From: an uncultured Bacteroidota bacterium | GTDB lineage: Bacteria > Bacteroidota > Ignavibacteria > UBA10030 > UBA6906 | Length of the DNA: 64,000 nucleotides | Reading direction: 5' to 3' | NCBI GenBank assembly: GCA_963809695.1 | Contig: CAWEKI010000012.1 | Location: 85,493 to 149,492, forward strand | In this document: piece by piece, positions 1-64,000 of the stretch | How positions within the stretch are numbered: position 1 is the first letter of the stretch | How the letters are laid out: each line of letters starts with the position of its first letter | Made by a program: the position numbers and the translations under genes | The notes under the pieces: model-generated | The model's database searches: none | Seen by the model: only the letters and a program-made list of their open reading frames with translations | Told to the model about the DNA's origin: nothing

Positions 1-218
1 AAGCCACGATCAATTGGAGAACCATGGGCTCGGCACGTTATGAGGCCCAGGATCTGAAGCATGTCAGTCGCGGGGTCTTTGAAGCGAACCTTCCTGTGAA
101 AGACGCTGATGTGGAGTATTATGTGGAAGTGAAAGTCGGAGACCAGAGACTCTTCTTCCCGGCGTCGGCACCCGAGATCCCGCAGACCGTGGTTGTAGCC
201 ACAGATACACACAGATGA
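1..218 (+). CDS. 3' end of an unidentified upstream gene (5'-truncated by the window edge)
   Basis: The reading frame is open from nt 3 to the stop at 216-218 (…TMGSARYEAQDLK…VVVATDTHR*). It lies on the same strand as the downstream CAZyme cluster. No family recognised. Confidence 0.3.
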   Translation, partial: ATINWRTMGSARYEAQDLKHVSRGVFEANLPVKDADVEYYVEVKVGDQRLFFPASAPEIPQTVVVATDTHR

Positions 219-260
219 CGAACGGGATGACACCCTCCGGGACTGACCTTACGGGAACAT

Positions 261-1373
261 ATGGCAATGAGCAGAGGAATGATCTGGGCAGGCGCAGCGC
301 TCTTTGTGCTGATGGTAACAGCGACTGACGCGCAGACTGATGCCTCGAGCAGCAGCTGGTTGCTGGGACCTTTCGTGAAACAGGATAGCGTCAACCCGGT
401 ACTGCAGCCGCGCAGGGAGTCGGTATTCAACTGTCCGGTGCGCGAGAGTCCGGTCCGATGGGAAGCGAAGGATGTTTTTAACCCCGCGGCAGTCGTCCGG
501 AACGACACCGTCTTCCTTCTCTATCGTGCGCAGGACAGTATTGGCAGGCCGGCGGGAACATCGCGCATCGGGCTTGCCTGGAGCACCGACGGGCGCAGGT
601 TCACCCGGACACCGTTTCCCGTGCTGTATCCGGACCAGGATTTCATGAAACCCTATGAGTGGGAGGGGGGATGTGAGGATCCGCGCATTGTCGAAGACGA
701 GCGAGGATCGTACATCATGACGTACACGTCGTTCGACGGAGAAACGGCGCGGCTGTGCGTCGCCGTTTCGACAGACCTCTATCACTGGAGGAAGGAGGGG
801 CCTGCTTTCGGCCGTACTTCCGGGGGAAAGTACACAGACTTGTGGTCGAAATCCGGGGCAATCATCACGAGAAGAGTGGGGGACAGGAACATTGCTATGC
901 GGATCAGCGGCCGATTCTGGATGTACTGGGGAGAATCCAACGTCTATATTGCTACGTCTACCGATCTGATCCACTGGAAACCTGCCGAGCAGGATAATGG
1001 AGACCTGTTCATTGCATTCGGCCCCAGAGATGGATTCTTTGACAGCGACATCGTCGAGCCGGGCCCGCCGGCGACACTGACAGACCAGGGAATTCTTTTG
1101 ATATATAACAGTAAGAATTCTGAGAGTGTAGGGGACAGAGACTTGCCGCCGGGGACCTATACGGCAGGCCAAATTCTCGCCGACTCTACCAATCCGTCTC
1201 GCTTCCTTCGCCGGAGCTATACCCCCTTTTTCAAACCGGACCGACCGTACGAATTGAAAGGGCAGGTAAATTACGTCTGTTTCCTGGAGGGGTTGGTCCA
1301 CTTCAAACATGAGTGGCTATTGTACTACGGCACTGCTGACTCCAGAATTGCCGTGGCAGCAGCCCGTGAGTAA
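261..1373 (+). CDS. glycoside hydrolase family 130 (DUF377 beta-propeller; beta-mannoside hydrolase/phosphorylase family), secreted
   Basis: 370-aa ORF with an N-terminal signal peptide (MAMSRGMIWAGAALFVLMVTATDAQ). GH130-type motifs are present (VFNPAAV…FLLYRAQD, WSTDGRRF, EGGCEDPRIVEDE, YIMTYTSFDG). It is the first gene of a same-strand glycosidase cluster. Confidence 0.7.
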   Translation: MAMSRGMIWAGAALFVLMVTATDAQTDASSSSWLLGPFVKQDSVNPVLQPRRESVFNCPVRESPVRWEAKDVFNPAAVVRNDTVFLLYRAQDSIGRPAGTSRIGLAWSTDGRRFTRTPFPVLYPDQDFMKPYEWEGGCEDPRIVEDERGSYIMTYTSFDGETARLCVAVSTDLYHWRKEGPAFGRTSGGKYTDLWSKSGAIITRRVGDRNIAMRISGRFWMYWGESNVYIATSTDLIHWKPAEQDNGDLFIAFGPRDGFFDSDIVEPGPPATLTDQGILLIYNSKNSESVGDRDLPPGTYTAGQILADSTNPSRFLRRSYTPFFKPDRPYELKGQVNYVCFLEGLVHFKHEWLLYYGTADSRIAVAAARE

Positions 1374-1438
1374 TTGACTTTTGCAGAAGTAATACCTGCA
1401 AAGGCCTTCATGCAACAGTCAATGGAAGGAGTACATTC

Positions 1439-4400
1439 GTGAAATGCCTATTCCCTTCTCTCATCATAGTGCTGGCGGCAATGACTAGCCTGATCGTAGC
1501 ACCCGAGACGGGCGCAATTGCCGGTGCAAAGCCGGCGATGCGCGCTGAGAACCTTCGCTGCGAGTACCTCAGAAATCCTCTCGGCATTGGGACCGGTGAG
1601 CCGCGGCTGAGCTGGACCATCACCTCGCAGGGCCGGGGCGTAAAACAGCAATCATACCAGATTCTGGTTGCGGCACGAAAGGATCGCTTGGGCGAAAAAA
1701 AGGCCGACCTCTGGAACAGTGGGCAGGTGAAATCAGACAGGATGTCCCAGATCGTCTATAAAGGAAAACCACTGCGGTCCGAGATGCGCTGCTTCTGGAT
1801 GGTTCGCATCTGGGACCAGCACGGAAATGTGACGCCGTGGAGCGAGCCCGCCGCATTCACCGTGGGTTTGCTCAACGGATCTGACTGGAAAGCCTTCTGG
1901 ATCGGGGCTCCGCATGAGACCCCGTCGACCCTCCATGACCCGCCGATTCCGCCTTCTCCGCTGCTGCGAAAGTCGTTTTCGTCGACCGGGAAGATCCGTA
2001 CGGCGATGGTGTACGTCACCAGCCTGGGCGATTACGAACTTTGCCTGAACGGGCAGAAGGTGGGCAATCACCTGCTTGCTCCCGAATGGACCGATTATAA
2101 GAAGCGGGTGCAGTATCAGACGTACGATGTGACTGCCATGCTTCGGTCCGGCCAGAATGTTCTCGGCGCTGTTCTTGCGGATGGATGGTACGCCGGCCGG
2201 ATCGGCCCGACGCGCTGGGACAAAGATTATCCGCGCAGAGGGCCGTATGGTCTTGATCGTCGTCTGCTGCTCAAGCTGGTCATTGAGAAACAAGACGGTG
2301 CGCGGCAAACAGTGGTATCGGACAAGACCTGGCGGATCAATCAGGACGGTCCTATCCGGACAGCAGACAATTTTCTGGGAGAGACGTATGATGCCAGAAA
2401 GGAAGTGCCGGGTTGGGACAAGCCTGGATTCAAGGGCGCCGGATGGAAACCGGTCACCGTGGACGACTCTGTGCGCGTGCAACTTGATGCCCAGATGAAT
2501 GAGCCTATCACCGTCATTACACAGCTCAAGCCCGTAAGCGTGCGTGAGCCAAGACCGGGCGTCTATATTTTTGATCTCGGGCAGAATATGGTCGGATGGT
2601 GCAGAGTCCGCCTTTCGGGACCCGCGGGTATGGTCGTCACCCTCCGCCATGGCGAGATGTTGAACGGCGATGGCACCCTCTATACCGAAAGCCTTGCCGG
2701 CGCGATCCAGACGGACACGTATACGCTTGACGGGAAAGGGGAACGTGAATTCGAACCGCATTTTACCTATCACGGGTTCCGTTATGCGGAGATCACGGGC
2801 GTTCCTTCAAAGCCTTCCGTCGATATTCTGACCGGGGTCGTCATCGCTTCCGCTGCTCCGCCGACCGGGACGATCGTCACGTCGGATACGCTGTATAACC
2901 GGATTGTGCAAAACACCCTCTGGAGCCAGCGTGGAAATATGCACAGCATTCCCACCGACTGTCCCCAGCGGGATGAGAGAATGGGGTGGATGGGGGATGC
3001 CCAGGTTTTTGCGCAGACCTCCATTTTCAACCTCGACATGGCCGCTTTTTTCACAAAATGGATCCGGGACATTCGCGACGCCCAGGCGCAGAACGGACGG
3101 TATCCCGATTTCGCGCCGCAACCGTATTATCCGGAGACTCGATTCATGAATGCACCCGGCTGGGCCGATGCCGGGGTCATCGTCCCATGGAGACTCTACC
3201 AGAACTACGGCGACACGCGGGTGCTGGAACAACAATATGCGTCGGCGGTCAAATTCATCGAACACATCCGTGAGACCAACCCTGATCTGATCTGGAAGAA
3301 TGATGTGGGGAACCGGTACGGCGACTGGCTGAACGGCAATACCATTGTCTCCGCGGACTACCCCAAGACCGGGGGCAACATGCCGCATGATGCCTATGCC
3401 ACCGCCTTCTTTGCACACTCAACCGAAATTCTGTCGAAAATGGCGCAGGTCCTGGGGAAGACCGCTGACGCAGAGCGTTACGTGCGTCTTGCCGTGGACA
3501 TCAAAGGGGCATTCGTGAAACAGTTCACGCGTCCGTCAGGCGAGATCGATGGCGACACGCAGGCGGGCTATGCGCTTGCCTTGAACTTCGACCTGTTGCC
3601 CGCGGCCATACACACCATTGCCGCGCAGCGCATGGTGGAAGCAGTGCGCCGTTACGACGGCCGGATGTCTACCGGCTTCCAGAGCACGCTGCGGATGATG
3701 ATGGAACTCTCCCGTTACAAATTCAGCAGCGTTGCCTATGCTCTTGCTGAGAGCCACCGCCTGCCTTCCTGGGGATACAGCATCGACCAGGGAGCAACAA
3801 CGATCTGGGAACGGTGGGATGCTTATGTGGCCGGGCGGGGATTTCAGGATGCTGGGATGAATTCTTTCAATCACTATTCGTTTGGGTCCGTGGTGGAATG
3901 GATGTACCGTACGATCCTCGGGATCAATTACGACGAACAGGAACCGGGTTACCGACACGTGATTATTCGTCCCGTGCCGGGCGGGTCGCTCACGTGGGCA
4001 CGGGGAGAATACCGCTCCATCTCCGGACCGATCGGCGTCGATTGGAAGCTTGCCAACGGCCGTCTGCTGCTGGCAGTAAATGTTCCCGCCAACACCGAGG
4101 CAACGCTCTATCTTCCGACAACCGACCCGGCGGGGATCGTCGAAAGCGGTGTTTGGCCTGCGAAGGCTGAGGGTGTAGCCACGCTTGGTGCCGAGCCGGG
4201 GACTGCTTTGTTCCGGCTGGCCAGCGGGGCGTACAGCTTTGACTCCCCTTTCGATCCCGCAACGTTCGCCGAGATCAATCGCATTTCCTTTGCCTTTAAG
4301 CCGAACCTCTCGCCTCCCGAATCAACATTCTACCTGCCGGCATCAGGATCGGTCGAGATACGGTGCGAGACGCCTGGCTCACTCGTGAGATACACCCTCG

Positions 4401-5002
4401 ACGGGAGCGAACCTACTGAACATTCTCCGGAGTACACCGTGCCGGTCAAAATTTCCAGGGCGGCGATACTCAAGGCAAAGGCTTTCAAAGATGGCCTTAT
4501 TCCCAGCATCACCGCAACGGGATTATACGATGTGCTGGATCCTGCGCTCAACGGGTTGAACTATCGATACTATGAGGGAAGTGGATGGCAGAAGATACCG
4601 GACTTTGACAAGCTCACGCCCGTCAGCAGGGGGATTGTCACAGGATTCGACCTGACGTCGGTCAAAAAGCAGCAAAACCAATGGGGTGTAAGGCTTTTCG
4701 CATTCCTGAATATCGTTGAGGCGGGGGATTACACGTTTGCCTTGACCTCGGATGATGGATCGCGGCTGACGATTGACGGGAGGACCATTGTAGACAACGA
4801 CGGTTCTCATGGGGCGCTGGAAAAGTCCGGGATGGTGACCCTGACCCCCGGCGTGCATGCGCTTCTCCTTGACTATTTCAACGACAGTTCGGAAGATCTC
4901 CTGAATCTGACCATCGAGGGTCCGGGAATCGTGCGGCGATCACTGCCGGTCTCAATGCTCAGACTCGTACTCGACAAAAACGCCCATCCGGGCAAGCCAT
5001 GA
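1439..5002 (+). CDS. alpha-L-rhamnosidase (GH78) with C-terminal Fn3/chitobiase-like and PA14 domains
   Basis: 1187 aa with a signal peptide. The GH78 catalytic signature DCPQRDERMGWMGDAQVF is present, together with rhamnosidase N-domain features. The C-terminus carries a chitobiase/Fn3-like segment (YTLDGSEPTEHSPEYT) and a PA14-like segment (YRYYEGSGW…GDYTFALTSDDGSRLTIDGRTIVDNDG). Confidence 0.85.
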   Translation: MKCLFPSLIIVLAAMTSLIVAPETGAIAGAKPAMRAENLRCEYLRNPLGIGTGEPRLSWTITSQGRGVKQQSYQILVAARKDRLGEKKADLWNSGQVKSDRMSQIVYKGKPLRSEMRCFWMVRIWDQHGNVTPWSEPAAFTVGLLNGSDWKAFWIGAPHETPSTLHDPPIPPSPLLRKSFSSTGKIRTAMVYVTSLGDYELCLNGQKVGNHLLAPEWTDYKKRVQYQTYDVTAMLRSGQNVLGAVLADGWYAGRIGPTRWDKDYPRRGPYGLDRRLLLKLVIEKQDGARQTVVSDKTWRINQDGPIRTADNFLGETYDARKEVPGWDKPGFKGAGWKPVTVDDSVRVQLDAQMNEPITVITQLKPVSVREPRPGVYIFDLGQNMVGWCRVRLSGPAGMVVTLRHGEMLNGDGTLYTESLAGAIQTDTYTLDGKGEREFEPHFTYHGFRYAEITGVPSKPSVDILTGVVIASAAPPTGTIVTSDTLYNRIVQNTLWSQRGNMHSIPTDCPQRDERMGWMGDAQVFAQTSIFNLDMAAFFTKWIRDIRDAQAQNGRYPDFAPQPYYPETRFMNAPGWADAGVIVPWRLYQNYGDTRVLEQQYASAVKFIEHIRETNPDLIWKNDVGNRYGDWLNGNTIVSADYPKTGGNMPHDAYATAFFAHSTEILSKMAQVLGKTADAERYVRLAVDIKGAFVKQFTRPSGEIDGDTQAGYALALNFDLLPAAIHTIAAQRMVEAVRRYDGRMSTGFQSTLRMMMELSRYKFSSVAYALAESHRLPSWGYSIDQGATTIWERWDAYVAGRGFQDAGMNSFNHYSFGSVVEWMYRTILGINYDEQEPGYRHVIIRPVPGGSLTWARGEYRSISGPIGVDWKLANGRLLLAVNVPANTEATLYLPTTDPAGIVESGVWPAKAEGVATLGAEPGTALFRLASGAYSFDSPFDPATFAEINRISFAFKPNLSPPESTFYLPASGSVEIRCETPGSLVRYTLDGSEPTEHSPEYTVPVKISRAAILKAKAFKDGLIPSITATGLYDVLDPALNGLNYRYYEGSGWQKIPDFDKLTPVSRGIVTGFDLTSVKKQQNQWGVRLFAFLNIVEAGDYTFALTSDDGSRLTIDGRTIVDNDGSHGALEKSGMVTLTPGVHALLLDYFNDSSEDLLNLTIEGPGIVRRSLPVSMLRLVLDKNAHPGKP

Positions 5003-6623
5003 AAACGCCCTTCACATTACTTTTCTTGCTCGCCATGCTCTCGACCACACAAGCGCAAACCACGACTGCCGGATTCCGTCCGCCGGCGGTGCCCCTCGTG
5101 ACGTGCGATCCGTATTTCAGCGTCTGGTCTTTCTCCACCCATCCTGCCGATGATTGGACCCGGCACTGGACCGGCGCCAACAACAATCTCTGCAGCATGG
5201 TCCGGATCGATGGCAAGGTGTTCCGGTTGTTGAGCAGGGCTCGCTCCCGATGGCGGATGACGTAAGGATGCCTCGTGCGGCGAACGACGAGTGGCCGGTT
5301 CTCGCCTGGATGTTCGATCTCGGCAACGTTGGGAAGTCAACCGCAGAACGGCATATTGTTCTTGCCTATGACGACCAGTTCTCCATCGAATACTTCTACC
5401 GCAAACTACGGCCTTACTGGAGAAGGTCCGGCGCCGGGGCCGTGAACCTGCTTGATGCTGCGGTGAAGGAATATCAGGATCTTTCGGCCCGCTGCCGCGC
5501 GTTCGACGAAAAGCTGATGAGCGATTTGACCGCAATGGGGGGAGAACGTTACGCCAGGGTGGCTGCCCTCGCTTACCGGCAGGCCTTCGCCGCCCACAAG
5601 CTGGCTGTTGACATTGATGGGACACCTCTCCTCTTTCCGAAGGAGAATTTCAGCAATGGCTGCATTTCCACTGTCGACGTCATCTACCCGGCGGCGCCGA
5701 TCTTTCTCCTTTTCAATATTGACCTGATGAAGGCGAGCGTTCTTCCGGTTCTCGACTATGCGCGGAGCAGCCGGTGGCGATTCCCGTTCGCTCCCCATGA
5801 TCTCGGGACCTATCCTCTGGCCAACGGACAGGTCTATGGCGGAGGAGAAAAGACGGAAGAGAACCAAATGCCCGTTGAAGAATCGGGAAACATGCTGCTC
5901 CTGATGGCCGCCATTGCCAAAGTGGATGGCAACAGTGGTTTTGCCGAAAAGTACTGGGATCTTCTGACGAAGTGGGCGACGTATCTCAAGGAGAAGGGAC
6001 TGGATCCCGAGAACCAGCTATGCACGGACGATTTTGCCGGACATCTTGCACACAACGTGAATCTTTCACTGAAAGCAATCCTGGCACTCGGAAGTTATGC
6101 GAAGTTGAGCGAGATGATGAAGAAGACCTATGAAGCAAGAACCTATCGCAAAATTGCCGAAGAGTACGCGGCGAAGTGGGAACAGATGGCCCGGGACGAC
6201 GATCACTACCGACTCGCTTTTGACAAGCCCGGGACATGGAGCCAGAAGTACAACCTCGTGTGGGACGCTATTCTAGATCTTCGTCTCTTCCCGCAGGATA
6301 TCGCGAGGAAGGAAGTCCGGTACTACAAGAAGATGCAGAATACATATGGATTGCCGCTCGACAACCGAAAGGACTATACGAAAGTGGATTGGACCGTCTG
6401 GTCGGCGACGCTGGCGGAAACGAAGGACGACTTTGAGGCATTTCTCTCTCCTGTGTATGATTTTGCCAATCGATCGCCGAGCCGTGTGCCGCTCACTGAC
6501 TGGTATGACACGAAGACGGCAAAGCAAATGGCCTTCCAGGCTCGTTCCGTTGTGGGGGGGGTGTTTGTGAAGATGCTCGCCGATCAGGGTATGTGGCACA
6601 AGTGGTCAGCAACGTCACGGTGA
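4999..6623 (+). pseudogene. glutaminase A-like (DUF4964/DUF4965/DUF1793) protein, apparently frameshifted
   Basis: Frame-1 ORF 4999-5265 encodes a signal peptide plus a DUF4964-like N-terminus (PPAVPLVTCDPYFSVWS…VRIDGKVFRLL). It terminates after ~88 aa, and the homologous sequence continues in frame 0 from ~5229 (…EQGSLPMADDVRMPRAANDEWP…) through DUF4965/DUF1793-like sequence (FAPHDLGTYPLANGQ, MPVEESGNMLLL, NQLCTDDFAGHLAHNVNLSLKAI) to the stop at 6623. The frame-0 ATG at 5154 would give a protein lacking the signal peptide. The 4999 ATG overlaps the GH78 stop (ATGA). Confidence 0.55.
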
Positions 6624-6792
6624 GCGTCGGCAGCCGCGGTGACGTGGATGTCATGCTGGCCCGAGTATTCAGCATTGCAGATTGTTCGTCAGGTGCCTGG
6701 CACCTGCGCGGGGCTCAATCGAGGGGTTTGTCTTGCTCTCCCTGGACGCTTGAGTTCAATGCGGTGATCCGGGAACGAAAGGAGCGTGTACA

Positions 6793-9700
6793 TTGACCCG
6801 ACGTATCAGGTTTGTGCTGTGCCTGTTCCTCTTCGCGTTGACCAACGATTCCCCCGCCGTTGCCGGCCCCGATCCTCGCGATTGGCCAACGGTGAAGCAG
6901 TACGACCAGCGCCATCTCGCACAGATCGCATTACCGCTGGGCGGAATCGGCACAGGAACGGTTTCGCTGGGAGGACGGGGGGACTTGCGCGACTGGGAGA
7001 TTGTGAACCGCCCCGCCAAAGGATTCAATCCTGGTTCTGCATTCTTCGCCATACACGTGAAGCAGCGGCACGGATCGTCATTCACGCGCGCCCTGCAGGG
7101 CCCGGTGGAGGAGTTCCAGTACAGCGGGGCTTTTGGCGTAAAAGATGCCACCAATCCCGGGCTCCCTTGTTTCCGTTCCTGCAATTTTGATGCGAGCTAT
7201 CCGGCCGGGTTCGTGCATCTTCAAGATCCTGCCCTTCCGATCGCCGTGACGATACAGGGATTCAATCCGCTGGTCCCGTCCGACCCCGATGCGAGCGGGA
7301 TACCTATCGCCGTCCTCCGTTACATTGTCACCAACACGACCGCAGACACTCTTCAAGCAACGATCTGCGGCTCGCTCGAGAATTTCATCGGGAATGACGG
7401 CACGAAAGTTCTGGCTTCGAAAAACAAGAACGATTACAGACAGGGAGGAGGGCTCCGGGGGGTCTTCATGACCACGCGCGGTGTCGACTCAACGAAGGAA
7501 CAGTGGGGTACAATCGCGATGACCACGCCGGATTCGGGTGAGCTCTCGTACCGGACATCCTGGCTCCCGAAAAACTGGGGCACGGCGCTGCTCGATTTCT
7601 GGGACGACCTGGGGGACGATGGACTGCTCATCAACCGGGCTTCAGAGGACAACACACCGACGGCCTCCCTCGCCGTGCGCGGCATCATCCCGCCGCGTGG
7701 AACCCGCGAGTTCACCTTTTTCCTCTCGTGGGACTTCCCGAACCGGTTCGGCTGGTCGCCGACCGCTCTTGGCAATCACTACTCCACGCGCTACCGCGAT
7801 GCCTGGGACGTTGCTCTGCGGACGCTGCCGGAGTTGGACCGGCTTGAGCGGGCAACACTCGAGTTCGTACGCGCCTTTTGCAGCAGCACCCTTCCCCGTG
7901 AAGTGATCGAGGCAGCCCTCTTTAATCTCAGTACCCTTCGCTCACAAACCTGCTTCCGAACGAAAGATGGCAGGTTCTTTGCATGGGAGGGTTGCGCTGA
8001 CAAGGCGGGTTGCTGTGAAGGCTCATGCACGCATGTCTGGAATTATGAGCAGGCGATCGCTTTCCTGTTCGGATCGCTCGCCAAATCGATGAGGGAGGTG
8101 GAATTTGCCACGCAAACCGATGACATCGGGCTCATGAGCTTCCGCGCCGCGTTGCCGCTGGGTCAGGGGACGGCCGCAAAAGCGGCGGCAGACGGCCAGA
8201 TGGGTTGTGTTATGAAGATGTACCGCGACTGGCAGCTTTCAGGAGACGAACAATTCCTGCGATCGCTTTATCCCAACGTGAAACGTGCCCTTCAATTCTG
8301 CTGGATCAAAGGGGGATGGGACGCCGACATGGACGGCGTTATGGAAGGGTGTCAGCATAACACCATGGATGTGGAGTACTATGGACCCAACCCCCAGATG
8401 GGGCTTTGGTATCTTGGTGCGTTGCGCGCCGGCGAAAAGATGGCCGCGCACCTGGGAGACAGCATATTTGCCCGGACCTGTCATGCCCTGCTGGTCAACG
8501 GCAGCATCTGGGTCGACAGTGTCCTTTTCAACGGGCGGTACTACGTTCAAAAAATCATGCCCCCGGGAGATCGAGCGAATGTCCTGCCGGGGCTTGTCAT
8601 TGGCTCGGGGGCAAAGGACTTTGCCAATCCCGACTACCAGCTTGGCAACGGCTGCCTGGTCGATCAGTTGGTTGGACAGTACATGGCCCACGTGTGCGAT
8701 CTTGGATACCTTGTCAGCCCCCTCAATGTCCGCACGACGCTGCAGAGCATCATGAAATACAATTTCAAATCTTCGCTGGCCGACCATTTCAACTGCCTCA
8801 GGACGTTTGCGCTGGGAAACGAGGCCGCACTGGTGATGGCAAGCTATCCCGATGGAAGGCCCGCGAATCCATTCCCGTATTTCACGGAGGTCATGACGGG
8901 CTTCGAGTATACGGCGGCGATCGGGATGTTGTACGAACGGCTGACCGACGACGGTTTGCAGTGCATTCGCAGCATACGAGACCGATACGACGGGCTCAAG
9001 CGGAACCCCTATGACGAAGCAGAATGCGGGCATCATTACGGCCGGGCAATGATCAGCTGGGCCGGCGTCCTCGCACTCACGGGGTTTCACTATTCTGCCA
9101 TCGAGAGGAGCCTTCAAGTCGATGCCAGAGACGGAACCATGTTCTGGTCCAATGGCTATGCCTACGGCACGCTTCGCCAGTCGGCCGCGGGGGAGAGCCT
9201 CTCGGTGATCATTACCGCCATTCGCGGGGACGTATCGCTCAAGCGATTGACAGTCAGGAACTATGGACGGAAAATGTTTGACCGGGCATACACCGTTCAT
9301 GCCGGACAGACGGCAGTCTTCACCGTTGGAGCAAACGATGCTTCGGCAGGCGCCCCGTCGGTCGACCTGACGACCCGTGACAGGCTGATGGTGGTCAAGC
9401 CGCCGCGGGTCAACACGGGGAGTAGCGTTTTCCAGAAGGCCGTGTATTTCAAAGACAGCACCGAAGTTGTTCTTGAATCTCAAACCCCCGGGGCGGCAAT
9501 CCATTACACGCTTGACGGCAACGACCCGACTCCACTCTCGCCGGTGTACGCAGGGCCGATCGCGCTGGCCAGGCCGGCCACGGTCCGTGCGCTTGCAGTC
9601 CGCAATGGTTGCCAGAGCATCGTATCCCCGTCGGTGCGGTTCGAGCGCCTCATGGGAATCAAGAACATCACAGTGCCTCCGGACCCTGCACCAGAGTATG

Positions 9701-10119
9701 CAGGGCATGGGGCGCTGACGCTGGTGGATGGGAAGAGGGGAGCTGCCGGCGTGCTTGGAGAGGATTGGCTCGGCTTTGAAGGAAAAGACTTCGAGGCAGT
9801 GGTGGATCTCGGAGAGACCCGGCTCGTCACGGAGATAACGGCGGGGTTCCTGCGTGATCAGCCACGGTGGATCTTCTTGCCGGCTGCCGTGGAATACTCG
9901 ATCGGAATGACTCGGGATAACATGCGGACCGTGTACACGAAGGACTTTTCAACCGTACAGGCGGCACAGCCGCGCATCAAAGACATTGCTGCGAAGATCG
10001 GTTCCGTTCGCGCGCGGTATGTCCGCGTTCGGGCGAAGAACATCGGAACGTGTCCTGCCTGGCATGCGGGGGCCGGGGGAAAGGCGTGGCTGTTTGTCGA
10101 CGAAATCGCGGTCCGCTAG
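6793..10119 (+). CDS. GH116-like glycosidase (GBA2-type N-domain + catalytic (alpha/alpha)6 region) with C-terminal Fn3-like and discoidin/F5-8-type-C-like domains
   Basis: 1108 aa with a signal peptide. The N-terminal motif ALPLGGIGTGTVSLGGRGDLRDWEIVNRP matches the GBA2_N/GH116 N-domain. The central region shows GH116-like conservation (CCEGSCTHVWNYEQAIAFLFG…WDADMDGVMEGCQHNTMDVEYYGPNPQMGLWYLGAL). The C-terminus has AIHYTLDGNDPTP (chitobiase-C/Fn3-like) followed by a galactose-binding-like segment. Confidence 0.65.
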   Translation: MTRRIRFVLCLFLFALTNDSPAVAGPDPRDWPTVKQYDQRHLAQIALPLGGIGTGTVSLGGRGDLRDWEIVNRPAKGFNPGSAFFAIHVKQRHGSSFTRALQGPVEEFQYSGAFGVKDATNPGLPCFRSCNFDASYPAGFVHLQDPALPIAVTIQGFNPLVPSDPDASGIPIAVLRYIVTNTTADTLQATICGSLENFIGNDGTKVLASKNKNDYRQGGGLRGVFMTTRGVDSTKEQWGTIAMTTPDSGELSYRTSWLPKNWGTALLDFWDDLGDDGLLINRASEDNTPTASLAVRGIIPPRGTREFTFFLSWDFPNRFGWSPTALGNHYSTRYRDAWDVALRTLPELDRLERATLEFVRAFCSSTLPREVIEAALFNLSTLRSQTCFRTKDGRFFAWEGCADKAGCCEGSCTHVWNYEQAIAFLFGSLAKSMREVEFATQTDDIGLMSFRAALPLGQGTAAKAAADGQMGCVMKMYRDWQLSGDEQFLRSLYPNVKRALQFCWIKGGWDADMDGVMEGCQHNTMDVEYYGPNPQMGLWYLGALRAGEKMAAHLGDSIFARTCHALLVNGSIWVDSVLFNGRYYVQKIMPPGDRANVLPGLVIGSGAKDFANPDYQLGNGCLVDQLVGQYMAHVCDLGYLVSPLNVRTTLQSIMKYNFKSSLADHFNCLRTFALGNEAALVMASYPDGRPANPFPYFTEVMTGFEYTAAIGMLYERLTDDGLQCIRSIRDRYDGLKRNPYDEAECGHHYGRAMISWAGVLALTGFHYSAIERSLQVDARDGTMFWSNGYAYGTLRQSAAGESLSVIITAIRGDVSLKRLTVRNYGRKMFDRAYTVHAGQTAVFTVGANDASAGAPSVDLTTRDRLMVVKPPRVNTGSSVFQKAVYFKDSTEVVLESQTPGAAIHYTLDGNDPTPLSPVYAGPIALARPATVRALAVRNGCQSIVSPSVRFERLMGIKNITVPPDPAPEYAGHGALTLVDGKRGAAGVLGEDWLGFEGKDFEAVVDLGETRLVTEITAGFLRDQPRWIFLPAAVEYSIGMTRDNMRTVYTKDFSTVQAAQPRIKDIAAKIGSVRARYVRVRAKNIGTCPAWHAGAGGKAWLFVDEIAVR

Positions 10120-10137
10120 CACAACAAATTCAGGCTC

Positions 10138-12291
10138 ATGCAAGGATATATGACCCTGGTTCGTACCCTTGTCTTCCTGGCTGCGGCAGCCTGCCTGAGT
10201 AATGCAGGTTTTGGCCAGGCCCGACCGAGGTTGGTGCTCTGCTGCACTGCGGACAATGACCTCTTTGCTGTTCTTGGCAGTTCGGGGATCTCATGCGAAC
10301 GATATGCTGATCCACTGGCTGCGGTCGACCATGCACGCCCGGGAAGTGGCGTGTTGCTGCTTGCCGACGGGTACCCGGGGTTGACAATGCCACTGAGCGC
10401 AGACCTTGTTGCGAAAGCAGCATCGAAGCGATTGCGGGTGTACGTGGAGTATCCCTCATGGCTTCCCGGGGGGAAGACTGCCCAACCGCGGGAAGCGCGG
10501 ATCGAGCGGGCAGTGGTACAAACGGAGTTTTTCGGTGTTGGTCTTCCTCCCCTGCATATCCTGTCGATCAACGGATTACGCTTTATTCCAGTGAATGTTG
10601 GCACCGCGCATCTGGTTGCCGCGCGTGTTGCCGGTTTTGATTCGGCTGTGTATGGACTACCCGCTCACACTTATCCGTTATTGTTTGAGCACCCTGCAGA
10701 CCCGAGGCTCCTGGTGGCGACATCGAAGCTTAGCGGATTTGTGAGGGGCCGCTATGCTCCGGCCGACGCGTGGCGGACCGTGTGGCAGCGGATCCTGAGG
10801 TGGCTCGCACCCGGGGCAAGTCTCCCAACGTTGCAGTGGAAGCCGACGGTGCGCCCGGCATACGATGCCGCTGAAGCTTTACCAGTGGACGCCGAACGCG
10901 CTGCTCTTGTGCGCGGCGTTGGTTGGTTCACGAGGTCTAAACTGTTGGTCCATCCAGGGCGCCTCCAGGAAGTGCAATCGGCAATAAAGCGCGGGTCGCT
11001 GCTCCAGACGCCGGTTCCCGATGCGCCCGTCGGTGACGGCACACTGGGCATCATGGAAGGGCTTCTGTCCGTCATTGCACCGGACGGATCACAGCTCCAG
11101 AGCCCGGCCATGCGCGGTGACTGCAACGGCGAATCAGCGATGGCGTTGGCCTTCGGCGGTGCCGTGCTCGGCGCCCCTGCCGGTTTGACAACGGCGGCAA
11201 AGCTTCTTGACCATTGGTACTTTGTTTCGGATGCACGCAAAGGTCCACGCGGCAACCCGGACAGCAGTGCGTATGGACTGGTCGCGTGGGGCGTCGGGGC
11301 CCCGGCCTGGAGCAAAGCCAACTATGGCGACGATAATGCGCGCTTGATGCTTGGTACGCTGGCCGCTGCAGCCCTCCTGAAGAATGACCGATGGGACGAA
11401 CCCGTCGTGCGATGCATTCTGGCAAATCTCCGGACCAGCGGGAAGCTTGGATTTCGCGGAGATCGGATCGACCTCGAAGAACTCGCTGGCCACGACTGGA
11501 TAGAATTCTTCAACCGGGATATCGTCAACTACTCCCCGCATATGGAGGCGTACCTATGGGCATGTTATCTCTGGGCGTTCGATAAGACCCGTGATTCGCT
11601 TTTCCTGCAGCGTGCGGAGAACGCTTTACGAATGACCATGGCTGTCTACCCCTCGGGATGGCGTTGGATGAACGGACTTGCGCAGGAACGGGCCCGAATA
11701 CTCCTCCCGCTTGCATGGCTTGTGCGCGTGAGCGATACCCCGGAACACCGGCAGTGGCTGCGCACGGCAGTCAACGGGCTGCTGGTACTCCGGGAACCAT
11801 GTGGCGCTTTCAGAGAAGAGCTGGGTGCATCGAACAAAGGAAGCATGCCTCCGCCTTCGTCGAATGAGGCCTACGGCGGAGGGGAAGCTTCGCTGATCCA
11901 GCGGAATGGTGACCCCGTTTCGGACCAACTCTATACCACCAACTTTGCGTTTCTCGGCCTGCACGAGGCTGCCGCCCTTGGCGATCCCGCCAGCATGGAG
12001 GCTGAAGAAACACTAGCAGCATACTTCTGCAGAATTCAGGTCCGCTCCGAGGCTCACCCGTCGCTCGAAGGCGGGTGGTTCCGGGCTTTCGATTTCAAAC
12101 GGTGGGAACCCTGGGGAAGCAACGCCGATGCGGGATGGGGGGCGTGGAGCATTGAGTCCGGCTGGACGCAGGCGTGGATCACGTCGGTCCTTGCCATGCG
12201 ACAGATGAAGACCTCCCTCTGGGATCTGACCGCAGGCAGCAAGATCGGCTCCGGCTATATGGGGTTGCGCTGGGAAATGCTGTCACATTAA
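10138..12291 (+). CDS. secreted hypothetical protein (717 aa), possible uncharacterised glycoside hydrolase
   Basis: Signal peptide (MTLVRTLVFLAAAACLSNAGFGQA) and codon usage consistent with its neighbours. It is flanked by glycosidases on the same strand. The C-terminal third has the aromatic/Gly-rich character of six-hairpin glycosidases (GGWFRAFDFKRWEPWGSNADAGWGAWSIESGWTQAWI). No named family recognised. Confidence 0.55.
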   Translation: MQGYMTLVRTLVFLAAAACLSNAGFGQARPRLVLCCTADNDLFAVLGSSGISCERYADPLAAVDHARPGSGVLLLADGYPGLTMPLSADLVAKAASKRLRVYVEYPSWLPGGKTAQPREARIERAVVQTEFFGVGLPPLHILSINGLRFIPVNVGTAHLVAARVAGFDSAVYGLPAHTYPLLFEHPADPRLLVATSKLSGFVRGRYAPADAWRTVWQRILRWLAPGASLPTLQWKPTVRPAYDAAEALPVDAERAALVRGVGWFTRSKLLVHPGRLQEVQSAIKRGSLLQTPVPDAPVGDGTLGIMEGLLSVIAPDGSQLQSPAMRGDCNGESAMALAFGGAVLGAPAGLTTAAKLLDHWYFVSDARKGPRGNPDSSAYGLVAWGVGAPAWSKANYGDDNARLMLGTLAAAALLKNDRWDEPVVRCILANLRTSGKLGFRGDRIDLEELAGHDWIEFFNRDIVNYSPHMEAYLWACYLWAFDKTRDSLFLQRAENALRMTMAVYPSGWRWMNGLAQERARILLPLAWLVRVSDTPEHRQWLRTAVNGLLVLREPCGAFREELGASNKGSMPPPSSNEAYGGGEASLIQRNGDPVSDQLYTTNFAFLGLHEAAALGDPASMEAEETLAAYFCRIQVRSEAHPSLEGGWFRAFDFKRWEPWGSNADAGWGAWSIESGWTQAWITSVLAMRQMKTSLWDLTAGSKIGSGYMGLRWEMLSH

Positions 12292-12321
12292 TGCCCTCTC
12301 ACGGGAATCAGGAAGACTGCC

Positions 12322-14448
12322 ATGACGTACTCCCGTCCTGTAGACCGACTCCTCCTCGCCATCCTCCTGACGGCCGTGTTCGTTTTTCTGCTGCGGGCCG
12401 ATGCTCAGGAATCCAGGGCTCCGCGACTTGTCCCTGCCGAATGTGCCTGGGATGGAGTTCACCTTGAGCTGCGGTATAACGGGCGAATTCTCTTCAGGGC
12501 GAAGCTTGACAACCCCGCTGCCCTGGAAGGCTTCAGCTCTGTTGTCTCGGACGAAGATGGAAAGATCGATCAAGTGTTCAAGTGGGTCTCGCGCAGGGAG
12601 CCGTTGCGGATGACCGGAGAAATGGTGGGGAGCGCGGAGTCCTTCCCGTGCGAGTCGGAGCGAAGAGAAGATGCGCCGCTTATCGTCCGTCATAGCTTTG
12701 GTCTGAGCCATAGCTTGCTGAACCGTGCACTCTATGATAGAAGGAGCGATTGGCTTCTCTCGGCGGACTTTCCAACCTCGATCATTGTCTCCCCAGCCCT
12801 GGTCAATGCGGACAGCAATGTATACACCGTTACCGCGACCGGCCAGGATATCATCCTGCGGTTCAGGCCCGGCTATTACATGAAGTTCAAAGGGCTGAAG
12901 CACTTCCAGCCGTGGACGTACAACGTGTGGGACAGATCCATTGCGGGGTGGGTTTCCTGGTTTGCGTATTTCAGGGACATAACGGAAGAAAACATCAAGG
13001 CTGCGGCCGATGTATTGTCCGAAGTACTGCTACCGTTCGGTCTGGAATACCTCCAGATCGATGACGGATACCAACAGACCCCGGTCGGCATTCCAGAGAC
13101 GTGGCTCGTCCCGAACAAGAAGTTCCCTTCCGGTCTTCAGGGGCTGAGTGGCTACATTCGGCAAAAAGGATTGAAGCCGGGGATATGGACGAACGTGAGC
13201 TTTTACCAGAAGGAATTCGTTCAAAAGAACACAACCCTCTTTGTGCGTGATGAGCAGGACAATCCGGCTTTCGGCAACTGGATCGGGTATGTGATGGATG
13301 GGTCCAATCCTCGAACCGTTGACCAATTGATAAAGCCGGTGTATCGGAGCCTTAAAGCCACGGGGTGGCAGTATTTCAAGGTAGATGCCCTCCGCCATCT
13401 CCGGTATGAAGGTTACAACAGCTTCCCCGACTATTTTGCACGCAAGGGCGCAGACAGGGAGGAAGTGTACCGGAGTGTGGTTGCATCGATCCGGAAAGAA
13501 GTTGGCCCGGACAACGTCTTGATGGGCTGCTGGGGGATTCGTCCTGAACTGGCGGGTCTGCTTGACGCTTGCCGGATAGGGGATGACGGCTTCGGGTATG
13601 GCGGGCTGGCGCAGTACAACTCTTACAACAATGTTGTCTGGCGCAATGACCCGGACCATATTCAGCTGACGCCGGAGGAGGCGTATCGTTCGTGCATGGC
13701 CACTTCGCTGACCGGATCTGTGTTCATGCTCACCGACAAACCGGTGGTGTACCGCAACACGCTTGTCGAACCGCCGAAACGCTGCCTGCCGGTTCTGTTC
13801 ACCCGGCCCGGACAGGTGTACGATATCGAGCCGTCGCGATCGAGTCAACTGGGCTCGGTTCAAACGGAGCTCAGCGGGGCCGGGCCGCGGCCGGTCGATG
13901 CCGACCAGAGGCCGTATTGCGATCTCTACCTGCTCGAGTTGAACATGCCCTTTGAGAACTGGGTTGTCCTGGGGCGGCTGGGTGGAGGGAAAGACTCGAT
14001 ACCGTTCGCCGATCTCGGGCTGAAGCCGGATCAGGAGTACCTTGCGTTCGAATTCTGGGCCAGGAAATTCGTCGGGACTTTTCGAAACGCTCTTCCCCTT
14101 GGCGAGATCGACTCAACGTATCGATGCCAGGCATTCTGCATACGGGAAAAGAAACCGTATCCCCAGGTCATCGCGACGAGCAGGCACGTGAGCTGCGGCG
14201 CGGTTGATCTCCGGCAAGTCAATTGGCGCGACAATAGAATGTCTGGAGAGAGCGATCTCGTGCGAAACGATGTGTATGCCCTCTACTTGACCGAGCCCGA
14301 GGGATTTGTGCTGCGGCGCTTCTCGTGTGCAGATGCTGAAGTCACGCTCAACAGGAAAGAGGGAGCCATGAGGATCATTGAGATGAGGAGCAACAAAGGG
14401 GGAGAGGTTCTGTGGCAACTTGACTACGTCCGTGAAGACGGGCGCTGA
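12322..14448 (+). CDS. alpha-galactosidase-like glycosidase (clan GH-D; GH27/GH36-type TIM barrel)
   Basis: 708 aa with a signal peptide. The melibiase-type core GWVSWFAYFRDITEENIKAAADVL…FGLEYLQIDDGYQ fits the GW-SW-…-IDDGW pattern of GH27/GH36. Confidence 0.6.
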   Translation: MTYSRPVDRLLLAILLTAVFVFLLRADAQESRAPRLVPAECAWDGVHLELRYNGRILFRAKLDNPAALEGFSSVVSDEDGKIDQVFKWVSRREPLRMTGEMVGSAESFPCESERREDAPLIVRHSFGLSHSLLNRALYDRRSDWLLSADFPTSIIVSPALVNADSNVYTVTATGQDIILRFRPGYYMKFKGLKHFQPWTYNVWDRSIAGWVSWFAYFRDITEENIKAAADVLSEVLLPFGLEYLQIDDGYQQTPVGIPETWLVPNKKFPSGLQGLSGYIRQKGLKPGIWTNVSFYQKEFVQKNTTLFVRDEQDNPAFGNWIGYVMDGSNPRTVDQLIKPVYRSLKATGWQYFKVDALRHLRYEGYNSFPDYFARKGADREEVYRSVVASIRKEVGPDNVLMGCWGIRPELAGLLDACRIGDDGFGYGGLAQYNSYNNVVWRNDPDHIQLTPEEAYRSCMATSLTGSVFMLTDKPVVYRNTLVEPPKRCLPVLFTRPGQVYDIEPSRSSQLGSVQTELSGAGPRPVDADQRPYCDLYLLELNMPFENWVVLGRLGGGKDSIPFADLGLKPDQEYLAFEFWARKFVGTFRNALPLGEIDSTYRCQAFCIREKKPYPQVIATSRHVSCGAVDLRQVNWRDNRMSGESDLVRNDVYALYLTEPEGFVLRRFSCADAEVTLNRKEGAMRIIEMRSNKGGEVLWQLDYVREDGR

Positions 14449-14458
14449 TCCTGAAACG

Positions 14459-14490
14459 AAAAAGGGGTTCCGCATTACGGAACCCCTTTT
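14459..14490. terminator. bidirectional rho-independent terminator between convergent genes
   Basis: AAAAA-GGGGTTCCG-cattA-CGGAACCCC-TTTT: a perfect 9-bp GC-rich stem with a 5-nt loop, flanked by an A-tract and a T-tract. It sits between the stop of the + strand gene (14448) and the stop of the minus-strand gene (14515). Confidence 0.8.
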
Positions 14491-14514
14491 GAGTGAGATC
14501 CTTGGACGAACCGA

Positions 14515-14934
14515 TTAATATACCTGATAGAGACTATCGGTACGGCCCTGATCACGCGCGATTATGCACATGGTGACGTTATTGCCTGCCGAGCCTCTCT
14601 CCGTTCCCACACCCTGGATAATCACCTGGTTGGCCGTTCCGGCCGATGAAACCGTGTAGGTTCCGTTTGCATTCTTGCCCAGGGCCATGTTGGTCAGCTT
14701 GGCCAGACCAGTCGCATCGGCCGTCAGACCGACGAAGGAGTTGCCGCCACCGCCCAACGCTGCCGGACGGCGGTAGAACTGCTGGGCCCGGGCCGCGAGG
14801 TTGACAAGGTCATTGGAGACCGCATCCCGGTTGGCCGAGACAGCGTTGTCGGAGAACATCGTGATTCCGACCGCGACGGCGATCCCGACCACGATCACAC
14901 CGAGGATGATCAGAAGAAGTTGCTGTTGTCCCAT
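14515..14934 (-). CDS. small membrane-anchored pilin-like protein (non-canonical N-terminus)
   Basis: 139 aa. The N-terminus MGQQQLLLIILGVIVVGIAVAVGITMF is a hydrophobic helix. It is followed by a pilin-like alpha1-C segment (NRDAVSNDLVNLAARAQQFY) and a Gly/Thr/Asn-rich beta-region ending in a Cys-containing tail. The G-F-T-L-I-E prepilin motif is absent. A terminator lies downstream. Confidence 0.5.
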   Translation of the reverse strand: MGQQQLLLIILGVIVVGIAVAVGITMFSDNAVSANRDAVSNDLVNLAARAQQFYRRPAALGGGGNSFVGLTADATGLAKLTNMALGKNANGTYTVSSAGTANQVIIQGVGTERGSAGNNVTMCIIARDQGRTDSLYQVY

Positions 14935-15166
14935 GAGTGTATCCTTCCTGTGTTTGTGATATGAAGCCTAGCGTTAGTGAGAGCGTTTTCAAGTCTGGCT
15001 CTTTATGGTCAAGAGCCATGCCAAGTTCAATATCCCTCAACACGGGCGGGATTTAGGGTTCTTGATCAGTGTGAGGCCCGGTGAAGGTCACTTTGACTCC
15101 CCACGGGTTTTTCTGACTTGTAGGTTAGTAAAAAAGCGAACACAGGACTGACCCGCCCTTCCCCCC

Positions 15167-15195
15167 TTGACAAATCGCTTTTCCTTTTGTATACT
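15167..15195 (+). promoter_or_regulatory. sigma70-consensus-like promoter upstream of GH28 gene
   Basis: TTGACA (15167-15172), 17-nt spacer, TATACT (15190-15195), ~52 nt upstream of the ATG at 15248. The ORF-track ORF starting with TTG at 15167 is this promoter read as codons. Confidence 0.5.
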
Positions 15196-15210
15196 GCTTT
15201 ACATTAAAGT

Positions 15211-15229
15211 TAGCGGTAAAGTAACCGAT
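15211..15229 (+). promoter_or_regulatory. candidate operator: imperfect palindrome CGGTAAAG-TAACCG (shared AGTAACCG motif)
   Basis: TAGCGGTAAAGTAACCGAT lies ~19 nt downstream of the -10. A near-identical site is TATCGGTTAAGTAACCGCT at 35354-35372, and a third copy in opposite orientation (AACCGGTTACT) is at 19185-19195. Confidence 0.35.
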
Positions 15230-15247
15230 TATCCTCTTTGCCCCCTT

Positions 15248-16846
15248 ATGACCCGGAAATTCCACTCTGCGGTCGTTCTTCTCTTGGGAACCCTACTCTT
15301 CGCCAGTCTCTCATGCGATTCAGGGACCCCCCGCGCGCAACAGCTCGGGACTATCGAGCCCATCAATGCACCTTTTGTCATGCCTCAGCTTGTGCGCCCG
15401 TCGATTCCGGATAGGGAGTTCGACATCCGTGATTTTGGCGCGGTCGAGGGAGGGTCGGTCAAGAACACTCAGGCTATCCGGCAGGCGATATCGGCGGCCG
15501 CAAAGGCCGGTGGGGGACATGTGGTGATTCCCCCCGGGAAATGGCTCACGGGCGCCATACATCTCGACAATAATATCGACCTCCATCTCCTTCGCGACGC
15601 AGAGCTATTCTTCAGCCAGGACGCTGCTGACTACCTCCCTGTCGTCTTCTCCCGGCATGAAGACATTGAATGCTACAAATACTCTGCATTCATCTACGCC
15701 GACCAGAAGACGAACATCGCCGTCAGCGGCGAAGGCACGCTCAATGGCCAGGGTAAGCCCTGGTGGGCATGGAAGGAGTCCAAGCGGGGCAGTGAAAAGG
15801 ACCTCTATGCTATGGGGGCAAGCGGGGTTCCCATTGAGCAGCGGATCTTCGATGGAAAGGAGGGAAGGGAGCTCCGGCCGGCGTTCTTCCAGCCGATGCG
15901 CTGCACGAACGTGCTCGTGGAAGGAGTGACATTCCTTTATGGCGCGTTCTGGACGATCACGCCGACCTACTGCGAAAATGTCATCGTGCGCAACGTCCAT
16001 ATCCGGACCGAGGGCGACTATGGCCACACTCCGAACGGTGATGGTGTCGACCCGTCATCATGCAAGAACGTCCTGATCGAACACTGCACCTTCGACACGG
16101 GAGATGACTGCATCGCCATCAAGGCGGGGCGTGACGCCGACGGGCTCCGGGTCGCGCAGCCCACCGAGAATGTGGTCGTTCGACATTGTCGCGGACTCCG
16201 GGGGCACGGCGGGATTGTCATCGGGAGCGAAACCTCGGGCGGCATCAGAAACATCTACGCGTATGACTGTCGGTTCAATGGCACCGACAGGATTGTCCGG
16301 ATCAAGACGGCGCGCGGACGCGGGGGCGTCCTGGAGAATATGTGGTTCCGGCAGCTTGCCGCCGATACCATTGAGCAGGAAGCCATCCACATCAACTTGC
16401 TGTACACGGGGAGCAGGCTTCCTTCCCTGCCATTCACCAAGGCCACACCTGTTGTCAGGAGAATCCACTTTAGCAATATCACCTGTGCTTTCGCGAAACG
16501 CCATGCGGTGGAGATTCTGGGTTTGCCGGAATCGCCGGTCGAATCCGTTACCATGGACAGCATCGGCATGCACGCTGCCCTGGGGGTCGCCTGTACCGAT
16601 GCGCGCGACCTCTCATTCAGGTACCTGAGCGTCGCTGCCGATACGTGTCCGGTTGTGGAACTTACCGACTGCAGCCGTGTCACGTTCGATTCCGTCTCGA
16701 TTCCCGCCAATGCCGATCCATTCCTTCACGTAGGGGGTGCCAGATCAGGCAAGATCATGCTGCTCAATTCCCCGGTCCTCACCGCGAAGGCCGTGGTTCG
16801 GCTCGGGGCCGAAACTCCCCGGCAGGCTGTGTCGATTAAAGATTAA
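15248..16846 (+). CDS. GH28 polygalacturonase-family glycosidase (pectin/rhamnogalacturonan backbone), secreted/lipoprotein-like
   Basis: Most plausible start is the ATG at 15248 (MTRKFHSAVVLLLGTLLFASLSC). The GH28 N-terminal signature is present (DFGAVEGGSVKNTQAIRQAISAAAKAGGGHVVIPPGKWLTGAIHLDNNIDLHL), followed by parallel beta-helix repeats and catalytic-region motifs (NGDGVDP…GDDCIAIK…GHGGIVIGSE). Confidence 0.85.
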   Translation: MTRKFHSAVVLLLGTLLFASLSCDSGTPRAQQLGTIEPINAPFVMPQLVRPSIPDREFDIRDFGAVEGGSVKNTQAIRQAISAAAKAGGGHVVIPPGKWLTGAIHLDNNIDLHLLRDAELFFSQDAADYLPVVFSRHEDIECYKYSAFIYADQKTNIAVSGEGTLNGQGKPWWAWKESKRGSEKDLYAMGASGVPIEQRIFDGKEGRELRPAFFQPMRCTNVLVEGVTFLYGAFWTITPTYCENVIVRNVHIRTEGDYGHTPNGDGVDPSSCKNVLIEHCTFDTGDDCIAIKAGRDADGLRVAQPTENVVVRHCRGLRGHGGIVIGSETSGGIRNIYAYDCRFNGTDRIVRIKTARGRGGVLENMWFRQLAADTIEQEAIHINLLYTGSRLPSLPFTKATPVVRRIHFSNITCAFAKRHAVEILGLPESPVESVTMDSIGMHAALGVACTDARDLSFRYLSVAADTCPVVELTDCSRVTFDSVSIPANADPFLHVGGARSGKIMLLNSPVLTAKAVVRLGAETPRQAVSIKD

Positions 16847-16872
16847 TTCTCACCTCTATCACGGGGGTCAGT

Positions 16873-18099
16873 GTGAAGCGTTCAAAGCGCATCTCCTGGA
16901 ACCATCGGATTGCGGCAGTACTGGTGCCACTTTCCCTCGCTGTGTCTTCGCGACACTGCGTAAGCCCGATGGAACACACCCTGGGGCGATCGTGGGCAAT
17001 TCGTATTGCAGAGTCATTCCTCGAACGGCACCCTGACGCCATCATGAATGTCGATGGCAAGCACGACACAACCTGGACCTACGAGCAGGGATTGATGCTG
17101 GAGGCATTTCGTCAGATGGGGCGCTTTACCGGAGAACAGCGGTATGACAACTTCATCCGGCACAATCTCCGGCATTACATAGGAGAGGACGGATCGATCC
17201 GGACCTACAAACTGGAGGATTACAACCTGGACATGGTGGCCGGCGGGCGTGCGCTCCTGTACCTTCTGGAGACGACCAGCCAGCAGAAATATCGCACGGC
17301 GGCGGATCTGCTCCGGCGACAGTTGAACGAACAACCGAGGACACATGAAGGGGGGTTCTGGCACAAGAAGATCTATCCGTACCAAATGTGGCTGGATGGG
17401 TTGTACATGGCCGAACCGTTCTACGCGTCGTATGCTCTGCAGTTCAACGAGCCCCGGGCGTTCGATGACGTTGCCGATCAGTTCGATTTTGTCTATCGCC
17501 ACACCCGCGACTCTGCCACAGGCCTTTGCTACCACGGGTGGGATGAAAGCAGGACGCAGCAGTGGGCTGACCCTTCAACCGGGCATTCCCCGAGCATCTG
17601 GGGGCGCGCCATGGGATGGTACCTCATGGGATTGGTGGATGTCCTCGACTATTTTCCCTTGGATCATCCACGCCGGGGAGAGCTGATTCGCATTCTGCAG
17701 GAGGTGAGCGGTGCGTTGCTCGCATTTCAGGACAGCACCACGGGGATGTGGTACCAGGTGGTCGATCAGGCGGGGCGCCCCGGCAACTATCTTGAATCCT
17801 CGGCCTCTGCGATGTTTGCCTATGGATTCGCAAAAGGGGCAAATAAGCATTATCTTGAGGCCCGCTTTCTTGGTGCGGCAAAGCGGGCCATGCAAGGCAT
17901 CCGGCAACAGTGCGTTTCGGTGGACGAAGCCGGGCAGGTAAACCTGAAGGATACATGCCGGGGTGCCGGGCTCGGTGGGAATCCATACAGAGATGGAACC
18001 TACTCCTACTACGTGAACGTCCCGCGCGCAACCAACGACATGAAGGGAATCGGCCCCTTGCTGCTTGCCGCCATCGAAATCGAACGAGGAAACATATGA
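16873..18099 (+). CDS. unsaturated rhamnogalacturonyl/glucuronyl hydrolase (GH105/GH88 family)
   Basis: 408 aa. The motif GGFWHKKIYPYQMWLDGLYMAEPFYASYA and the (alpha/alpha)6 pattern (WGRAMGWYLMGLVDVLDY) are typical of YteR/YesR-type GH105. It sits in a pectin context. Confidence 0.75.
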   Translation: MKRSKRISWNHRIAAVLVPLSLAVSSRHCVSPMEHTLGRSWAIRIAESFLERHPDAIMNVDGKHDTTWTYEQGLMLEAFRQMGRFTGEQRYDNFIRHNLRHYIGEDGSIRTYKLEDYNLDMVAGGRALLYLLETTSQQKYRTAADLLRRQLNEQPRTHEGGFWHKKIYPYQMWLDGLYMAEPFYASYALQFNEPRAFDDVADQFDFVYRHTRDSATGLCYHGWDESRTQQWADPSTGHSPSIWGRAMGWYLMGLVDVLDYFPLDHPRRGELIRILQEVSGALLAFQDSTTGMWYQVVDQAGRPGNYLESSASAMFAYGFAKGANKHYLEARFLGAAKRAMQGIRQQCVSVDEAGQVNLKDTCRGAGLGGNPYRDGTYSYYVNVPRATNDMKGIGPLLLAAIEIERGNI

Positions 18100-19163
18100 A
18101 GAATACCCGAAGGATAAACACGCTGGCGACTCTGGATGACATCGCAAAACGGGTCAAGGTCTCTCGCGTTACGGTTTCAAAGGCGCTCCGCGGACACCCC
18201 GATATTTCCGACAAGACGGCACGGATGGTGCGGAAAGTGGCTGAGGAAATCGGGTACCGCCCCAACATCATTGCCAGGAGCCTTTCCGCCCGGCGCTCGA
18301 ACATGATCGGCCTCGTCGTTCCGAAGATCGCGCACTTCTTTTTCGGGTCCGTGATCGAGGGCATCTACAACGCAGCATTCAGCAACAATTACGAAACCAT
18401 CCTGACGGTTTCCCAGGAGAACCCCGATCGAGAGCGAAGACACCTCCAGACGCTCATTTCGATGCGCGTGGATGGCATTATCATTTCCGTTTCTCAGGGG
18501 ACCAGGGATCTGGAGATCTTCCAATGGATCAAGAAGCTCGGGGTTCCACTCCTGTTCGTGGATCGCCAGCCCTCTCCACGCCCTGAAGGGTTCAGCAGCG
18601 TTCTTGTGGACGACAGAGGGGGGACCTTCAAGGCGATCGAGCATGCGATCAGCATCGGTTACCGGAAGATCGCGTGCATTGGCGGAGACACGCGTATCAA
18701 TATCGGCAAGGAGCGCACTGCCGGGTTTGAGGCCGCTATGAAAGCGCACGGTCTTCCGGTGGAAAAGCGATGGGTTGTGCCCGGAGGTTTCAGCAAGGAG
18801 ACCGGCTATGACGCGGTTCTCAAGCTTCATGCGGAGCGCCAGCTTCCCGAGCTCATTTTCGCCATGACCTATCCGGTCGCTCTCGGAGTGTACGAGGCGG
18901 CAAAGGAGCTGGGGCTCTCAATTCCGCAGGATGTGGACATTATCTGCTTCGGTGACAGCGACGTCTCGAGAGTGATATCGCCGGCGCTCAGCTGCGTACG
19001 GCAGCCCAGCTATGAACTGGGTTTGAAGGGGGTGGAGGTCATGCTCAACGTCCTGGCCCACCCGGAATCTGCGCAGGAACAACACTTGGTGCTTCCGGCG
19101 GATCTCATTGTGCGGGAAACGTGCACAGGAAAGAATGTGATCAAGTCGTCAAAGAAGGGATAG
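18096..19163 (+). CDS. LacI-family transcriptional regulator
   Basis: The ATG at 18096 overlaps the GH105 stop (ATGA). An N-terminal HTH is present (ATLDDIAKRVKVSRVTVSKALRGHPDISDKTARMVRKVAEEIGYRPNIIARSL), followed by a periplasmic-binding-protein-like sugar-binding core (MIGLVVP…). Confidence 0.85.
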   Translation: MKNTRRINTLATLDDIAKRVKVSRVTVSKALRGHPDISDKTARMVRKVAEEIGYRPNIIARSLSARRSNMIGLVVPKIAHFFFGSVIEGIYNAAFSNNYETILTVSQENPDRERRHLQTLISMRVDGIIISVSQGTRDLEIFQWIKKLGVPLLFVDRQPSPRPEGFSSVLVDDRGGTFKAIEHAISIGYRKIACIGGDTRINIGKERTAGFEAAMKAHGLPVEKRWVVPGGFSKETGYDAVLKLHAERQLPELIFAMTYPVALGVYEAAKELGLSIPQDVDIICFGDSDVSRVISPALSCVRQPSYELGLKGVEVMLNVLAHPESAQEQHLVLPADLIVRETCTGKNVIKSSKKG

Positions 19164-19184
19164 GGAGCCCGTTCATTCATATGG

Positions 19185-19195
19185 AACCGGTTACT
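19185..19195 (-). promoter_or_regulatory. third copy of AGTAACCG(GTT) motif, upstream of GH28-fusion gene
   Basis: AACCGGTTACT on the + strand equals AGTAACCGGTT on the minus strand. It lies 22 nt after the lacI-family stop and ~85 nt before the ATG at 19279. Confidence 0.3.
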
Positions 19196-19278
19196 GTCGA
19201 CGGCCAGTCCGGAGGCGTATGCCTCTCTTGTCGGATAGCGGGATCCTATTGAACAACAACCACGCCAGTCCTCTAGCA

Positions 19279-21708
19279 ATGAGTAGAACTTCATTCAAGA
19301 GAGCCACTCCACAGTGGTGCCTAAATCTCCTGGTCATCGTGCTCATGGGAGTGACCCCCAGAGCCACGTCACAGACTGTGCTTCTCGACTGCTACTATAA
19401 TAATGAGTGGAAGGAGGATCCCGCGGGTGTCCCGATCCGCTACCATTACATCTGGAGGGACACGACAGACTCGGGCTTCTCGCAGCTCGGGCACACCATT
19501 GAAGCTGTTGGAGGTGCAACGGATACGCTCTGCCAGGCGCCTGCGCTCCCGTCTCTCCGCCGGACAGGCATTTATATCATTGTGGATCCCGATACACCAG
19601 AGGAAACCCCTGTACCTCACTATGTTCAACCGGCGGAGGTCCTTGCGATTAAACAATGGGTGAGAGAAGGAGGAGTCCTGGTGCTGCTGGGGAACGACAA
19701 AGGCAAGGCGGAATTCGAACACTTCAATTTACTGGCAGAGAAATTCGGAATGCATTTCAATAAGGACAGCAGGAACCGCGTTCAGGCGAACAACTATGCT
19801 ACGGGGACATTCGACTCGCTGCCATCTCATCCCCTGTTCAAGGGGGTGGCCAGGATCTTTTTGAAAGAAATCAGCACGCTCCGTCTGAGTCCACCGGCAC
19901 AGCCAATTCTCAGATCCGGGGGCGATGTGATTATGGCTTCTGCAGATTTCGGAAAAGGGTTGGTCTTTGCGGTCGGCGATCCCTGGCTCTACAACGAGTA
20001 CATGGATCAACGCCGGCTGCCTGCCGGCTATGGGAACGCGCTTGCGGCAAGGAATCTTTTTCGTTGGCTGTTGGACCGTGCCCGATTGGCGGAGGGACGA
20101 CGTCCGGCGGTATCTCCGTCGCCAGCGGCACTTCCCTTTGAGATGCCTTCGATCCGGGTTCCGGAATTCCCTGCGCGCCAGGTGAACATCCGGGAGCATG
20201 GAGCGGTCCCGGACGGTCGCACGATGAACACCAAAGCGTTTGCGGATGCCATCGCCTCGTGCTCACGTGCCGGCGGCGGGATGGTCATCGTGCCTCCCGG
20301 AACCTGGCTCACCGGGCCTGTCCGGCTGGAGGATAACGTGAATTTGCATCTCCAGCGGGGAGCACTGCTTCAATTCAGCAGCAACATCAACGACTTTCCG
20401 TTCATTGCGGGGATCTCCGGCGCTTCGAAGAAGTTCATTGTGACACCACCGCTCTCAGCTTTCAGGGCAAACAACATCGCGATCACGGGAGACGGGATCG
20501 TTGATGGGGCCGGGGAGGCATGGCGCTACGTCAAGAAAGAAAAGCTGACGGCGGCGCAGTGGAAAGCGCTCACCGCTTCAGGCGGGGCGGTCACGGCGGA
20601 CGGCAAAGAATGGTGGCCGTCAAAAGAGGCGATGGAAGGTGAAGCCTATCTCAAGCAGCTTGAATCATCCGGCAGGCCTCTCACTGCTGCAGACTACGCA
20701 AAAACACGGGAGTTCCTTCGGCCCGATCTGGTCTATTTTGTCCAGTGCGACGGGGTGCTGATCGATGGCCCGACATTTGAAAACTCCCCGCGTTATCACG
20801 TTCATCCCATTCAGTGCGAAGACCTCACGATCCGGAACGTGAAGGTCCTGGCGCCATGGTACGCGCAGAATGCCGACGGCATTGACCTGAGTTCATGCCG
20901 GAGAGTGCTCGTCGAGAATGCAACGGTGGATGTGGGAGACGACGGGCTCTGTCTCAAGCCGGGGAATCTTGCCCGCAGCCAGTCGCCCGGCCCCGCGTGC
21001 GAGGACATCATCATCAAAGACTGCGTCGTGTACCATGCCCACGGCGGTTTCGTTATCGGGAGCGAGAGCTTTGGGGGTGTCCGCAATGTGGCGGTGCGCA
21101 ATTGCGTCTTTGTGGGAACCGATGTGGGGCTGCGCTTCAAATCGGCGAGGGACCGCGGAGGAGTGGTGGAGAAGGTGTACATTGACGGCGTCCGGATGCG
21201 AAGCATCGCAACCGATGCCATCCTGTTCGACATGTACTATGCCGGTGGTGCGCCCGATGTGGAGGCGGCGAAAGAGTTGGCGGTGAGGGTTCCGCAGCCG
21301 GTAACGGACCGGACTCCGCAGTTCCGGGATATTTTCATCAAGAATGTCGTGTGCGACGGTGCACAACGGGGCATGGTGATCAACGGTCTCCCGGAAATGC
21401 CCGTGAAGAACATCGTACTTGATTCGGTCTCTCTCTCGACCAATACCGGGGTCGTTCTGGCCGATGCCGAGAATATTCAGATGAACGGGTGCAGCTTCTT
21501 TCCGGCTGCGGGTCCCGTTCTTTCGGTGATCCAGAGCCGCTCCATCACGGTCAGGGGGGGCGCATTCCCGGCAGGGGCCGATCCGCTCATCAGCGTGTCG
21601 GGGGAAAACTCGGGGGGGATAAAGTTCAAGGGGATCGATATATCAAAGAAGAAGACGCCGGCCGAATTGGGAAAGAACGTCCGGCCCGACGCGGTCCAAT
21701 GGGAGTGA
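19279..21708 (+). CDS. two-domain protein: N-terminal ~280-aa domain of unknown function (GATase1/ThuA-like fold suggested) fused to a GH28 polygalacturonase-family domain
   Basis: Start chosen at the ATG at 19279 (MSRTSFKRATPQWCLNLLVIVLMGVTPRATSQ signal-like). The upstream ATG at 19219 is an alternative start. The N-domain contains GIYIIVDPDTPEE…GGVLVLLGND. From ~aa 300 the GH28 signature appears (IREHGAVPDGRTMNTKAFADAIASCSRAGGGMVIVPPGTWLTGPVRLEDNVNLHL), followed by catalytic-region motifs (GDDGLCLK, GHGGFVIGSE). Confidence 0.8.
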   Translation: MSRTSFKRATPQWCLNLLVIVLMGVTPRATSQTVLLDCYYNNEWKEDPAGVPIRYHYIWRDTTDSGFSQLGHTIEAVGGATDTLCQAPALPSLRRTGIYIIVDPDTPEETPVPHYVQPAEVLAIKQWVREGGVLVLLGNDKGKAEFEHFNLLAEKFGMHFNKDSRNRVQANNYATGTFDSLPSHPLFKGVARIFLKEISTLRLSPPAQPILRSGGDVIMASADFGKGLVFAVGDPWLYNEYMDQRRLPAGYGNALAARNLFRWLLDRARLAEGRRPAVSPSPAALPFEMPSIRVPEFPARQVNIREHGAVPDGRTMNTKAFADAIASCSRAGGGMVIVPPGTWLTGPVRLEDNVNLHLQRGALLQFSSNINDFPFIAGISGASKKFIVTPPLSAFRANNIAITGDGIVDGAGEAWRYVKKEKLTAAQWKALTASGGAVTADGKEWWPSKEAMEGEAYLKQLESSGRPLTAADYAKTREFLRPDLVYFVQCDGVLIDGPTFENSPRYHVHPIQCEDLTIRNVKVLAPWYAQNADGIDLSSCRRVLVENATVDVGDDGLCLKPGNLARSQSPGPACEDIIIKDCVVYHAHGGFVIGSESFGGVRNVAVRNCVFVGTDVGLRFKSARDRGGVVEKVYIDGVRMRSIATDAILFDMYYAGGAPDVEAAKELAVRVPQPVTDRTPQFRDIFIKNVVCDGAQRGMVINGLPEMPVKNIVLDSVSLSTNTGVVLADAENIQMNGCSFFPAAGPVLSVIQSRSITVRGGAFPAGADPLISVSGENSGGIKFKGIDISKKKTPAELGKNVRPDAVQWE

Positions 21709-22757
21709 ACGTGAAGTACTTTCGGTGCCTCTTGTCCGGCCTGGTTCTTGGTGGCACATGCCTTGCCGTTGCCGCGATGGACACGGTGGTGGTCGATCAC
21801 GGGGGAGGAGGCGATTGTACGTCCATTCAGGCGGCACTCAACGCCATTCCGCAGGAACATGATCGGCAAGTCACGGTCGTCGTCCGGAACGGCCTTTACG
21901 CGGAGAAGGTTTTTATCACAAAGAGCAATATCATCTTCATCGGCGAGGATCGCGACAGCACGAGGATCGTTTTTCCCGAGCTGCGAGAGAACTGGAACCG
22001 AAGCCATTGCGGGAGCGACTGGGGAGCCGGCGTGGTTAATATTGATACCGGCGTGACAGATATTACCATCGCGAACCTGACAGTCTATAACAACTTTGGC
22101 TCGCTGCACAACGCATACAACAAACATCAATTTGCCATCAGGGGGGCCGGGACGCGGATCATGCTTCTCCATTGCGCGGTCATCTCCGACGGGGGAGATG
22201 CGCTTAGCCTCTGGAACAAGGAAAACGGCATGTACTACCATGCGGACTGCACGTTTGAAGGATGGGTGGATTTCGTCTGTCCGCGCGGATGGTGTTACAT
22301 CATCCGGTCGACGTTTTTTGGCCATAACACTCCCAGCGCGAGCATTTGGCATGACGGAAGCGGGAACCGGGCCCAGAAATTCGTGATCCGGGATTCCTAC
22401 TTCGACGGGGTTCCCGGTTTTCCGCTTGGGCGGAATCATCTCGACGCACAGTTCTATCTTGTGAACTGCCGGTTTTCCAGGACTATGGCCGACCGCCCCT
22501 TCTTCCGCCCGCTATCAAGCCCGCGCGAATGGCAATGGGGAGCGCGGCACTACTTCTACCACTGTCATCGCGATAGCGGCGACTTCAGCTGGTTCCGGGA
22601 CAATTTGTCTTCTGCTGAGGGTTCGCCGCGTGCTGAAGACATCAATGCCAGGTGGGCCTTCGATGGGCAATGGGATCCGGAATCTGCAATGCCCTGGACG
22701 ACGGCATCGTTGAAAGCCCGGCCCGGCACACTACCACAACGCGGTCATCATCCATGA
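21699..22757 (+). CDS. pectinesterase (carbohydrate esterase family 8)-like
   Basis: Start at ATG 21699 (MGVNVKYFRCLLSGLVLGGTCLAVAA), overlapping the previous gene by 10 nt. The beta-helix motifs are CE8-like: QFAIRGAGTRIMLLHCAVISDGGDALSLW matches the QAVAL…QDTLY region, and GWVDFVCPRGWCYI matches GTVDFIFG. The text-book QDT motif is substituted by GDA. Confidence 0.7.
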   Translation: MGVNVKYFRCLLSGLVLGGTCLAVAAMDTVVVDHGGGGDCTSIQAALNAIPQEHDRQVTVVVRNGLYAEKVFITKSNIIFIGEDRDSTRIVFPELRENWNRSHCGSDWGAGVVNIDTGVTDITIANLTVYNNFGSLHNAYNKHQFAIRGAGTRIMLLHCAVISDGGDALSLWNKENGMYYHADCTFEGWVDFVCPRGWCYIIRSTFFGHNTPSASIWHDGSGNRAQKFVIRDSYFDGVPGFPLGRNHLDAQFYLVNCRFSRTMADRPFFRPLSSPREWQWGARHYFYHCHRDSGDFSWFRDNLSSAEGSPRAEDINARWAFDGQWDPESAMPWTTASLKARPGTLPQRGHHP

Positions 22758-24031
22758 AACTCAACAAGTATTCGCTTGGCATCGGGGACAGGTTCGGGCG
22801 GGAGGGAGTCCCACAGCTCCGCGCGCTGCAAATGGCAGCGGAGCAGGGAGCCCATGTCACGCCGGTGTGGAACAAATCAAACAGGGAACACATCATCATC
22901 GGTTCTTCCCCCGGTGACACGCGAGGCGAAGCTGACGATGCGGTAAACGCGCTGGGCTGGCTGGCTCCGTATTTCGTGGACGCGGACCATATTGGCCTTG
23001 CCACGGCCGGGAAGTTCCTGGAGTCCAGCGACTTCTTCACCATTGACGTTACGGACTTCATTGGCGCACCCCCGGCTGCCGATGCAGCCGCCTCGTTTGT
23101 TGCTGCCATGGAGCGCTTCAAGGGTGACCTGGGGGTCCCGGGTATTGCGGGGCCCCTTCACATCGACAACGACCTGCTCGAACGGGTCGCGCGAAAATAC
23201 CTCAGTGCAGTCAGTGCCGCGGGAGAAGTCTATCGGCACATCGCACGCGCCCGCGCGGCCGACACGTTTATCACCGAAGTGTCCCTCGACGAAGCAGAAG
23301 AGCCTCAGACCCCCGCGGAATTGCTGTTTATCCTTGCGGCGATCTCCATGGAACACATACCGGTCCAGACCATCGCCCCCAGGTTCTCCGGCGCTTTTCT
23401 CAAGGGGGTCGACTATGTGGGCAACGTTGCTACGTTCGCACGAGAATTCGAGCAGGATGTCGCCGTCATCGCATTCGCGGTGAATACTTTCGATCTCACG
23501 TCGGACCTCAAACTCAGCGTCCATTCCGGCAGTGATAAATTCTCGTTGTATCCTGAAATGCGCCGGGTCATTCGTAAATTTGACGCGGGGCTCCATCTGA
23601 AGACCGCCGGAACGACATGGCTGGAAGAACTGATCGGCCTGGCCGAAGCGGGAGGCGAAGGGCTGCAGGCGGCGAAGCATGTCTATGCCGCGTCATGCGA
23701 GCGTTATGACGAATTGTGCAAGCCTTACCTCTCGGTCATCAGCATCGATAAATCCAGACTTCCGCGTGTGCAGGATGTGCAGGTGTGGACCGGCCAGGAT
23801 TTCGCCGGAGCATTGCGGCATGACCAGGCCAAAGGGACGTACAACAGAGATTTCCGGCAACTGCTTCATGTCGGGTACAAAGTGGCAGCGGAAATGGGCC
23901 CCCGGTTCACTGCACTTTTGCGGGAGCACTGCGCCGTGATTGCACGCAACGTGACCGAGAATTTGTACCACCGCCATATCCTCCCGTTGTACGTCGGTGA
24001 AGACCATCACCAGAGGCGGACCCAATCATGA
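22754..24031 (+). CDS. uxaE: tagaturonate/fructuronate epimerase (UxaE family)
   Basis: The ATG at 22754 overlaps the CE8 stop (ATGA). The motifs LKLSVHSGSDKFSLYP and HLKTAGTTWLEE match the Thermotoga UxaE blocks SLHSGSDKFSVYP and HVKTAGTSYLEA. It lies immediately upstream of uxaC. Confidence 0.7.
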   Translation: MKLNKYSLGIGDRFGREGVPQLRALQMAAEQGAHVTPVWNKSNREHIIIGSSPGDTRGEADDAVNALGWLAPYFVDADHIGLATAGKFLESSDFFTIDVTDFIGAPPAADAAASFVAAMERFKGDLGVPGIAGPLHIDNDLLERVARKYLSAVSAAGEVYRHIARARAADTFITEVSLDEAEEPQTPAELLFILAAISMEHIPVQTIAPRFSGAFLKGVDYVGNVATFAREFEQDVAVIAFAVNTFDLTSDLKLSVHSGSDKFSLYPEMRRVIRKFDAGLHLKTAGTTWLEELIGLAEAGGEGLQAAKHVYAASCERYDELCKPYLSVISIDKSRLPRVQDVQVWTGQDFAGALRHDQAKGTYNRDFRQLLHVGYKVAAEMGPRFTALLREHCAVIARNVTENLYHRHILPLYVGEDHHQRRTQS

Positions 24032-25452
24032 CAATTTCTTACATTGACAACGATTTCCTGCTCTCGACAAACCAGGCCCAGGAACTCTACCACGGCTATG
24101 CCGAGCGACTGCCCATTATCGATTACCACTGCCATCTCTCGCCGGAAGATATCGCCCGGAACAGGCAGTTTGACAACCTGACGCAAATCTGGCTGAAAGG
24201 AGACCACTACAAGTGGCGCGCGATGCGTGCGTGCGGCGTGAGCGAGCGCTACATTACCGGCGAAGCCTCCGACTGGGAGAAATTCGAGCGCTGGGCGGAA
24301 ACGGTCCCCCGGACGCTGCGTAATCCGCTCTACCACTGGACTCACCTGGAGCTGAGACGCCCTTTCGGGATCCAGGACCGCCGTCTCAATGTGTCGACGG
24401 CGAAAAGCATTTGGGAGGAATGCAATGCAAAACTTGCCCAGCCGGACTACTCAACCCGGGGCATCCTTCACCAGATGAACGTGGAGGTCGTGTGCACCAC
24501 GGACGATCCGGTGGATTCGCTGGAGCACCACGTGAGAATGGGGAGCGACCCGGCCCTCAAAGTCCATGTGATTCCGGCGTTTCGTCCCGACAGGGCGATG
24601 GCCGTGGAAGCACCCGCGCGCTTTGTCTCCTATGTGCGGTCGCTTGCGCGTGCGGCGGATATGGAGATTCTGCACTTTCATGATTTTCTTGCAGCGTTGA
24701 GAAAGCGGCACGACTACTTCCACCAGTGCGGCTGCCGGCTGTCCGACCATGGCCTCGAAACAATGCTTACGGAACAGTATACCGAGGAGGAACTTCGAAC
24801 CGCCTTCGATCGTCTCCTGCAGGAAAAAAGCCTTGGGCAAGGCGAGATCCTCAAGTTCAAATCCGCCATGCTTTATGAATTTGCCGTCATGGATTGGGAA
24901 AAAGGATGGACCCAGCAGTTTCATCTGGGCGCCTTGCGGAACACGAATTCGCGCATGATGCGCACGCTCGGGCCCGATACCGGGTTCGACTCCATCGGCG
25001 ACTTTGAGATTGCGCGCCCTCTGGCACGGTTTCTCGATCGCCTGGACAACGGGAACCGGCTTGCAAAAACCATCATCTACAATATCAACCCGCGCGACAA
25101 TGCGGTGATGGCGTCCATGATCGGTAACTTTCAAGATGGAACCGTGCCGGGCAAGATTCAATATGGACCCGCATGGTGGTTCCTGGACCAAATGGACGGC
25201 ATGAAAAAGCAAATGGAAGCCCTCTCCAACATGGGGCTTCTGAGCCGGTTCGTCGGTATGGTCACGGATTCGCGGAGCTTTCTTTCCTATCCCCGGCACG
25301 AGTACTTCCGACGGCTTCTTTGCAGCCTCCTGGGCGAGGACATGAAGCGGGGGCTCGTCCCCGGTGACATGGAGCTCGTAGGCAACATGGTGAGCGATAT
25401 CTGCTACTTCAATGCGAAGCGCTATTTCGGCTTCACGGAGGAATCTGCATGA
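24028..25452 (+). CDS. uxaC: uronate (glucuronate/galacturonate) isomerase
   Basis: Near-collinear with E. coli UxaC: LPIIDYHCHLSPEDIA, IWLKGDHYKWRAMRACGV, NPLYHWTHLELRRPFGI, LLSRFVGMVTDSRSFLSYPRHEYFRR. ATGA overlap with uxaE. Confidence 0.95.
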   Translation: MTISYIDNDFLLSTNQAQELYHGYAERLPIIDYHCHLSPEDIARNRQFDNLTQIWLKGDHYKWRAMRACGVSERYITGEASDWEKFERWAETVPRTLRNPLYHWTHLELRRPFGIQDRRLNVSTAKSIWEECNAKLAQPDYSTRGILHQMNVEVVCTTDDPVDSLEHHVRMGSDPALKVHVIPAFRPDRAMAVEAPARFVSYVRSLARAADMEILHFHDFLAALRKRHDYFHQCGCRLSDHGLETMLTEQYTEEELRTAFDRLLQEKSLGQGEILKFKSAMLYEFAVMDWEKGWTQQFHLGALRNTNSRMMRTLGPDTGFDSIGDFEIARPLARFLDRLDNGNRLAKTIIYNINPRDNAVMASMIGNFQDGTVPGKIQYGPAWWFLDQMDGMKKQMEALSNMGLLSRFVGMVTDSRSFLSYPRHEYFRRLLCSLLGEDMKRGLVPGDMELVGNMVSDICYFNAKRYFGFTEESA

Positions 25453-26204
25453 ACGCACTCTTCGACCTCACAGGAAAGACCGCTGTCGTCACCGGCGCGA
25501 GCACAGGGCTGGGCATGGGGATGACGCTTGGCCTGGCTTCTGCAGGTGCGGACGTTCTTCTCGTGGACCGCGTGCAGAGCGAGGAAGTCGCCAGCAAGGT
25601 CAGGGACATGGGCAGACGTGCAGCCACGCTCACCGTTGACCTGATGAAGATGGCATCCATTCCCGTCGTTGTGGAAAAAGCCATCGCGGAATATGGCAAG
25701 ATCGACATCCTGGTCAACAATGCAGGGATTATTCGCCGCGCGCCGGCATTGGAGTTTTCGGAGAAGGATTGGGACGAGGTAATGCAGCTGAATGCCAAGG
25801 CCACGTTCTTCCTGACACAGGCAGCCGCGCGCGACATGCTGCTGCGCAAGTACGGCAAGATCATCAACATCGCGTCGCTGCTGGCATTTCAAGGGGGCAT
25901 CATCGTGCCGTCGTACTCCGCGAGCAAGGGAGCTGTTGCACAGGTGACAAAAGCCCTTGCCAATGAGTGGGCACCGCATGGCATCAGGGTGAACGCCATC
26001 GCGCCCGGGTACATGGCAACGAACAATACCAGGGCTTTGCGCGAAGACCCGGTCCGTTCCAGGGCTATCCTCGACCGGATCCCCGCGGGCCGCTGGGGCG
26101 TGCCGGAAGACCTGCAGGGTGCTGCCGTCTTCCTTGCCTCCGCCGCATCTGATTATGTCACCGGCCACGTCCTTGCGGTAGATGGAGGCTGGCTCGCAAG
26201 ATAA
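25449..26204 (+). CDS. kduD: 2-dehydro-3-deoxy-D-gluconate 5-dehydrogenase (SDR)
   Basis: 251 aa, alignable along its whole length with E. coli KduD: GKTAVVTGASTGLGMGMTLGLA, IDILVNNAGIIRR, LEFSEKDWDEVMQLN, NAIAPGYMATNNT, RIPAGRWG, DGGWLAR. ATGA overlap with uxaC. Confidence 0.9.
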   Translation: MNALFDLTGKTAVVTGASTGLGMGMTLGLASAGADVLLVDRVQSEEVASKVRDMGRRAATLTVDLMKMASIPVVVEKAIAEYGKIDILVNNAGIIRRAPALEFSEKDWDEVMQLNAKATFFLTQAAARDMLLRKYGKIINIASLLAFQGGIIVPSYSASKGAVAQVTKALANEWAPHGIRVNAIAPGYMATNNTRALREDPVRSRAILDRIPAGRWGVPEDLQGAAVFLASAASDYVTGHVLAVDGGWLAR

Positions 26205-26222
26205 TGCTGTCTCAAAAGGCGA

Positions 26223-27068
26223 TTGGAGAAGATTATGGAAGTACGCTACCTGCCAAATGACGTCTCGTACCAGCGAATGACCACGCGGGAGCTCCGCGAC
26301 GCGTTCGTCCTGGAGAATCTCTTTGAGGCCGGCCGGATCAGGATGGTCTACGCGGACAGCGATCGCGCAATCGTGGGAGGCGCTGTCCCCGTCACGGGAA
26401 CGCTGCCGTTGCTCGCGACACAGAAGGAAATGGCCGCGGCGCATTTCAATGACCGTCGCGAGGTCGGGATCATGAACATCGGCGGCGAAGGAACAGTGAG
26501 CGTCGACGGCACGGAATACCCGCTCGGCGCGAAGGACCTGCTCTACGTTGGAAAGGGAGCGAAGAGCATCGAGTTATCCAGCCGGGATGCCGGAGCGCCG
26601 GCCGTGTATTATCTCGTATCGTTCCCGGCCCACACCACCTACCCCACGGCAGCAATGCGCTTCCGCGACGCGGAGCGCTCTCCGCTTGGGACCGCGGGCG
26701 CGGCCAACAAACGGACGATCCGCAAGTATGTGCACGGCGGAGGGATCAAGAGCTGTCAGCTCGTCATGGGGATGACGCAGCTCGACGAGGGGAGTGTCTG
26801 GAACACCATGCCTCCGCATACCCATCAGCGCCGGTCGGAGGTCTACCTCTATTTCGATCTCGATCCGGATGGCATCGTCGTCCATCTGATGGGCAAACCG
26901 CACGAGACAAGGAATCTTATGCTGCGCAACCGGCAAGTGGCACTCTCGCCTCCATGGTCCATCCATGCCGCGGCAGGGACGAAGCACTATGCGTTTGTGT
27001 GGGCGATGGGAGGGGAGAACCAGGAATTCTCGGACATGGATGCGGTGGCGCCGGACGAAATTCTCTAA
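26223..27068 (+). CDS. kduI: 5-dehydro-4-deoxy-D-glucuronate (4-deoxy-L-threo-5-hexosulose-uronate) ketol-isomerase
   Basis: 281 aa, collinear with E. coli KduI: VGIMNIGGEGTVSVDG, LYVGKGAK, PAHTTYPT, CQLVMGMTQL, WNTMPPHTHQRRSEVYLYF, SPPWSIHAAAGTKHYAFVWAMGGENQEF. Confidence 0.9.
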   Translation: MEKIMEVRYLPNDVSYQRMTTRELRDAFVLENLFEAGRIRMVYADSDRAIVGGAVPVTGTLPLLATQKEMAAAHFNDRREVGIMNIGGEGTVSVDGTEYPLGAKDLLYVGKGAKSIELSSRDAGAPAVYYLVSFPAHTTYPTAAMRFRDAERSPLGTAGAANKRTIRKYVHGGGIKSCQLVMGMTQLDEGSVWNTMPPHTHQRRSEVYLYFDLDPDGIVVHLMGKPHETRNLMLRNRQVALSPPWSIHAAAGTKHYAFVWAMGGENQEFSDMDAVAPDEIL

Positions 27069-27109
27069 ATCACGATCGATTCACGTGTCACTTTCTGAAG
27101 AGACAACTA

Positions 27110-28420
27110 ATGGACCAGCCGGACAAGGCGCTTCCCACAGTTGGACCGCCGCTCAAAGCCGCCAGTGCCGCGGCCGCCGTGGGGCACTATCGCTGGACGA
27201 TCTGCAGCCTCCTCTTCTTCGCGACGACCATCAATTACCTTGACAGGAACATCCTCGGGATCCTTGCCCCTACCCTGCAAAAGGAGATTGGCTGGACGCC
27301 CGTGGAGTACGGGTACATCACCACTGCGTTTCAGGCGGCGTATGCGCTGGGACTGGCCTGGTTTGGGTGGTTCATTGACCGGTATGGGACCAAGATCGGT
27401 TATTCCCTTTCTCTGATCGGATGGACGATCGCCGCCGCGGCCCATGCGCTGGCACAATCGGTGTTTGGCTTCGGCGTGGCACGTTTCTTCCTCGGCCTGA
27501 GCGAAGCCGGCAACTTCCCCGCCGCAATCAAGGCCACTGCAGAGTGGTTTCCGAAAAGGGAGCGTGCGCTGACAACGGGGATCTTCAACTCCGGAGCGAA
27601 CATCGGGGCCGTCGTTGCAGCCGCCGTGGTTCCGTGGCTCACATTGACGTACGGCTGGAGAGCCGCCTTTATCGCGACCGCCGCAACCGGATTCATCTGG
27701 CTTATCTTCTGGGTTCTGATGTACCAGAGACCGGAGGAATCCCGGAAGCTCTCAAAAAAGGAATTAGACTACATCCTGAGCGATCCGGAGGAAGTTGTCA
27801 ATGAGAAAATTCACTGGATGAAGCTTCTCCGGTACCGGCAGACGTGGGCCTTCGTCCTGGGAAAGTTCCTGACCGATCCTGTCTGGTGGTTCTACCTCTA
27901 CTGGCTGGCGCTTTACCTCAACAATAATTTCGGGCTCTCTCTCTCGGGCCTTGCCCTGCCGCTTATCGTGATCTACACCATGACGAGTGTGGGGAGCATC
28001 GGCGGCGGGTGGCTCTCGGGCGCAATGATCAGCCGCGGCGTCCCGGTCAACAAGAGCCGGAAGCTTGCCATGCTCGTTTGTGCCCTGCTCGTCCTTCCCG
28101 TTGTCTTTGTCGGAGAGATCAAGGACATGTGGGTTGCCGTCCTGATCATCGGGCTGGCTGCAGCGTCCCACCAGGGTTGGTCGGCGAACATCTTCACCAC
28201 GGCGTCGGATATGTTCCCCAAAAGAGCCGTCGGGTCGGTCGTAGGCCTCGGCGGACTCGCCGGATCTGTCGGCGGCATGATCTTCATGACCCTGTCAGGC
28301 TATCTCGTCCAGACAACGGGGAGCTACATGGTGCATTTCATCATCTGCGGATCGGCCTACCTTATTGCCCTCGGAGTGATGCAGCTGCTGACCTTCAGGG
28401 CCAAACCAGTGGAGGTGTAA
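27110..28420 (+). CDS. exuT: hexuronate transporter (MFS, ExuT family)
   Basis: Start at ATG 27110 (MDQPDKALP…). 12-TM MFS protein with an ExuT-like N-half (INYLDRNILGILAPTLQKEIGWT…YGTKIGY…AEWFPKRERA). Confidence 0.8.
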   Translation: MDQPDKALPTVGPPLKAASAAAAVGHYRWTICSLLFFATTINYLDRNILGILAPTLQKEIGWTPVEYGYITTAFQAAYALGLAWFGWFIDRYGTKIGYSLSLIGWTIAAAAHALAQSVFGFGVARFFLGLSEAGNFPAAIKATAEWFPKRERALTTGIFNSGANIGAVVAAAVVPWLTLTYGWRAAFIATAATGFIWLIFWVLMYQRPEESRKLSKKELDYILSDPEEVVNEKIHWMKLLRYRQTWAFVLGKFLTDPVWWFYLYWLALYLNNNFGLSLSGLALPLIVIYTMTSVGSIGGGWLSGAMISRGVPVNKSRKLAMLVCALLVLPVVFVGEIKDMWVAVLIIGLAAASHQGWSANIFTTASDMFPKRAVGSVVGLGGLAGSVGGMIFMTLSGYLVQTTGSYMVHFIICGSAYLIALGVMQLLTFRAKPVEV

Positions 28421-28424
28421 TGTC

Positions 28425-29258
28425 ATGAACCTTGAGGAAATCAACAGGCTCTACGATTTTGCCGGCAAGACAGTCCTTCTTACGGGAGGTGCAGGCGTGC
28501 TCACCGGCGAGATCGCGTGCGCACTTTTCGGGTGCAACGCGAACATTGCCATCATCGATCGAGACCCGGCACTGGCCGACACCGTCATGAAACGCATTGA
28601 GCCGGTCGGGGACCGGGCAGTCGTGATATACGGAGATGTGCTTCAACCCGAGACCATGCAGAGGGCGCTGGAGCAGGTCATCACGGCGTACGGCAAGGTG
28701 GATTTCCTGGTCAATGGCGCCGGGGGAAACAATCCCAAAGCCACAACGACGCCTACGACGACATTTTTTGACCTGCCTCAGGATGCGCTTCGGTTCGTGT
28801 CGGACCTCAACCTGCTCGGAACCATCATACCGTGTCAGGTGATCGGCAAGCACATGGCTGAGCGGAAAGAAGGGGTCATCCTGAATATTTCCTCCATGAA
28901 TGCGTTTCGCCCTCTGACGCGGATCCCTGCATACTCGGCGTCCAAAGCGGCCGTCACGAATTTCACGCAGTGGCTCGCTGTATACATGGCACAAGAGATC
29001 TCGCCCAGGATCAGGGTCAATGCCATTGCCCCCGGCTTCTTCCTGACCAATCAGAACCGCTTCCTGCTGATCGATAAGGAGAGCGGAAAAGAAACGGTCC
29101 GTGGACGGAAGATCCTTGATCACACGCCGATGGGACGTTACGGGATGCCGGAGGATCTGCTGGGCACCGTGTTGTGGCTGCTGTCGCCTGCATCGAATTT
29201 CGTGACCGGCGTAGTCATCCCGGTCGATGGCGGGTTCTCCGCCTATAGTGGAGTGTAA
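28425..29258 (+). CDS. SDR-family oxidoreductase, probably fructuronate/mannonate reductase (UxuB-like, short-chain type)
   Basis: 277 aa with a Rossmann TGGAGVLTG motif and the SDR catalytic pattern (NISSMNAF…YSASKAAV…). It sits between exuT and gnd in the hexuronate operon. Substrate assignment is by context. Confidence 0.6.
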   Translation: MNLEEINRLYDFAGKTVLLTGGAGVLTGEIACALFGCNANIAIIDRDPALADTVMKRIEPVGDRAVVIYGDVLQPETMQRALEQVITAYGKVDFLVNGAGGNNPKATTTPTTTFFDLPQDALRFVSDLNLLGTIIPCQVIGKHMAERKEGVILNISSMNAFRPLTRIPAYSASKAAVTNFTQWLAVYMAQEISPRIRVNAIAPGFFLTNQNRFLLIDKESGKETVRGRKILDHTPMGRYGMPEDLLGTVLWLLSPASNFVTGVVIPVDGGFSAYSGV

Positions 29259-29276
29259 ACAGAAGGAGGAGGTATC

Positions 29277-30685
<1,409 letters not shown>

Positions 30686-30689
<4 letters not shown>

Positions 30690-31975
30690 ACAACGGCAAT
30701 GCAAGGACGGGACGCATGAACAATCTTGTGGGAGCAGGGTCATTTGAGAAACCGTTGACTCCTGCCGAGATCCGCGCGATCTGCACGGAGTCTATCGGAC
30801 GGCTCAGTCTTGACGGGAAACGTGTCCTCGTGCTTATTCCCGATCATACACGGCACGCTCCTATCGATCTGTTTTTCCATATTCTCTACGACCTGCTCGG
30901 GAGCCGGGTCAGCGCGCTGGATTACCTGGTCGCAACCGGGACTCACCAGGCAATGGAGATGGAACGGATCTATAGGCACGTGGGAATTGACGCTCAAAAA
31001 CATCAGCAGACCTTCCCAAAGGTCAGATTCTTCAATCATGTGCACGACGGCCCGAATGACCTGACGATGCTCGGGCTCATCCCTTCGGAGGAAATCCGGC
31101 GCCTCACCGGCGGATTGTTCAGTCAGGATATTGCCGTGACGATCAACCGGCGGGTGCTGGAATACGACCAGGTGGTGATCGTGAGCCCTGTCGTTCCACA
31201 TGAAGCGATCGGGTTCTCGGGAGGGAACAAGTACTTTTTCCCCGGTATCGGAGGTATCGACATCATCCAGACCTTTCACTGGCTTGCGGCCATCATCACC
31301 AATCCGCTGATCAACGGCGTGAAGGACACACCGACCAGGGAGGTCATCAACAGAGCGGCCTCGATGCTGCACGTTCCCACCCTCTGCTTTGCTTTTGCCG
31401 TGGATGACCACGACAGGCTGGCGTGTCTTTATGCCGGGGATCCAAAAGAGGCCTGGTCGGGTGCGGCTGATTACTCGGCCAGGATGCACATCACATACTG
31501 GGAAAAACCCGTTGCGCGGATTCTGGCGGTCACGCCTCCCATCTACGAAGAACTCTGGGTCGGGGGAAAGGCGATGTACAAACTTGAACCGGTCGTAGCC
31601 GAGGGCGGCGAGCTCATCATCTACGGGCCCCAGATCCGGGAGGTGTCATTCGTGCACGGCGAGCAGATCCGGCGCGTGGGCTATCATGTGCGGGACTATT
31701 TCGTCAAGCAATGGGACCGGTTCTGTAACGAGCCCAAGCTCATCCTGGCACACTCCACGAATGTACGGGGCATCGGCGAGTTCGACGAATCCGGAGAAAA
31801 GCCGCGTATCGCTGTGACTCTTGCGACCGGAATTCCCGAGGACGTGTGCCGGGGCATCAACCTGGGGTATCAGGACCCCCGGTCTATCGACGTGGATGCA
31901 TGGCGCCGGCAACAGAACGATGACATGCGTGTGGTGGAGAACGCCGGACAGGTCCTGTACAGGCTGCAAGCGTAA
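30686..31975 (+). CDS. LarA-like nickel-pincer-nucleotide-dependent 2-hydroxyacid racemase/epimerase family protein (DUF2088 N-domain)
   Basis: 429 aa. The start overlaps the gnd stop (ATGA). The LarA-type DxTR motif is present (VLVLIPDHTRHAPIDL), as is the Gly-rich lysine-containing block (PHEAIGFSGGNKYFFPGIGGIDIIQTFH), with overall LarA-like collinearity. Confidence 0.65.
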
Positions 31976-32006
31976 TTGTAACCACCTACTAACCGCGAGG
32001 ATACCT

Positions 32007-33092
32007 ATGGCATTGCACATTCATCCGGAAAAAGACACCCAATTCGACCTTCTTGCCCTTGGGGAGTGCATGATCCGCCTGAGTCCCCCCGGACATCAGC
32101 GGATCGAACTCACTCCCTACTTTGAAGCATACGCCGGCGGCGGCGAGTACAATGTGGCCTATGCCCTGGCCCGCTACGGCATGCGCACAAGCTGGGTGTC
32201 CCGTTTGGTGGACAATCCGCTCGGCCATTTTATCAAGAACCATGCGCGCACAAGCGGCATGGATATCAGCGAGGTCGTCTGGGTTCCGTACGACGGGTCC
32301 GGCCGCGCTGACCGGATCGGGCTCAACTTCACCGAAGTGGGCATGGGTGTGCGTGCGAGCGTGACTATGTATGACCGCGGGCATACGGCTGTGGCGCACA
32401 TGAAAGCAGGAGAGGTGGATTGGAGCAGGATTTTCTCTCAGCGCAAAGCCCGCTGGTTCCATACCGGCGGCATCTTTACAGCCCTGAGCGATGGGTGCGC
32501 GGATGTGGCGCTCGAGGCGATGAAGGCGGCCCACGATGCCGGGACGGTGATCAGCTACGACCTGAATTTTCGAAGTAAACTCTGGTCAAGCAAAAAGGCG
32601 ATCGAAGTCACAAAGAAACTGGTCCCTTACATCGACGTGCTGATCGGGAACGAGGAGGACTTCCAGAAAGTGCTCGGCTTCGAAGTCGAAGGGACCGATG
32701 CGAGCCTCACGTCGCTTCCTATCGAGGGGTATAAGAGAATGGTTGAAAAAGTCGTGAAGACGCACCCGCACATTCAGGCGGTCGGCACGACTCTGCGGGA
32801 AGTGGTCAGTGGATCTGTCAACAATTGGTCGGCGATTATGTATTATGACGGGCGGTTCTACGAGTCCCGGCGGTACGAGCGGCTGGAGGTGGAAGACCGG
32901 GTGGGAGGAGGAGATGGCTTCTGCAGCGGCTTCGTCTACGGGCTCCTGCACGGCATGGCCCCTCAGGAATGTGTGGATCTTGGCTCTGCCCATGGGGCGT
33001 TGCTGCAGTCCACACGCGGGGATACGAGCATGGTCACGATGGAAGAGACCATGCATGTGATGAAAGGGGGGAGTGCTCGCATCAAGCGATAA
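32007..33092 (+). CDS. kdgK: 2-dehydro-3-deoxygluconokinase (PfkB family)
   Basis: 362 aa. GECMIRLSPPGH…YAGGGEYNVAYALARYG matches the KdgK N-terminus. The PfkB C-terminal anion-hole motif is present (DRVGGGDGFCSGFVYGLL). Confidence 0.8.
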   Translation: MALHIHPEKDTQFDLLALGECMIRLSPPGHQRIELTPYFEAYAGGGEYNVAYALARYGMRTSWVSRLVDNPLGHFIKNHARTSGMDISEVVWVPYDGSGRADRIGLNFTEVGMGVRASVTMYDRGHTAVAHMKAGEVDWSRIFSQRKARWFHTGGIFTALSDGCADVALEAMKAAHDAGTVISYDLNFRSKLWSSKKAIEVTKKLVPYIDVLIGNEEDFQKVLGFEVEGTDASLTSLPIEGYKRMVEKVVKTHPHIQAVGTTLREVVSGSVNNWSAIMYYDGRFYESRRYERLEVEDRVGGGDGFCSGFVYGLLHGMAPQECVDLGSAHGALLQSTRGDTSMVTMEETMHVMKGGSARIKR

Positions 33093-33115
33093 AAGCGCCC
33101 ACAGAATGAATTAAA

Positions 33116-34033
33116 GTGACACTGAAAGGAATCCATACCGTGACCGCGATAACAAGAGAAGCTCTGAAAGCCTTCCAGCCGCAGCATGAACGGTTCATCG
33201 GCTTTGACTCTGATGGCTGTATCTTCGATTCGATGGAATTGAAGCACAAGGAATGCTTCATCCCCAATATCATCAAATATTACAATCTCCAGCCTGTGTC
33301 GAAGTATGCCCGCCAGGCAGCAGAATTTGTAAACCTGTATTCTTTCTGGCGCGGAACAAACAGGTTTCCGGCTCTGGTGAAGACCTTCGAACTGCTCAGA
33401 GACTGGCCGGAAGTGCAGCGCCGCAGGGTATCGCTCGCTGATTGGGCCCCCATTCAGGAGTTCATTGAGTCGGCCTCTGCGCTCGGCAACCCGGCATTGA
33501 AGGAGGCAGTGGCAAAGTCCGGAAACGGCGTTCTGAAACTCACGCTCGAGTGGAGCGAAGCGGTGAACCGGGATATTGAAGCCATGGTAAAGGGATTGCC
33601 CCCATTTCCCCTTGTCCGGGAAAGTCTGAAGAAACTTCAGGGGCGTGCGGACATGATGGTGGTCTCGGCGACGCCGGCGGAGGCGCTGCGGCGGGAATGG
33701 GTGGAGCACAAGATCGATCAGTACGTGGCGCTCATCGCCGGACAGGAGCTGGGGAAGAAGGAAGAGCAACTTGGCCTGACCGCGTCCGGTAAATACGCTT
33801 CAGGGCACATCCTCATGGTAGGAGACGCACTGGGAGATCTGAAAGCGTCACGCTCTGCCGGCGCTCTGTTCTACCCGGTCCTTCCCGGCAAGGAGGACGA
33901 GTCCTGGAAACTCTTCCATGATGAAGTGTGCGAAGAGTTCCTTGCAGGGAAATACACCAGGGAAAGCGAAGCAATGCATCTCGCGGCGTTTGAGAAAGCG
34001 CTGCCTAAGGTTGCGCCGTGGATGAAGGCGTGA
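33116..34033 (+). CDS. HAD-superfamily hydrolase (putative sugar-phosphate phosphatase)
   Basis: GTG start. HAD motif I is GFDSDGCIFDS and motif IV is MVGDALGDL. Last gene of the operon. Substrate unknown. Confidence 0.55.
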   Translation: MTLKGIHTVTAITREALKAFQPQHERFIGFDSDGCIFDSMELKHKECFIPNIIKYYNLQPVSKYARQAAEFVNLYSFWRGTNRFPALVKTFELLRDWPEVQRRRVSLADWAPIQEFIESASALGNPALKEAVAKSGNGVLKLTLEWSEAVNRDIEAMVKGLPPFPLVRESLKKLQGRADMMVVSATPAEALRREWVEHKIDQYVALIAGQELGKKEEQLGLTASGKYASGHILMVGDALGDLKASRSAGALFYPVLPGKEDESWKLFHDEVCEEFLAGKYTRESEAMHLAAFEKALPKVAPWMKA

Positions 34034-34064
34034 ATCATCAAACTTCATATGTAAGGAAGATCGT

Positions 34065-35222
34065 ATGATTCGGATGTGCAGAAGTATTCTTGCCGGGGTG
34101 GTCTTGTGTATGGCTGCCCCGCTTTTCGCGGGTGAGGGAGTTGTGGTCACTGTCAGGAATCCGTCGACGCTTCCGCGGGTGAGCGAAACTGTCGAAGTGC
34201 AGTTGGCGGACCTTCTGGCGCTTGACTCCCTGCTCGGGAAAGGAAACGTCGGGGTCAGAGACCAGGCGAGCGGAGGGCAGCTCGTGGTGCAGGTGACGGA
34301 CGAGGAGCTGCTGTTTCAGTCGGACTTCGCCGCTGGAGAGACGAAGGCGTTTCTGGTAGAGACAGGAGAACAAGCCGGGAAGGGTGTCGTTTCGAAAGTG
34401 GATGGTTTTTTTGTAACGCCGCGCGAGGACTATGCATGGGAGAACGACCGGATCGCCTTTCGCATGTACGGGCCGGCGCTCGCGGCGGAAGTCAGCAACG
34501 GTATCGACGTCTGGACGAAACGGGTTCGCGGCCTGATTGTTCGCAAGTGGTACGAGGCGGACGCGAAAAGCGGCACCGGGAATTACTATCACACTGACCG
34601 GGGTGAGGGGGCGGATTTCTTCGCGGTGGGTAAGACGCTCGGCGCAGGCGGATGCGGGATTTGGTACATGGATAGTCTCTACCAACCAGGCGTGTTTTCG
34701 TCGTACAGGACCCTGAGCAACGGACCAATCAGGACATCGTTTGAGTTGACCTACACCCCATGGAACGTTGGAGGAAAGAGACTGACGGAGCGGTTGCGCA
34801 TATCGCTCGATGCCGGCCGGAATCTCAACACGATCCAGGTCGCGTTCTCCGGCGTCGAGCCGGGGGATTCGCTGCTGATCGCTTGCGGTCTGGTCAAGAG
34901 GAAGGGTGTGACCATCCACATTTCCGACAACGGGTCACGGGCGGCCCTCTGGGGGCCGACGAACGATGATCCTGCGAACGGCTCGCTCGGCACCGGGATA
35001 GTCCTGCTTCCATCCTCCGTCGTGGGGACGCGCGCAGACAGCATCCAGGTCCTGGTGCTTGCGCGCATGGACGGAGGGGAGTCATTCACGTACTGGGCCG
35101 GTGCCGGATGGACCCGCAGCGGAGATTTCGCCAATGCCAATGCCTGGGACGAACACCTGGGAAATTTCTCGACCATGCTTGCCGAGCCGCTCGAGATCAC
35201 TGTGGCATCCCGCCGCGATTAG
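34065..35222 (+). CDS. secreted hypothetical protein (possibly DUF4861 family, commonly found in pectin loci)
   Basis: 385 aa with a signal peptide (MIRMCRSILAGVVLCMAAPLFAGEG). All-beta-looking sequence with a conserved-looking YAWENDRIAFRMYGPAL block. Family name is from memory, not searched. Confidence 0.45.
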   Translation: MIRMCRSILAGVVLCMAAPLFAGEGVVVTVRNPSTLPRVSETVEVQLADLLALDSLLGKGNVGVRDQASGGQLVVQVTDEELLFQSDFAAGETKAFLVETGEQAGKGVVSKVDGFFVTPREDYAWENDRIAFRMYGPALAAEVSNGIDVWTKRVRGLIVRKWYEADAKSGTGNYYHTDRGEGADFFAVGKTLGAGGCGIWYMDSLYQPGVFSSYRTLSNGPIRTSFELTYTPWNVGGKRLTERLRISLDAGRNLNTIQVAFSGVEPGDSLLIACGLVKRKGVTIHISDNGSRAALWGPTNDDPANGSLGTGIVLLPSSVVGTRADSIQVLVLARMDGGESFTYWAGAGWTRSGDFANANAWDEHLGNFSTMLAEPLEITVASRRD

Positions 35223-35303
35223 CCTTTGCGAGTGGGACTTTTCCGCGCCCGGCAAAAACGCCGAATTCGTCATGGAATCGCGACATTTATTTCAATTTCG
35301 GAC

Positions 35304-35332
35304 TTGACAAAAACGAGTCGTGTTGCTATATT
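35304..35332 (+). promoter_or_regulatory. sigma70-consensus-like promoter upstream of TonB-dependent receptor gene
   Basis: TTGACA (35304-35309), 17-nt spacer, TATATT (35327-35332), ~125 nt upstream of the ATG at 35457. Confidence 0.5.
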
Positions 35333-35353
35333 CAGCAAAGTAATCGATAACTG

Positions 35354-35372
35354 TATCGGTTAAGTAACCGCT
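35354..35372 (+). promoter_or_regulatory. candidate operator: palindrome CGGTTA-AG-TAACCG (shared AGTAACCG motif)
   Basis: TATCGGTTAAGTAACCGCT has 6-bp inverted arms, CGGTTA and TAACCG. It lies 25 nt downstream of the -10 and is preceded by a half-site-like AAGTAATCG. Confidence 0.35.
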
Positions 35373-35456
35373 ACCTTTTTGGCTTCCCGTTCTTCCTGAG
35401 TTTTGTTTCTGTCTCGTGTTTGCCGGTACTAGTTTTGACACTCCGGGAGTACTGTC

Positions 35457-38400
35457 ATGAACGTTGTACAGCCCATCAGATCGTTTACCCTCTTCGGTCT
35501 CCTGTTTCTCATACCGCTCCAATTGTTCGGGCAAGGAACTCTGCGAGGTACAGTCGTGGACTCTGCGGGGCACAACGCGCTCATCGGGGCGAACGTCTAT
35601 CTTGTGGGAACTGCGCTCGGCGCTGTGACAGACAGGGAGGGGGAATTCAGAATTGTGAAGGTGCCGCAGGGAACATACACGCTTCGGTTCTCCTACCTCG
35701 GATATCAGACGCGGGAAATTCCCATCACAGTCACGCCCGACCTCACAATCCCCGTGTACGTCAGCCTGTTGCAAGGCATGGTGGAGGGGGAAGAGGTCAC
35801 GGTCACGGCCCAGGCTCGTGGTCAGGTTTCCGCCATCAACCAGCAGATCAGCTCATCGACGATCATCAACGTCATCTCTGAAGAGAAGATCCAGGAGCTC
35901 CCTGATGCCAATGCCGCCGAAGCGATCGGTAGGCTTCCCGGCGTTTCCATCACACGGTCGGGGGGAGAAGCCAACAAAGTCATACTTCGCGGCCTGAGCG
36001 ACAAGTTCACGACCGTCACGGTCGACGGCATCAAGATTCCTCCCACGGACGCTGACTCGCGCGGCGTAGATCTCAGCATCGTGTCCCAAGGATCGCTTGC
36101 GGGTGTCGAACTCTTCAAGGCGCTCACCCCGGACAAAGACGCGGACGCCATCGGAGGGAGCATCAACCTGGTGACCAGGAAGGCACCGTCGGAGCGACTC
36201 CTGAGGTTCGATGCGCGCGGGGACTACAATCAACTGATGGACAAATACGGCCAGTACGATTTCGCCCTGCGGTACGGGGAACGATTCTTCAGCGACGTGC
36301 TGGGAGTGCAGGTCCAGGGCAATCTTGAACGGCGCTACAGGAGCAATGAGCGCTATAATCTCACCTACAACCAGGCGTTGCGCGGCGGTACGGACTATGA
36401 GATCAGTGATCTCCTGCCGGAATTCAACAATGAGATCCGGAGGAGAAGCGGAGGAACCCTCCTGCTGGATCTCAACACCCCCGACAGCGGCAGCGTGAGG
36501 CTGAATACCATCTTCAGCCGAACGGACAGGAGTTGGCTGCAATCGCGCAGGGATTATCCGTACGGGTCCGGTATCTCCGTGACCTACCAATATCGCGATC
36601 GGGAGCAGGAGATCAACAACTTCAATACCGCTCTCCAGGGGAAGAACTACCTCGGGGGACTCACGTTTACCTGGGGTGCCTCCTTTGCCCAGTCGAAAGG
36701 GGAATACCCGTACGATTACTACATCGACTTCATCGAGCCATCAATCTTGCAGGGCAGCACCGTCATTTCGGGAATGCGGGGCGACACCCCGGCGCTGAAG
36801 TCAAGCCCTGAGCAGCTGATCCCCTACGCGTTGAACAACTTTCAGGTTGCATACCTTAACGCCGCCTATTATCGCTCGGAGTTGAACCTGGACAAAGAGA
36901 AGACCGCATACCTGGACGTGGCCGGGGAGTATCTGCTGGGCAGCGGGCTTTCCGGGGAACTCAAGGTTGGAGGCAAATACAAATACAAGAACAGGAACAA
37001 GGAAAGCGGAGAGATCTATTCTCCATACTACCTGGGCTATTGGAGAGCGTTCAGCAGGAACGCTGACGGGTCAATACAGAAGAAGGATTTTACCGGTACA
37101 TGGTTTGAGCCGTTCTATCAACGCTTCAAGAGGGACCAAAGCACCCGCAATCCCTTTGCGTTGGATTTTCTTGACCAGCCCCCTGACTACAGAATGCTCT
37201 ACGATACCTACGACCTGCGGCCGATCGTTGACAGGAATGCCCTGCGGCTCTGGTATGAGCTCAATAAGAACGGGGTGGACAGCCTTGGCCGCAGTTACGA
37301 GTACTACACGAATCCTGCAGCCGAGGCGGACTTCTACGACGTCGTGGAACGTGTCGGTTCTGGCTACGTGATGAACACGCTGAACTTCGGACAGGCTGTG
37401 ACCTTCATCGCCGGCCTGCGCGTGGAACAGGAAAAGAATGACTACCGGTCAAAGTTCTCACCCTTCGGACTGGGCGGCTTCCCCATCCCCAGCGGTCCGA
37501 TCCATGACACGACATCGACCTACACTGAGACCATCTGGCTTCCCAACTTTCACCTTACCGTGCGCCCGACGGACTTTGCGATATTCCGCGTTGCTGCCTA
37601 TCGCGCCCTCCTGCGTCCGGACTTCAATATGCGCCTGGAGAAATTCGTTTCCCAGGGCGGCGGCGGCAATCTCAGCCTTCTGCTCGGGAATTCCCATCTG
37701 AAGACCGCGAAGGCATGGAACTATGAGCTCAATGCATCCTTCTTTGGACCTACTTTCGGCTTGATTTCAGCATCGGTGTACTACAAAGAGATCAGCGACC
37801 TTTTCCACATGCTGGATACAGCATCAACCGTTGGAAACAGCCTGATCAACGAACTCGGGATTACCTGGAGTTCACCGCATGCCGGCGCCTATTCCCTCAC
37901 CGCGCCGTACACATCTACCCGTCCGGCGAAGGTCTGGGGATTCGAACTCGAACATCAGGTGAATCTCAATTTCCTCCCCGGTTTTCTCAAGAATTTCGTC
38001 CTCTCGTACAACGGCTCAATTGTCCGGTCCGAGACCTATGTGCTTTCCGTTGACACATTTAACGTGTACGTGAAACAACCGACCGGATTTCCTCCGCCGT
38101 TCGATTCCGTGTCTGTCCCGATCACAAACACCAAGTCCGTTGAGAAAAAGCAGAGCCTTGAGAACCAACCGAAGTTCTACGGCAATATCGCCCTCGGGTA
38201 TGACATTGGCGGATTCTCCGTGCGCCTCTCTCTGTTCCACCAGTCCGCGTACAACATCTCCTTCTCGGCAAGCGGCATCACCGACCGGATCAGCAACAGC
38301 TTCACCCGGCTCGATCTGGCTCTCAGACAGCACATTACCGACCATTTCTCTATCATGCTGAACCTGAACAACCTTACCGATACGGCAGAGCGAACATCCA

Positions 38401-38489
38401 TCCTCAACAGGGTCCAGGGATGGGAGCTCATCAGCTCGAGCGAGCGGTATGGTCTGACAGGAAACCTGGGGGTGAGACTGACACTGTAA
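35457..38489 (+). CDS. TonB-dependent outer-membrane receptor with N-terminal carboxypeptidase-regulatory-like domain
   Basis: 1010 aa with a signal peptide. The CarbopepD_reg-like domain (LRGTVVDSAGHNALIGANVYLVGT…YTLRFSYLGYQT) is followed by a plug (ISEEKIQELPDANAAEAIGRLPGVSITRSGG…ILRGL) and a long beta-barrel. No SusD-like partner follows it. Confidence 0.8.
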   Translation: MNVVQPIRSFTLFGLLFLIPLQLFGQGTLRGTVVDSAGHNALIGANVYLVGTALGAVTDREGEFRIVKVPQGTYTLRFSYLGYQTREIPITVTPDLTIPVYVSLLQGMVEGEEVTVTAQARGQVSAINQQISSSTIINVISEEKIQELPDANAAEAIGRLPGVSITRSGGEANKVILRGLSDKFTTVTVDGIKIPPTDADSRGVDLSIVSQGSLAGVELFKALTPDKDADAIGGSINLVTRKAPSERLLRFDARGDYNQLMDKYGQYDFALRYGERFFSDVLGVQVQGNLERRYRSNERYNLTYNQALRGGTDYEISDLLPEFNNEIRRRSGGTLLLDLNTPDSGSVRLNTIFSRTDRSWLQSRRDYPYGSGISVTYQYRDREQEINNFNTALQGKNYLGGLTFTWGASFAQSKGEYPYDYYIDFIEPSILQGSTVISGMRGDTPALKSSPEQLIPYALNNFQVAYLNAAYYRSELNLDKEKTAYLDVAGEYLLGSGLSGELKVGGKYKYKNRNKESGEIYSPYYLGYWRAFSRNADGSIQKKDFTGTWFEPFYQRFKRDQSTRNPFALDFLDQPPDYRMLYDTYDLRPIVDRNALRLWYELNKNGVDSLGRSYEYYTNPAAEADFYDVVERVGSGYVMNTLNFGQAVTFIAGLRVEQEKNDYRSKFSPFGLGGFPIPSGPIHDTTSTYTETIWLPNFHLTVRPTDFAIFRVAAYRALLRPDFNMRLEKFVSQGGGGNLSLLLGNSHLKTAKAWNYELNASFFGPTFGLISASVYYKEISDLFHMLDTASTVGNSLINELGITWSSPHAGAYSLTAPYTSTRPAKVWGFELEHQVNLNFLPGFLKNFVLSYNGSIVRSETYVLSVDTFNVYVKQPTGFPPPFDSVSVPITNTKSVEKKQSLENQPKFYGNIALGYDIGGFSVRLSLFHQSAYNISFSASGITDRISNSFTRLDLALRQHITDHFSIMLNLNNLTDTAERTSILNRVQGWELISSSERYGLTGNLGVRLTL

Positions 38490-38571
38490 ACCATATATGA
38501 CGTCTGAACATTATTCCCGAGGAGGGTGGGGGCTTCCTCCTCCAATCTCTTAACCAGTCAAGGAGGTCAAC

Positions 38572-40281
38572 ATGCTGACATTCCGATACAGATATATTCT
38601 GTTGCTCCTCTTGCTGCTGCTACCGCTGTCCATGCATGCGCAAGAATCTGTGCTGCGCCTGGTCCCGTATGATGGGACGCCGGCGAGCTTCCTCAATACC
38701 CAGATCGGGGCAGACACTACGGCGAACGGAGGGGTCATCCCGGCGAACCGGGTCTACGTGCTGCAGCGGGGAGCACCCTATCTGGCGAACGGTGTGTTCA
38801 ACGTCAACTCCGGTCAGACGCTTCGGATCCGGGCAAACGATAGCGCCGGCGTGCGGCGTCCGGTGATTTTCCTGTATCCTACGGGCACGGGCGCCAATCC
38901 GCAGAGGCCCCCGGGGAATTTCGCCGTTCTGCGCGGCAACCTGGAAATGAAGAACATCGTCCTGAGCGGCTACTTTGAGCCGATCGACACGAACCTGAAC
39001 AACCTTCAGGGCGCGCTTCTCAACATTCCCACCGCCGGTGCCGGGGCCAGTATCCTGCTTGATAGCTGCATACTGACCAATACCAATGGCAACCACATCC
39101 GCACCGATGGAGCGATAAACCTCCTGACCATTACGAACTGCATCTTCGCCAATATGGGCTTCCTGGGAACTTCAAACCTGGGGGCCGGAAAAGCGATGGA
39201 CCTGCGCGATGCATCCGCCGATACGGTCATTGTCCAAAACAACACATTCATCAACTGGCAAGACCGCATCATCCGGCACTATAATTTCAACAATCCTCTC
39301 GCCGGCACAGGTGCCATTAATTACCTCAAGTTCGATCACAATACGCTGGCCAACGGCATGTCGTACCACGGGCTCCTGTCGCTCGGCTCCATGGGACCGA
39401 AAGCGATCATCACGAACAACCTGATGATCGATCCGTTTTCGCTCGGCAACGACACGGATGCGACGCGACAGGCGGAGTTTGTGAACAACCTTGAGACCGA
39501 TCCGTACGGCGGTCCGCGTATGACGTGGGTGTTCACGACCCCCAATGACTCGACGCAATGGACCATTTCCAACAATTACTACGTGATATCAGACTCAGGT
39601 CAGGCCTTCTACGACGAGTTTGCCTCGGCCGGCGTCACCGGGGAAGGCTCTCCTCTTACCTGGCATATCAATAGCAAGCTTGGGGCAGACTCGGCCAACG
39701 CGTTCACCAAGACCAGCCTGAAGCTCAATGACATCCCCGCGCTCATGACCGCAGAGAACCGGTGGTATCGGTCGCCAAGCGGGGGGAACAAGCTGAAGAA
39801 TACCCCCAACGCGAACATCTGGAACCGGTCGTTCGACTTCGACCGGAGGGGATGGATGTACTATCATGACACGCTCGACTGTGCTTACTCCACAGCCTCG
39901 GGGGTGTACACAGCAGCCCTTGGCGGCTATCCGGTTGGTGATTTGAATTGGTTCCCAAGCCAGAAAGCGCTTTGGCTTGTCGATCCAGCCATGGATATTG
40001 CTCCCGGCGCTTTGCCCCTGGAGTTCTCCCTGAGCCAGAACTATCCGAATCCGTTCAATCCATCGACCAGAATCGAGTTCTCCGTCATGAAAGATGCGAA
40101 GGTGAAGCTTGAGGTGTTCGACCTGCTCGGGAGAAGCGTCGCCACGCTGGTGGACGGGCCGCAGCACGCCGGACAGCACTTCGTGGACTTCAATGCCTCG
40201 AACCTGGCGTCGGGATTCTATATCTATCGTCTCTCTTCGCCGCAGCTCACGATTGCGAAGAAGATGATGCTGATAAAGTAA
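38572..40281 (+). CDS. T9SS-sorted secreted protein with parallel beta-helix repeats (possible polysaccharide lyase/hydrolase)
   Basis: 569 aa. Signal peptide MLTFRYRYILLLLLLLLPLSMHAQ. The repeats NNTFINW / DHNTLANG / ITNNLMID are typical of right-handed beta-helices. The C-terminal ~80 aa is a Por/T9SS sorting domain (SLSQNYPNPFNPSTRIEFSV…LEVFDLLGRSVATLVDG…ASGFYIYRL…KKMMLIK). Confidence 0.7.
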   Translation: MLTFRYRYILLLLLLLLPLSMHAQESVLRLVPYDGTPASFLNTQIGADTTANGGVIPANRVYVLQRGAPYLANGVFNVNSGQTLRIRANDSAGVRRPVIFLYPTGTGANPQRPPGNFAVLRGNLEMKNIVLSGYFEPIDTNLNNLQGALLNIPTAGAGASILLDSCILTNTNGNHIRTDGAINLLTITNCIFANMGFLGTSNLGAGKAMDLRDASADTVIVQNNTFINWQDRIIRHYNFNNPLAGTGAINYLKFDHNTLANGMSYHGLLSLGSMGPKAIITNNLMIDPFSLGNDTDATRQAEFVNNLETDPYGGPRMTWVFTTPNDSTQWTISNNYYVISDSGQAFYDEFASAGVTGEGSPLTWHINSKLGADSANAFTKTSLKLNDIPALMTAENRWYRSPSGGNKLKNTPNANIWNRSFDFDRRGWMYYHDTLDCAYSTASGVYTAALGGYPVGDLNWFPSQKALWLVDPAMDIAPGALPLEFSLSQNYPNPFNPSTRIEFSVMKDAKVKLEVFDLLGRSVATLVDGPQHAGQHFVDFNASNLASGFYIYRLSSPQLTIAKKMMLIK

Positions 40282-40338
40282 CGCGCTTCTTCACAATATT
40301 CCCTGGCTCCTGACCTCCCTCTGCCAGGTGAAGACCAG

Positions 40339-40369
40339 AGAGGGCCCCGAAACTCCGGGGCCCTCTTTG
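40339..40369 (+). terminator. putative rho-independent terminator
   Basis: AGAGGGCCCCG-aaactc-CGGGGCCCTCT hairpin with an 11-bp GC-rich stem, followed by TTTGC. It lies 58 nt after the stop at 40281. The T-tail is short. Confidence 0.45.
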
Positions 40370-40572
40370 CATTCCGTTGAGGTCTCGCTTACGATTGTGA
40401 TCCTCATCGGCGAAAGAGTTGCCACGCTTGTCTCCGGTCGCATGGGACAGGGGATGCAATAGAATCCGATCGAATTCTGCCAGCCCTTTGTTGATTTCCT
40501 TCTTTCTGCTCAGTACATTGTCCTCACTCGTCTCCCATCCTCTTTGCACGACATCCACGAAAGGAAATCCCC

Positions 40573-43332
40573 ATGCGCATTACCCGGCAATCTCTTTGGC
40601 CTCTTTTGCTTGTCATGTTGTCAACATCTCTTCTCGTCGTTCAGGTGGCACGAGCGGGTAACACCATACCCGACGTCAATATCCCCTGTCAGAAATTTAC
40701 GCTCGGTAACGGCCTCACCGTCCTTGTACACGAGGATCATAAGGCTCCGATCGTCGCCGTGAATGTCTGGTACCACGTAGGCTCGAAAAACGAAAAACCA
40801 GGGAAAAGCGGCTTCGCACACCTCTTTGAACATTTGATGTTTAACGGGAGCGAGGACTTCAACGACGATTATTTCCAGGCATTGGAGCGTGTTGGAGCGA
40901 CGGACCTGAACGGGACGACCAGTAATGACCGCACAAACTATTTTCAGAACGTTCCAACCTCCGCGGTCGACCTCGCGCTCTGGATGGAATCGGACCGGAT
41001 GGGGCATCTCCTTGGCGCCCTGGATCAAAAAAAACTCGATGAGCAGCGCGGTGTGGTCCAGAACGAGAAGCGCCAGGGGGAGAACGAGCCGTACGGTATC
41101 GTCGACGAGTTGATCACGAAAAGCACGTATCCGGCCGGACATCCTTACTCCTGGACCGTGATCGGATCGATGGAAGACTTGAATGCCGCGTCCCTGGACG
41201 ACGTCAAAGAATGGTTCCGCACCTACTACGGGCCAGCGAATGCCGTGCTTGTCATTGCCGGGGATATCGATGTTGAGACCGCAAAGCGGAAGGTGGAACG
41301 GTACTTTGGGGACATTCCCTCGGGGCCTCCGGTGGCAAAGCAGGAAGTCTGGGTGGCGAAAAGGACAGGCACCCAGCGGCAGACCGTTCAGGACCGCGTC
41401 CCGCAGGCAAAGCTGTACAAGGTCTGGAACGTTCCCCAGATCGGGTCGGCGGAGGCCGACTATCTCGATCTGGTGAGCAGCGTCCTCGCCACGGGGAAAA
41501 CATCCCGGCTGTACAAGCGCCTTGTCTATGATGACCAGATTGCCACGAATGTCGCCGCCTACATGGACAGCCGGGAGATTGGCTCCCAGTTCGTCATTGA
41601 AGCGACTGCCAAGCCTGGGGACAATCTGGCAAAAGTGGAGCGCGCTGTGGATGAGGAGCTGGCACGTTTCCTGATGCGAGGCCCAACGGAGGCCGAACTG
41701 CAACGGGTGAGAACGGAGCGGTCGGCGCAGTTCATCAGGGGAATTGAAAGGATCGGCGGGTTCGGTGGGAAATCCGACATCCTTGCACGGAATCAGGTAT
41801 ACCTCGGCGATCCCCAGGCGTACAAGGTCACACTCAAGCGCATTGGGGAAGCAACCGTTGGAAAGCTCCTCACATCTGCGCGAAATTGGCTCTCTGACGG
41901 CGCATATATCCTTACGGTATACCCATTCCCCTCATTTTCCACAACCACCAGCGAAGTCAACCGCAAAGAACTTCCCACACCTGGAGCTGCAGTAAAAGCT
42001 AAGTTCCCGGCAATGAAGAAGGCGACTCTCTCCAACGGTCTGAAGATCATTCTTGCAGAGCGCGACGCTGTTCCGGTGGTGAACTTCCGGCTTATGGTCG
42101 ATGCCGGCTATGCGGCGGACCAGTTTGCCGCGCCAGGGACCGCGAATCTTGCTATGGCCATGCTCGATGAAGGGACAAAGACCAGGACTTCCCTCCAGAT
42201 AAGCGATGAACTGGCAATGCTCGGTGCCCAACTTGGAACGGGTTCGAACCTTGATATGTCCACGGTCTCCTTCTCTGCCCTGAAAACCAATCTTGATGCC
42301 TCGCTCAATATCTTTGCCGATGTGATCCTGAACCCCTCCTTTCCGGAGGCCGACTTCAAGCGGCTTCAGAAGCAGCAGTTGGCGGGTATCCAGCGCGAGA
42401 AGGTCACACCGATCCAGATGGCTCTTCGCGTCTTCCCTGGCATACTCTACGGGAAGGGACATGCCTATGGAAACCCCTTGACCGGGTCGGGCACCGAGCA
42501 ATCGGTGGCGAAATTGAAAAGGGAAGATCTCGTCAAATTCCACAGAACCTGGTTCAAGCCGAACAATGCCACCCTGGTGATCGTTGGGGCGACAACGCTG
42601 ACGGAGATCGTGCCAAAGTTCGAGCAGTTGTTCAAAGGATGGAAGGGCGGGGATACACCTCAGAAGAACATCTCGCCGGTGGGGCAGCAATCTGCCTCCT
42701 CGGTGTACCTCCTGGACAGACCGGGTTCCATGCAGTCCGTCATCTTTGCCGGGGATGTGGCACCGCCGCGTGCCAATCCACAGGAAATTGCCATTGAGTC
42801 CATGAACAATATCCTCGGGGGGTCCTTTACGTCCCGGGTGAACATGAACCTGCGTGAGGACAAACACTGGTCATACGGCGCCGGGACGTTCCTCTGGGGT
42901 GCCCGCGGCGAGCGGCCGTTCATCGCTTACGCGCCCGTGCAAACGGACAAGACCAAAGAGTCGATGGCGGAGATTGGGAAGGAACTCCGGGGGATGCTGG
43001 GTGAAAAACCGGCAACGGCCGAAGAACTTGCCAAGGTGCAAAACAGCCAGACACTGGAACTGCCCGGCTCGTGGGAAACCATGGACGCTGTTGCCCGGTC
43101 TATCGGGGACATCATCCAATATGGCCTCCCTGAGGATTATTTTCTAACATACCCGGATAAAGTCCGCGCTCTTACGCTGTCCGATATCGGCAGTGCCGCG
43201 AAAGGTGTTATACAACCCGACAAATTGGTCTGGGTGGTGGTAGGGGACAGGTCCAAGATTGAGGCGGGGATCCGTGAGCTCGCTCTGGGTGAGATCAAGT
43301 TCATGGACAGCGACGGGAATGTGATCAAGTAG
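40573..43332 (+). CDS. M16-family zinc metallopeptidase (insulinase/pitrilysin-like, tandem M16 units), secreted
   Basis: 919 aa with a signal peptide. The inverted zinc-binding motif HxxEH is present in GFAHLFEHLMFNGS with a downstream Glu (…NGTTSNDRTNY…). A second inactive-looking M16 repeat is in the C-half. Confidence 0.85.
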   Translation: MRITRQSLWPLLLVMLSTSLLVVQVARAGNTIPDVNIPCQKFTLGNGLTVLVHEDHKAPIVAVNVWYHVGSKNEKPGKSGFAHLFEHLMFNGSEDFNDDYFQALERVGATDLNGTTSNDRTNYFQNVPTSAVDLALWMESDRMGHLLGALDQKKLDEQRGVVQNEKRQGENEPYGIVDELITKSTYPAGHPYSWTVIGSMEDLNAASLDDVKEWFRTYYGPANAVLVIAGDIDVETAKRKVERYFGDIPSGPPVAKQEVWVAKRTGTQRQTVQDRVPQAKLYKVWNVPQIGSAEADYLDLVSSVLATGKTSRLYKRLVYDDQIATNVAAYMDSREIGSQFVIEATAKPGDNLAKVERAVDEELARFLMRGPTEAELQRVRTERSAQFIRGIERIGGFGGKSDILARNQVYLGDPQAYKVTLKRIGEATVGKLLTSARNWLSDGAYILTVYPFPSFSTTTSEVNRKELPTPGAAVKAKFPAMKKATLSNGLKIILAERDAVPVVNFRLMVDAGYAADQFAAPGTANLAMAMLDEGTKTRTSLQISDELAMLGAQLGTGSNLDMSTVSFSALKTNLDASLNIFADVILNPSFPEADFKRLQKQQLAGIQREKVTPIQMALRVFPGILYGKGHAYGNPLTGSGTEQSVAKLKREDLVKFHRTWFKPNNATLVIVGATTLTEIVPKFEQLFKGWKGGDTPQKNISPVGQQSASSVYLLDRPGSMQSVIFAGDVAPPRANPQEIAIESMNNILGGSFTSRVNMNLREDKHWSYGAGTFLWGARGERPFIAYAPVQTDKTKESMAEIGKELRGMLGEKPATAEELAKVQNSQTLELPGSWETMDAVARSIGDIIQYGLPEDYFLTYPDKVRALTLSDIGSAAKGVIQPDKLVWVVVGDRSKIEAGIRELALGEIKFMDSDGNVIK

Positions 43333-43380
43333 GGCAAAGAACCGGTGCGCATGTATCGGAGATCTGGCCATTAAGACATG

Positions 43381-45024
43381 TCAGAACCACATGCCCACCT
43401 CCATGAACACGCGCGCGCTGTTCATTGAATCGTCGATAGTGTAGTCCCCACCTGCCGTGCTATAGAATCTCCGGGAGATGCGCCAGTTGAGCATTGCCGA
43501 TGCAGTCTTTGTTCTGTAGGCGTGGCTGATAGTGGTCAGGGAGTACGCGTAGTCGTCATAACGCAGCAGCAGATCGATCTGCGTGAAGAGAAGCCTCTCC
43601 AGTTCGTAGGTGATGTCGGAGCCATCGAGATACACGCCGGTGATGGCGGCATAACGTGCTCCCACGTGGAGCCCGGTCCCGAAGATATTCGTGAATCGCA
43701 CCATTCCCGAAAACGTGTGAGAATTTCTGGCATCGCCTCTTCTGGTCTGGAAGGTTGCTGCGGCGGTCACGGATATTCCGGGTAAAGGGCGGAGAGTGGC
43801 CCGTGCATGAAAGCCGTGTCGGAGCGATTCTCTGAACAACGAGTCGGGTATGTTCTTCATTGTCTCAAAAAGGTAGACGCTCCTCGTCCCATCGTATCCC
43901 AGGCTGGCAGACAGCAATCGGTCCGGGGAATAGTTGATGGAGAGCAACGCGTTGGAAAGCCTGAGGGTTGATACGCGTTGTCCGTTGTTGACGTCGTTCA
44001 GGTCGAGCTGTGCATTTCCAAACATCCAGAGCGAGTTCCCGAGCGACGCCGAGCTTTGCACGTACAAGAACGACCGATCGAGGTTTCCGTTCACCTCCTG
44101 ACGTGCGTATGCCACCGTGCCCTGGTAGTTCCAGAGCGCCGGGTCACCTGTGCGGAACCCCGCGAAAACCGCTTCTTTGGTGTCATCACCCCCGATTCCC
44201 AATGCCCGTCCCTGAATTCCTTTTCCGATCAGAACGCCTGACGTGAACGCGCCCTGCCGCAGGAAGACCTGCCCTCCATCAAATGTCCCGAGACCGCTGA
44301 CGTATTGCGAAACCATGCGCCCGGCGCTGAATCCGAACCAATCCCCGGGCCGGTCACGCTCCAGCTGAAATTGGTACAGATCGAAACGCGATCGGACGGA
44401 GTCCCCATAGCGTGCATACGCGCCGGTCAATTCATAATACTCGCGTCCGCTGAACGACAGCGCCATTCCGGTGCCGAGGATGTTCCGCATGTGCAGGTAC
44501 GCAGCGGCCGCCGGTTGTCCGATGTTGAGCCGTGAATCTTCCGCCCATTCACCGGAGTATTGGAGTCCGATCCGGCCGGAGAGGATGTTCTCGGTTGGTA
44601 CGGTCTCCACCAAGGGCCGGGGTTGAGATGCAATTTCCGGAAGGGGCTGTGCTACGCCGGGTGGATTCGGAAGGAGAGACTCTGACCCCTTGGTGATGTT
44701 CCCGAGGTCACCGATCTTCGGAGATGTCTCGGGCCCGAGTATGTGCCCTACGGCAGAATGGGAGGCTGTCGCGCTGATTACCGCCTGCCCGACCATGGCG
44801 CCCGAACGTGAGAGCGTAACGGTGTCTCCGATTGCAACTCCCTCTTCAGCGCCGGCATCAAGATAGACCTGCCTTGAAGTGACGTAGGTGACCCTCATGA
44901 GTACGGAACCGGATGGCTGTCCCGGGAGCGCAACGGTGTCCATGACGGAAAGCGTGAAGAGCGCCAGGATGACCATGAGAGGTTTCAATTTCCCCCTCCT
45001 CCGGTTGGATGGCACCTGTAGCAT
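43381..45024 (-). CDS. outer-membrane beta-barrel protein (hypothetical), co-transcribed downstream of the decahaem cytochrome
   Basis: 547 aa (start at 45024, or at the internal Met at 44976). It has a signal-like N-terminus and a Ser/Pro-rich N-domain, then an alternating amphipathic pattern. The C-terminal residues …FMEVGMWF match the OMP terminal-aromatic signature. It overlaps or abuts the cytochrome gene stop. Confidence 0.6.
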   Translation of the reverse strand: MLQVPSNRRRGKLKPLMVILALFTLSVMDTVALPGQPSGSVLMRVTYVTSRQVYLDAGAEEGVAIGDTVTLSRSGAMVGQAVISATASHSAVGHILGPETSPKIGDLGNITKGSESLLPNPPGVAQPLPEIASQPRPLVETVPTENILSGRIGLQYSGEWAEDSRLNIGQPAAAAYLHMRNILGTGMALSFSGREYYELTGAYARYGDSVRSRFDLYQFQLERDRPGDWFGFSAGRMVSQYVSGLGTFDGGQVFLRQGAFTSGVLIGKGIQGRALGIGGDDTKEAVFAGFRTGDPALWNYQGTVAYARQEVNGNLDRSFLYVQSSASLGNSLWMFGNAQLDLNDVNNGQRVSTLRLSNALLSINYSPDRLLSASLGYDGTRSVYLFETMKNIPDSLFRESLRHGFHARATLRPLPGISVTAAATFQTRRGDARNSHTFSGMVRFTNIFGTGLHVGARYAAITGVYLDGSDITYELERLLFTQIDLLLRYDDYAYSLTTISHAYRTKTASAMLNWRISRRFYSTAGGDYTIDDSMNSARVFMEVGMWF

Positions 45025-45800
45025 GCGGCGCTTCTGTACTCGTATCCGCTGACCTCGCCATGCCGGCTATCCATCGCGCTTTTGGTGTGTGCATGGCAGT
45101 TAATGCACTCAAACGTGCCGTAGTTTGGCTGGGACGGGTGGCAGTCCGTACAAGTGTTCCAGCGTCCAGGCGGGTGGTTGCTGCCGGCGCTGATCGGAAA
45201 GAAGTTGTCATGCGGAAAGAATGCAGCAGGCCGCCATGTCAGCGCACGATGGCAGAGTGAGCAGTCTGTCGAAAATCCCGCCGCAACATGGTTCGGGTTC
45301 GTGGTCGCAAGATATATCTCGCGATGACATGCCACGCACTCGGTTGGCGTACCTCTGAACCGGGCATCGGTGTGACATGATCCGCAAGGAACAGACTGGT
45401 GTATACCCCGCGTGGGAAAATTCGTCTTGTCGTGATCGAAAGAAGCAAGCCAGGACGATGCGTCCGACATATGGCATTCAGTGCATTCGGTGCTGAACCC
45501 TGCCGTGGCATGGTTGATCGCCAATGCTGCGTCATAGTCCTTGCGGTGGCAGGAGATGCAGTCCAATGAAGTCCCTGCGAACCGGAGAGTCGTGTGGCAG
45601 GAGACGCAGGTCGTGTTGCGGTGTTCGCCGCGCAACGGGAATGCGGTCGTATCATGGTCGAATTTGAGCGGGAAGTGAACCGGCGTCCACGACGCAGTCG
45701 TGTGACAATCGGAGCAGGACTGCCCGACAGGTCCATGCGGTGAATCCTGTGCATGGGCGATCCCGGCAAAGGCCACGAGCAAGAGCAGGAACGGCTTCAT
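44985..45800 (-). CDS. decahaem c-type cytochrome (paired-CXXCH type), periplasmic/secreted
   Basis: 271 aa with a signal peptide (MKPFLLLLVAFAGIAHA). It has ten CxxCH motifs: CSDCH, CVSCH, CISCH, CTECH, CGSCH, CVACH, CSLCH, CTDCH, CINCH, CYRCH. They are arranged in an internally repeated unit (C..CH…F.H…FP..G.H….C..CH). Confidence 0.85.
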   Translation of the reverse strand: MKPFLLLLVAFAGIAHAQDSPHGPVGQSCSDCHTTASWTPVHFPLKFDHDTTAFPLRGEHRNTTCVSCHTTLRFAGTSLDCISCHRKDYDAALAINHATAGFSTECTECHMSDASSWLASFDHDKTNFPTRGIHQSVPCGSCHTDARFRGTPTECVACHREIYLATTNPNHVAAGFSTDCSLCHRALTWRPAAFFPHDNFFPISAGSNHPPGRWNTCTDCHPSQPNYGTFECINCHAHTKSAMDSRHGEVSGYEYRSAACYRCHPTGGGGN

Positions 45801-45980
45801 GATGGGGGAGGCTCTGGCGGTGATTTCGCGACGTTGAACAGAATATACAGAAATTTGTTGACTCTTCTGGCTTATAGATCGGGTCTCGCTGGTGAAAAAG
45901 GTTGAACGATTGAGAAGAGTAAGAGGTATGTTGCCTGGAGCAGCTCTTGAATATTCCTGTCATTTAGCGTATCTTGTGAC

Positions 45981-46361
45981 ATGAAATACAAAATCCTGGC
46001 TATACTCTGGATGGTGGGGATTTTTATCAGCTCATCCATCCCGTCCGATGCATTTCCGGAGGTGAGTTTCTGGGGATGGGCAAAACTCATTCATCTGATT
46101 TACTTTGGCGTGCTCTGTTTCCTGTTTCAGCGGGTCCTGCGGAATCAGAAGAAATTTCCCTATCTTTCCAGAAACTCCATTCTCTTTGCTATCCTCTTTG
46201 CGGCTTGTTACGGCATGACCGATGAGTTTCATCAGCTTTTCACGCCGGGCAGGCATGGACATGTGACCGATGTGCTGGTTGATGCCCTGGGGGCATGCTT
46301 GTTTGTCGCCGGTGCCAAAGCGTATGAATCCCTGCGGTTAAGACGCGCCGATCCCGCCTGA
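45981..46361 (+). CDS. VanZ-family membrane protein
   Basis: 126 aa with 4 TM segments. The VanZ-like motif MTDEFHQLFTPGRHGHVTDVLVDALGA is present. Confidence 0.65.
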   Translation: MKYKILAILWMVGIFISSSIPSDAFPEVSFWGWAKLIHLIYFGVLCFLFQRVLRNQKKFPYLSRNSILFAILFAACYGMTDEFHQLFTPGRHGHVTDVLVDALGACLFVAGAKAYESLRLRRADPA

Positions 46362-46452
46362 GAGCATCCTTGTCGCAATTGTTTCTCTGAATAATTCCTC
46401 TATCTTATCTGTCGCTTCCGCCACTCACGGCTTTCACTTCTGGAGTTCACCT

Positions 46453-48543
46453 ATGAAACCGCTCGTGATCCTCATGTTCAGCCTTCTGTTTGCGAGTATT
46501 CTCATGGCGCCGCCGGCTTTCGCCCAGGGCGACGCGTCAATAGTCGGCGTCTGGGAGTTGATACCCCAAAAGAGCACAGATATCGACCATTTTGGCACGC
46601 TCACGGTTGACATCCGGGAGAGCGGTAAGTTCCTGACGCTCATTCAGGTCTGGGGCACCCGCAACAGCTTCCGGGATTCTCTTGTGCTGACCCCTGGCGG
46701 CCCCTCTGTTGATGTGCCCATCACGAGCGTTGTGTTTCCCAGCAACGTGTTTATGGGACTCATGAGTCCCGTCGGTGAACAGCGCCGGCTTTCCGGCAAA
46801 TGGGGGCAGGGGCGATCCGCATTGAGGATCGACGAGCAGTCGAGTGTGAGGGGCTCGCAGGGCACCGTGCCGATGACGGCTGTCCACCGCTATGAGCTCT
46901 CCAAAGAGAAGGAGATCCTCTTCTACAGCGTGACACGCTCCACGCGAAAACAGGGCCCCGAGGTGAAATATGTCCTGAAACGGAAAGGCACGCGGCAGGC
47001 GTATGCGATCCGTCTGGAAGACAACTGGGAAATTGCGGGCAAGCTCCCCGTCAATGCGATGATGATCAGTCTCCAGGGGCTTGCCAATAAGACGGGGCCC
47101 AATGTGTACCTTCTGTATCAAAACTGGCCGTTCACGTACGTCAACTCGGTCTACGATTTTTACAAGGACCGGCGGTACTTCACGTTCAGAGAACTCAAGA
47201 CGCCATCGGATGCGCTGCGCGCACTGAGGGGTTATGCGAAAGGATACGTCGTGTGGGATAAATCCGTGCGGACTTCGCTGATCGTGGCGTACACTGTCGC
47301 CGGTCTCGAAGACGCCGTGGTTGTGAGCGAAGACCTCATCGAGCTCGTGGAAAAGGCGGGGCTGAAGCCGGTCGAAGATTTTCGGGGGAAATTCACCGGG
47401 CAGACCGATGCGCAGATATATGCCTGGGCATACGATAAATACTGGGACCGCTGCAGCAAGGAATTCATCATCTGGCTTGGCGGCGAGCATGGGAATGTCA
47501 TGAAGCCGGCCGTGGCCGACTGGGGGATCCGCAAGCAGGTCTTCTTCAATGATCTTTCGAGCCGTCCTTCGGACAGCGCAGAATATGCCCTGGCGAACCG
47601 GGTGCTCCGGGAGATGAAGCCTATGTCGATGGTGATGGGGTGGCACTCTTACGCGAAGGATCTCGAGGAAGAACACGTGAAGCTGACATCAACCTACGGT
47701 CACCGGGTGGAGGGGCTCAACACGCTTCCGAATCTGAGTTTCAGTGCACAGATCCCGGTTTCCCCCGGGTTCACGTACAAGAATAACCATCATGTGAAGC
47801 CGGGGGAACATCCGATCCCGCAGAAAAAAGTGTATATCAGTTGTATTCAGACGGACGGCATCGGCCTGGGGGCGTGGCTTGAGCCCGGGCGGGGTGAAAT
47901 TCCCTATGCGTGGGAGGTGTTAATGAACTATACATGGATGGCCCCGGGTATGGCCGAGTATTTCTACACGATGGCCACGCCGAACGACTATTTCATCGGC
48001 TGCCTCTCGGGCCCCGGGTATCTGTACCCGAAGGCCGTGCCGCCGAGGCTGCTCAGACCGCTGATCGCAATGGCAAGGGATCAGATGAAGACCATGGACT
48101 TGCGGGTGTTTGAGACCATGGATTGGTCGGAAGGGGCCGAGACGATCGGCAACACCGATCTGAACAAAGAAGTGCTGGACATGTACTACGAAGGGATGCC
48201 CGAGGCGATCGGATTCGTGAACGGATACGGGCCGGGATACACATTTACGGTTCGGGACGGCAGGCCGTTTGTATCGTATGACTACTATCTTTCCCCCGTT
48301 CGGCCGGAGGCAGATGCGGTGGCTGACCTTCAGGAGCTAGCCACTGTCAATCCGAAGCGTCCGTATTTTCTCCTGGTCCACGTCCGTGAGTGGAGTAATG
48401 TCAAGAGGGTCAAGGGCATTCTGGACAAGCTTGGGCCGGAGTTCGAAGTTGTGCCTCTTGACGTCTTTCTCGCGATGGCCGGGCAGCAACCGACATTCCA
48501 GGAGCGATACCTCCACCGCGAGGATGCAGCGTCGCGGCCCTGA
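46453..48543 (+). CDS. GxGYxYP-family putative glycoside hydrolase with N-terminal lipocalin-like extra domain
   Basis: 696 aa with a signal peptide. The eponymous motif is present exactly (LSGPGYLYP). Confidence 0.6.
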   Translation: MKPLVILMFSLLFASILMAPPAFAQGDASIVGVWELIPQKSTDIDHFGTLTVDIRESGKFLTLIQVWGTRNSFRDSLVLTPGGPSVDVPITSVVFPSNVFMGLMSPVGEQRRLSGKWGQGRSALRIDEQSSVRGSQGTVPMTAVHRYELSKEKEILFYSVTRSTRKQGPEVKYVLKRKGTRQAYAIRLEDNWEIAGKLPVNAMMISLQGLANKTGPNVYLLYQNWPFTYVNSVYDFYKDRRYFTFRELKTPSDALRALRGYAKGYVVWDKSVRTSLIVAYTVAGLEDAVVVSEDLIELVEKAGLKPVEDFRGKFTGQTDAQIYAWAYDKYWDRCSKEFIIWLGGEHGNVMKPAVADWGIRKQVFFNDLSSRPSDSAEYALANRVLREMKPMSMVMGWHSYAKDLEEEHVKLTSTYGHRVEGLNTLPNLSFSAQIPVSPGFTYKNNHHVKPGEHPIPQKKVYISCIQTDGIGLGAWLEPGRGEIPYAWEVLMNYTWMAPGMAEYFYTMATPNDYFIGCLSGPGYLYPKAVPPRLLRPLIAMARDQMKTMDLRVFETMDWSEGAETIGNTDLNKEVLDMYYEGMPEAIGFVNGYGPGYTFTVRDGRPFVSYDYYLSPVRPEADAVADLQELATVNPKRPYFLLVHVREWSNVKRVKGILDKLGPEFEVVPLDVFLAMAGQQPTFQERYLHREDAASRP

Positions 48544-48572
48544 ATTCTTGTGTAGACGAAAGGAGCACACGT

Positions 48573-48989
48573 ATGGGTTCGTTTTTGAAGTCTGACAACA
48601 TCGGCAAGCTGCTGGTTCGGATTGCTGTCGGCGGCCTCATGCTCTTTCATGGAATTTTCAAGCTCACGCACGGCATCGGCTTCATTGAAGGCGTTCTGGC
48701 CGGGCGGGGATGGCCGGGGTATATCGCTTATGGCGTGTATCTTGGGGAAATTTTCGCCCCGATTCTCATCCTCGTCGGATTCAGGACACGGCTAGCCGCA
48801 CTTGTCGTGGTCATCGACATGGTAGCGGCCATCTGGCTTGTCCATGCAGGGAACATCCTCCAGGTCAAAGAAGCGGGGGGTGCCTGGGGTATTGAGCTTG
48901 AAGCGATTTACCTGCTGGGTTCGCTTGCGCTGTTCTTTATGGGCGGGGGTCAGTATTCCGTGTCGAGAGGGCGCAGCGTGTGGGATTAA
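48573..48989 (+). CDS. DoxX-family membrane protein
   Basis: 138 aa with 4 predicted TM helices. DoxX-like pattern (LLVRIAVGGLMLFHGIFKL…). Confidence 0.7.
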   Translation: MGSFLKSDNIGKLLVRIAVGGLMLFHGIFKLTHGIGFIEGVLAGRGWPGYIAYGVYLGEIFAPILILVGFRTRLAALVVVIDMVAAIWLVHAGNILQVKEAGGAWGIELEAIYLLGSLALFFMGGGQYSVSRGRSVWD

Positions 48990-49169
48990 AGCTGCAGCCC
49001 TGCGCTGAGTGTGACACCAAACCGGTAGTTCACGGGCAGGGCGAGTTTTGATCCGGTCATGTTGCCCAGGGTAAACGACGGACCTCCGGACTATTCCAGG
49101 ACTTGCAGTCTCCCGCCGGCAGAAATTTTCACGAATAGTCCTCGATATAGTTATATGAATGGGTGGGAA

Positions 49170-50435
49170 ATGGTAATTTCGAGCATGAAGCGTCTGTTGA
49201 AATGGCTCGGCCGTCTTGTGACCGTGCTGGTTGTCCTGCTCGTTGTCTTAGGCGTGTATGTGGAGCTGGCGTGGGACAAACCAGACAGCCGTCCTGCACC
49301 GCGGATGACTGCGCCGCGTGATTCCGCCACGGTCGTGCGGGGAGAATATATCTTCAAGCACGCCTGGCAGTGCTGGGGATGCCATGCGGCCGCCGGTGAC
49401 GGCAATGCGGCTCCCAGCGGCGGCCAGCGGTTCGACCTTCGGTCGGTCGGTCCGGGTTTCGGCGTGTATTACAGCCGCAATCTGACGCCCGACTCAGCCA
49501 CAGGGCTGGGAGCCTGGACTGATGGGGAGATCGTGCAGGCGATCCGCGAAGGGATCAGACGGGACAGGCATGTGCTGTTTCCGCTGATGCCGATCGACTG
49601 GCTGAAGGGGCTTTCCGATCAGGATGTCCTGGCTGTTGTAGCGTACATCCGCAGCCTTCCGCCTGTGCGGAATCGCGTCCCGGAGCGGGATGCGTCCTTC
49701 ATCGCAAAGGCATTGATGGCGTTCAACGTCATCAAGCCGATCGCTCCGATCACCGCGCCCGTGGTTGCCCCCCCCTCGGGGCGCACGGTGGAATACGGCA
49801 GGTACGTTGCATCCAATCTCGCCGGCTGTGCAGATTGCCACTCTCCGCGCAACCTTCAGAACGGAGAGTTCTATCCCGACAGTTTGTTTGCGGGAGGAAG
49901 CATTGCCTTTGGCAAGGACGAAGGGGATCCCATATTCGCGTATGCACGCAACCTCAGGCCGGGGCGTGCAACGGGCGAGCATGAATGGACGGAAGAGAAA
50001 TTCCTGCAAGCTGTAACGGTGGGCATGCGCCCGGATAGCACGGTGTTGACTCCCCACATGCCGTATGCATACTACAAATTCCTCTCTGAGGATGATCTTC
50101 GGGCGATCTATGTCTACCTGCGGTCCCTTTCGCCGCTCAGGCGCAGCGTACCGCTGCCTGGTTTTTCGGCCGATCTGATACAGGCGCGCGGACCATCCAG
50201 AGGAGCGCTTCTCTTCCGGGCTCGATGCCGGGCATGTCATGGGGATGGCGGTACGGGCGCTGTCCCGACGAACGTCAAGCTTGCTGAGGTTGCCTCCTCA
50301 TTTGAGGATGACGACCTGCGCGATTTCATCGCCTCGGGGCAGATGAATCTCAAAATGCCTGCCTTCGGCAAGACCTTGACAAGGGACGAGTTGGGCGATC
50401 TTGTCGCGTATATACGGTCATGGGAGAAACAGTAA
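49170..50435 (+). CDS. membrane-anchored trihaem cytochrome c (alcohol/gluconate-dehydrogenase cytochrome-c-subunit-like)
   Basis: Start placed at ATG 49170 (MVISSMKRLLKWLGRLVTVLVVLLVVLGV, TM anchor), preceded by GGTGGGA. The ORF-track start at 49059 is less likely. Three CxxCH motifs are present: CWGCH, CADCH, CRACH. There are AdhB-like inter-haem blocks (NLTPDSATGLGAWTDGEIVQAIREG, LSDQDVLAVVAYIRSLPP). Confidence 0.7.
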   Translation: MVISSMKRLLKWLGRLVTVLVVLLVVLGVYVELAWDKPDSRPAPRMTAPRDSATVVRGEYIFKHAWQCWGCHAAAGDGNAAPSGGQRFDLRSVGPGFGVYYSRNLTPDSATGLGAWTDGEIVQAIREGIRRDRHVLFPLMPIDWLKGLSDQDVLAVVAYIRSLPPVRNRVPERDASFIAKALMAFNVIKPIAPITAPVVAPPSGRTVEYGRYVASNLAGCADCHSPRNLQNGEFYPDSLFAGGSIAFGKDEGDPIFAYARNLRPGRATGEHEWTEEKFLQAVTVGMRPDSTVLTPHMPYAYYKFLSEDDLRAIYVYLRSLSPLRRSVPLPGFSADLIQARGPSRGALLFRARCRACHGDGGTGAVPTNVKLAEVASSFEDDDLRDFIASGQMNLKMPAFGKTLTRDELGDLVAYIRSWEKQ

Positions 50436-50857
50436 TGCCCTGGGTACAGAAGGAGTTTGCGCTCTTGCCGAAAAGACGCGGGTTTCATCTGGTGACGTCT
50501 GAAATTGTGGGGCAGATGCCGGAGATTGGCACGATACGGCGCGGGATTCTACATCTTTTCATTAAACACACATCAGCGTCGCTCACCATCAATGAAAATG
50601 CCGACCCGACCGTTCGGACGGATCTGGAGCGGCACTTCAACGAGCTTGCCCCTGAGAATGAGCCATATTACGAGCATGACACCGAAGGATCAGACGATAT
50701 GCCGGCGCACATCAAGGCGTCAATGCTTGGGAGCAGTGTGACAATCCCGATTAGCGCGGGCCGGTTAAACCTGGGCACGTGGCAAGGCATCTATCTCTGC
50801 GAGCACAGGAACCGCGGCGGAAGCAGAGAGATCGTTGCGACGATCTGTGGTGAATAA
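50435..50857 (+). CDS. YjbQ/UPF0047-family protein (secondary thiamine-phosphate synthase-like)
   Basis: Start at the second Met (MPWVQKEFALLPKRRGFHLVTSEIV). The YjbQ-type sequence continues (SASLTINENADPTVRTDL…). A 1-nt overlap (TAATG) joins it to the cytochrome gene. Confidence 0.7.
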   Translation: MPWVQKEFALLPKRRGFHLVTSEIVGQMPEIGTIRRGILHLFIKHTSASLTINENADPTVRTDLERHFNELAPENEPYYEHDTEGSDDMPAHIKASMLGSSVTIPISAGRLNLGTWQGIYLCEHRNRGGSREIVATICGE

Positions 50858-50950
50858 GAGCCATTCGGTTCTCCGATATCCGTAAGGTGCTCCTACTGTT
50901 CGACGACTTTGATCTCCCGGCTCCCATTGTTGCAGTCGTCTTTGAAAACA

Positions 50951-51175
50951 TCACGCTGTTGCCTTGCTCTCTTCCGCTTTTCCACGCGAGCTTATTCCCA
51001 GCAGCAAATACAACGGGCACAAGCTTATGGCACTAGTTCCAATGAGCAGGACTGCGACGATTGCAAGGACGATCCCGAGCATCCCGGTCACGGTGCCATT
51101 CAGGAGGAAGAATGCGATTACGAGGGCTGCAACTGTGCGAATAATGCGATCCGCGGAACCCACGTTCTTTTTCAT
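50951..51175 (-). CDS. DUF2892 (YgaP-C-terminal-like) small membrane protein
   Basis: 74 aa: MKKNVGSADRIIRTVAALVIAFFLL…CPLYLLLGIS matches the DUF2892 pattern. A GGAG RBS sits 7 nt upstream on the minus strand. Confidence 0.6.
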   Translation of the reverse strand: MKKNVGSADRIIRTVAALVIAFFLLNGTVTGMLGIVLAIVAVLLIGTSAISLCPLYLLLGISSRGKAEESKATA

Positions 51176-51362
51176 TGGTATACTCCTATGGTTGTCGGTG
51201 GTGAGATGCAGAAACGCGAGGAACGGGTCAAGGGAGCTTCTTCGTTTCTACCGTGCCCAAGTTGCTTTTCAGTTGATAGTGATTTAGCCTCATCAATTCG
51301 ACCCTCAAGGGAACTCACAGCGAAAGAATCCCTGTTGGAAAGGGAGAACTAATCAGTGAACC

Positions 51363-52907
51363 ATGCCGAAAACCCTTTTATCCGGCAGTGCCGGTCTTCT
51401 CATACTCCAACTCCTGCTTTCCCCGTCTCGTCTCACTGCTCAAACCGTTGACTGGGCGCGCGTGCATGAGGTAACCCTGCGGGGGGTGGACCTGATCTAT
51501 GACCTTGACATGGCCCGGGCTTCGGTCGTGTTTGACACGGTCATTGCCATGGCACCCGGGGACCCCAGAGGATATTTCTTCAAGAGCATGGTCTCTTTCT
51601 GGACCTATACGCTTCAGAACCAGGAATCGGACTATGAGCGATTCATGTCCATATCCGACACTGTCATAGGGATATGCGAGCGGCTTGTGGACCATAATGA
51701 AAATGATGCGACCGCACGGTTTTACCTGGGAGGTATTCATGGATACCGGGGCATGGCCGAGCAACTCCATGGGTCGCTCTTCAAGGCGGTCCTGGAGGGG
51801 CGGAAAGGGTATTTCGAGCTCGAGGATGCCGTGCGGTTGCAGCCGGATCTCTACGATGCGCAGATGGGCTTCGGGCTTTTCCGCTACCTGGTTGCGAAGA
51901 TCCCAAGCAGCCTTGCCTGGGTTGCGCGGGTCGCCGGCTTCGATGGAGATCTGGAAGGGGGGCTGGCTTCGCTGCGCCTTGCAGCGACGAAGGGTGTCTA
52001 CACGCGAAGCGAAGCCGCCTTCTTCCTTTCCCAATTTCTCTTCAGTGAGCATCGGCGCGACCAGGCCTTCGAGCTCATGCGGACCCTGATTCAGCGCTAT
52101 CCCGATAACACGCTTTTCCTGGTGCTCTATTCCTCATGGCAATTGCGGGAAGGAAACCTTGATGAAGCTCTTGCCGCCATCAACAAGGCCTCGGAAGTGA
52201 ACGCACGCAAAGCCATCAAGTATGGCGAAGAGTTCATTCATAGCACCCGTGCCTCCATTGCCTACTCCCGCAATGATTTCTCCACAGCTCGAAGAGAGTA
52301 TGATCACTTCCTGGCAAAGCAAGTGCAGCGGAACATGGTTCCGAACTACACATATTACCGGATCGCTGTGGCCCGCGAGATCGCGGGCGATCGGCCGGGA
52401 GCCATCGAGGCCTGCAAGATGATGAAAGAAGCCAGCGCGACCGGGCAACCCAACGACGCCAATCTTTATCGAAGAGGAGAGGAACTGGCTGCTCGTCCTC
52501 TCACAGAAGGGGAGATCGCGCTCATCAAGGCCGCGAATGTAACCAACCGCAAGCTCTATGATTCATCGGCGATATATTATCGAACCGCCCTGGAGATGTC
52601 GGCGGGGGATCCGGATGTTCGCCTCCGCGCGCTTTACGGGCTGCAGCAATCGTACTACGATACGGGGCGGGATTCGGAGGCGGTGAATGCAGGTGAGCAA
52701 GCGGTTGCCATCAAACCGGTGCGCGAGGTCTGGGTGGTTCCGCATGCCTACTTCAAATTGGCCCAATCCTATGAACGGCTTGGGCGGCCAACAGAAGCCG
52801 CCAGAGCTCTCGACCGTGTCGGGGATTATGATGACTATGATTACCAGAAGTCGCTGGAACGAAGAGTCGATGAAGAACGCAAGAAGTTGACTGGACCGCC
52901 ACCATAA
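51363..52907 (+). CDS. secreted tetratricopeptide-repeat protein
   Basis: 514 aa with a signal peptide. The sequence is repetitive and helical, with TPR-like A/Y/L spacing. Confidence 0.55.
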   Translation: MPKTLLSGSAGLLILQLLLSPSRLTAQTVDWARVHEVTLRGVDLIYDLDMARASVVFDTVIAMAPGDPRGYFFKSMVSFWTYTLQNQESDYERFMSISDTVIGICERLVDHNENDATARFYLGGIHGYRGMAEQLHGSLFKAVLEGRKGYFELEDAVRLQPDLYDAQMGFGLFRYLVAKIPSSLAWVARVAGFDGDLEGGLASLRLAATKGVYTRSEAAFFLSQFLFSEHRRDQAFELMRTLIQRYPDNTLFLVLYSSWQLREGNLDEALAAINKASEVNARKAIKYGEEFIHSTRASIAYSRNDFSTARREYDHFLAKQVQRNMVPNYTYYRIAVAREIAGDRPGAIEACKMMKEASATGQPNDANLYRRGEELAARPLTEGEIALIKAANVTNRKLYDSSAIYYRTALEMSAGDPDVRLRALYGLQQSYYDTGRDSEAVNAGEQAVAIKPVREVWVVPHAYFKLAQSYERLGRPTEAARALDRVGDYDDYDYQKSLERRVDEERKKLTGPPP

Positions 52908-52928
52908 AAGAAAACGGAGAATCCCATC

Positions 52929-53441
52929 ATGGACGCCAACGAGCTGAAATCGTTACAGGCTCCGCTCAAGGAAAAATACAGGCAGGAACCTGCGTCAGCG
53001 CTGGTGACACTGCGGGCAACGGGGCGGGCTGCGGAAGGAGTTGCATGCAGTGTTGAGACGGGAAAAGCCCTGGTCAAAGCCGGGCTGCACCCCGCAAGCG
53101 GCGGCGACGGGAGCTTCGTATGCTCGGGCGATATGCTTCTACAGGCACTAGTTGCATGCGCCGGGGTTACACTTCGGGCCGTAGCCACGTCTCTTGCGTT
53201 GGATGTTCAGGATGCTGAAGTCACGGCAGAAGGGGACCTGGACTTCCGCGGGACGCTCGGCGTCTCCAAAGAGACTTCCGTAGGGTTCAGGGACATTCGT
53301 CTTCGTTTCAATCTCGTTGGGTCACTGTCCGACGAACAGCGGACGACGTTGATTCGCCTCACCGAGCGCTATTGTGTGGTCTTGCAGACGCTGAGACAGG
53401 CTCCGCCGGTCTCTGTCTCGGCAAGTACCTCCCCTGCTTAA
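52929..53441 (+). CDS. OsmC/Ohr-family peroxiredoxin-like protein
   Basis: 170 aa. OsmC-type motifs GGDGSFVCSGDMLLQALVACAGVT and a C-terminal conserved Cys region are present. Confidence 0.75.
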   Translation: MDANELKSLQAPLKEKYRQEPASALVTLRATGRAAEGVACSVETGKALVKAGLHPASGGDGSFVCSGDMLLQALVACAGVTLRAVATSLALDVQDAEVTAEGDLDFRGTLGVSKETSVGFRDIRLRFNLVGSLSDEQRTTLIRLTERYCVVLQTLRQAPPVSVSASTSPA

Positions 53442-53858
53442 TGCCGTGCTCATTGAACTGCATTATTCGCTCGCATTTCCACACCTTCGGCAAACGATTC
53501 CACCGTTGCATCGCGTGCAGCCTCCTTGAGAAGGCCCCCCGCGTCGCACAGGCCAATGATCGGGCAAGGGGAACCATCCACATTCCTCAATCGTTGCAGG
53601 AAAGGAGCTACGCCATGGCAATTACACCATTCTTCTTGTGAATTTGATCGGACTTGTAAGGAGAGCAGGAGAAGGAAATTGCGGAGACAGCCCGTATAGA
53701 ACATGAATCACTCCCGAAGGCCCCAGTGCGGTTGGATAAAGGTTGGAGAATCGAGGGGGGAGAAGGAGAGGGTGTGGGGCCTTCGGTATTAATTAAGAAG
53801 TCAGATATCTGATATCACATCTAACTCTCCCCACAGCTCTTCAGGCCGCTCGTCCCCA

Positions 53859-54089
53859 ATGGAGTACCGCGTCTTTTCAAGGAAGGACCTCAAGCATTTC
53901 GACGGAACAAACGGCGCACCCGCATATATCGCCTTCCACGGACAAGCCTATGACGTTTCCAAGAGTATTCGCTGGCCTGGAGGACGGCATCAGATTCTCC
54001 ACGATGCCGGGAGGGATCTGACGGACGGGCTTGCAGACGCTCCCCATGGCCGGGATGTATTGGCAAAAATCCCTAGGATGATAGGATGA
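53859..54089 (+). CDS. cytochrome b5-like haem-binding domain protein
   Basis: 76 aa. FDGTNGAPAYIAFHGQAYDVSKSIRWPGGRHQILHDAGRDLTDGLADAPHG fits the cyt-b5 fold, with HPGG-like WPGG and two His ligands. Confidence 0.65.
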   Translation: MEYRVFSRKDLKHFDGTNGAPAYIAFHGQAYDVSKSIRWPGGRHQILHDAGRDLTDGLADAPHGRDVLAKIPRMIG

Positions 54090-55576
54090 ACGAACAGCGC
54101 CTGGCACTGAAGGAAGAAACTCTCGACCCTGCGGACTGGAACAAGTTCCGGGATCTCGGGCACCGGATGGTCGATGACATGATTGACTATCTGCGGACGG
54201 TCCGGGAGCGGCCGGTATGGCAGCCGATCCCTGAAGCGGTCGCCACTTCGTTCCGGGAGCCTCTTCCAAAGTCACCGGAACCCATTGAGCAGATCTACGA
54301 AGAGTTCCGAACGCGTATTCTGCCCTATCCCACGGGCAACATTCATCCCCGCTTCTGGGGATGGGTGATGGGAAACGGCACGGCGACGGCCATGATGGCT
54401 GAAATGCTTGCGGCGGGAATGAACCTGAATCAGGGGGGAGGAGCTCAGGCGGGCGGACTTGTCGAGCAGCAGGTCATTGATTGGTGCAAGGAAATGCTTG
54501 GCTACCCCCGGGAAGCAAGCGGCATCCTCGTGAGCGGGGGATCGATGGCGAATCTTACCGGCCTGACCGTGGCACGAAACAGTCAAGCCGGTTTCGACAT
54601 CCGCAAAGAAGGTCTATGCGGCGGCAAACAGCTCACGGTATATGCCTCGACCGAAGTGCACAGCTCCGTACCCAAAGCTGTGGAGCTGTTGGGCCTCGGG
54701 CAAAAAGGGCTCAGCCTGATCCCTGTTGGGCAGGATTTCACTATTGACATTCCGTCGCTTCGGAGGGCCATTCGCGAGGATCGAGCCAAAGGGATCCGGC
54801 CGCTGTGCGTTGTGGGATGTGCAGGGACGACGAATACAGGAGCCATTGACCCACTTGACGCGCTGGCGGATGTCTGCAGTGAAGAAAAGATGTGGTTCCA
54901 CGTCGATGGAGCTTTCGGTGCGCTGGCGTTCCTCGCTCCGGAGCTGCGACATCTTGTCAAGGGAATGGAACGTGCCGATTCACTTGCCTTTGATATGCAT
55001 AAATGGATGTACCTTCCTTATGAGGTGGGGTGCACGCTCGTCCGTGACGCGGAAGCCCACCGGCGTGCATTCACGCTGACCCCCGACTATCTTGAGCATA
55101 CCACGCGCGGAATCGCCGGCAGCGATCTCTGGTTCAGCGACTATGGCGTGCAGCTGACGCGCGGATTCAGGGCGCTTAAAGTCTGGATGAGTCTCAAAGA
55201 GCACGGCATCGATGCGTTCGGGAGGCTCGTCCTGCAGAATGTCGAGCAGGCACGCTATTGTGCATCGGTGGTGAGGGAACAAAAGGATCTCGAGTTGCTC
55301 GTTCCCGCCTCGTTGAACATCGTCTGTTTCCGCTACCGCGGATCTCTCACGGATCCTGCCGCGCTGGATGCACTGAACAAGGAACTGCTTCTCCGTCTCC
55401 ATGAAAGCGGAGTGGCCGCCCCTTCCTACACAGTCATTCAGGGAAAATACGCTCTCCGCGTGTGCAACACAAACCACAGGAGCAAGCGGGAGGATTTCGA
55501 TCTGTTTGTAGACGAGGTGCTGCGCATCGGGCGGAAGATTGAGGGGGAAACCACAGATGGACAGAGAGAGAAGTAA
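54086..55576 (+). CDS. PLP-dependent group II amino-acid decarboxylase family protein
   Basis: 496 aa. ATGA overlap with the b5-like gene. The PLP-lysine motif is SLAFDMHKWMYLPYEVGC. Group II decarboxylase collinearity is visible (GGSMANLTGL, FHVDGAFGA). Confidence 0.8.
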   Translation: MNEQRLALKEETLDPADWNKFRDLGHRMVDDMIDYLRTVRERPVWQPIPEAVATSFREPLPKSPEPIEQIYEEFRTRILPYPTGNIHPRFWGWVMGNGTATAMMAEMLAAGMNLNQGGGAQAGGLVEQQVIDWCKEMLGYPREASGILVSGGSMANLTGLTVARNSQAGFDIRKEGLCGGKQLTVYASTEVHSSVPKAVELLGLGQKGLSLIPVGQDFTIDIPSLRRAIREDRAKGIRPLCVVGCAGTTNTGAIDPLDALADVCSEEKMWFHVDGAFGALAFLAPELRHLVKGMERADSLAFDMHKWMYLPYEVGCTLVRDAEAHRRAFTLTPDYLEHTTRGIAGSDLWFSDYGVQLTRGFRALKVWMSLKEHGIDAFGRLVLQNVEQARYCASVVREQKDLELLVPASLNIVCFRYRGSLTDPAALDALNKELLLRLHESGVAAPSYTVIQGKYALRVCNTNHRSKREDFDLFVDEVLRIGRKIEGETTDGQREK

Positions 55577-55621
55577 GCGCGGTTGGACGCAGATGAAACG
55601 TGAACACCCAATTTCGAAGGG

Positions 55622-56149
55622 TCACCCCTCGAGATAGCTCCGCAGTCTTTTCCTCAACACCTTCAACGCGTGGTTGATCTGGTTCTCAACAGTCTTGGGA
55701 CTGAGACCAAGAAACTCCGCAATCTCGCGATTTGACTTACCTTCAAACCTGCTGAGTAGGAATACCGTCCGGCACTTCTCGCCAAGTCCTTCATTGATGA
55801 CCGCATCGAGCTCATCCTCAAGCATTGTCAGCTCCAGCGCTTCATGAGGATCGTCTCCTTCGGAAAGCGTTGGCCGGGGAATCCTTCCCTCCAGTCGTTC
55901 ACGGACCTTCCGGTGCTTGGCTGCGTCCAACACCAGGTTAGTGCTAATGCTCAAAGCAAGTGCAAGAAAACTGCGGTGCGGCCGGAGCGTTGTGCGATGT
56001 TCCCAGATCCTGACGAATGTCTCCTGGACGATGTCGTGCGAGAGATCGGTCTGGCGCGTGTGGCACAGCGCCCGGCGAAAGATAATCGGCTGATAGCGGT
56101 TAAAAAGTGCCCGAAAGGCCACCATGTCGGAGTCCCTGACCCTTTCCAT
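55622..56149 (-). CDS. ECF-type RNA polymerase sigma factor (sigma-70 family)
   Basis: Probable start MERVRDSDMVAFRALFNRYQPIIFRRAL (sigma region 2). The ORF-track start at 56218 is an upstream in-frame alternative. Region 4 HTH is present (EKCRTVFLLSRFEGKSNREIAEFLGLSPKTVENQINHALKVLRKRL). Confidence 0.8.
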   Translation of the reverse strand: MERVRDSDMVAFRALFNRYQPIIFRRALCHTRQTDLSHDIVQETFVRIWEHRTTLRPHRSFLALALSISTNLVLDAAKHRKVRERLEGRIPRPTLSEGDDPHEALELTMLEDELDAVINEGLGEKCRTVFLLSRFEGKSNREIAEFLGLSPKTVENQINHALKVLRKRLRSYLEG

Positions 56150-56391
56150 GAGCCGCTTATCTGATGTCTGCACATCCACGCGACACCAAAAATCGATAGT
56201 GACTGCAAAATAGGACATCTGTCATAGACCTGCAACTGGGACAAGACGAACTCAGGGGACACTAAGCACCAAGAGGGACAAAACAATGGTTTTGCTTTTG
56301 CCCTATTGTTCTTTTCTCTGTGTCCTTTGTGTTCCTCTTTCTGATGATTTGGGTGCGCAAGGCAGGATGATCGTTAATAATGTAGGCACCC

Positions 56392-56826
56392 ATGACCCCG
56401 ACACAACATAACAGCAGGCTTCTTATCTTGTTCTTGATGCCGCTTCTCGCTGCACGGTGCTTGGACTATGGCACTCCGCTCGATCCCGGAGTTGCCTCGA
56501 TTTCCGGCTCCTGGGTCTGGCAGCGGTCGACGGGTGGCTTCGCTCCCCACGTTATCCTGCCGCCCCCAGGGTCAATGACTGTGGATACTTTTTCCCCGCG
56601 TGGAGACTATGCAAGGGTAAAGGATGGAATTCTCGTTTTGACCGCCCGGTTTGCAATCAAGACCCAGGATTCCCATCTCATGGTGCAGTACAGCGATATA
56701 AACTCGGGAGGCCAGTATCCGGTTGTCCACCTCTTCGATCAGTGGGCAGCAGTGGAAGGAGATACCCTTCGCCTCGTTGATGATGGAGCAGATCTTTACG
56801 CGCACACATATGCGCGAGTCAAGTAG
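56392..56826 (+). CDS. hypothetical secreted protein
   Basis: 144 aa with a hydrophobic N-terminus (LLILFLMPLLAARC). No family recognised. It sits between the divergent ECF sigma and FecR genes. Confidence 0.35.
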   Translation: MTPTQHNSRLLILFLMPLLAARCLDYGTPLDPGVASISGSWVWQRSTGGFAPHVILPPPGSMTVDTFSPRGDYARVKDGILVLTARFAIKTQDSHLMVQYSDINSGGQYPVVHLFDQWAAVEGDTLRLVDDGADLYAHTYARVK

Positions 56827-56836
56827 GAGGTCCACG

Positions 56837-57775
56837 ATGGTTCATTTCTTAAAATTCTCTGCCTGGTTCAAACAACGACGGTCCTTGGCGGGAGACCAGC
56901 AAGCGGATTTCTCCGCCTTGCAGGACCTTGTGGATGCCCGGGCTCGCAACTTGCACGCGGCGGATCCGGACACGGCCCGTCAATGGCAGTATCTGAACGT
57001 CGTTCTGCAAAAAGGTCCAGCCCTCGAGAAGAGCAGGAAGAAAGTTGGGGCATTCCGACTCCTCAATCCCTCAATCTCCTTTGGCGGCATCGCAACGATT
57101 GTCCTGATTGTCGCCGGAGTGCTCTGGATCAACCGGAGCTCTGTGTCGACGTATGTGACAGGGAAAGGTCAGCAGTCATCGATCATGCTGTCAGACAGCA
57201 GCGATGTGACGCTCAACCACACTTCTTCGCTTGTTGTGGAAAATCGTCCGTTCGGCGGCACGCGGCATGTTTCGCTGAAGGGGGAGGCATTCTTCAACGT
57301 GCGAAGGAACGGAACGGCTTTTGTTGTCACAACGGACGTAGGCACTGTGCAGGTGCTTGGGACTCAATTTGATGTCCGGGTACGCGGGGGGCAGTTGGTG
57401 GTGGGTGTTGTCGGGGGGAGTGTGAGCGTGAGCGCCCAGCGAGGAGGACGAGACAGCTCGGTAGTGCTTGCGGCAGGGCAGATTGTCACGTGTATGAAGG
57501 ACAACTATCCAGGCACTCCAGGACAACTTCCTTTTGCCGACTATCCGGGGTGGACCCGGGGAAAATTCCTCTTCTACAAGACGAGCATTCTCTCGGCCTG
57601 CAAGGAAATTGAATCGCAGTTTGATGTACAGATCAGCATTGAGCGCCCGGGTGCGGGAGAGGAGACGATCACTGGCGTAGTCGATGGACACAGTGCGGAG
57701 ACTGCTGTTGCTGCTTTGTCGAATTTGACAGGACGAAAGTTTCGGCATGAGAACGGCGTGTACACTCTTTATTAG
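56837..57775 (+). CDS. FecR-family anti-sigma factor / trans-envelope signal transducer
   Basis: ATG at 56837 with an AGGAGG RBS 7 nt upstream. A single TM segment is present (IATIVLIVAGVLWI), with a periplasmic FecR domain (GKGQQSSIMLSDSSDVTLNHTSSL…VLGTQFDV). Confidence 0.75.
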   Translation: MVHFLKFSAWFKQRRSLAGDQQADFSALQDLVDARARNLHAADPDTARQWQYLNVVLQKGPALEKSRKKVGAFRLLNPSISFGGIATIVLIVAGVLWINRSSVSTYVTGKGQQSSIMLSDSSDVTLNHTSSLVVENRPFGGTRHVSLKGEAFFNVRRNGTAFVVTTDVGTVQVLGTQFDVRVRGGQLVVGVVGGSVSVSAQRGGRDSSVVLAAGQIVTCMKDNYPGTPGQLPFADYPGWTRGKFLFYKTSILSACKEIESQFDVQISIERPGAGEETITGVVDGHSAETAVAALSNLTGRKFRHENGVYTLY

Positions 57776-60230
57776 CCTCGTTCTGGCAATCGGGATGACA
57801 TCGGGCGCCGATGCGCAGGACAGGACGCGGAGCTTTCAATTCTCGGATTTGAGCCTCCGGTCAGCTCTGGACTCGCTTATGCGGTGGTATCCCGTCTCTA
57901 TTGTCTATCTTGACAGGGACGTTGAAGAGAAAAGGGCGTTCGCATCGTGCTCCAGTTGCAGTTTCGAAGAAGCATTGAACGGCGTTCTCGAAGGCACTTC
58001 ACTCACGTGGATGAGAACGGGAAACCAGGTGATCCTGAAAGCCATGGCTGTTGCGCCTTCCCATCCCGCAGCCACGCTGTGTGGCACCGTGACGGACTCC
58101 CTGACGGGGGAAGGGATCGCCAATGCGACCGTGGTTGTTCGGGACAATATTGGTGAAGCATCCCCGACAATTCAACGCTGGTGCCCGACGAACCCCTATG
58201 GTTTCTATTCTCTCCGCAATCTCTCTCCCGGAGCTTACACAATCATGGTGCGTGCAATGGGATACACGCCGCTGGAAGTGGCTATTGTTGTGCCTCCAAG
58301 CGGGCCGGTCTGGATGGACATCAGCATGAAATCAGAAGAAATCACACTGCAGGAGGTTACCATTGAGGGATACCGCTCAGCGCTGGCGTCAGCGGGGACC
58401 TACTCGCGGGGGATCTACATCCGGTCCGGACCATCCGATCAGCATCAGTACTTTCTCGATGGCGCAAGAATCTACAACCCTTCGCATTTCGGAGGTGTGC
58501 TTAGCTCAATCAGCGACGAGGCGGTAAACGAGGTGCAGGAGATGGTCGAAGGAATGCCGCCCAACTATGGCGGCCGGATTGGCGGTATCCTGGATTTGTC
58601 GATGCGGGAGGGTACGCCGGAGCGCCTCTCCGGGTCCGCCGGGATCGGATCGCTGGGGTCTCGCCTCTCGCTGGAAGGTCCGCTGGGCGGTTCAACTTCC
58701 TATTTGATCTCGGGGCGGAGGGCGTTTCCGGATGCTCTGGTGCCTTTCCTCCCTCCGGACGGCACCCCGAGCCGCCTCGGTTCATCCGAGGTCACTGCCA
58801 AGCTGAGTCATCGGCTTTCTTCCAGCAGCAGACTTTTTCTGAGTGGTTACTGGGGGAGCGACTCGTACGACAACCAGGTTGAGGGAGCCGGGATGCGGCT
58901 CAACAACAACTTTGGATGGGAAAACAGCATGATCAACCTGCGGTGGATCGGGATCGCATCGTCATCGCTCTTCTTGCATGCTTCAGCGTCCTACTCGAGG
59001 TATGGCTTTGCGCTTGAGCATGCAATGACCGGGGATCCATACCTTTCACCCGGATCATCGCTCTCTTCTGATTATGCCGTTGAGGATGTGACGCTGCGTG
59101 CGCAGGCGGAGCACTATTACGATGAAGAGCATACCGTGCTGGGCGGCATGGAGCTGATCCATCACCGGATGAGGGGGAATATCAGCACCTTCTCAAGCCA
59201 GATTGCGCCCATTTCATCGGAGTATTCTCCGATATGGGAGTTGTCGGTCTATTTGCAGGATCAGTGGAGAATCCTCCCGCGCGTCATGGCGGAGCTCGGG
59301 GCCCGGGCCACGAACTTCACGGGGAACAATGGATCGTTGTCGGCGGTCGACCCGCGGTTTGCCCTCCTCGTTTCACTGAGCGATCAATCCCGGATGTATG
59401 GGACAGTCACGTCCGTCAATCAGTTCGTTCACCCTTACAGGAACAGCGGCGTGTTTCTCTTTTACCCGGCCATCTTCTGGTATCCCTCCACCGACCGGGT
59501 ACGTTCCTCCGCGTCGCTGCAGATGACGCTTGGCATCGGGAAGAGTTTCGGGAACGATGCCTATCTCTTCTCTGCGGAGTCGTTCTACCGGACGACGCAC
59601 AATCTCCATGAATTCATGGCTGACACAGTGCTCAGCCTGTCGGGCGATCTGAGCGACAACGTGCACTTCGGGACGGGGAAATCGTACGGGATTAGCCTGG
59701 CGTTCCGGAGGCGCGTGGGGACACTAACCGGGTCCCTGGGCTATATGTACGCCTGGGAACAGAACACATTTCCGGAACTCAACGGAGGCGAGCCGTTTGT
59801 CCCTCGGTTCAGCCACCGTCATGAACTGCAAGTGGATGCGCGGATCGACGGAGGCGGGGCGTGGGCGTTTGGTGCGCTCTGCGTCGTTGCGCTCACTCAA
59901 TCATGGTTGCCGCCATCGGAGGCTTCAATGTCGCAGGACAATTTCGGTTCTGGGCCAGCGGCGTCGAGCCCTGCTCTGTCGCTCTTCGACCTCAGCCAGA
60001 ACCGGTTTCCGGGATTCCAAAGACTCGAGCTGAATGTGGCGCGGAGAGTAATGCTAGGGAGCGTATGGGGGGAGATTTCCCTTCGCCTGCTCAATGCGTA
60101 CGGGCTGCTGGATCCTTTTGCGTGGGAACTGCACCGGAGGCCTGACCTCCGGCTGAAGTGGACAGCCGACGTACAGCAGCTCCAACTCTTCCCGCTCTAT
60201 CCGGCATTGGGAATAACTGCGCGATTTTAG
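57747..60230 (+). CDS. TonB-dependent transducer-type receptor with N-terminal STN signalling domain and carboxypeptidase-regulatory-like domain
   Basis: 827 aa with a signal peptide. STN-like block FQFSDLSLRSALDSLMRWYPVSIVY…ALNGVLEGTSLTW. CarbopepD_reg-like block (LCGTVTDSLTGEGIANATVVVRD…YTIMVRAMGY). Plug and barrel follow. The C-terminal residue is F. Confidence 0.75.
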   Translation: MRTACTLFISLVLAIGMTSGADAQDRTRSFQFSDLSLRSALDSLMRWYPVSIVYLDRDVEEKRAFASCSSCSFEEALNGVLEGTSLTWMRTGNQVILKAMAVAPSHPAATLCGTVTDSLTGEGIANATVVVRDNIGEASPTIQRWCPTNPYGFYSLRNLSPGAYTIMVRAMGYTPLEVAIVVPPSGPVWMDISMKSEEITLQEVTIEGYRSALASAGTYSRGIYIRSGPSDQHQYFLDGARIYNPSHFGGVLSSISDEAVNEVQEMVEGMPPNYGGRIGGILDLSMREGTPERLSGSAGIGSLGSRLSLEGPLGGSTSYLISGRRAFPDALVPFLPPDGTPSRLGSSEVTAKLSHRLSSSSRLFLSGYWGSDSYDNQVEGAGMRLNNNFGWENSMINLRWIGIASSSLFLHASASYSRYGFALEHAMTGDPYLSPGSSLSSDYAVEDVTLRAQAEHYYDEEHTVLGGMELIHHRMRGNISTFSSQIAPISSEYSPIWELSVYLQDQWRILPRVMAELGARATNFTGNNGSLSAVDPRFALLVSLSDQSRMYGTVTSVNQFVHPYRNSGVFLFYPAIFWYPSTDRVRSSASLQMTLGIGKSFGNDAYLFSAESFYRTTHNLHEFMADTVLSLSGDLSDNVHFGTGKSYGISLAFRRRVGTLTGSLGYMYAWEQNTFPELNGGEPFVPRFSHRHELQVDARIDGGGAWAFGALCVVALTQSWLPPSEASMSQDNFGSGPAASSPALSLFDLSQNRFPGFQRLELNVARRVMLGSVWGEISLRLLNAYGLLDPFAWELHRRPDLRLKWTADVQQLQLFPLYPALGITARF

Positions 60231-60302
60231 GGGATTTGCTCTATTTCAAAAAAGTCTGTCTCGCTGTCATAATTGCTCTGGTTGCCGTGAAGGAGAAGGT
60301 GC

Positions 60303-60713
60303 ATGAATTTCGCCTCCATGATATGTGCCATTCTCGTCCTGACGTGTTCCAGCTGCAGGACCAGAGATAGCATAACCAACAACACGCCAGCCTCAACCTT
60401 TACGTCAATAAGGGGAACCGGCGCAATTGAAGGATACGTGGGCTACTTCTCGGCAGAGCTTCCCCCCGGCGGAGGCGCTGCTTATCCGTCAGGGTATGCC
60501 GTTTCCAGCCATCATTGGCTAACTGACTCGCCCAAAGTATCATATTGGATGATCTTCTTTGTTGGCAAAGAAAACGAATTGCTCGATGCAGTATACCTGA
60601 GAGTGGCTGGACCGTGGCAGACAAAGCAGACGGCAAGCGGGAAGACGTATATAGAAATGCGCGTGGACAGCCTGGAAGTCATCGAGCGGAGACATTCTCG
60701 CGTCACCAAATAA
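60303..60713 (+). CDS. hypothetical lipoprotein-like protein
   Basis: 136 aa. The N-terminus MNFASMICAILVLTCSSC suggests a lipoprotein signal. No family recognised. Confidence 0.35.
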   Translation: MNFASMICAILVLTCSSCRTRDSITNNTPASTFTSIRGTGAIEGYVGYFSAELPPGGGAAYPSGYAVSSHHWLTDSPKVSYWMIFFVGKENELLDAVYLRVAGPWQTKQTASGKTYIEMRVDSLEVIERRHSRVTK

Positions 60714-60726
60714 AGGAAAATTCGCC

Positions 60727-61614
60727 ATGCAATGCGCTGCCATCAGAAGGGCCTCCGTCCTCGGTGTTCTCATCGGACTTGTCGTTCACCCTTCCGGCGG
60801 GACTGCCGGTCAAGGAACAGACACCTCGTATCTTCCGCTACGCATTGGGAATCAGTGGACTCTCATGAAAGACGGCATGCAGATGACCGAGAGGATCGTT
60901 GACACCGTCCGGATCAATGGTGATCTCTATTTTCAATTTGATACTCTCCGTTTCGAACCAGACGTGTTGTTGCGGGAATCGGGGGCTCGTGTCTACCGGT
61001 ATCTGGACACAAGTGAGGTCCTCTGGTATGATTTTTCGGCGGATTCCGGCGCCACCTGGACGATACCAATGCACGGGCAGATGACCGTGGAGGCAACAAA
61101 CGATAGAATCGTGGTCCCTGCCGGGGATTTCTCTGGTTGCCGGGGTTTCTACTGGCTTCTCGGTCCTGACGCCGCGTCCACTGAGTGGTTCGCACGAGGC
61201 ACGGGATTGGTTAAAAGGGAGATGATAACGATCGCCGGCCCGATGGATTGGTTACTGAAGAGCGCCGTCATCACTTCTGTGGAAGGCGGGACGGAGAATC
61301 GGATGGTCTGCCCGGCTTTCAATCTGGAGCAGAATTATCCGAATCCGTTTAATCCGAGAACAGGTGTTAGGTTTCAGGTGTCAGGTGTCAGTGATGTAAA
61401 GCTGACTGTGTATGACCTTCTCGGCAGAGAGGTGGCAGTGCTGGTGAATGAACGAAAGCCGGCGGGAAACTACACCGCAAACTGGGATGGAAGAACATCT
61501 CGTGGTGTTGCCGTTTCCTCCGGAGCATATTTGTATCGACTGGAGGTGCGGCCTGTGGAAGGCTCCGGCGGAGCGCCGTCAGTACAGACCAAACGGATGG
61601 TGTTGCTCAGGTAA
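60727..61614 (+). CDS. T9SS C-terminal-domain secreted protein (hypothetical)
   Basis: 295 aa. The C-terminal sorting domain is NLEQNYPNPFNPRTGVRFQV…LTVYDLLGREVAVLVNE…SGAYLYRLEV…KRMVLLR. Confidence 0.65.
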   Translation: MQCAAIRRASVLGVLIGLVVHPSGGTAGQGTDTSYLPLRIGNQWTLMKDGMQMTERIVDTVRINGDLYFQFDTLRFEPDVLLRESGARVYRYLDTSEVLWYDFSADSGATWTIPMHGQMTVEATNDRIVVPAGDFSGCRGFYWLLGPDAASTEWFARGTGLVKREMITIAGPMDWLLKSAVITSVEGGTENRMVCPAFNLEQNYPNPFNPRTGVRFQVSGVSDVKLTVYDLLGREVAVLVNERKPAGNYTANWDGRTSRGVAVSSGAYLYRLEVRPVEGSGGAPSVQTKRMVLLR

Positions 61615-61626
61615 AGAGGCACCATC

Positions 61627-62166
61627 GTGTTCGCAGAACGCTGGATAATGAGCGGGTTGAGCATGAAAAGATTTGATTTCTTGGCGATGCTCATGATAGC
61701 AGGATGTCTTTTGTCAATCAGCACCGGTATGACCGCACAGAATGGAGGGGGCAAAAGGCCTCCGGACAACCATCAGCGTGTGACGATCAGGCAGGGCATC
61801 TGGGGGAATGTCTGGCTCTGGGAAGGGGATTTCATGCCGGGGCCCGGGGGAGGGAACCGGGGGCGCGTGACGGCGGTCCGCCGGGAGGTGCGCATCTATG
61901 AGCCGACCTCCGTGGAGGCTCTCACCCCTTCTGCAGGAACGGATTTCACAAAGGTGAAATCCAGGCTTATAAAGAAAGTGAGATCTCTCAACAACGGTTT
62001 TTATCAGGTTTCACTTCCTCCCGGGCGATATAGTATTTTCGTAAAAGAGGGTTCATCGTTGTATGCAAACTGGTTTGACGGGCAGGGGTTTGTTTTTCCG
62101 GTTACGGTTGCGAAGGATAGCGTCACGAAATTTCAGATTAATTTGACGTCTGGGGCGACGTATTAG
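61627..62166 (+). CDS. hypothetical secreted protein
   Basis: 179 aa. Likely real start at an internal Met (MKRFDFLAMLMIAGCLLS). Beta-rich. No family recognised. Confidence 0.35.
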   Translation: MFAERWIMSGLSMKRFDFLAMLMIAGCLLSISTGMTAQNGGGKRPPDNHQRVTIRQGIWGNVWLWEGDFMPGPGGGNRGRVTAVRREVRIYEPTSVEALTPSAGTDFTKVKSRLIKKVRSLNNGFYQVSLPPGRYSIFVKEGSSLYANWFDGQGFVFPVTVAKDSVTKFQINLTSGATY

Positions 62167-62331
62167 AAGGACCCAGCCGGTCACCCGACGGTGAAGCTTC
62201 GCAGACACAAATGGGTTCATACGGGTTAATCTTCCCTTTTTTTTTACTGTTTCTGGCTTCTGACACGTTCAGGTCCTTTGTTTGTTTTAGCTGACGCTCC
62301 GGCACCCGTGATAATACCAATACAAACGTCT

Positions 62332-64000
62332 ATGAAGGGGACTGCTAGTAGGGCAATCATACTGAGCTTGAGCCTCCTGCTCCCGGCTCCCCTGGCCGCG
62401 CAGTACTGGGGCGAACGGGTCCTTGAAAAGTCGTTTGAGCAGACCGACTTCTTTTTCACGCCAAACTATCTGAATCCCTACGGGATCGGGAGTTTCAAGT
62501 CCACAACACCCGGGCTCCTGAAAGATCCTCTTCTGGATTTTGCCGTCAATCCCGCCTCGCTGGCTCTGGACAGCACACAGGCGGCCTATTTGTACACAGA
62601 CTTCCGGAGTGCCCGCAACGTTAAAGAGAAGTCGACGGGCTACTCTCCTCCCTGGCTCTACGCAGTTGACAGGGCCATGTCGAGTGTGGCTTATTATCCC
62701 CGCCTCTACGTGAACGTCCGCCGCGAACTCGAGCCGGTTTTTTCGGGAGCGGCCATCGTTCGCCCGCTCCCTTCGCTCGCCAGCGATCTGTTCATCGGCG
62801 TCACATACCAGATGGTCCTGCAGGATGAGAAGTACTACGAGATTCCCCAGGACATCTACCGGGCGGTGGCCGGATATGATTACAACGGGAGGCAGGCAGC
62901 CGGAGCGGCGAACATGCCTGTCGTGGACAGGTACAACGGGGAAGACAATATGCACGAGGCGGGACACTTCGCAACGGCGTTCATCCGGTTTGGCCTTCCT
63001 GCAGGATTGCAGGCAGGTGCAAAGGTCAGCCGTGTCGAATTTACACGGGCAGGGTCTTTCGGATCCTCCAATCTCTGGGAGTACGCGCCGTACTCATCCG
63101 GCACCTCACTCTGGTCGAACGTGGAGGCGAGAGACCAGGGATATGCGCACTGGGATGCCGCAGCCGGCCTCGAGTACCGTTCCAGCGAACGGATCACCGT
63201 TGGCGTAACAGGTGGCTACCTCCGGGGAGAGGCGACGCAGGCGCTTCGCAACAACGATTCGTCCTTTTATGCGTACTCATCGACATCGTCCACCAGTCTC
63301 TATACCCGTTCCGGCAATACGCTCCAGGAATGGCGCCATGACGGGACCACGACATACTACGGTGCGGATCTGAAAATGCGGCTCTCACCGGCAGCAATGC
63401 TCACACTCTTCTACCAGTATCAACGCGCGAAGATAAACATCGGACTTGGATCAAATGTCCTGGACACGAGCTCGAGCAGCAATATGTGGATGAATGGCGA
63501 AACGCCTGTCAATAGCTACTCCAGATCATACTTGAGTGATGCCCGGTCCGGGGCGGGGACACAAACAGTCTCCACACAGCGGGCAGTGGCAACCCTTCAG
63601 TGGGAGATCGATCCTCGGGTCAATCTGTCGATAGGAGCGTTCGTGGAATGGCAGGATCAGACCATCACGACCAGTGAGGAGGTCCTTGCTTCGAGCCGGT
63701 CGCGATACTGGAATGTGGATGGATCGTACGACTACGGCTATGGACAGCAGGAATCCAAGGACCTCTTCTGGACCTTCACGACAAAGCGGACGAACTTCGA
63801 GATCCCAGTTTTTGTGACGGTGAAAGCAACGGAGGCGCTTGAAGTGCTGTTCGGCTTGAACCGTACTGCGGCGTGGTGGAGGATTGACGACGCCACACTC
63901 GCGCTCTATCGATACCGGCGCTCGGTGTACAACGGACAACAGGAGGAAGCTGAGAACTTCGGCGAACGGTATACCGAACCGCGTGAGGAGGTCAGCGATG
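62332..64000 (+). CDS. outer-membrane-protein-like hypothetical protein, 3'-truncated by window end (not in supplied ORF track)
   Basis: ATG at 62332 (MKGTASRAIILSLSLLLPAPLAAQ signal peptide), then an open frame with no stop to nt 64000 (>555 codons). The sequence is rich in Y/W/G/S/T with alternating patterns typical of beta-barrels. Codon usage matches its neighbours. Confidence 0.5.
   Translation, partial: MKGTASRAIILSLSLLLPAPLAAQYWGERVLEKSFEQTDFFFTPNYLNPYGIGSFKSTTPGLLKDPLLDFAVNPASLALDSTQAAYLYTDFRSARNVKEKSTGYSPPWLYAVDRAMSSVAYYPRLYVNVRRELEPVFSGAAIVRPLPSLASDLFIGVTYQMVLQDEKYYEIPQDIYRAVAGYDYNGRQAAGAANMPVVDRYNGEDNMHEAGHFATAFIRFGLPAGLQAGAKVSRVEFTRAGSFGSSNLWEYAPYSSGTSLWSNVEARDQGYAHWDAAAGLEYRSSERITVGVTGGYLRGEATQALRNNDSSFYAYSSTSSTSLYTRSGNTLQEWRHDGTTTYYGADLKMRLSPAAMLTLFYQYQRAKINIGLGSNVLDTSSSSNMWMNGETPVNSYSRSYLSDARSGAGTQTVSTQRAVATLQWEIDPRVNLSIGAFVEWQDQTITTSEEVLASSRSRYWNVDGSYDYGYGQQESKDLFWTFTTKRTNFEIPVFVTVKATEALEVLFGLNRTAAWWRIDDATLALYRYRRSVYNGQQEEAENFGERYTEPREEVSD

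Follow-up and report, generated by a model that had tools for sequence, protein, structure and literature searches.

How can an operon that makes mannonate from galacturonate pass its carbon on when it carries no mannonate dehydratase? This question is raised by a hexuronate locus in the 64 kb stretch of DNA analysed here (the window), in which 6-phosphogluconate dehydrogenase (Gnd) is encoded directly ahead of a LarA-like protein. A first-pass annotation had proposed that the LarA-like protein epimerises mannonate to gluconate, which a kinase encoded elsewhere would prepare for Gnd. We consider it probable that the region is a two-branch pectin-sugar operon whose galacturonate branch leads through mannonate and then gluconate to the pentose-phosphate pathway.

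The first-pass annotation had described ten chained plus-strand genes at 22754-33092. We found that the genes, their strand and their spacing by ATGA overlaps or short gaps, here at most 41 bp, were correctly described; however the interval holds only nine of the ten, since 33092 is the stop of the PfkB kinase gene and the HAD gene lies just outside. Inspection of the junctions gave ATGA overlaps at uxaE/uxaC, uxaC/kduD and gnd/gntE, and the remaining gaps from uxaE to the HAD gene are 30, 41, 4, 18, 31 and 23 bp. This core stands, but the real chain is longer and runs from the pectinase-side genes at 15167 to a DUF4861 gene ending at 35222, in all 16 co-directional genes with gaps of no more than 55 bp (Table 1). 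Upstream there are further ATGA overlaps at GH88/LacI and pectinesterase/uxaE, with the other gaps at most 55 bp, and 31 bp separate the HAD and DUF4861 genes. A 234-bp gap follows, and then a TonB-dependent receptor. A promoter-like site (35304-35332, 11 of 12 positions matching) lies ahead of the receptor; scans for promoters and terminators gave no more matches than did shuffled sequence. The chain is presumably co-transcribed.

Table 1. Genes of the co-directional chain, with positions counted from the first letter of the window.
Gene or product	Position	Strand	Basis
GH28 (first gene of chain)	15167-16846	+	Pfam
GH88/GH105-type unsaturated uronyl hydrolase	16873-18099	+	Pfam
LacI-family regulator	18096-19163	+	Pfam
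Second GH28	19219-21708	+	Pfam
Pectinesterase	~21699-22757	+	Pfam
uxaE, predicted tagaturonate/fructuronate epimerase	22754-24031	+	Pfam PF16257 UxaE, 155 bits
uxaC, uronate isomerase	24028-25452	+	Pfam 688 bits; NCBIfam NF002794, 642 vs cut-off 387
kduD, 2-dehydro-3-deoxy-D-gluconate 5-dehydrogenase	25449-26204	+	TIGR01832, 375 bits vs cut-off 339
kduI, 5-dehydro-4-deoxy-D-glucuronate isomerase	26235-27068	+	NF002091, 390 bits vs cut-off 250
MFS anion:cation symporter, ExuT-like (predicted)	27110-28420	+	Pfam MFS_1, 213 bits
SDR-type fructuronate reductase / D-mannonate oxidoreductase (UxaD/UxuB)	28425-29258	+	NF006132, 357 bits vs cut-off 281
gnd, decarboxylating NADP-dependent 6-phosphogluconate dehydrogenase	29277-30689	+	NF006765, 713 vs 413; TIGR00873, 696 vs 427
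gntE (LarA-like), predicted D-mannonate/D-gluconate 2-epimerase	30686-31975	+	Homology to PDB 4NAR, LarAH group 19
PfkB-family kinase, most likely kdgK	32007-33092	+	2AFB 238 bits; NF041633 343 bits
HAD-superfamily protein	33116-34033	+	HAD motifs, C1 cap
DUF4861 protein, N-terminal signal-like sequence (last gene of chain)	34065-35222	+	Pfam PF16153, 240 bits

Profile searches of each open reading frame against Pfam and NCBIfam confirmed the genes named in the first-pass annotation. Homology and conservation identify UxaC, KduD, KduI, the SDR, Gnd and GntE. The annotated combination of UxaC with UxaE was found in the operon by Pfam, the SDR passes a curated cut-off for D-mannonate oxidoreductases, as expected if it makes mannonate from fructuronate, and Gnd is a canonical 6-phosphogluconate dehydrogenase. 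A parallel branch for unsaturated uronates had also been proposed, and KduI and KduD score above their cut-offs with a KdgK-like kinase present. At 425 aa the uxaE product is short, and its sequence is divergent and only remotely similar to the solved UxaE enzymes. It covers positions 78-448 of the 475 in PF16257 (cut-off 27 bits), lacks about 65-80 N-terminal residues relative to solved enzymes, matches solved UxaE 6IL9 at 82 bits and has no NCBIfam match. The Pfam score and the core motifs SxHSGSDKFS and HxKTAGTxWLE, both kept, place it in the UxaE family, and tagaturonate is its predicted substrate. The best NCBIfam match of the MFS transporter, TIGR00893, is at 264 bits, under the cut-off of 395.

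The LarA-like protein is hereafter called GntE. It aligns over its full length with Thermotoga maritima GntE2 (TM0442, PDB 4NAR; E 1.2e-63, residues 23-427 on 9-422 of the chain). Using LarAH group sequences from the supplement of PMC7583248, we found 47.7% identity to the group 19 members Trad_0660 and Plim_2304, 34.6% to TM0442 and 26-31% to group 18. Based on the residues listed for LarA (PMC7583248), the equivalents of nickel-pincer-nucleotide (NPN)-binding R75, K184 and H200 (R56, K182, H198) and of catalytic D72, H108, H174 and K298 (D53, H87, H172, K295) are all present. D53, R56, H172, E173, K182, H198 and K295 are invariant in an alignment of 78 sequences, and H87 aligns with H73 of 4NAR. 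The substrate signature of LarAH groups 18-20 is an E-V/S loop after the catalytic His and a Trp in helix alpha-11 before the catalytic Lys (PMC7583248). GntE carries the Trp (W290, in ELWVGGK) and has E173-A174 in the loop, where homologues have E-V in 61 cases, E-A in 12 and E-S in 3; we regard Ala in place of Val/Ser as a minor departure and the signature as present. Pfam detects only Lar_N (77 bits). No curated NCBIfam cut-off is reached, the best model being NF052594 (group 18 putative hexonate epimerase, 160 vs 500 bits), and no group 19 or 20 model is among the matches. Judged from sequence, GntE is an NPN-dependent D-mannonate/D-gluconate 2-epimerase of LarAH group 19. The epimerase role given to it earlier is supported, the protein being a full-length homologue of validated 2-epimerases with intact catalytic and cofactor residues. 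Epimerase activity was shown in 2020 (PMC7583248) and another member was characterised in PMC11770544; the enzymes assayed in these studies, GntE1, GntE2 and LarAH15, interconvert D-mannonate and D-gluconate in vitro.

The neighbourhood of GntE is conserved. A genome scan gave 554 relatives spread over many phyla. For 42 loci the sequence extends at least 4 kb to either side of GntE; in these the SDR lies within 7 kb of GntE 38 times, UxaE and Gnd 25 times each and UxaC 17 times, so that the pairing of gnd with the LarA-like gene, singled out by the first-pass annotation, recurs in related genomes. The same neighbourhood is found in Bacteroidota-like, Myxococcota, Chloroflexota, Acidobacteriota and Armatimonadota genomes. 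Chance does not account for the gene arrangement, since homologues from many phyla have the same genes beside them. This context of SDR, Gnd and UxaE, seen here and in most of the 80 related loci, argues that mannonate and gluconate are the substrates of group 19 enzymes, as part of hexuronate catabolism.

We searched for the genes of other routes. A tblastn search of all frames of the window gave no match to uxuA, to eda or to gluconokinases of the FGGY and P-loop types, and a Pfam scan of its open reading frames (at least about 90 aa, longest non-overlapping selection) found no uxaA, uxaB, larB, larC, larE or aldarate pathway genes. UxuA was also not found by tblastn in 82 related loci; the E. 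coli UxuA sequence that served as query was validated by its score of 535 bits with Pfam UxuA. These results agree with the earlier description of an operon without uxuA, uxaA, uxaB or kdgA and with its gluconate kinase outside the window. Two pathway steps and the supply of cofactor would depend on genes elsewhere, since the 64 kb contain neither a recognisable gluconate kinase nor eda, nor any of larB, larC and larE.

Our data suggest the following scheme, in which the region encodes the central catabolic enzymes, acting in the cytoplasm, of a pectin utilisation locus in an uncultured bacterium of the FCB group. In the first branch, for saturated galacturonate, UxaC would convert galacturonate to tagaturonate, UxaE tagaturonate to fructuronate and the SDR fructuronate to D-mannonate. 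GntE, with its nickel-pincer nucleotide, would then invert C2 to give D-gluconate, a kinase not recognisable in the window would phosphorylate this, and Gnd would oxidatively decarboxylate 6-phosphogluconate to ribulose-5-phosphate. The branch would replace the mannonate dehydratase (UxuA) route and would be redox-neutral because the NAD(P)H used by the SDR is recovered at Gnd. In the second branch, the GH88/105 hydrolase would release unsaturated uronate, KduI and KduD would convert it to 2-keto-3-deoxygluconate (KDG), the PfkB kinase would form KDPG, and Eda encoded elsewhere would cleave it.

The order of epimerase before kinase is a prediction, and it bears on the role of the PfkB kinase. 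If the order were reversed, this kinase would phosphorylate mannonate and the LarA-like enzyme would turn 6-phosphomannonate into 6-phosphogluconate for Gnd. Such an order has been measured in Lactobacillus suebicus, the window has no gluconate kinase, its sole kinase lies directly 3' of gntE, and validated GntE enzymes have a high Km for free mannonate (17 and 120 mM; PMC7583248). However each of the three GntE enzymes that have been assayed acts on mannonate and gluconate in unphosphorylated form (PMC7583248, PMC11770544). In some related loci the kinase slot next to GntE is taken by a genuine P-loop gluconokinase (TIGR01313, 190 bits vs cut-off 114), which favours unphosphorylated gluconate as the epimerase product, and the E. 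coli enzyme of this family reportedly does not accept mannonate (PMC6978723). The window kinase itself reaches no NCBIfam equivalog cut-off, but its best solved relative is the validated KDG kinase of T. maritima (TM0067, 2AFB), with 238 bits where a paralogue found in other loci (PfkB-B) scores 158, and against NF041633, the kinase half of Eda-kinase fusions, it reaches 343 bits and PfkB-B 239-250. Its orthologues occur with kduI and kduD in six of seven long loci. Thus we think the reversed order unlikely. The PfkB kinase is most likely the KDG kinase (kdgK) of the KduI/KduD branch, to judge from these relatives, and it might also act on gluconate or mannonate.

Two other readings question the link between GntE and mannonate. 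The group 19 epimerase might use another sugar acid, an aldarate or uronate, with Gnd an incidental pentose-phosphate gene in the locus. Corynebacterium glutamicum GntE1, of the same group, has the Km of 120 mM, which led Desguin et al. to doubt mannonate as its native substrate (PMC7583248), and GntE here stays under the NCBIfam cut-offs. We hold this to be very unlikely given the frequency of the mannonate-forming SDR and of Gnd near GntE, the translational overlap of gnd and gntE, the gluconate kinases in the adjacent slot of other loci, and the lack in the window of both a UxuA to use up mannonate and aldarate pathway genes. Alternatively, the genes may be adjacent without a functional link, an unlinked UxuA handling mannonate while gnd and gntE serve gluconate catabolism only. 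T. maritima does have a separate kdgAK-uxuBA operon (PMC3750489), but the 4-base start/stop overlaps and short gaps along the whole chain, and the recurrence of the neighbourhood across several phyla, make this reading hardly credible.

The step that GntE and Gnd would require between them is the phosphorylation of gluconate. In 39 Gnd-linked loci we found the HAD gene in 19, PfkB-B in 14, an FGGY kinase in 2 and a P-loop gluconokinase in 2, and never two together. The HAD gene and the three kinase types (18 loci) are mutually exclusive (Fisher P 3e-9, not corrected for phylogeny); therefore the HAD protein occupies the kinase slot. HAD and kinase states interleave on the GntE tree, even among the closest relatives of the window, and compact modules such as L032 (MFS | LacI-SDR-Gnd-GntE-HAD) have no kinase at all. 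The HAD protein could be a phosphotransferase or atypical kinase, a non-orthologous replacement of gluconate kinase that forms 6-phosphogluconate from gluconate (or mannonate) in roughly every second GntE cluster with a linked Gnd. We put this forward tentatively and consider it rather doubtful. The protein has a Rossmann-like core, a subfamily IA-like C1 cap and all four HAD motifs (D31-x-D33, S184/T186, K215, D237/D241), but in its motifs and its structural neighbours it matches ordinary phosphatases, its domain fusions give no hint of a kinase, and close homologues also occur outside hexuronate loci and in Gnd-less clusters.

The first-pass annotation implied that the route was new. It was predicted in 2012 by Rodionova et al., according to the passages of PMC3750489 and PMC6978723 that refer to this work, the epimerase activity followed in 2020, and the route is known from Thermotoga; as stated in the first-pass annotation it re-derives a published pathway and by itself adds little. 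In T. maritima, pectin induces the UxaR-regulated operon aldH-pelB-gnd-uxaR-uxaE-uxaD-gntE-gntK (PMC3750489), which shares with ours the steps by UxaC and UxaE, an SDR fructuronate reductase, a LarA-family 2-epimerase and Gnd, a pectin locus, and no UxuA in the operon. Five of the six genes of the Thermotoga-type set (uxaC, uxaE, SDR, gntE, gntK, gnd) are chained here, gntK not being found in the window. In contrast to T. maritima, which has a group 20 epimerase, an FGGY gntK, a GntR-type regulator and an ABC transporter, this locus has a group 19 epimerase (34% identity to TM0442), no FGGY gntK, a LacI-type regulator and an MFS transporter, with kduI, kduD, the probable kdgK and the HAD gene merged into the chain. 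C. glutamicum GntE1, for which G2E activity was shown, agrees with the window protein in its catalytic residues, its NPN-binding residues and its loop of the E-V/S type, but its published context is LarB/C/E, LacI, UxaC and a long-chain mannonate dehydrogenase rather than SDR, Gnd and UxaE (PMC7583248).

The hybrid isomerase-phosphoketolase pathway of L. suebicus also runs redox-neutrally through UxaC, UxaE and fructuronate reductase to mannonate, 6-phosphogluconate and Gnd, but there the kinase precedes the epimerase, 6-phosphomannonate is the intermediate, phosphoketolase lies downstream, and the pathway is without assigned genes (PMC6978723). With the canonical Ashwell pathway (E. coli UxaC-UxaB-UxaA / UxuB-UxuA, KdgK, Eda; PMC6353982) the locus shares UxaC as first step, a probable KDG kinase and an ExuT-like transporter. 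[quoted passage not shown] The second branch resembles the known KduI/KduD route (PMC6353982), with both proteins above equivalog cut-offs, substrate from the upstream GH88/105 enzyme and a probable KdgK following, except that Eda/KdgA is outside the window, though inside the cluster in the relatives L004 and L014.

With 554 relatives in many phyla, the UxaE-SDR-GntE-Gnd route is widespread and not a Thermotoga curiosity. Its phosphorylation step appears to be filled by at least four unrelated genes across lineages, the PfkB paralogue and the HAD protein being only candidates. A route that turns galacturonate into pentose phosphate with no net redox change is attractive for fermenting pectin-rich waste (PMC6978723), and finding the missing kinase would be useful for engineering such fermentations.

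ORFs of the window were listed, translated and then scanned against Pfam and NCBIfam. The plus-strand genes that the first-pass annotation had assigned to a hexuronate operon at 22754-33092 were all recovered, although the HAD-superfamily gene counted within that interval lies just beyond it, since 33092 is the stop codon of the kinase. We found that the co-directional chain is also longer than proposed at both ends, comprising 16 genes that open with GH28, GH88/105, LacI, a second GH28 and pectinesterase, continue with uxaE and close with a DUF4861 gene. ATGA overlaps join pectinesterase to uxaE, uxaE to uxaC, uxaC to kduD and gnd to the larA-like gene, and the remaining junctions from uxaE onwards are gaps of 4 to 41 bp. 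The LacI regulator sits within the chain, and the GH88/LacI junction is likewise an ATGA overlap. Between 16.5 and 36 kb, predicted promoters and terminators were no more numerous than in shuffled controls, so the operon boundaries are placed by spacing alone. Within that stretch, where site totals were not above shuffled, the top sigma-70-like site (TTGACA, 17-bp spacer, TATATT, extended TG) falls in the 234-bp gap ahead of a TonB-dependent receptor gene.

Features of the window, with positions, strand and supporting matches
Feature	Position	Strand	Match or description
717-aa ORF	10138-12291	+	no Pfam match
Co-directional chain	15167-35222		GH28 to DUF4861
LacI regulator	18096-19163		
uxaE	22754-24031	+	Pfam UxaE, 155 bits
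uxaC	24028-25452	+	Pfam UxaC, 688 bits
kduD	25449-26204	+	TIGR01832, 375 bits (cut-off 339)
kduI	26235-27068	+	NF002091, 390 (cut-off 250)
MFS transporter	27110-28420	+	anion:cation symporter type
SDR	28425-29258	+	NF006132 D-mannonate oxidoreductase, 357 (cut-off 281)
gnd	29277-30689	+	NF006765, 713 (cut-off 413)
LarA homologue (gntE)	30686-31975	+	4NAR match, group 19 identity
PfkB kinase	32007-33092	+	nearest TM0067 KDG kinase (2AFB)
HAD-like	33116-34033	+	all HAD motifs
Sigma-70-like site	35304-35332		
TonB-dependent receptor	35457-38489		
547-aa ORF	43381-45024	-	no Pfam match
Multihaem cytochrome c	44985-45800	-	
ECF sigma/FecR/receptor trio	55622-60230		sigma factor on - strand

On the 5' side of the chain, Pfam matches include GH130, GH78 and GH116, together with a glutaminase-A-like hairpin protein and a melibiase-like protein. 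On the 3' side there are a TonB-dependent receptor that bears a carboxypeptidase-regulatory domain and another protein ending in a T9SS sorting tail. The locus serves pectin/rhamnogalacturonan utilisation in a bacterium of the FCB group. Its GC content is even (0.55-0.61), and Rfam and tRNA scans of the window gave no matches. The 717-aa ORF lies amid the glycoside hydrolases of the pectin locus and the 547-aa ORF adjoins the cytochrome gene. Further downstream, an ECF sigma factor, an anti-sigma protein resembling FecR and a TonB-dependent receptor whose N-terminus carries a FecR_C/STN signalling domain form a trans-envelope signalling system, which appears unrelated to the hexuronate operon. 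The annotation had reported uxuA, uxaA, uxaB, kdgA (eda) and a gluconate kinase as missing, and we agree: tblastn in all frames found no uxuA, eda, FGGY gluconokinase or P-loop gluconokinase in the window, and a Pfam scan of the longest non-overlapping ORFs of about 90 aa or more found no uxaA, uxaB, larB, larC or larE.

The gene content had been taken as a candidate alternative route from galacturonate to the pentose-phosphate pathway. The mechanism stands but the novelty does not, as this is the already published GntE pathway. Rodionova et al. 2012 are credited with proposing that GntE connects mannonate with gluconate, and hence with the pentose-phosphate or phosphoketolase pathway (PMC6978723, PMC7583248). 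Pectin induces the T. maritima operon aldH-pelB-gnd-uxaRED-gntEK 2- to 5-fold (PMC3750489). Epimerase activity has been demonstrated for GntE1 and GntE2 (PMC7583248), as well as for an enzyme from an oomycete (PMC11770544). In a variant from L. suebicus mannonate is phosphorylated first and 6-phosphomannonate is then epimerised; the genes behind it were not identified (PMC6978723).

The best solved relative of the LarA-like protein is 4NAR (E 1.2e-63, residues 23-427 aligned). This is T. maritima TM0442, or GntE2, which Desguin et al. showed to be a D-gluconate/D-mannonate 2-epimerase dependent on the nickel-pincer nucleotide (PMC7583248). Using the sequences printed in the supplement of that paper, we found 47.7% identity to Trad_0660 and Plim_2304 of group 19, against 34.6% to TM0442 of group 20 and 26-31% to group 18. 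These identities place the protein, as a predicted GntE1-type enzyme, in group 19. Among NCBIfam models the group 18 one scores best, at 160 bits far below its cut-off of 500, and group 18 membership was rejected given 26-31% identity compared with 48% to group 19. The cofactor-binding R56, K182 and H198 are present, as are the catalytic D53, H87, H172 and K295, and across 78 homologues the scored catalytic and cofactor columns do not vary. The loop past the second catalytic histidine reads E-A, near the E-V/S signature of the hexonate groups.

A search of one genome per species gave 554 relatives, and gene neighbourhoods were compared at the best 80 loci. The nearest epimerase relatives come from MAGs of soil and sediment that carry the labels Bacteroidota, Candidatus Zhuqueibacter and KSB1, and tblastn with the window's proteins found like neighbours in MAGs of the FCB group, Myxococcota, Chloroflexota, Acidobacteriota, Armatimonadota, Elusimicrobiota and Verrucomicrobiota. 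At 42 loci flanked by 4 kb or more on each side, the SDR lay within 7 kb of GntE in 38, though part of these matches are just 36-40% identical and may be paralogues. UxaE was present in 25 of the 42 and UxaC in 17, and the pairing of gnd with the larA-like gene recurs in 25. Unbiased clustering of all neighbouring ORFs gave no UxuA-like family around GntE, and a UxuA query, whose identity was confirmed by a Pfam UxuA score of 535 bits, had no match in the window or in 82 loci. The linkage of GntE is far beyond chance and speaks for GntE taking the place of mannonate dehydratase. The physiological substrate of group 19 had been in doubt because the Km of GntE1 is 120 mM (PMC7583248); the gene linkage argues that mannonate and gluconate are the physiological substrates of this group 19 subfamily.

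The window's PfkB kinase could act on gluconate or on 2-keto-3-deoxygluconate (KDG). Its best relative is the T. maritima KDG kinase TM0067 (2AFB, 238 bits), it matches the kinase half of Eda-kinase fusions (NF041633, 343 bits), and in 6 of the 7 long loci its orthologues are accompanied by kduI and kduD. Eda is found inside the cluster in two relatives (L004, L014) but is missing from the window. A PfkB paralogue of related loci, PfkB-B, is about 41% identical to the window kinase and scores lower, with 158 bits against 2AFB and 239-250 against NF041633. Because the window kinase is nearer to TM0067 and the Eda-fused kinases than PfkB-B is, and tracks kduI/kduD, we judged a gluconate kinase less likely and read it as a putative KdgK of the unsaturated-uronate branch. 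Both paralogues occur together in L008 and L014, and in Myxococcota loci, as in a subset of those from Chloroflexota, PfkB-B is the only kinase adjoining GntE and Gnd (PfkB-B loci: L010, at 11301-12380, L002, L007-L014, L017, L018, L021, L022, L031, L035, L040, L042 and L080). PfkB-B is a candidate gluconate or mannonate kinase; to our knowledge, no PfkB-type enzyme of either kind has been characterised. Some other loci carry an FGGY kinase whose best match, below cut-off, is gluconokinase, and others a true P-loop gluconokinase (TIGR01313, 190 bits, cut-off 114). A PdxB-like 2-hydroxyacid dehydrogenase (2-Hacid_dh plus DUF3410; NF001309, 424 bits, slightly below the cut-off of 434) often stands directly upstream of GntE (L024, at 8516-9676; L002, L008, L014, L017; L085-L088). 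The PfkB and 2-Hacid_dh pairing presumably resembles KguK/KguD of 2-ketogluconate catabolism.

The HAD gene occupies the slot where other clusters have a gluconate kinase. Around GntE and Gnd it is never found together with PfkB-B, FGGY kinase or P-loop gluconokinase (0 of 83 loci). Among 39 Gnd-linked loci the slot holds HAD in 19, PfkB-B in 14, FGGY kinase in 2, P-loop gluconokinase in 2 and none of these in 2. HAD-bearing loci are the window, L001, L003-L006, L019, L020, L024, L025, L028, L032, L033, L038, L047, L057, L071, L078, L079, L081 and L082. A PPi-phosphofructokinase-like gene (NF010675, 362 bits, cut-off 273) is present in seven GntE loci, all HAD-bearing (L024, L028, L047, L057, L071, L078, L079). 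The slot states interleave on a neighbour-joining GntE tree; the window's clade runs L008 (kdgK and PfkB-B), window (kdgK and HAD), L002 (PfkB-B) and L003-L006 (kdgK and HAD).

Compact modules such as L032, L038 and L019 had no kinase, whatever its family, in roughly 8 kb around them. L032 and L038 consist of an MFS gene followed by LacI-SDR-Gnd-GntE-HAD, and HAD is the sole gene in compact SDR-Gnd-GntE modules without an assigned role. Every HAD motif is present in the protein and invariant across 35 homologues, and its predicted structure is confident (pLDDT 92.7). The family is large (1377 clusters at 50% identity, E <=1e-3), and a Rosetta-stone search gave mixed fusion partners (CobA-type adenosyltransferase, Cof-type HAD, GH42) that were uninformative on role. 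HAD could replace the kinase, or could be a phosphotransferase or mutase, or a safety-valve phosphatase. All these roles are left standing because HAD also occurs outside Gnd-linked GntE loci: a 61%-identical homologue stands alone, and L085-L088 carry LarB-like, SDR, HAD, PdxB-like dehydrogenase and GntE genes, in that order, with no Gnd. The LarB-like gene there is an AIRC-Sua5 fusion.

Compared with the known GntE pathway, what is new from the window is a member from a distant taxon, whose epimerase belongs to group 19 and which has KduI, KduD and KdgK genes merged in. The HAD/kinase slot pattern is the only feature that lacks an explanation. The finding would gain weight only if HAD, or the PfkB-B of other genomes, turned out to phosphorylate gluconate or mannonate as an enzyme of a new kind.

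Follow-up and report, generated by a model that had tools for sequence, protein, structure and literature searches.

The gene larAH, which lies on the 64-kb stretch of DNA analysed here (64,000 nucleotides, hereafter the window), probably encodes a GntE-type, NPN-dependent C2 epimerase that would interconvert D-mannonate and D-gluconate in a shunt from galacturonate to ribulose-5-P. We hold this assignment, which is drawn from comparisons of sequence, modelled fold and gene context, with moderate confidence, and the most likely role of larAH is to feed galacturonate into the pentose-phosphate pathway. Both the functional branch to which the gene belongs and the kind of pathway around it have been described before, and nothing about it is categorically new. 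What follows from its placement is the correction of a systematic misannotation, as thousands of database entries in this clade carry the name 'lactate racemase' and are most likely hexonate 2-epimerases. The Thermotoga-type shunt for pectin sugars, which runs from mannonate through gluconate to Gnd without mannonate dehydratase, is also widespread, with shunt-type loci found in MAGs of Ignavibacteria/Bacteroidota, Myxococcota, Chloroflexota, Acidobacteriota and Planctomycetota. An initial annotation of this DNA had proposed a C6 sugar acid as substrate, which the apparent position in the GntE branch and the hexuronate operon support. The same annotation had called the exact substrate unknown, whereas the GntE-branch placement and the gntE-gnd context of Thermotoga point to mannonate/gluconate.

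Gene, start codon and operon

Translation of positions 30686-31975 on the plus strand gave an uninterrupted longest ORF of 429 aa, whose numbering is used for residues throughout. The larAH gene is real and intact, and it is strongly conserved, with more than 100 clusters showing 64-88% identity. The initial annotation placed its ATG over the gnd stop. That overlap does exist in the DNA (gnd TGA, ATTCATGA), but as the start actually used the homologues favour a later codon, and translation probably begins at ATG 30716 rather than at the gnd-overlapping ATG 30686. An identical protein in a public collection, P0001, is 419 aa long and has the N-terminus MNNLVG, which corresponds to nt 30716 (the second Met, M11), and the 419-aa length together with the N-terminus MN.LVG.GS.EKP was found in 57 of the 120 closest homologues. 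The sequence AAGGA lies 8 nt upstream of ATG 30716, and this codon follows the gnd stop by about 26-27 nt, both in the window and in the gene calls on the contig of P0001. The long form was chosen by one JGI caller (P0121).

The gene belongs to a tightly spaced run of genes in one direction (Table 1), in which neighbours are separated by -4 to 47 nt. Two overlaps that look larger (-106 and -115 nt) result from the use of longest-ORF starts, and later true starts are probable there. The SDR, gnd, larAH and pfkB genes are contiguous in the window, an arrangement that is kept in related loci. Around the run is a region for pectin/rhamnogalacturonan utilisation with GH28, GH78 and GH88 genes, a LacI-family gene and TonB-dependent receptors. 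The sugar-acid operon described by the initial annotation was thus recovered, with uxaE, uxaC, kduD, kduI, the SDR gene and gnd around larAH. A scan for promoters and terminators between 18.5 and 36 kb performed no better than on shuffled sequence, save for one promoter-like site matching at 11/12 positions before a TonB receptor. No homologue of UxuA, long UxuB or P-loop GntK was detected in the window or in 80 related loci by tblastn with E. coli queries. No gluconate kinase of either the FGGY or the P-loop type was recognisable in the window, where the sole kinase is KDG-kinase-like, and profile scans of the window revealed no aldarate or idonate genes.

Table 1. Genes of the co-directional run and sequence motifs of the larAH product, in window coordinates
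Feature	Coordinates	Strand	Evidence and remarks
Pectinesterase			First of the co-directional run; overlapped 106 nt by the uxaE ORF
uxaE, tagaturonate-fructuronate epimerase	22652..24031	+	Pfam UxaE 157 bits vs 27; start probably later
uxaC, glucuronate/galacturonate isomerase	24028..25452	+	Pfam UxaC 688 bits; NF002794 641 vs 387
kduD, 2-dehydro-3-deoxy-D-gluconate 5-dehydrogenase	25449..26204	+	TIGR01832 375 bits vs 339
kduI, 5-dehydro-4-deoxy-D-glucuronate isomerase	26223..27068	+	NF002091 389 bits vs 250
MFS transporter, ACS/D-galactonate family, probable hexuronate importer	26954..28420	+	True start probably lies after the end of kduI
SDR-type D-mannonate oxidoreductase (fructuronate reductase)	28425..29258	+	NF006132 357 bits vs 281
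gnd, NADP-dependent decarboxylating 6-phosphogluconate dehydrogenase	29277..30689	+	NF006765 713 bits vs 413; Pfam 6PGD
larAH / gntE-like, NPN-dependent hexonate 2-epimerase (predicted), 419 aa	30716..31975	+	Profile, alignment, model and start evidence
DHTR, aa 53-56: catalytic D53 and NPN-binding R56 (LarA D72, R75)	30842..30853	+	Aligned with TM0442 and LarA of L. plantarum
PHEAIGFSGGNKYFFPG block, aa 171-187: catalytic H172, substrate loop E173-A174, K182 (LarA K184, NPN tether)	31196..31246	+	
ELWVGGKAMYK, alpha11: W291, G294, catalytic K295 (LarA K298)	31550..31582	+	Alignment
LAHSTNVRG, alpha14 substrate-pocket signature: L354, A355, S357, T358, N359, R361	31745..31771	+	Alignment
PfkB-family sugar-acid kinase, KDG-kinase-like 'type A'; candidate KdgK and/or shunt hexonate kinase	32007..33092	+	
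HAD-superfamily protein	33140..34033	+	Weak Pfam HAD_2, with no NCBIfam or PDB match; adjoins larAH in 17/80 related loci
DUF4861 / BT3233-family polysaccharide-utilisation protein	34065..35222	+	Last operon gene; followed by a 234-nt gap and a promoter-like site

Family, fold and active-site residues

In Pfam, the protein matched Lar_N (PF09861) over residues 32-200 with 76.6 bits against a cut-off of 23.3, and its family is large, with at least 7,991 clusters matching at E ≤ 1e-5. The best solved relative by sequence was PDB 4NAR, the T. maritima protein TM0442/GntE2 (E 1.2e-63, 34% identity), to which phmmer aligned it full-length, residues 23-427 on 4NAR 9-422. Matches to lactate racemase structures were much weaker: the T. 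thermosaccharolyticum apoprotein reached E 5e-11, and the others about 1e-5. An AlphaFold2 model computed from 52 input sequences (pLDDT 82, pTM 0.85) superposed on 4NAR with a TM score of 0.89 and an rmsd of 2.5 Å, covering both domains and the whole chain, compared with TM scores of 0.63-0.74 on structures deposited as lactate racemases. The phmmer span and this superposition show that the C-terminal domain is present, even though Pfam reports Lar_N alone, and the protein is a two-domain member of the LarA superfamily (DUF2088 / COG3875). Grouping with DUF2088 proteins that lack the C-terminal domain, raised as a possibility in the initial annotation, is not what the 4NAR alignment and the model indicate, as both include a second domain.

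The residues for NPN binding, catalysis and substrate selection have been defined on 4NAR (PMC7583248). For the alignment, the window protein was set against TM0442, LarA of L. plantarum and entries of the supplementary table of PMC7583248. All of the NPN-binding residues were present (R56, K182 and H198, aligned to LarA R75, the tether K184 and the Ni ligand H200), as were the catalytic residues D53, H87, H172 and K295 (LarA D72, H108, H174 and K298), and all seven were invariant in 76 further relatives. The motifs on which the initial annotation had relied, DxTR and GGxK, could be located as DHTR at aa 53-56 and within PHEAIGFSGGNKYFFPG at aa 171-187. Its suggested check of the catalytic His pair and the cofactor-binding Lys found H87, H172, K182 and K295 kept in the alignment, and the call of a LarA-family protein of the nickel-pincer type agrees with the Lar_N score above cut-off, the 4NAR match, and the conserved His pair and tethering Lys. 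Traits of the GntE branch were also found, namely a Glu after the catalytic His (E173), a Trp in alpha11 (W291) and a Gly before the catalytic Lys (G294); the loop expected for this branch is E-[V/S], and the second loop residue of the window protein is Ala, also small.

Database names of the JGI and PGAP style, such as 'nickel-dependent lactate racemase' and 'lactate racemase domain-containing protein', and a weak match to the NCBIfam LarA model would make the protein a lactate racemase. This identity was rejected and is hardly credible, since the LarA model NF033504, with a cut-off of 460 bits, gave 63.9 bits, the protein shares 23% identity with LarA, the Phe-Phe loop of lactate racemase is replaced by Glu-Ala, and Y294, Q295 and V297 are replaced by W, V and G, while the gene context holds no link to lactate. 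Compared with L. plantarum LarA (PDB 5HUQ), the window protein is shorter by about 20-30 N-terminal residues, depending on the start codon, and its pocket is polar (E-A, W, G) where that of LarA is hydrophobic (F-F, Y, V); the window gene also lies outside any lar operon.

Placement within the GntE branch

Sequence places the protein within the GntE branch (Desguin groups 18-20), which has been characterised; its closest group there is group 19 (GntE1), and it is a member of a distinct subclade. Two enzymes of this branch, GntE2 (TM0442) and GntE1/LarAH19 of C. glutamicum, have been shown biochemically to be NPN-dependent D-gluconate/D-mannonate 2-epimerases (Desguin 2020, PMC7583248), and assays of D-mannonate/D-gluconate epimerase activity cover GntE1, GntE2, LarAH15 and LarAH10. 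Identity of the window protein was 46-48% to non-actinobacterial group-19 members (Planctomyces, Truepera, Roseiflexus, Nostoc), 39% to GntE1, 34% to GntE2 and 23-28% to group 18. Neighbour-joining trees, which were built without bootstrap and in which the published sequences end at about 400 aa, placed the subclade inside or next to group 19 and near group 20, with group 18 outside. Members of the subclade are mostly MAG sequences of Ignavibacteria, Bacteroidota and Myxococcota, and also of Fidelibacterota.

A signature of 20 pocket positions was read from the alignment, and is DRHHEAKHTWVGKLLASTNR in the window protein. The typical signature of group 19 is DRHHEVKHVWTAKGLASTHR (DRHHEVKHVW[T/V][A/G]KGLASTH[R/K]); the window protein matches its commonest pattern at 14/20 positions, the signatures of Planctomycete group-19 members at 16/20, and that of group 20, DRHHESKHAWTGKNAAVINR, at 13/20, with 7 differing. 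The differences from typical group 19 amount to 4-6 positions depending on the member, and include V to A in the loop and G to L and H to N in alpha14. With group 19, the group of GntE1 from Corynebacterium glutamicum, the window protein shares the blocks GFSGGNKYFFPG and GYHVRDYFVKQWDRF as well as a hexuronate-linked context. They differ in the loop, which is E-V in group 19 and E-A/T in the subclade, and in alpha14, which reads G..LA.STH in group 19 and L..LA.STN here. A third of the published group-19 loci have larB and larE next to the gene, in contrast to none of the 80 loci surveyed here, although these take in genes of the typical group-19 kind.

The likeness to GntE2 (LarAH20, TM0442) extends from the two-domain fold and the catalytic and NPN residues to the order of functions, fructuronate reductase, epimerase, kinase and Gnd. 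In Thermotoga the sugar kinase is of COG1070 (pentulose/hexulose) and the regulator is a GntR protein; the window has a PfkB kinase and an upstream LacI-family gene instead. Group 18 resembles the window in its published neighbourhood, which matches the window's gene set of SDR, Gnd, PfkB kinase, MFS, UxaC and KduI. Four group-18 members compared have GMANYNK (2) or GFANHNK (2) where the window protein has GFSGGNK, and in each of them the catalytic Lys is preceded by N. None of the NCBIfam NPN models reached its cut-off and all scored far below; the best match was the group 18 hexonate model NF052594, and membership of the group 18 equivalog was rejected at 160 bits against the curated cut-off of 500.

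The signature of the subclade is identical to that of none of the assayed enzymes, and Desguin et al. suspected that group 19 prefers a mannonate isomer or an aldaric acid, GntE1 having a KM of 120 mM (PMC7583248). Both points would fit an NPN-dependent 2-epimerase for another acid of the hexuronate network, such as D-altronate/D-allonate, L-gulonate/L-idonate or glucarate/mannarate. We regard such a substrate as improbable, given that conversion of mannonate to gluconate is the only one that links the neighbours, UxaE and the fructuronate-reductase-type SDR upstream and the adjoining Gnd, and that the window lacks recognisable aldarate and idonate genes.

Cofactor genes

The initial annotation had stated that larB, larC and larE are missing from the 64-kb window, and the present searches agree. 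The LarB, LarC and LarE families were not found when 48 of the window's 49 listed ORFs were scanned with Pfam (all except a 95-aa ORF at 29963-30250 on the minus strand), and tblastn with L. plantarum LarB, LarC1, LarC2 and LarE gave no match in the window even at E ≤ 10. A motif search for LarE (SGGxDS), LarC (GxSGDM) and LarB (AGTSD) returned nothing relevant. The same four queries, taken from the lar operon of an L. plantarum plasmid, had no match at E ≤ 1e-3 in any of the 80 related loci (±10 kb), while the positive control, LarA, was found in 80/80. In the available part of the published Table S1, the COGs that neighbour groups 18 and 20 do not include larBCE either. For the GntE branch it is therefore normal that larBCE lie outside the neighbourhood, and their absence is less noteworthy than the initial annotation had made it.

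Absence of larBCE from 64 kb might also mean that the organism is unable to make the cofactor and that the gene product either works without NPN or is a remnant that has lost activity. This is very unlikely, as the active site is fully conserved along with the gene itself, distance from the cofactor genes is the usual state in the related loci, and the NPN pathway is generally present in genomes that encode LarA homologues, T. maritima having its own LarE (PMC11796402). The larB, larC and larE genes are presumably encoded elsewhere in the source genome.

Conservation of the locus

Eighty loci from species-representative genomes, with relatives of larAH at 47-85% identity and up to 10 kb on each side, were surveyed for neighbouring genes. 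A homologue of the SDR fructuronate reductase was present in 52/80, often directly upstream of larAH, followed by Gnd (42/80), UxaE (33/80) and UxaC (21/80). At least one of these four was found in 70 of the loci, and the remaining ten include several short or truncated contigs. A PdxB-like dehydrogenase adjoins larAH in 23 loci.

The kinase gene beside larAH or gnd was of the PfkB (27 loci), PPi-PFK-like (17) or FGGY gntK-like (4) family; the three are unrelated, and no locus had more than one of them. This pattern looks like non-orthologous displacement of a single hexonate kinase function. Two types of PfkB paralogue were distinguished in the loci, the window's being the more KdgK-like, and in 16 of the 27 PfkB loci KduI, KduD and Eda were all missing from the vicinity. 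By its score, the PFK-like neighbour is a member of the PPi-phosphofructokinase subfamily, and its position suggests that it may act as a hexonate kinase.

Proposed pathway and order of phosphorylation

In the pathway that we favour, the MFS transporter would import galacturonate or glucuronate, UxaC would isomerise them, and UxaE would convert tagaturonate to fructuronate, which the SDR would reduce to D-mannonate. The larAH product would then convert mannonate to gluconate, a kinase would yield 6-phosphogluconate, and the adjacent Gnd would decarboxylate this to ribulose-5-phosphate. Because no mannonate dehydratase (UxuA) was found in the window, the larAH product would be the sole consumer of mannonate, and flux would be expected to run towards gluconate. 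Epimerisation would proceed by transient hydride transfer to NPN through a 2-keto-hexonate intermediate, with NPN tethered at K182 and its Ni bound by H198 accepting the hydride, and with H87 and H172 acting as the acid/base pair. A shunt of the same logic has been proposed for T. maritima (Rodionova 2012, as outlined in PMC7583248 and PMC6978723), where gntE lies between fructuronate reductase and gluconate kinase, with gnd. The window's PfkB is a candidate for the kinase step, although the KduI/KduD branch would in any case require a KdgK.

Several observations count against the assignment to mannonate/gluconate, among them the identity of only 34-39% to the assayed GntEs, the differences in pocket signature from groups 19 and 20, and the scores of the NCBIfam NPN models far under their cut-offs. 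For mannonate, KM values of 9-120 mM were measured with the assayed GntEs, and the native substrate may therefore be something other than free mannonate. The lack of a recognisable FGGY or P-loop gluconate kinase in the window also counts against this assignment.

It is possible, though unlikely, that phosphorylation comes first, with the kinase (here PfkB) acting on D-mannonate and the larAH product serving as a 6-phospho-D-mannonate 2-epimerase that supplies Gnd with 6-phosphogluconate. Such a sequence of steps has been described in extracts of L. suebicus, which turned mannonate into 6-phosphomannonate and then 6-phosphogluconate, but did not turn free mannonate into gluconate (Valk et al.). 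The L. suebicus route resembles the one proposed here in leading from mannonate to 6-phosphogluconate and into Gnd after UxaC, UxaE and fructuronate reductase; it differs from the GntE model in placing phosphorylation before epimerisation, and is known in that organism from activities alone. A literature search turned up no follow-up publication on this route. The high KM of the characterised GntEs for free mannonate and the window's want of a canonical gluconate kinase are consistent with prior phosphorylation, as is the tightest linkage of larAH, which is to gnd and to a kinase from one of the mutually exclusive families. The PdxB-like dehydrogenase beside larAH likewise belongs to a family that acts on a phosphorylated 2-hydroxy acid.

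Other evidence argues for epimerisation of the free acid. GntE1, GntE2 and LarAH15 all epimerise free mannonate in vitro, the kinase gene neighbouring gntE in T. maritima is named gntK, for gluconate kinase, in the literature, and a COG1070 sugar kinase also appears in the published group-20 contexts. The window's PfkB is most like KDG kinase, for which the KduI/KduD branch provides a use. The T. maritima kinase adjacent to gntE is one that we take to be of the FGGY type and characterised as a gluconate kinase. GntE-type conversion of free mannonate to gluconate remains the reading that we favour.

It is conceivable, though in our estimate unlikely, that the GntE-like subclade, and perhaps the whole GntE branch, is the missing 6-phospho-D-mannonate 2-epimerase of the L. 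suebicus route. The alternating kinases, which comprise the two PfkB paralogue types, the PPi-PFK-like protein and the FGGY kinase, would then be mannonate (hexonate) kinases, and uxaE, the SDR gene, the kinase gene, larAH and gnd would form a self-contained, redox-neutral module from galacturonate to ribulose-5-P, common among bacteria of soil and sediment. The conserved cassette with its three interchangeable kinase families offers candidate genes for the question of free versus phosphorylated mannonate, which matters for engineering redox-neutral fermentation of galacturonate. A homologue of TM0442 was found in the proteome of L. suebicus cells grown on galacturonate (Valk et al.).

Kinases adjacent to larAH or gnd

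Among the 80 related loci, the kinase gene found beside larAH or gnd encodes a PfkB protein in 27 cases, a PPi-phosphofructokinase-like protein in 17, and an FGGY gntK-like kinase in four, and two of these families were never found in a single locus. This pattern of one family per locus suggests that a hexonate kinase has undergone non-orthologous displacement. The PfkB proteins of the related loci split into two paralogue types, type A with 70-95% identity to the PfkB of the window and type B with about 40%, and both types are present in five loci (L006, L016, L017, L019, and L025).

Features of the window and representative genes of the related larAH loci (L numbers)
Feature	Position	Strand	Remark
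ORF, 717 aa	window 10138-12291	+	no Pfam match
PfkB, type A	window 32007-33092		window's own kinase
HAD-superfamily protein, 297 aa	window 33140-34033	+	weak Pfam HAD_2 match
Near-consensus sigma-70-like promoter site	window 35304-35332	+	TTGACA, 17 nt, TATATT, extended TG
ORF, 547 aa	window 43381-45024	-	no Pfam match
PdxB-like dehydrogenase, representative	L007:398-1639
PfkB, type B example	L015:11298-12392
PPi-phosphofructokinase-like example	L035:11253-12554
FGGY gntK-like kinase example	L053:11270-12766

Other genes associated with larAH

In 23 of the 80 loci, among them L006, L008, L011, L012, L016-L020, and L022-L025, a gene for a PdxB-like D-2-hydroxyacid dehydrogenase lies no more than 10 kb from larAH, and in many of the 23 it is immediately upstream; none is encoded in the window. 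The substrate of this family is a phosphorylated 2-hydroxy acid, and the dehydrogenase scores 424 bits against NF001309 (4-phosphoerythronate dehydrogenase), for which the cut-off is 434. Homologues of the HAD protein, which matches neither an NCBIfam family nor a PDB entry, adjoin larAH in 17 of the loci, with SDR-HAD-larAH-gnd being the usual gene order in Chloroflexota.

Operon content and boundaries

The operon (21489-35222) encodes KduI, KduD, and a KDG-kinase-like PfkB. No KDPG aldolase, mannonate dehydratase, or altronate dehydratase is encoded across the full 64 kb window, and Eda is found in nine of the 80 related loci. The promoter-like site lies in the 234-nt gap ahead of a TonB-dependent receptor gene (35457-38489), a position that fits an end of the sugar-acid operon at 35222. 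Within the operon, the longest-ORF starts of uxaE and the MFS transporter gene overlap their upstream genes by 106 nt (22652-22757) and 115 nt (26954-27068), respectively, overlaps which suggest that the real starts are probably further downstream; the first residues aligned in Pfam are 30 for uxaE and 87 for the MFS transporter.

Other features of the window

The window probably comes from a member of the FCB group, an Ignavibacteria/Bacteroidota-like MAG. It has a GC content of 57% and encodes SusC-like receptors along with a T9SS sorting domain; the nearest larAH relative in the 80-locus survey belongs to 'Bacteroidetes bacterium CTSoil_037' (85% identity). The 717-aa ORF is flanked by GH116-like and melibiase-like glycosidase genes in a polysaccharide-utilisation region, and the 547-aa ORF adjoins a multihaem cytochrome c gene (44985-45800, minus strand).

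Follow-up and report, generated by a model that had tools for sequence, protein, structure and literature searches.

A decahaem cytochrome gene and an outer-membrane barrel gene as a candidate minimal porin-cytochrome conduit

As far as is known, it is mainly through porin-cytochrome conduits that Gram-negative bacteria exchange electrons with minerals, humic substances, electrodes and partner cells. To our knowledge, experimental study of these conduits has been limited to the Mtr family and, in part, to the Geobacter Pcc and Ext families. MtrA is about 330 aa long, and the solved structure of MtrB has 26 strands. Multihaem proteins of the c7/c3 type are often soluble periplasmic carriers, as in the PpcA and GSU1996 families, and GSU1996 itself is a soluble periplasmic protein that is not known to be paired with a barrel.

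The porins of Pcc systems were predicted to contain 18-22 strands, their periplasmic cytochromes carry 5-14 haems, and one such cluster was described in I. album (IALB_1837-1840) (Shi et al. 2014, PMC4245776). Porin-cytochrome clusters and Fe(III) reduction have been reported for Ignavibacteria (PMC7399161, PMC4245776, PMC11495043). In Proteobacteria, Fe(II) oxidisers among them, PCC3 clusters encode porins with up to 42 predicted transmembrane segments, together with a giant extracellular cytochrome (median 34 haems), a roughly 21-haem periplasmic cytochrome and a protein of the inner membrane that has the HX13H motif twice (He et al. 2017, PMC5566968). Additionally, a Lentimicrobium MAG encodes 61- and 20-haem cytochromes with a porin, for which the authors reported no synteny to any characterised PCC (PMC13013709), and cytochromes with more than 100 haems were found in Saprospiraceae (PMC11495043).

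Here, we describe a locus in a 64,000-nt stretch of DNA (the window) that encodes a decahaem cytochrome and an outer-membrane barrel on the minus strand. Its barrel is one of a distinct and very large family (about 2,400 clusters when grouped at 50% identity) that was tied to multihaem cytochromes in every locus examined, and a literature search found no paper naming or characterising this family. From sequence comparisons, we consider that the two genes probably form a single operon for a minimal porin-cytochrome conduit, with a probability of roughly 0.6 for this explanation as a whole.

Anatomy of the two genes

The features of the cytochrome gene and its upstream region are as follows.

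44985..45800, minus strand: secreted decahaem c-type cytochrome of 271 aa with c7/c3-type units (CxxCH count, Pfam, conservation and pN/pS)
45750..45800, minus strand: signal peptide of the cytochrome, residues 1-17, with cleavage between AHA and QD and no lipobox Cys (read from the translation)
45450..45671, minus strand: triheme repeat unit A, residues 44-117 (self-alignment)
45231..45449, minus strand: triheme repeat unit B, residues 118-190 (self-alignment)
44988..45230, minus strand: divergent C-terminal triheme unit C, residues 191-271 (self-alignment and family tail signature)
45801..45980, no strand: 180-bp intergenic region between the divergent VanZ (plus) and cytochrome (minus) genes, presumed to hold the promoter of the two-gene operon (ORF coordinates and sequence)

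The initial annotation had described a secreted 271-aa protein with ten CxxCH motifs, and both the signal peptide and the motif count bore this out. Exactly ten motifs were found, at residues 29, 65, 81, 106, 139, 155, 180, 217, 232 and 260, giving about one haem per 25 residues; the chance expectation in 271 aa, estimated from typical Cys and His frequencies, is well below 0.01. The N-terminus, MKPFLLLLVAFAGIAHA followed by QD, is a Sec signal peptide without a lipobox, and residues Q18, S20 and H22 directly after it were invariant in the cytochrome family. At the domain level, profile matches place the cytochrome in the c7/c3 superfamily, with scores above the cutoff for Pfam Cytochrome_C7 (42.4 bits against 24.8), Cytochrom_CIII (34.7 against 22.9) and Cytochrom_c3_2 (28.0 against 25.0). 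Searches against PDB sequences gave no match better than E=0.05. A structure model of the cytochrome alone was poor (pLDDT 60), and Foldseek returned zero matches with it.

All ten CxxCH motifs and 11 further His residues were invariant in 56 homologues, and these distal His are enough for bis-His ligation of every haem. This conservation fits low-spin, bis-His electron-transfer haems, with no obvious open catalytic site. The internal triplication that had been noticed earlier was recovered by self-alignment, in which units A and B matched with a score of 208 (z=28 over shuffles) and the divergent unit C matched A and B with z=9 and z=5.8, respectively. Unit C is a candidate for the barrel-docking end of the cytochrome.

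The barrel gene lies directly downstream and comprises the following features.

44985..45024, minus strand: gene junction, with the barrel ORF beginning within the cytochrome gene (read from sequence)
43381..45024, minus strand: outer-membrane protein of 547 aa (or 535 aa) with a signal peptide, an N-terminal beta domain, a linker and a 22-stranded barrel
44689..44910, minus strand: small N-terminal beta domain, residues 39-112, six strands (secondary structure of the model and family conservation)
44602..44688, minus strand: low-complexity Pro-rich linker, residues 113-141 (predicted disordered, pLDDT 26-41; columns variable in the family alignment)
43384..44586, minus strand: 22-stranded transmembrane beta-barrel, residues 147-547 (AlphaFold2 model; C-terminal aromatic, …GMWF)
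43834..43899, minus strand: GYDGTRSVYLFETMKNIPDSLF, residues 376-397, the motif best conserved in the barrel family (family alignment)

An overlapping or abutting gene on the same strand had been proposed, and an overlap was found. Two starts are available for the barrel: ATG at 45024, with a 40-nt overlap with the cytochrome gene, and TTG at 44988, which overlaps the cytochrome stop codon as TTGA and aligns with the start of relatives of 527-538 aa. Translational coupling is implied by either start. At the related locus L054, 10004 is the last position of the cytochrome ORF and 10001 the first of the barrel. The earlier description of a 547-aa outer-membrane protein with a signal peptide and a …GMWF terminus thus held for the two ends, a signal-peptide-like N-terminus and a C-terminal …VFMEVGMWF, and became uncertain for the length, which may be 535 aa if TTG 44988 is used. 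Purifying selection acts on both genes: pN/pS for the cytochrome was 0.17 against the L054 orthologue, and dN/dS for the barrel was about 0.18 against a syntenic relative, at saturated dS.

The barrel sequence had no match in Pfam, NCBIfam or PDB. The concern had been raised at the outset that the barrel might be too narrow for a cytochrome; 22 strands were counted in the AlphaFold2 model. The best fold matches were 22-stranded TonB-dependent transporter barrels, which together with the strand count imply a lumen wide enough for a folded domain, and the usher pores FimD and PapC were the top matches in one Foldseek search. The N-terminal beta domain, with conserved residues V45, Y47, Y54, G58, G66, D67, T68, S90, G105 and D106 and a weak, sub-threshold Pfam match to the MreC barrel core (E=0.02), is kept across the barrel family and missing from a related family of 425-aa porins. 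The match by hhalign to the porin family A3 (see below) begins only at column 152 of the barrel profile. This domain might serve for docking in the periplasm or as a plug. In the GYDGTRSVYLFETMKNIPDSLF motif, G376 to L396 were invariant or near-invariant, and residues 381-401 were modelled at a pLDDT of 33-37; this stretch may be a lumenal or constriction loop, and either it or the N-terminal domain could plug the lumen.

The remaining surroundings matched the first description as well. The VanZ gene (45981-46361, plus strand) is divergent from the cytochrome gene, and the expected polysaccharide-degradation neighbourhood consists of a gene for a GxGYxYP putative glycoside hydrolase downstream of VanZ and a pectin/rhamnogalacturonan utilisation locus at positions 1-35,000 of the window. 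These sugar-catabolic neighbours lend no functional support to the conduit reading. No convincing terminator was found flanking the operon, nor any promoter in a scan for the sigma-70 consensus, which does not reach Bacteroidota-type promoters; the 64-kb window contained no tRNA or Rfam elements. A partner outer-surface multihaem cytochrome, for which a search had been recommended, was not found within the window, where a six-frame scan gave no other ORF with more than three CxxCH motifs.

The barrel family and its gene clusters

An exhaustive search with the family profile A1, of which the window barrel is the first row, recovered 2,381 clusters at 50% identity. The match of the window barrel to this profile is full-length, taking in the N-terminal beta domain as well as the GR..G.G..DG and YDGTRSVYLFETMK motifs, and none of the 21 invariant positions is changed. 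Relatives were matched at E=1e-233 to E=4e-96, except for one distant member (P0052, E=3e-27). The hosts include polysaccharide-degrading Ignavibacteriota and Bacteroidota of soils, sediments and wastewater.

The proposal that the cytochrome is encoded together with the barrel held without exception in the loci counted: a multihaem cytochrome gene lay directly upstream of the barrel in 50/50 related loci. A locus was counted if 1.5 kb or more of sequence was available upstream, and an ORF with at least six haem motifs had to end within 400 nt of the barrel start. The same order was seen in the Aequorivita locus L056 and in loci L058 and L060, which were reached via the cytochrome or the wider barrel family; locus L059 was left out of the reading owing to its fragmentation by frameshifts. 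A link to nitrite or hydroxylamine reductases was rejected, with sub-threshold NrfB-type noise only and no reductase gene in any related locus.

The barrel-adjacent cytochromes of the family carry 10-39 haems and retain the C-terminal triheme module throughout nearly all members. A head signature, SPHG…CxxCH, was present in 47 of the 50 loci, and a strict tail signature in unit C, …CI.CH.H…GY.Y…CY.CHP, was present in 39; the window cytochrome has both. Variants of the tail were recognisable by eye in all the remaining barrel-adjacent cytochromes with the exception of that of locus L014.

In Ignavibacteriota and Bacteroidota, including Aequorivita, the usual cluster encodes, besides the barrel and the cytochrome next to it, a b-type-like inner-membrane protein, a TPR protein, a 20-haem cytochrome and an FeS-flavoprotein, with giant 22-41-haem cytochromes as optional members. 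In Aequorivita sp. (CP084379.1), the genes of the homologous cluster lie at 1,611,546-1,632,940. The inner-membrane protein is about 300 aa long and has two HX13H motifs in 25/25 members (HX13H and WX3HX13H), and the flavoprotein is a membrane-anchored FeS/FAD oxidoreductase with Fer4 and Pyr_redox domains. Lipoboxes and T9SS C-terminal domains are absent from all of the cluster cytochromes. The window locus has no 20-haem, inner-membrane or flavoprotein gene, sister clades of the window clade have a set of 20-haem cytochrome, 10-haem cytochrome and barrel, and the form with only the decahaem cytochrome and the barrel occurs in at least three syntenic relatives, at barrel identities of 61-67%. 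We read the window module as derived from a larger, conserved cluster by loss of genes.

A proposed conduit and its alternatives

The porin-cytochrome reading is supported by this comparative genomics. In the proposed mechanism, the decahaem cytochrome would be exported to the periplasm, where its ten bis-His haems would form a chain, and one of its ends, most likely the C-terminal triheme unit C, would be seated within the 22-stranded barrel. This could open a path for electrons through the outer membrane, with periplasmic carriers on one side and, on the other, extracellular acceptors or donors (for example, Fe(III), humic quinones, Fe(II) or a partner cell). Operation would be as in MtoAB and PioAB, for which a dedicated surface cytochrome is not needed. 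Insertion of the cytochrome into the barrel, as well as the electron transfer, its direction and its partners, are inferred.

Other explanations account for some of the same observations. The barrel could be an export or anchoring device, comparable to an usher or a two-partner-secretion pore, that places the cytochrome (or the giants in relatives) on the cell surface, with the electron path through the membrane located elsewhere or unneeded. The usher pores amongst the top Foldseek matches are in line with this idea, as are the extra N-terminal domain, a feature of many secretion pores, and the cluster cytochromes themselves: these have neither a lipobox nor a T9SS domain, yet giant cytochromes of a similar kind have been predicted to be extracellular (PMC5566968, PMC11495043), so that some export route is required. 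We regard a pure export role as unlikely. Alternatively, the decahaem protein could be an ordinary periplasmic electron carrier or store and the barrel a co-expressed channel for a metal or another redox-active substrate, with no haem chain crossing the membrane. The frequent solubility of c7/c3-type proteins, the transporter-like fold of the barrel and the lack of an extracellular partner in the window would fit such an arrangement. However, the barrel and the cytochrome adjoined each other in every locus examined, often with overlapping genes, the conserved C-terminal module of the cytochrome always adjoins the barrel, and proteins with 20-41 haems in the family clusters are hard to square with solute uptake, all of which makes a separate carrier and solute channel quite improbable.

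The reduced gene content of the window locus raises a further explanation, in which the two genes are a decaying, functionless remnant of the larger cluster; the window clade has indeed no inner-membrane or flavoprotein gene and no 20-haem gene, the last of which was kept by sister clades. Decay is nevertheless very hard to credit, given that both ORFs are intact, that no haem motif and no family-invariant residue has been lost, that dN/dS falls far short of 1 (at saturated dS) and that the two-gene arrangement persists in several syntenic relatives whose barrels share 61-67% identity.

Compared with these explanations, the minimal conduit remains our preferred reading, and a broader version of it is put forward tentatively, as a possible but doubtful extension. 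According to this version, the barrel family would mark a widespread and undescribed extracellular electron-transfer system of Ignavibacteriota and Bacteroidota, including cultured aerobic marine Aequorivita. In the full form, the FeS/FAD oxidoreductase (membrane-anchored, cytoplasmic) and the two-HX13H protein would jointly make up a split NOX/ferric-reductase-like exporter, moving electrons from NAD(P)H or ferredoxin across the inner membrane to the 20-haem cytochrome and repeat-expandable c7 wires, and from there through the 22-stranded barrel. The pair in the window would then be the irreducible outer-membrane core, capable of working alone with generic periplasmic donors.

If the conduit reading is true, polysaccharide-degrading hosts could use Fe(III) or humic substances as electron sinks, or take electrons up. 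The version in the window is also the smallest form observed, with two genes and about 800 codons, and is thus of a practical size for heterologous expression, structure determination and proteoliposome assays.

Relation to described systems

The tandem triheme c7/c3-type units and the small amount of polypeptide per haem resemble the "nanowire" cytochromes of the GSU1996 type; the NCBIfam model nanowire_3heme scored below its cutoff on the window cytochrome (15.9 bits against 40). Likeness to PCC3 concerns the usual cluster only and is a likeness by parts list: both have a roughly 300-aa inner-membrane protein bearing HX13H and WX3HX13H, a periplasmic cytochrome with about 20 haems, a repeat-rich giant (22-41 haems in the barrel family) and a porin. 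Beyond these, clusters of the barrel family encode a TPR protein, an FeS/FAD oxidoreductase and the barrel-adjacent cytochrome with its conserved tail. All three partners that define PCC3 (the giant cytochrome, the cytochrome of about 21 haems and the two-HX13H protein) are absent from the window, and the window barrel has 22 strands in about 540 aa, in contrast to the larger PCC3 porins. The giant porin-multihaem clusters of Bacteroidota MAGs share the host at phylum level, and their 20-haem cytochrome, giant cytochrome and porin resemble the usual cluster, as judged by description only; those reports gave no family definition, structure or minimal form.

The initial annotation had likened the architecture of the pair to that of MtrAB, PioAB and Pcc conduits, and this likeness stood, with a decahaem cytochrome next to a 22-stranded barrel; for MtrAB and PioAB it is confined to architecture. 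As in MtrAB, MtoAB and PioAB, the cytochrome and barrel genes are adjacent and co-oriented, and as in MtoAB and PioAB in particular, a secreted decahaem gene adjoins a barrel gene on the same strand, no dedicated surface cytochrome is present, and the proposed mechanism is a barrel-sheathed haem wire. Membership of MtrAB/PioAB by sequence was rejected, with no profile or PDB sequence match for either protein: the suggested comparison with decahaem MtrA/DmsE gave no match of NCBIfam TIGR03508 to the window cytochrome at E<=0.1, and PDB sequence searches with the window proteins found neither MtrA nor MtrB. Ten CxxCH motifs are common to the window cytochrome and MtrA, whereas the former is built of c7/c3-type triheme repeats within 271 aa, and the window barrel differs from MtrB in having 22 strands and an N-terminal domain.

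A further comparison is with the Pcc systems (Geobacter OmbB-OmaB-OmcB and those of I. album). With 22 strands and ten haems, the window pair is within both Pcc ranges, and I. album belongs to the same phylum as the host of the window. There are also differences, as any homology is remote, the extra N-terminal domain is found here, the cytochrome gene is upstream of the barrel gene here, and an OmcB-like outer cytochrome is absent from the 64-kb window; some Pcc clusters likewise have no outer cytochrome, for example, in Anaeromyxobacter and Kuenenia (PMC4245776). The barrel family and the Ignavibacteriota porin family A3 occupy separate loci within the same genomes. A3 porins adjoin a 14-haem, 398-aa cytochrome in Ignavibacteriota, a pair that matches the published description of IALB_1838/1839 (PMC4245776). 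In HMMER searches, the barrel family matched the A3 family weakly (E=6e-4 to about 1), yet A3 dominated the weak matches. When the two profiles (A1 and A3, built with hhmake) were compared by hhalign, a probability of 99.6% and E=1.7e-23 were obtained over 370 colinear columns, against E=0.079 for the reversed-target control and a spurious 17-column match for the reversed-query control. This profile comparison suggests that the window module is probably a distant relative of the Pcc-type porin of Ignavibacteria.

Anatomy of the cytochrome and barrel genes

The module consists of two overlapping genes on the minus strand:

44985-45800, minus strand: decahaem cytochrome, 271 aa, with a Sec-type signal peptide and ten CxxCH motifs
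43381-45024, minus strand: outer-membrane barrel protein, its gene overlapping that of the cytochrome

The CxxCH motifs of the cytochrome number exactly ten (residues 29, 65, 81, 106, 139, 155, 180, 217, 232 and 260), and a six-frame scan of the 64-kb window revealed no other ORF with more than three. Pfam models of the c7/c3 cytochrome superfamily matched the protein with scores over their curated cutoffs. It is internally triplicated: unit A (residues 44-117) matches unit B (118-190) at z=28 over shuffles, while unit C (191-271) is more divergent, with z=9 against A and z=5.8 against B. Across 56 aligned homologues the ten motifs are invariant, as are 11 more histidines, enough for bis-His ligation of each haem. 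This argues for a wire that transfers electrons and not for a catalytic haem protein.

In the public annotation of L054, a syntenic relative, an ORF of 216 aa is called across the decahaem gene (9132-9782) on the wrong strand, the real ten-haem ORF lying on the opposite one. Annotated metagenomes may contain more cytochromes of this family than their gene calls show.

A TTG at 44988 (window 44986-44988) shares bases with the stop codon of the cytochrome gene (TTGA), and barrel relatives of 527-538 aa begin at the aligned position, so the product is perhaps 535 aa, and the 547-aa reading from the ATG at 45024 may be 12 codons too long. The barrel protein matched no Pfam or NCBIfam model, and a PDB search with its family profile gave no sequence match up to E=10. 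An AlphaFold2 model (42-sequence alignment, mean pLDDT 75) predicted four parts:

N-terminus: signal helix
residues 39-112: six-stranded N-terminal beta domain
residues 113-141: disordered Pro-rich linker
residues 147-546: 22 transmembrane strands, with the C-terminal …GMWF

The most conserved motif of the family, GYDGTRSVYLFETMKxIPDxLF (residues 376-397; window 43834-43899), falls in the sole stretch inside the barrel with very low AlphaFold2 confidence, and may be a lumenal loop folding only with the cytochrome present.

Linkage across genomes and local neighbourhood

A word-indexed search returned only 52 relatives of the barrel; an exhaustive search with the family profile yielded 2,381 clusters (50% identity), of which 820 had E below 1e-30. 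Among the 150 best-scoring of these, full-length proteins of about 530-575 aa prevailed over a small number of shorter fragments, and none of ten relatives looked up carried a functional name. A scan limited to a single genome for each species gave 53 loci, all in MAGs, labelled mostly Ignavibacteriota, Kryptoniota or Bacteroidota, with some few labels appearing wrong. At all loci where the upstream sequence reached 1.5 kb or more (50/50), an ORF with at least six haem motifs ended no more than 400 nt from the barrel start. These cytochromes carry 10 to 39 haems, retain the same head (SPHG…CxxCH) and share a C-terminal triheme module corresponding to unit C. The arrangement was also found, with profile-confirmed barrels, at L056 (Aequorivita, CP084379.1) and L060, both reached via the cytochrome, and at L058, reached via a distant barrel relative. 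Homologues at the 50 loci and these three are therefore tied to outer-membrane proteins and not to periplasmic reductases. Neither outcome that the initial annotation had named as refuting its reading, a barrel too narrow for a cytochrome or a linkage to such reductases in place of outer-membrane proteins, was thus observed; the feature that the initial annotation had proposed as a candidate porin-cytochrome module is real and was rightly read as of that kind.

The polysaccharide-degradation neighbourhood described earlier was also recovered, as a pectin/rhamnogalacturonan utilisation locus (about 1-35,000) that adds no functional link to the module:

1-35222, glycosidases: GH130, GH78 alpha-L-rhamnosidase, GH116, two GH28, GH88, melibiase-like protein
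1-35222, further enzymes: tagaturonate epimerase UxaE, 6-phosphogluconate dehydrogenase, PfkB kinase
1-35222, others: glutaminase-A-like hairpin protein, LarA_N, DUF4861, HAD hydrolase
35457-38489: TonB-dependent receptor, following these genes
38572-40281: T9SS-tailed beta-helix protein, following the receptor

Unrelated to the module is a trans-envelope signalling unit at 55622-60230 (ECF sigma factor, FecR-like anti-sigma protein and an 827-aa CarboxypepD_reg/TonB-dependent-receptor-like protein), identified from inspected translations and the syntenic contig. No RNA genes were found in the window.

Apart from the decahaem, the window encodes a single haem protein, a tri-haem class I cytochrome c anchored in the membrane (49059-50435, 458 aa). 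Its gene is next to DoxX and, together with DoxX and YjbQ (48573-50857), lies 3-5 kb from the module. This cytochrome is missing from L054, where YjbQ adjoins genes for an 8-haem Cytochrome_cB, a b-type cytochrome (Ni_hydr_CYTB) and sulfur-transport/rhodanese proteins, which may hint at periplasmic or inner-membrane partners.

Full clusters and the two-gene form

Clustering of neighbouring genes, combined with Pfam and NCBIfam scans, gave a usual cluster of conserved order.

Usual cluster, in gene order
1: membrane protein, about 291 aa, no known family; HX13H and WX3HX13H in 25/25 members
2: TPR protein
3: 20-haem cytochrome, about 545 aa
4: 0-2 giant cytochromes (22-41 haems), repeat-expanded versions of the decahaem
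5: decahaem
6: barrel
7: 433-aa protein; membrane helix at the N-terminus, two 4Fe-4S motifs, FAD/NAD(P) pyridine-nucleotide-disulphide oxidoreductase domain

Full clusters (L004, 3212-12827; also L035, L056, L058 and L060) encode both the two-HX13H protein and the membrane-anchored oxidoreductase, in which a Lys-rich stretch after the helix implies a cytoplasmic domain. Together these resemble an electron exporter of the NOX/ferric-reductase type, split over two proteins, that would feed the cytochromes. The module would gain in interest if the full system turned out to be an NAD(P)H-driven, NOX-like electron exporter widespread in Bacteroidota. Aequorivita sp. (Flavobacteriia, GCA_020341635.1, complete genome) holds the full system at L056 (CP084379.1, 1,611,546-1,632,940), with flavoprotein, 23-haem, 19-haem and barrel genes adjoining ResB/CcsA cytochrome c biogenesis genes, and could serve as a genetic model. 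At L020, L023, L026 and L028, the first multihaem cluster is followed immediately downstream (about 13,000-21,600) by another, with 13, 19, 6 and 3-4 haems; at L023 the last gene of this second cluster is a porin of the family linked to 14-haem cytochromes, so some genomes hold electron-transfer 'islands' with two porin families.

The window holds only the decahaem and barrel of this cluster, flanked by VanZ and M16 peptidase genes. The two-gene form is also found, again flanked by VanZ and GxGYxYP, in relatives whose barrels are 61-67% identical. In a neighbour-joining tree, the window clade lies beside clades that have 20-haem, 10-haem and barrel genes but neither the inner-membrane nor the flavoprotein gene; the full-cluster family encloses them all.

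Proposed conduit and comparison with known systems

Gene anatomy, conserved ligands, barrel size, strict linkage and purifying selection were shown by the analysis. We favour, at a probability of about 0.6, the reading that the pair is a minimal trans-outer-membrane haem conduit: the decahaem would dock inside the barrel by its conserved C-terminal unit and its haem chain would carry electrons across the outer membrane. From these data we infer the insertion of the cytochrome, the flow of electrons and its direction, and the partners. No obvious electron-transfer partner for the pair was found within the window.

That the barrel instead exports or displays the cytochrome appears unlikely, and a periplasmic carrier encoded beside an unrelated channel slightly more so. 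A relic is very improbable given pN/pS of 0.17 for the cytochrome (dS saturated) and dN/dS of about 0.18 for the barrel against the L054 orthologues; the pair is kept by selection and is not decaying.

In architecture the module matches MtoAB/PioAB, pairing a decahaem and a barrel without a surface cytochrome; its barrel has 22 strands and an extra domain. Membership of the MtrAB/PioAB type was rejected, as neither the DmsE/MtrA decahaem model nor any MtrB-type model was matched.

Pcc (OmbB-like) clusters have already been reported in Ignavibacteria (PMC4245776, PMC7399161). At L012, a Pcc-like cluster beside the studied one has a 14-haem, 398-aa cytochrome adjoining a 440-aa porin, which fits the published description of IALB_1838/1839. 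The profile of these 14-haem-linked porins was colinear with the barrel portion of the studied family (Prob 99.6%, E=1.7e-23, 370 columns), including an invariant GR…G.G..DG motif; in controls, the reversed target gave E=0.079 and the reversed query a spurious short match. With HMMER, the barrel family dominated the weak matches of the porin profile (E 6e-4 to about 1). Remote homology of the two families, which occur together in the same MAGs, is thus probable but unproven.

A literature search found no paper defining or testing the barrel family; the undescribed Bacteroidota cytochromes with >100 haems noted in a 2024 study (PMC11495043) probably represent the same family. Compared by description, the full cluster mirrors the parts list of PCC3, whose porins are reported to be much larger than the present barrels (PMC5566968). 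The decahaem-barrel module is a new form of the known porin-cytochrome kind, within a large uncharacterised family.
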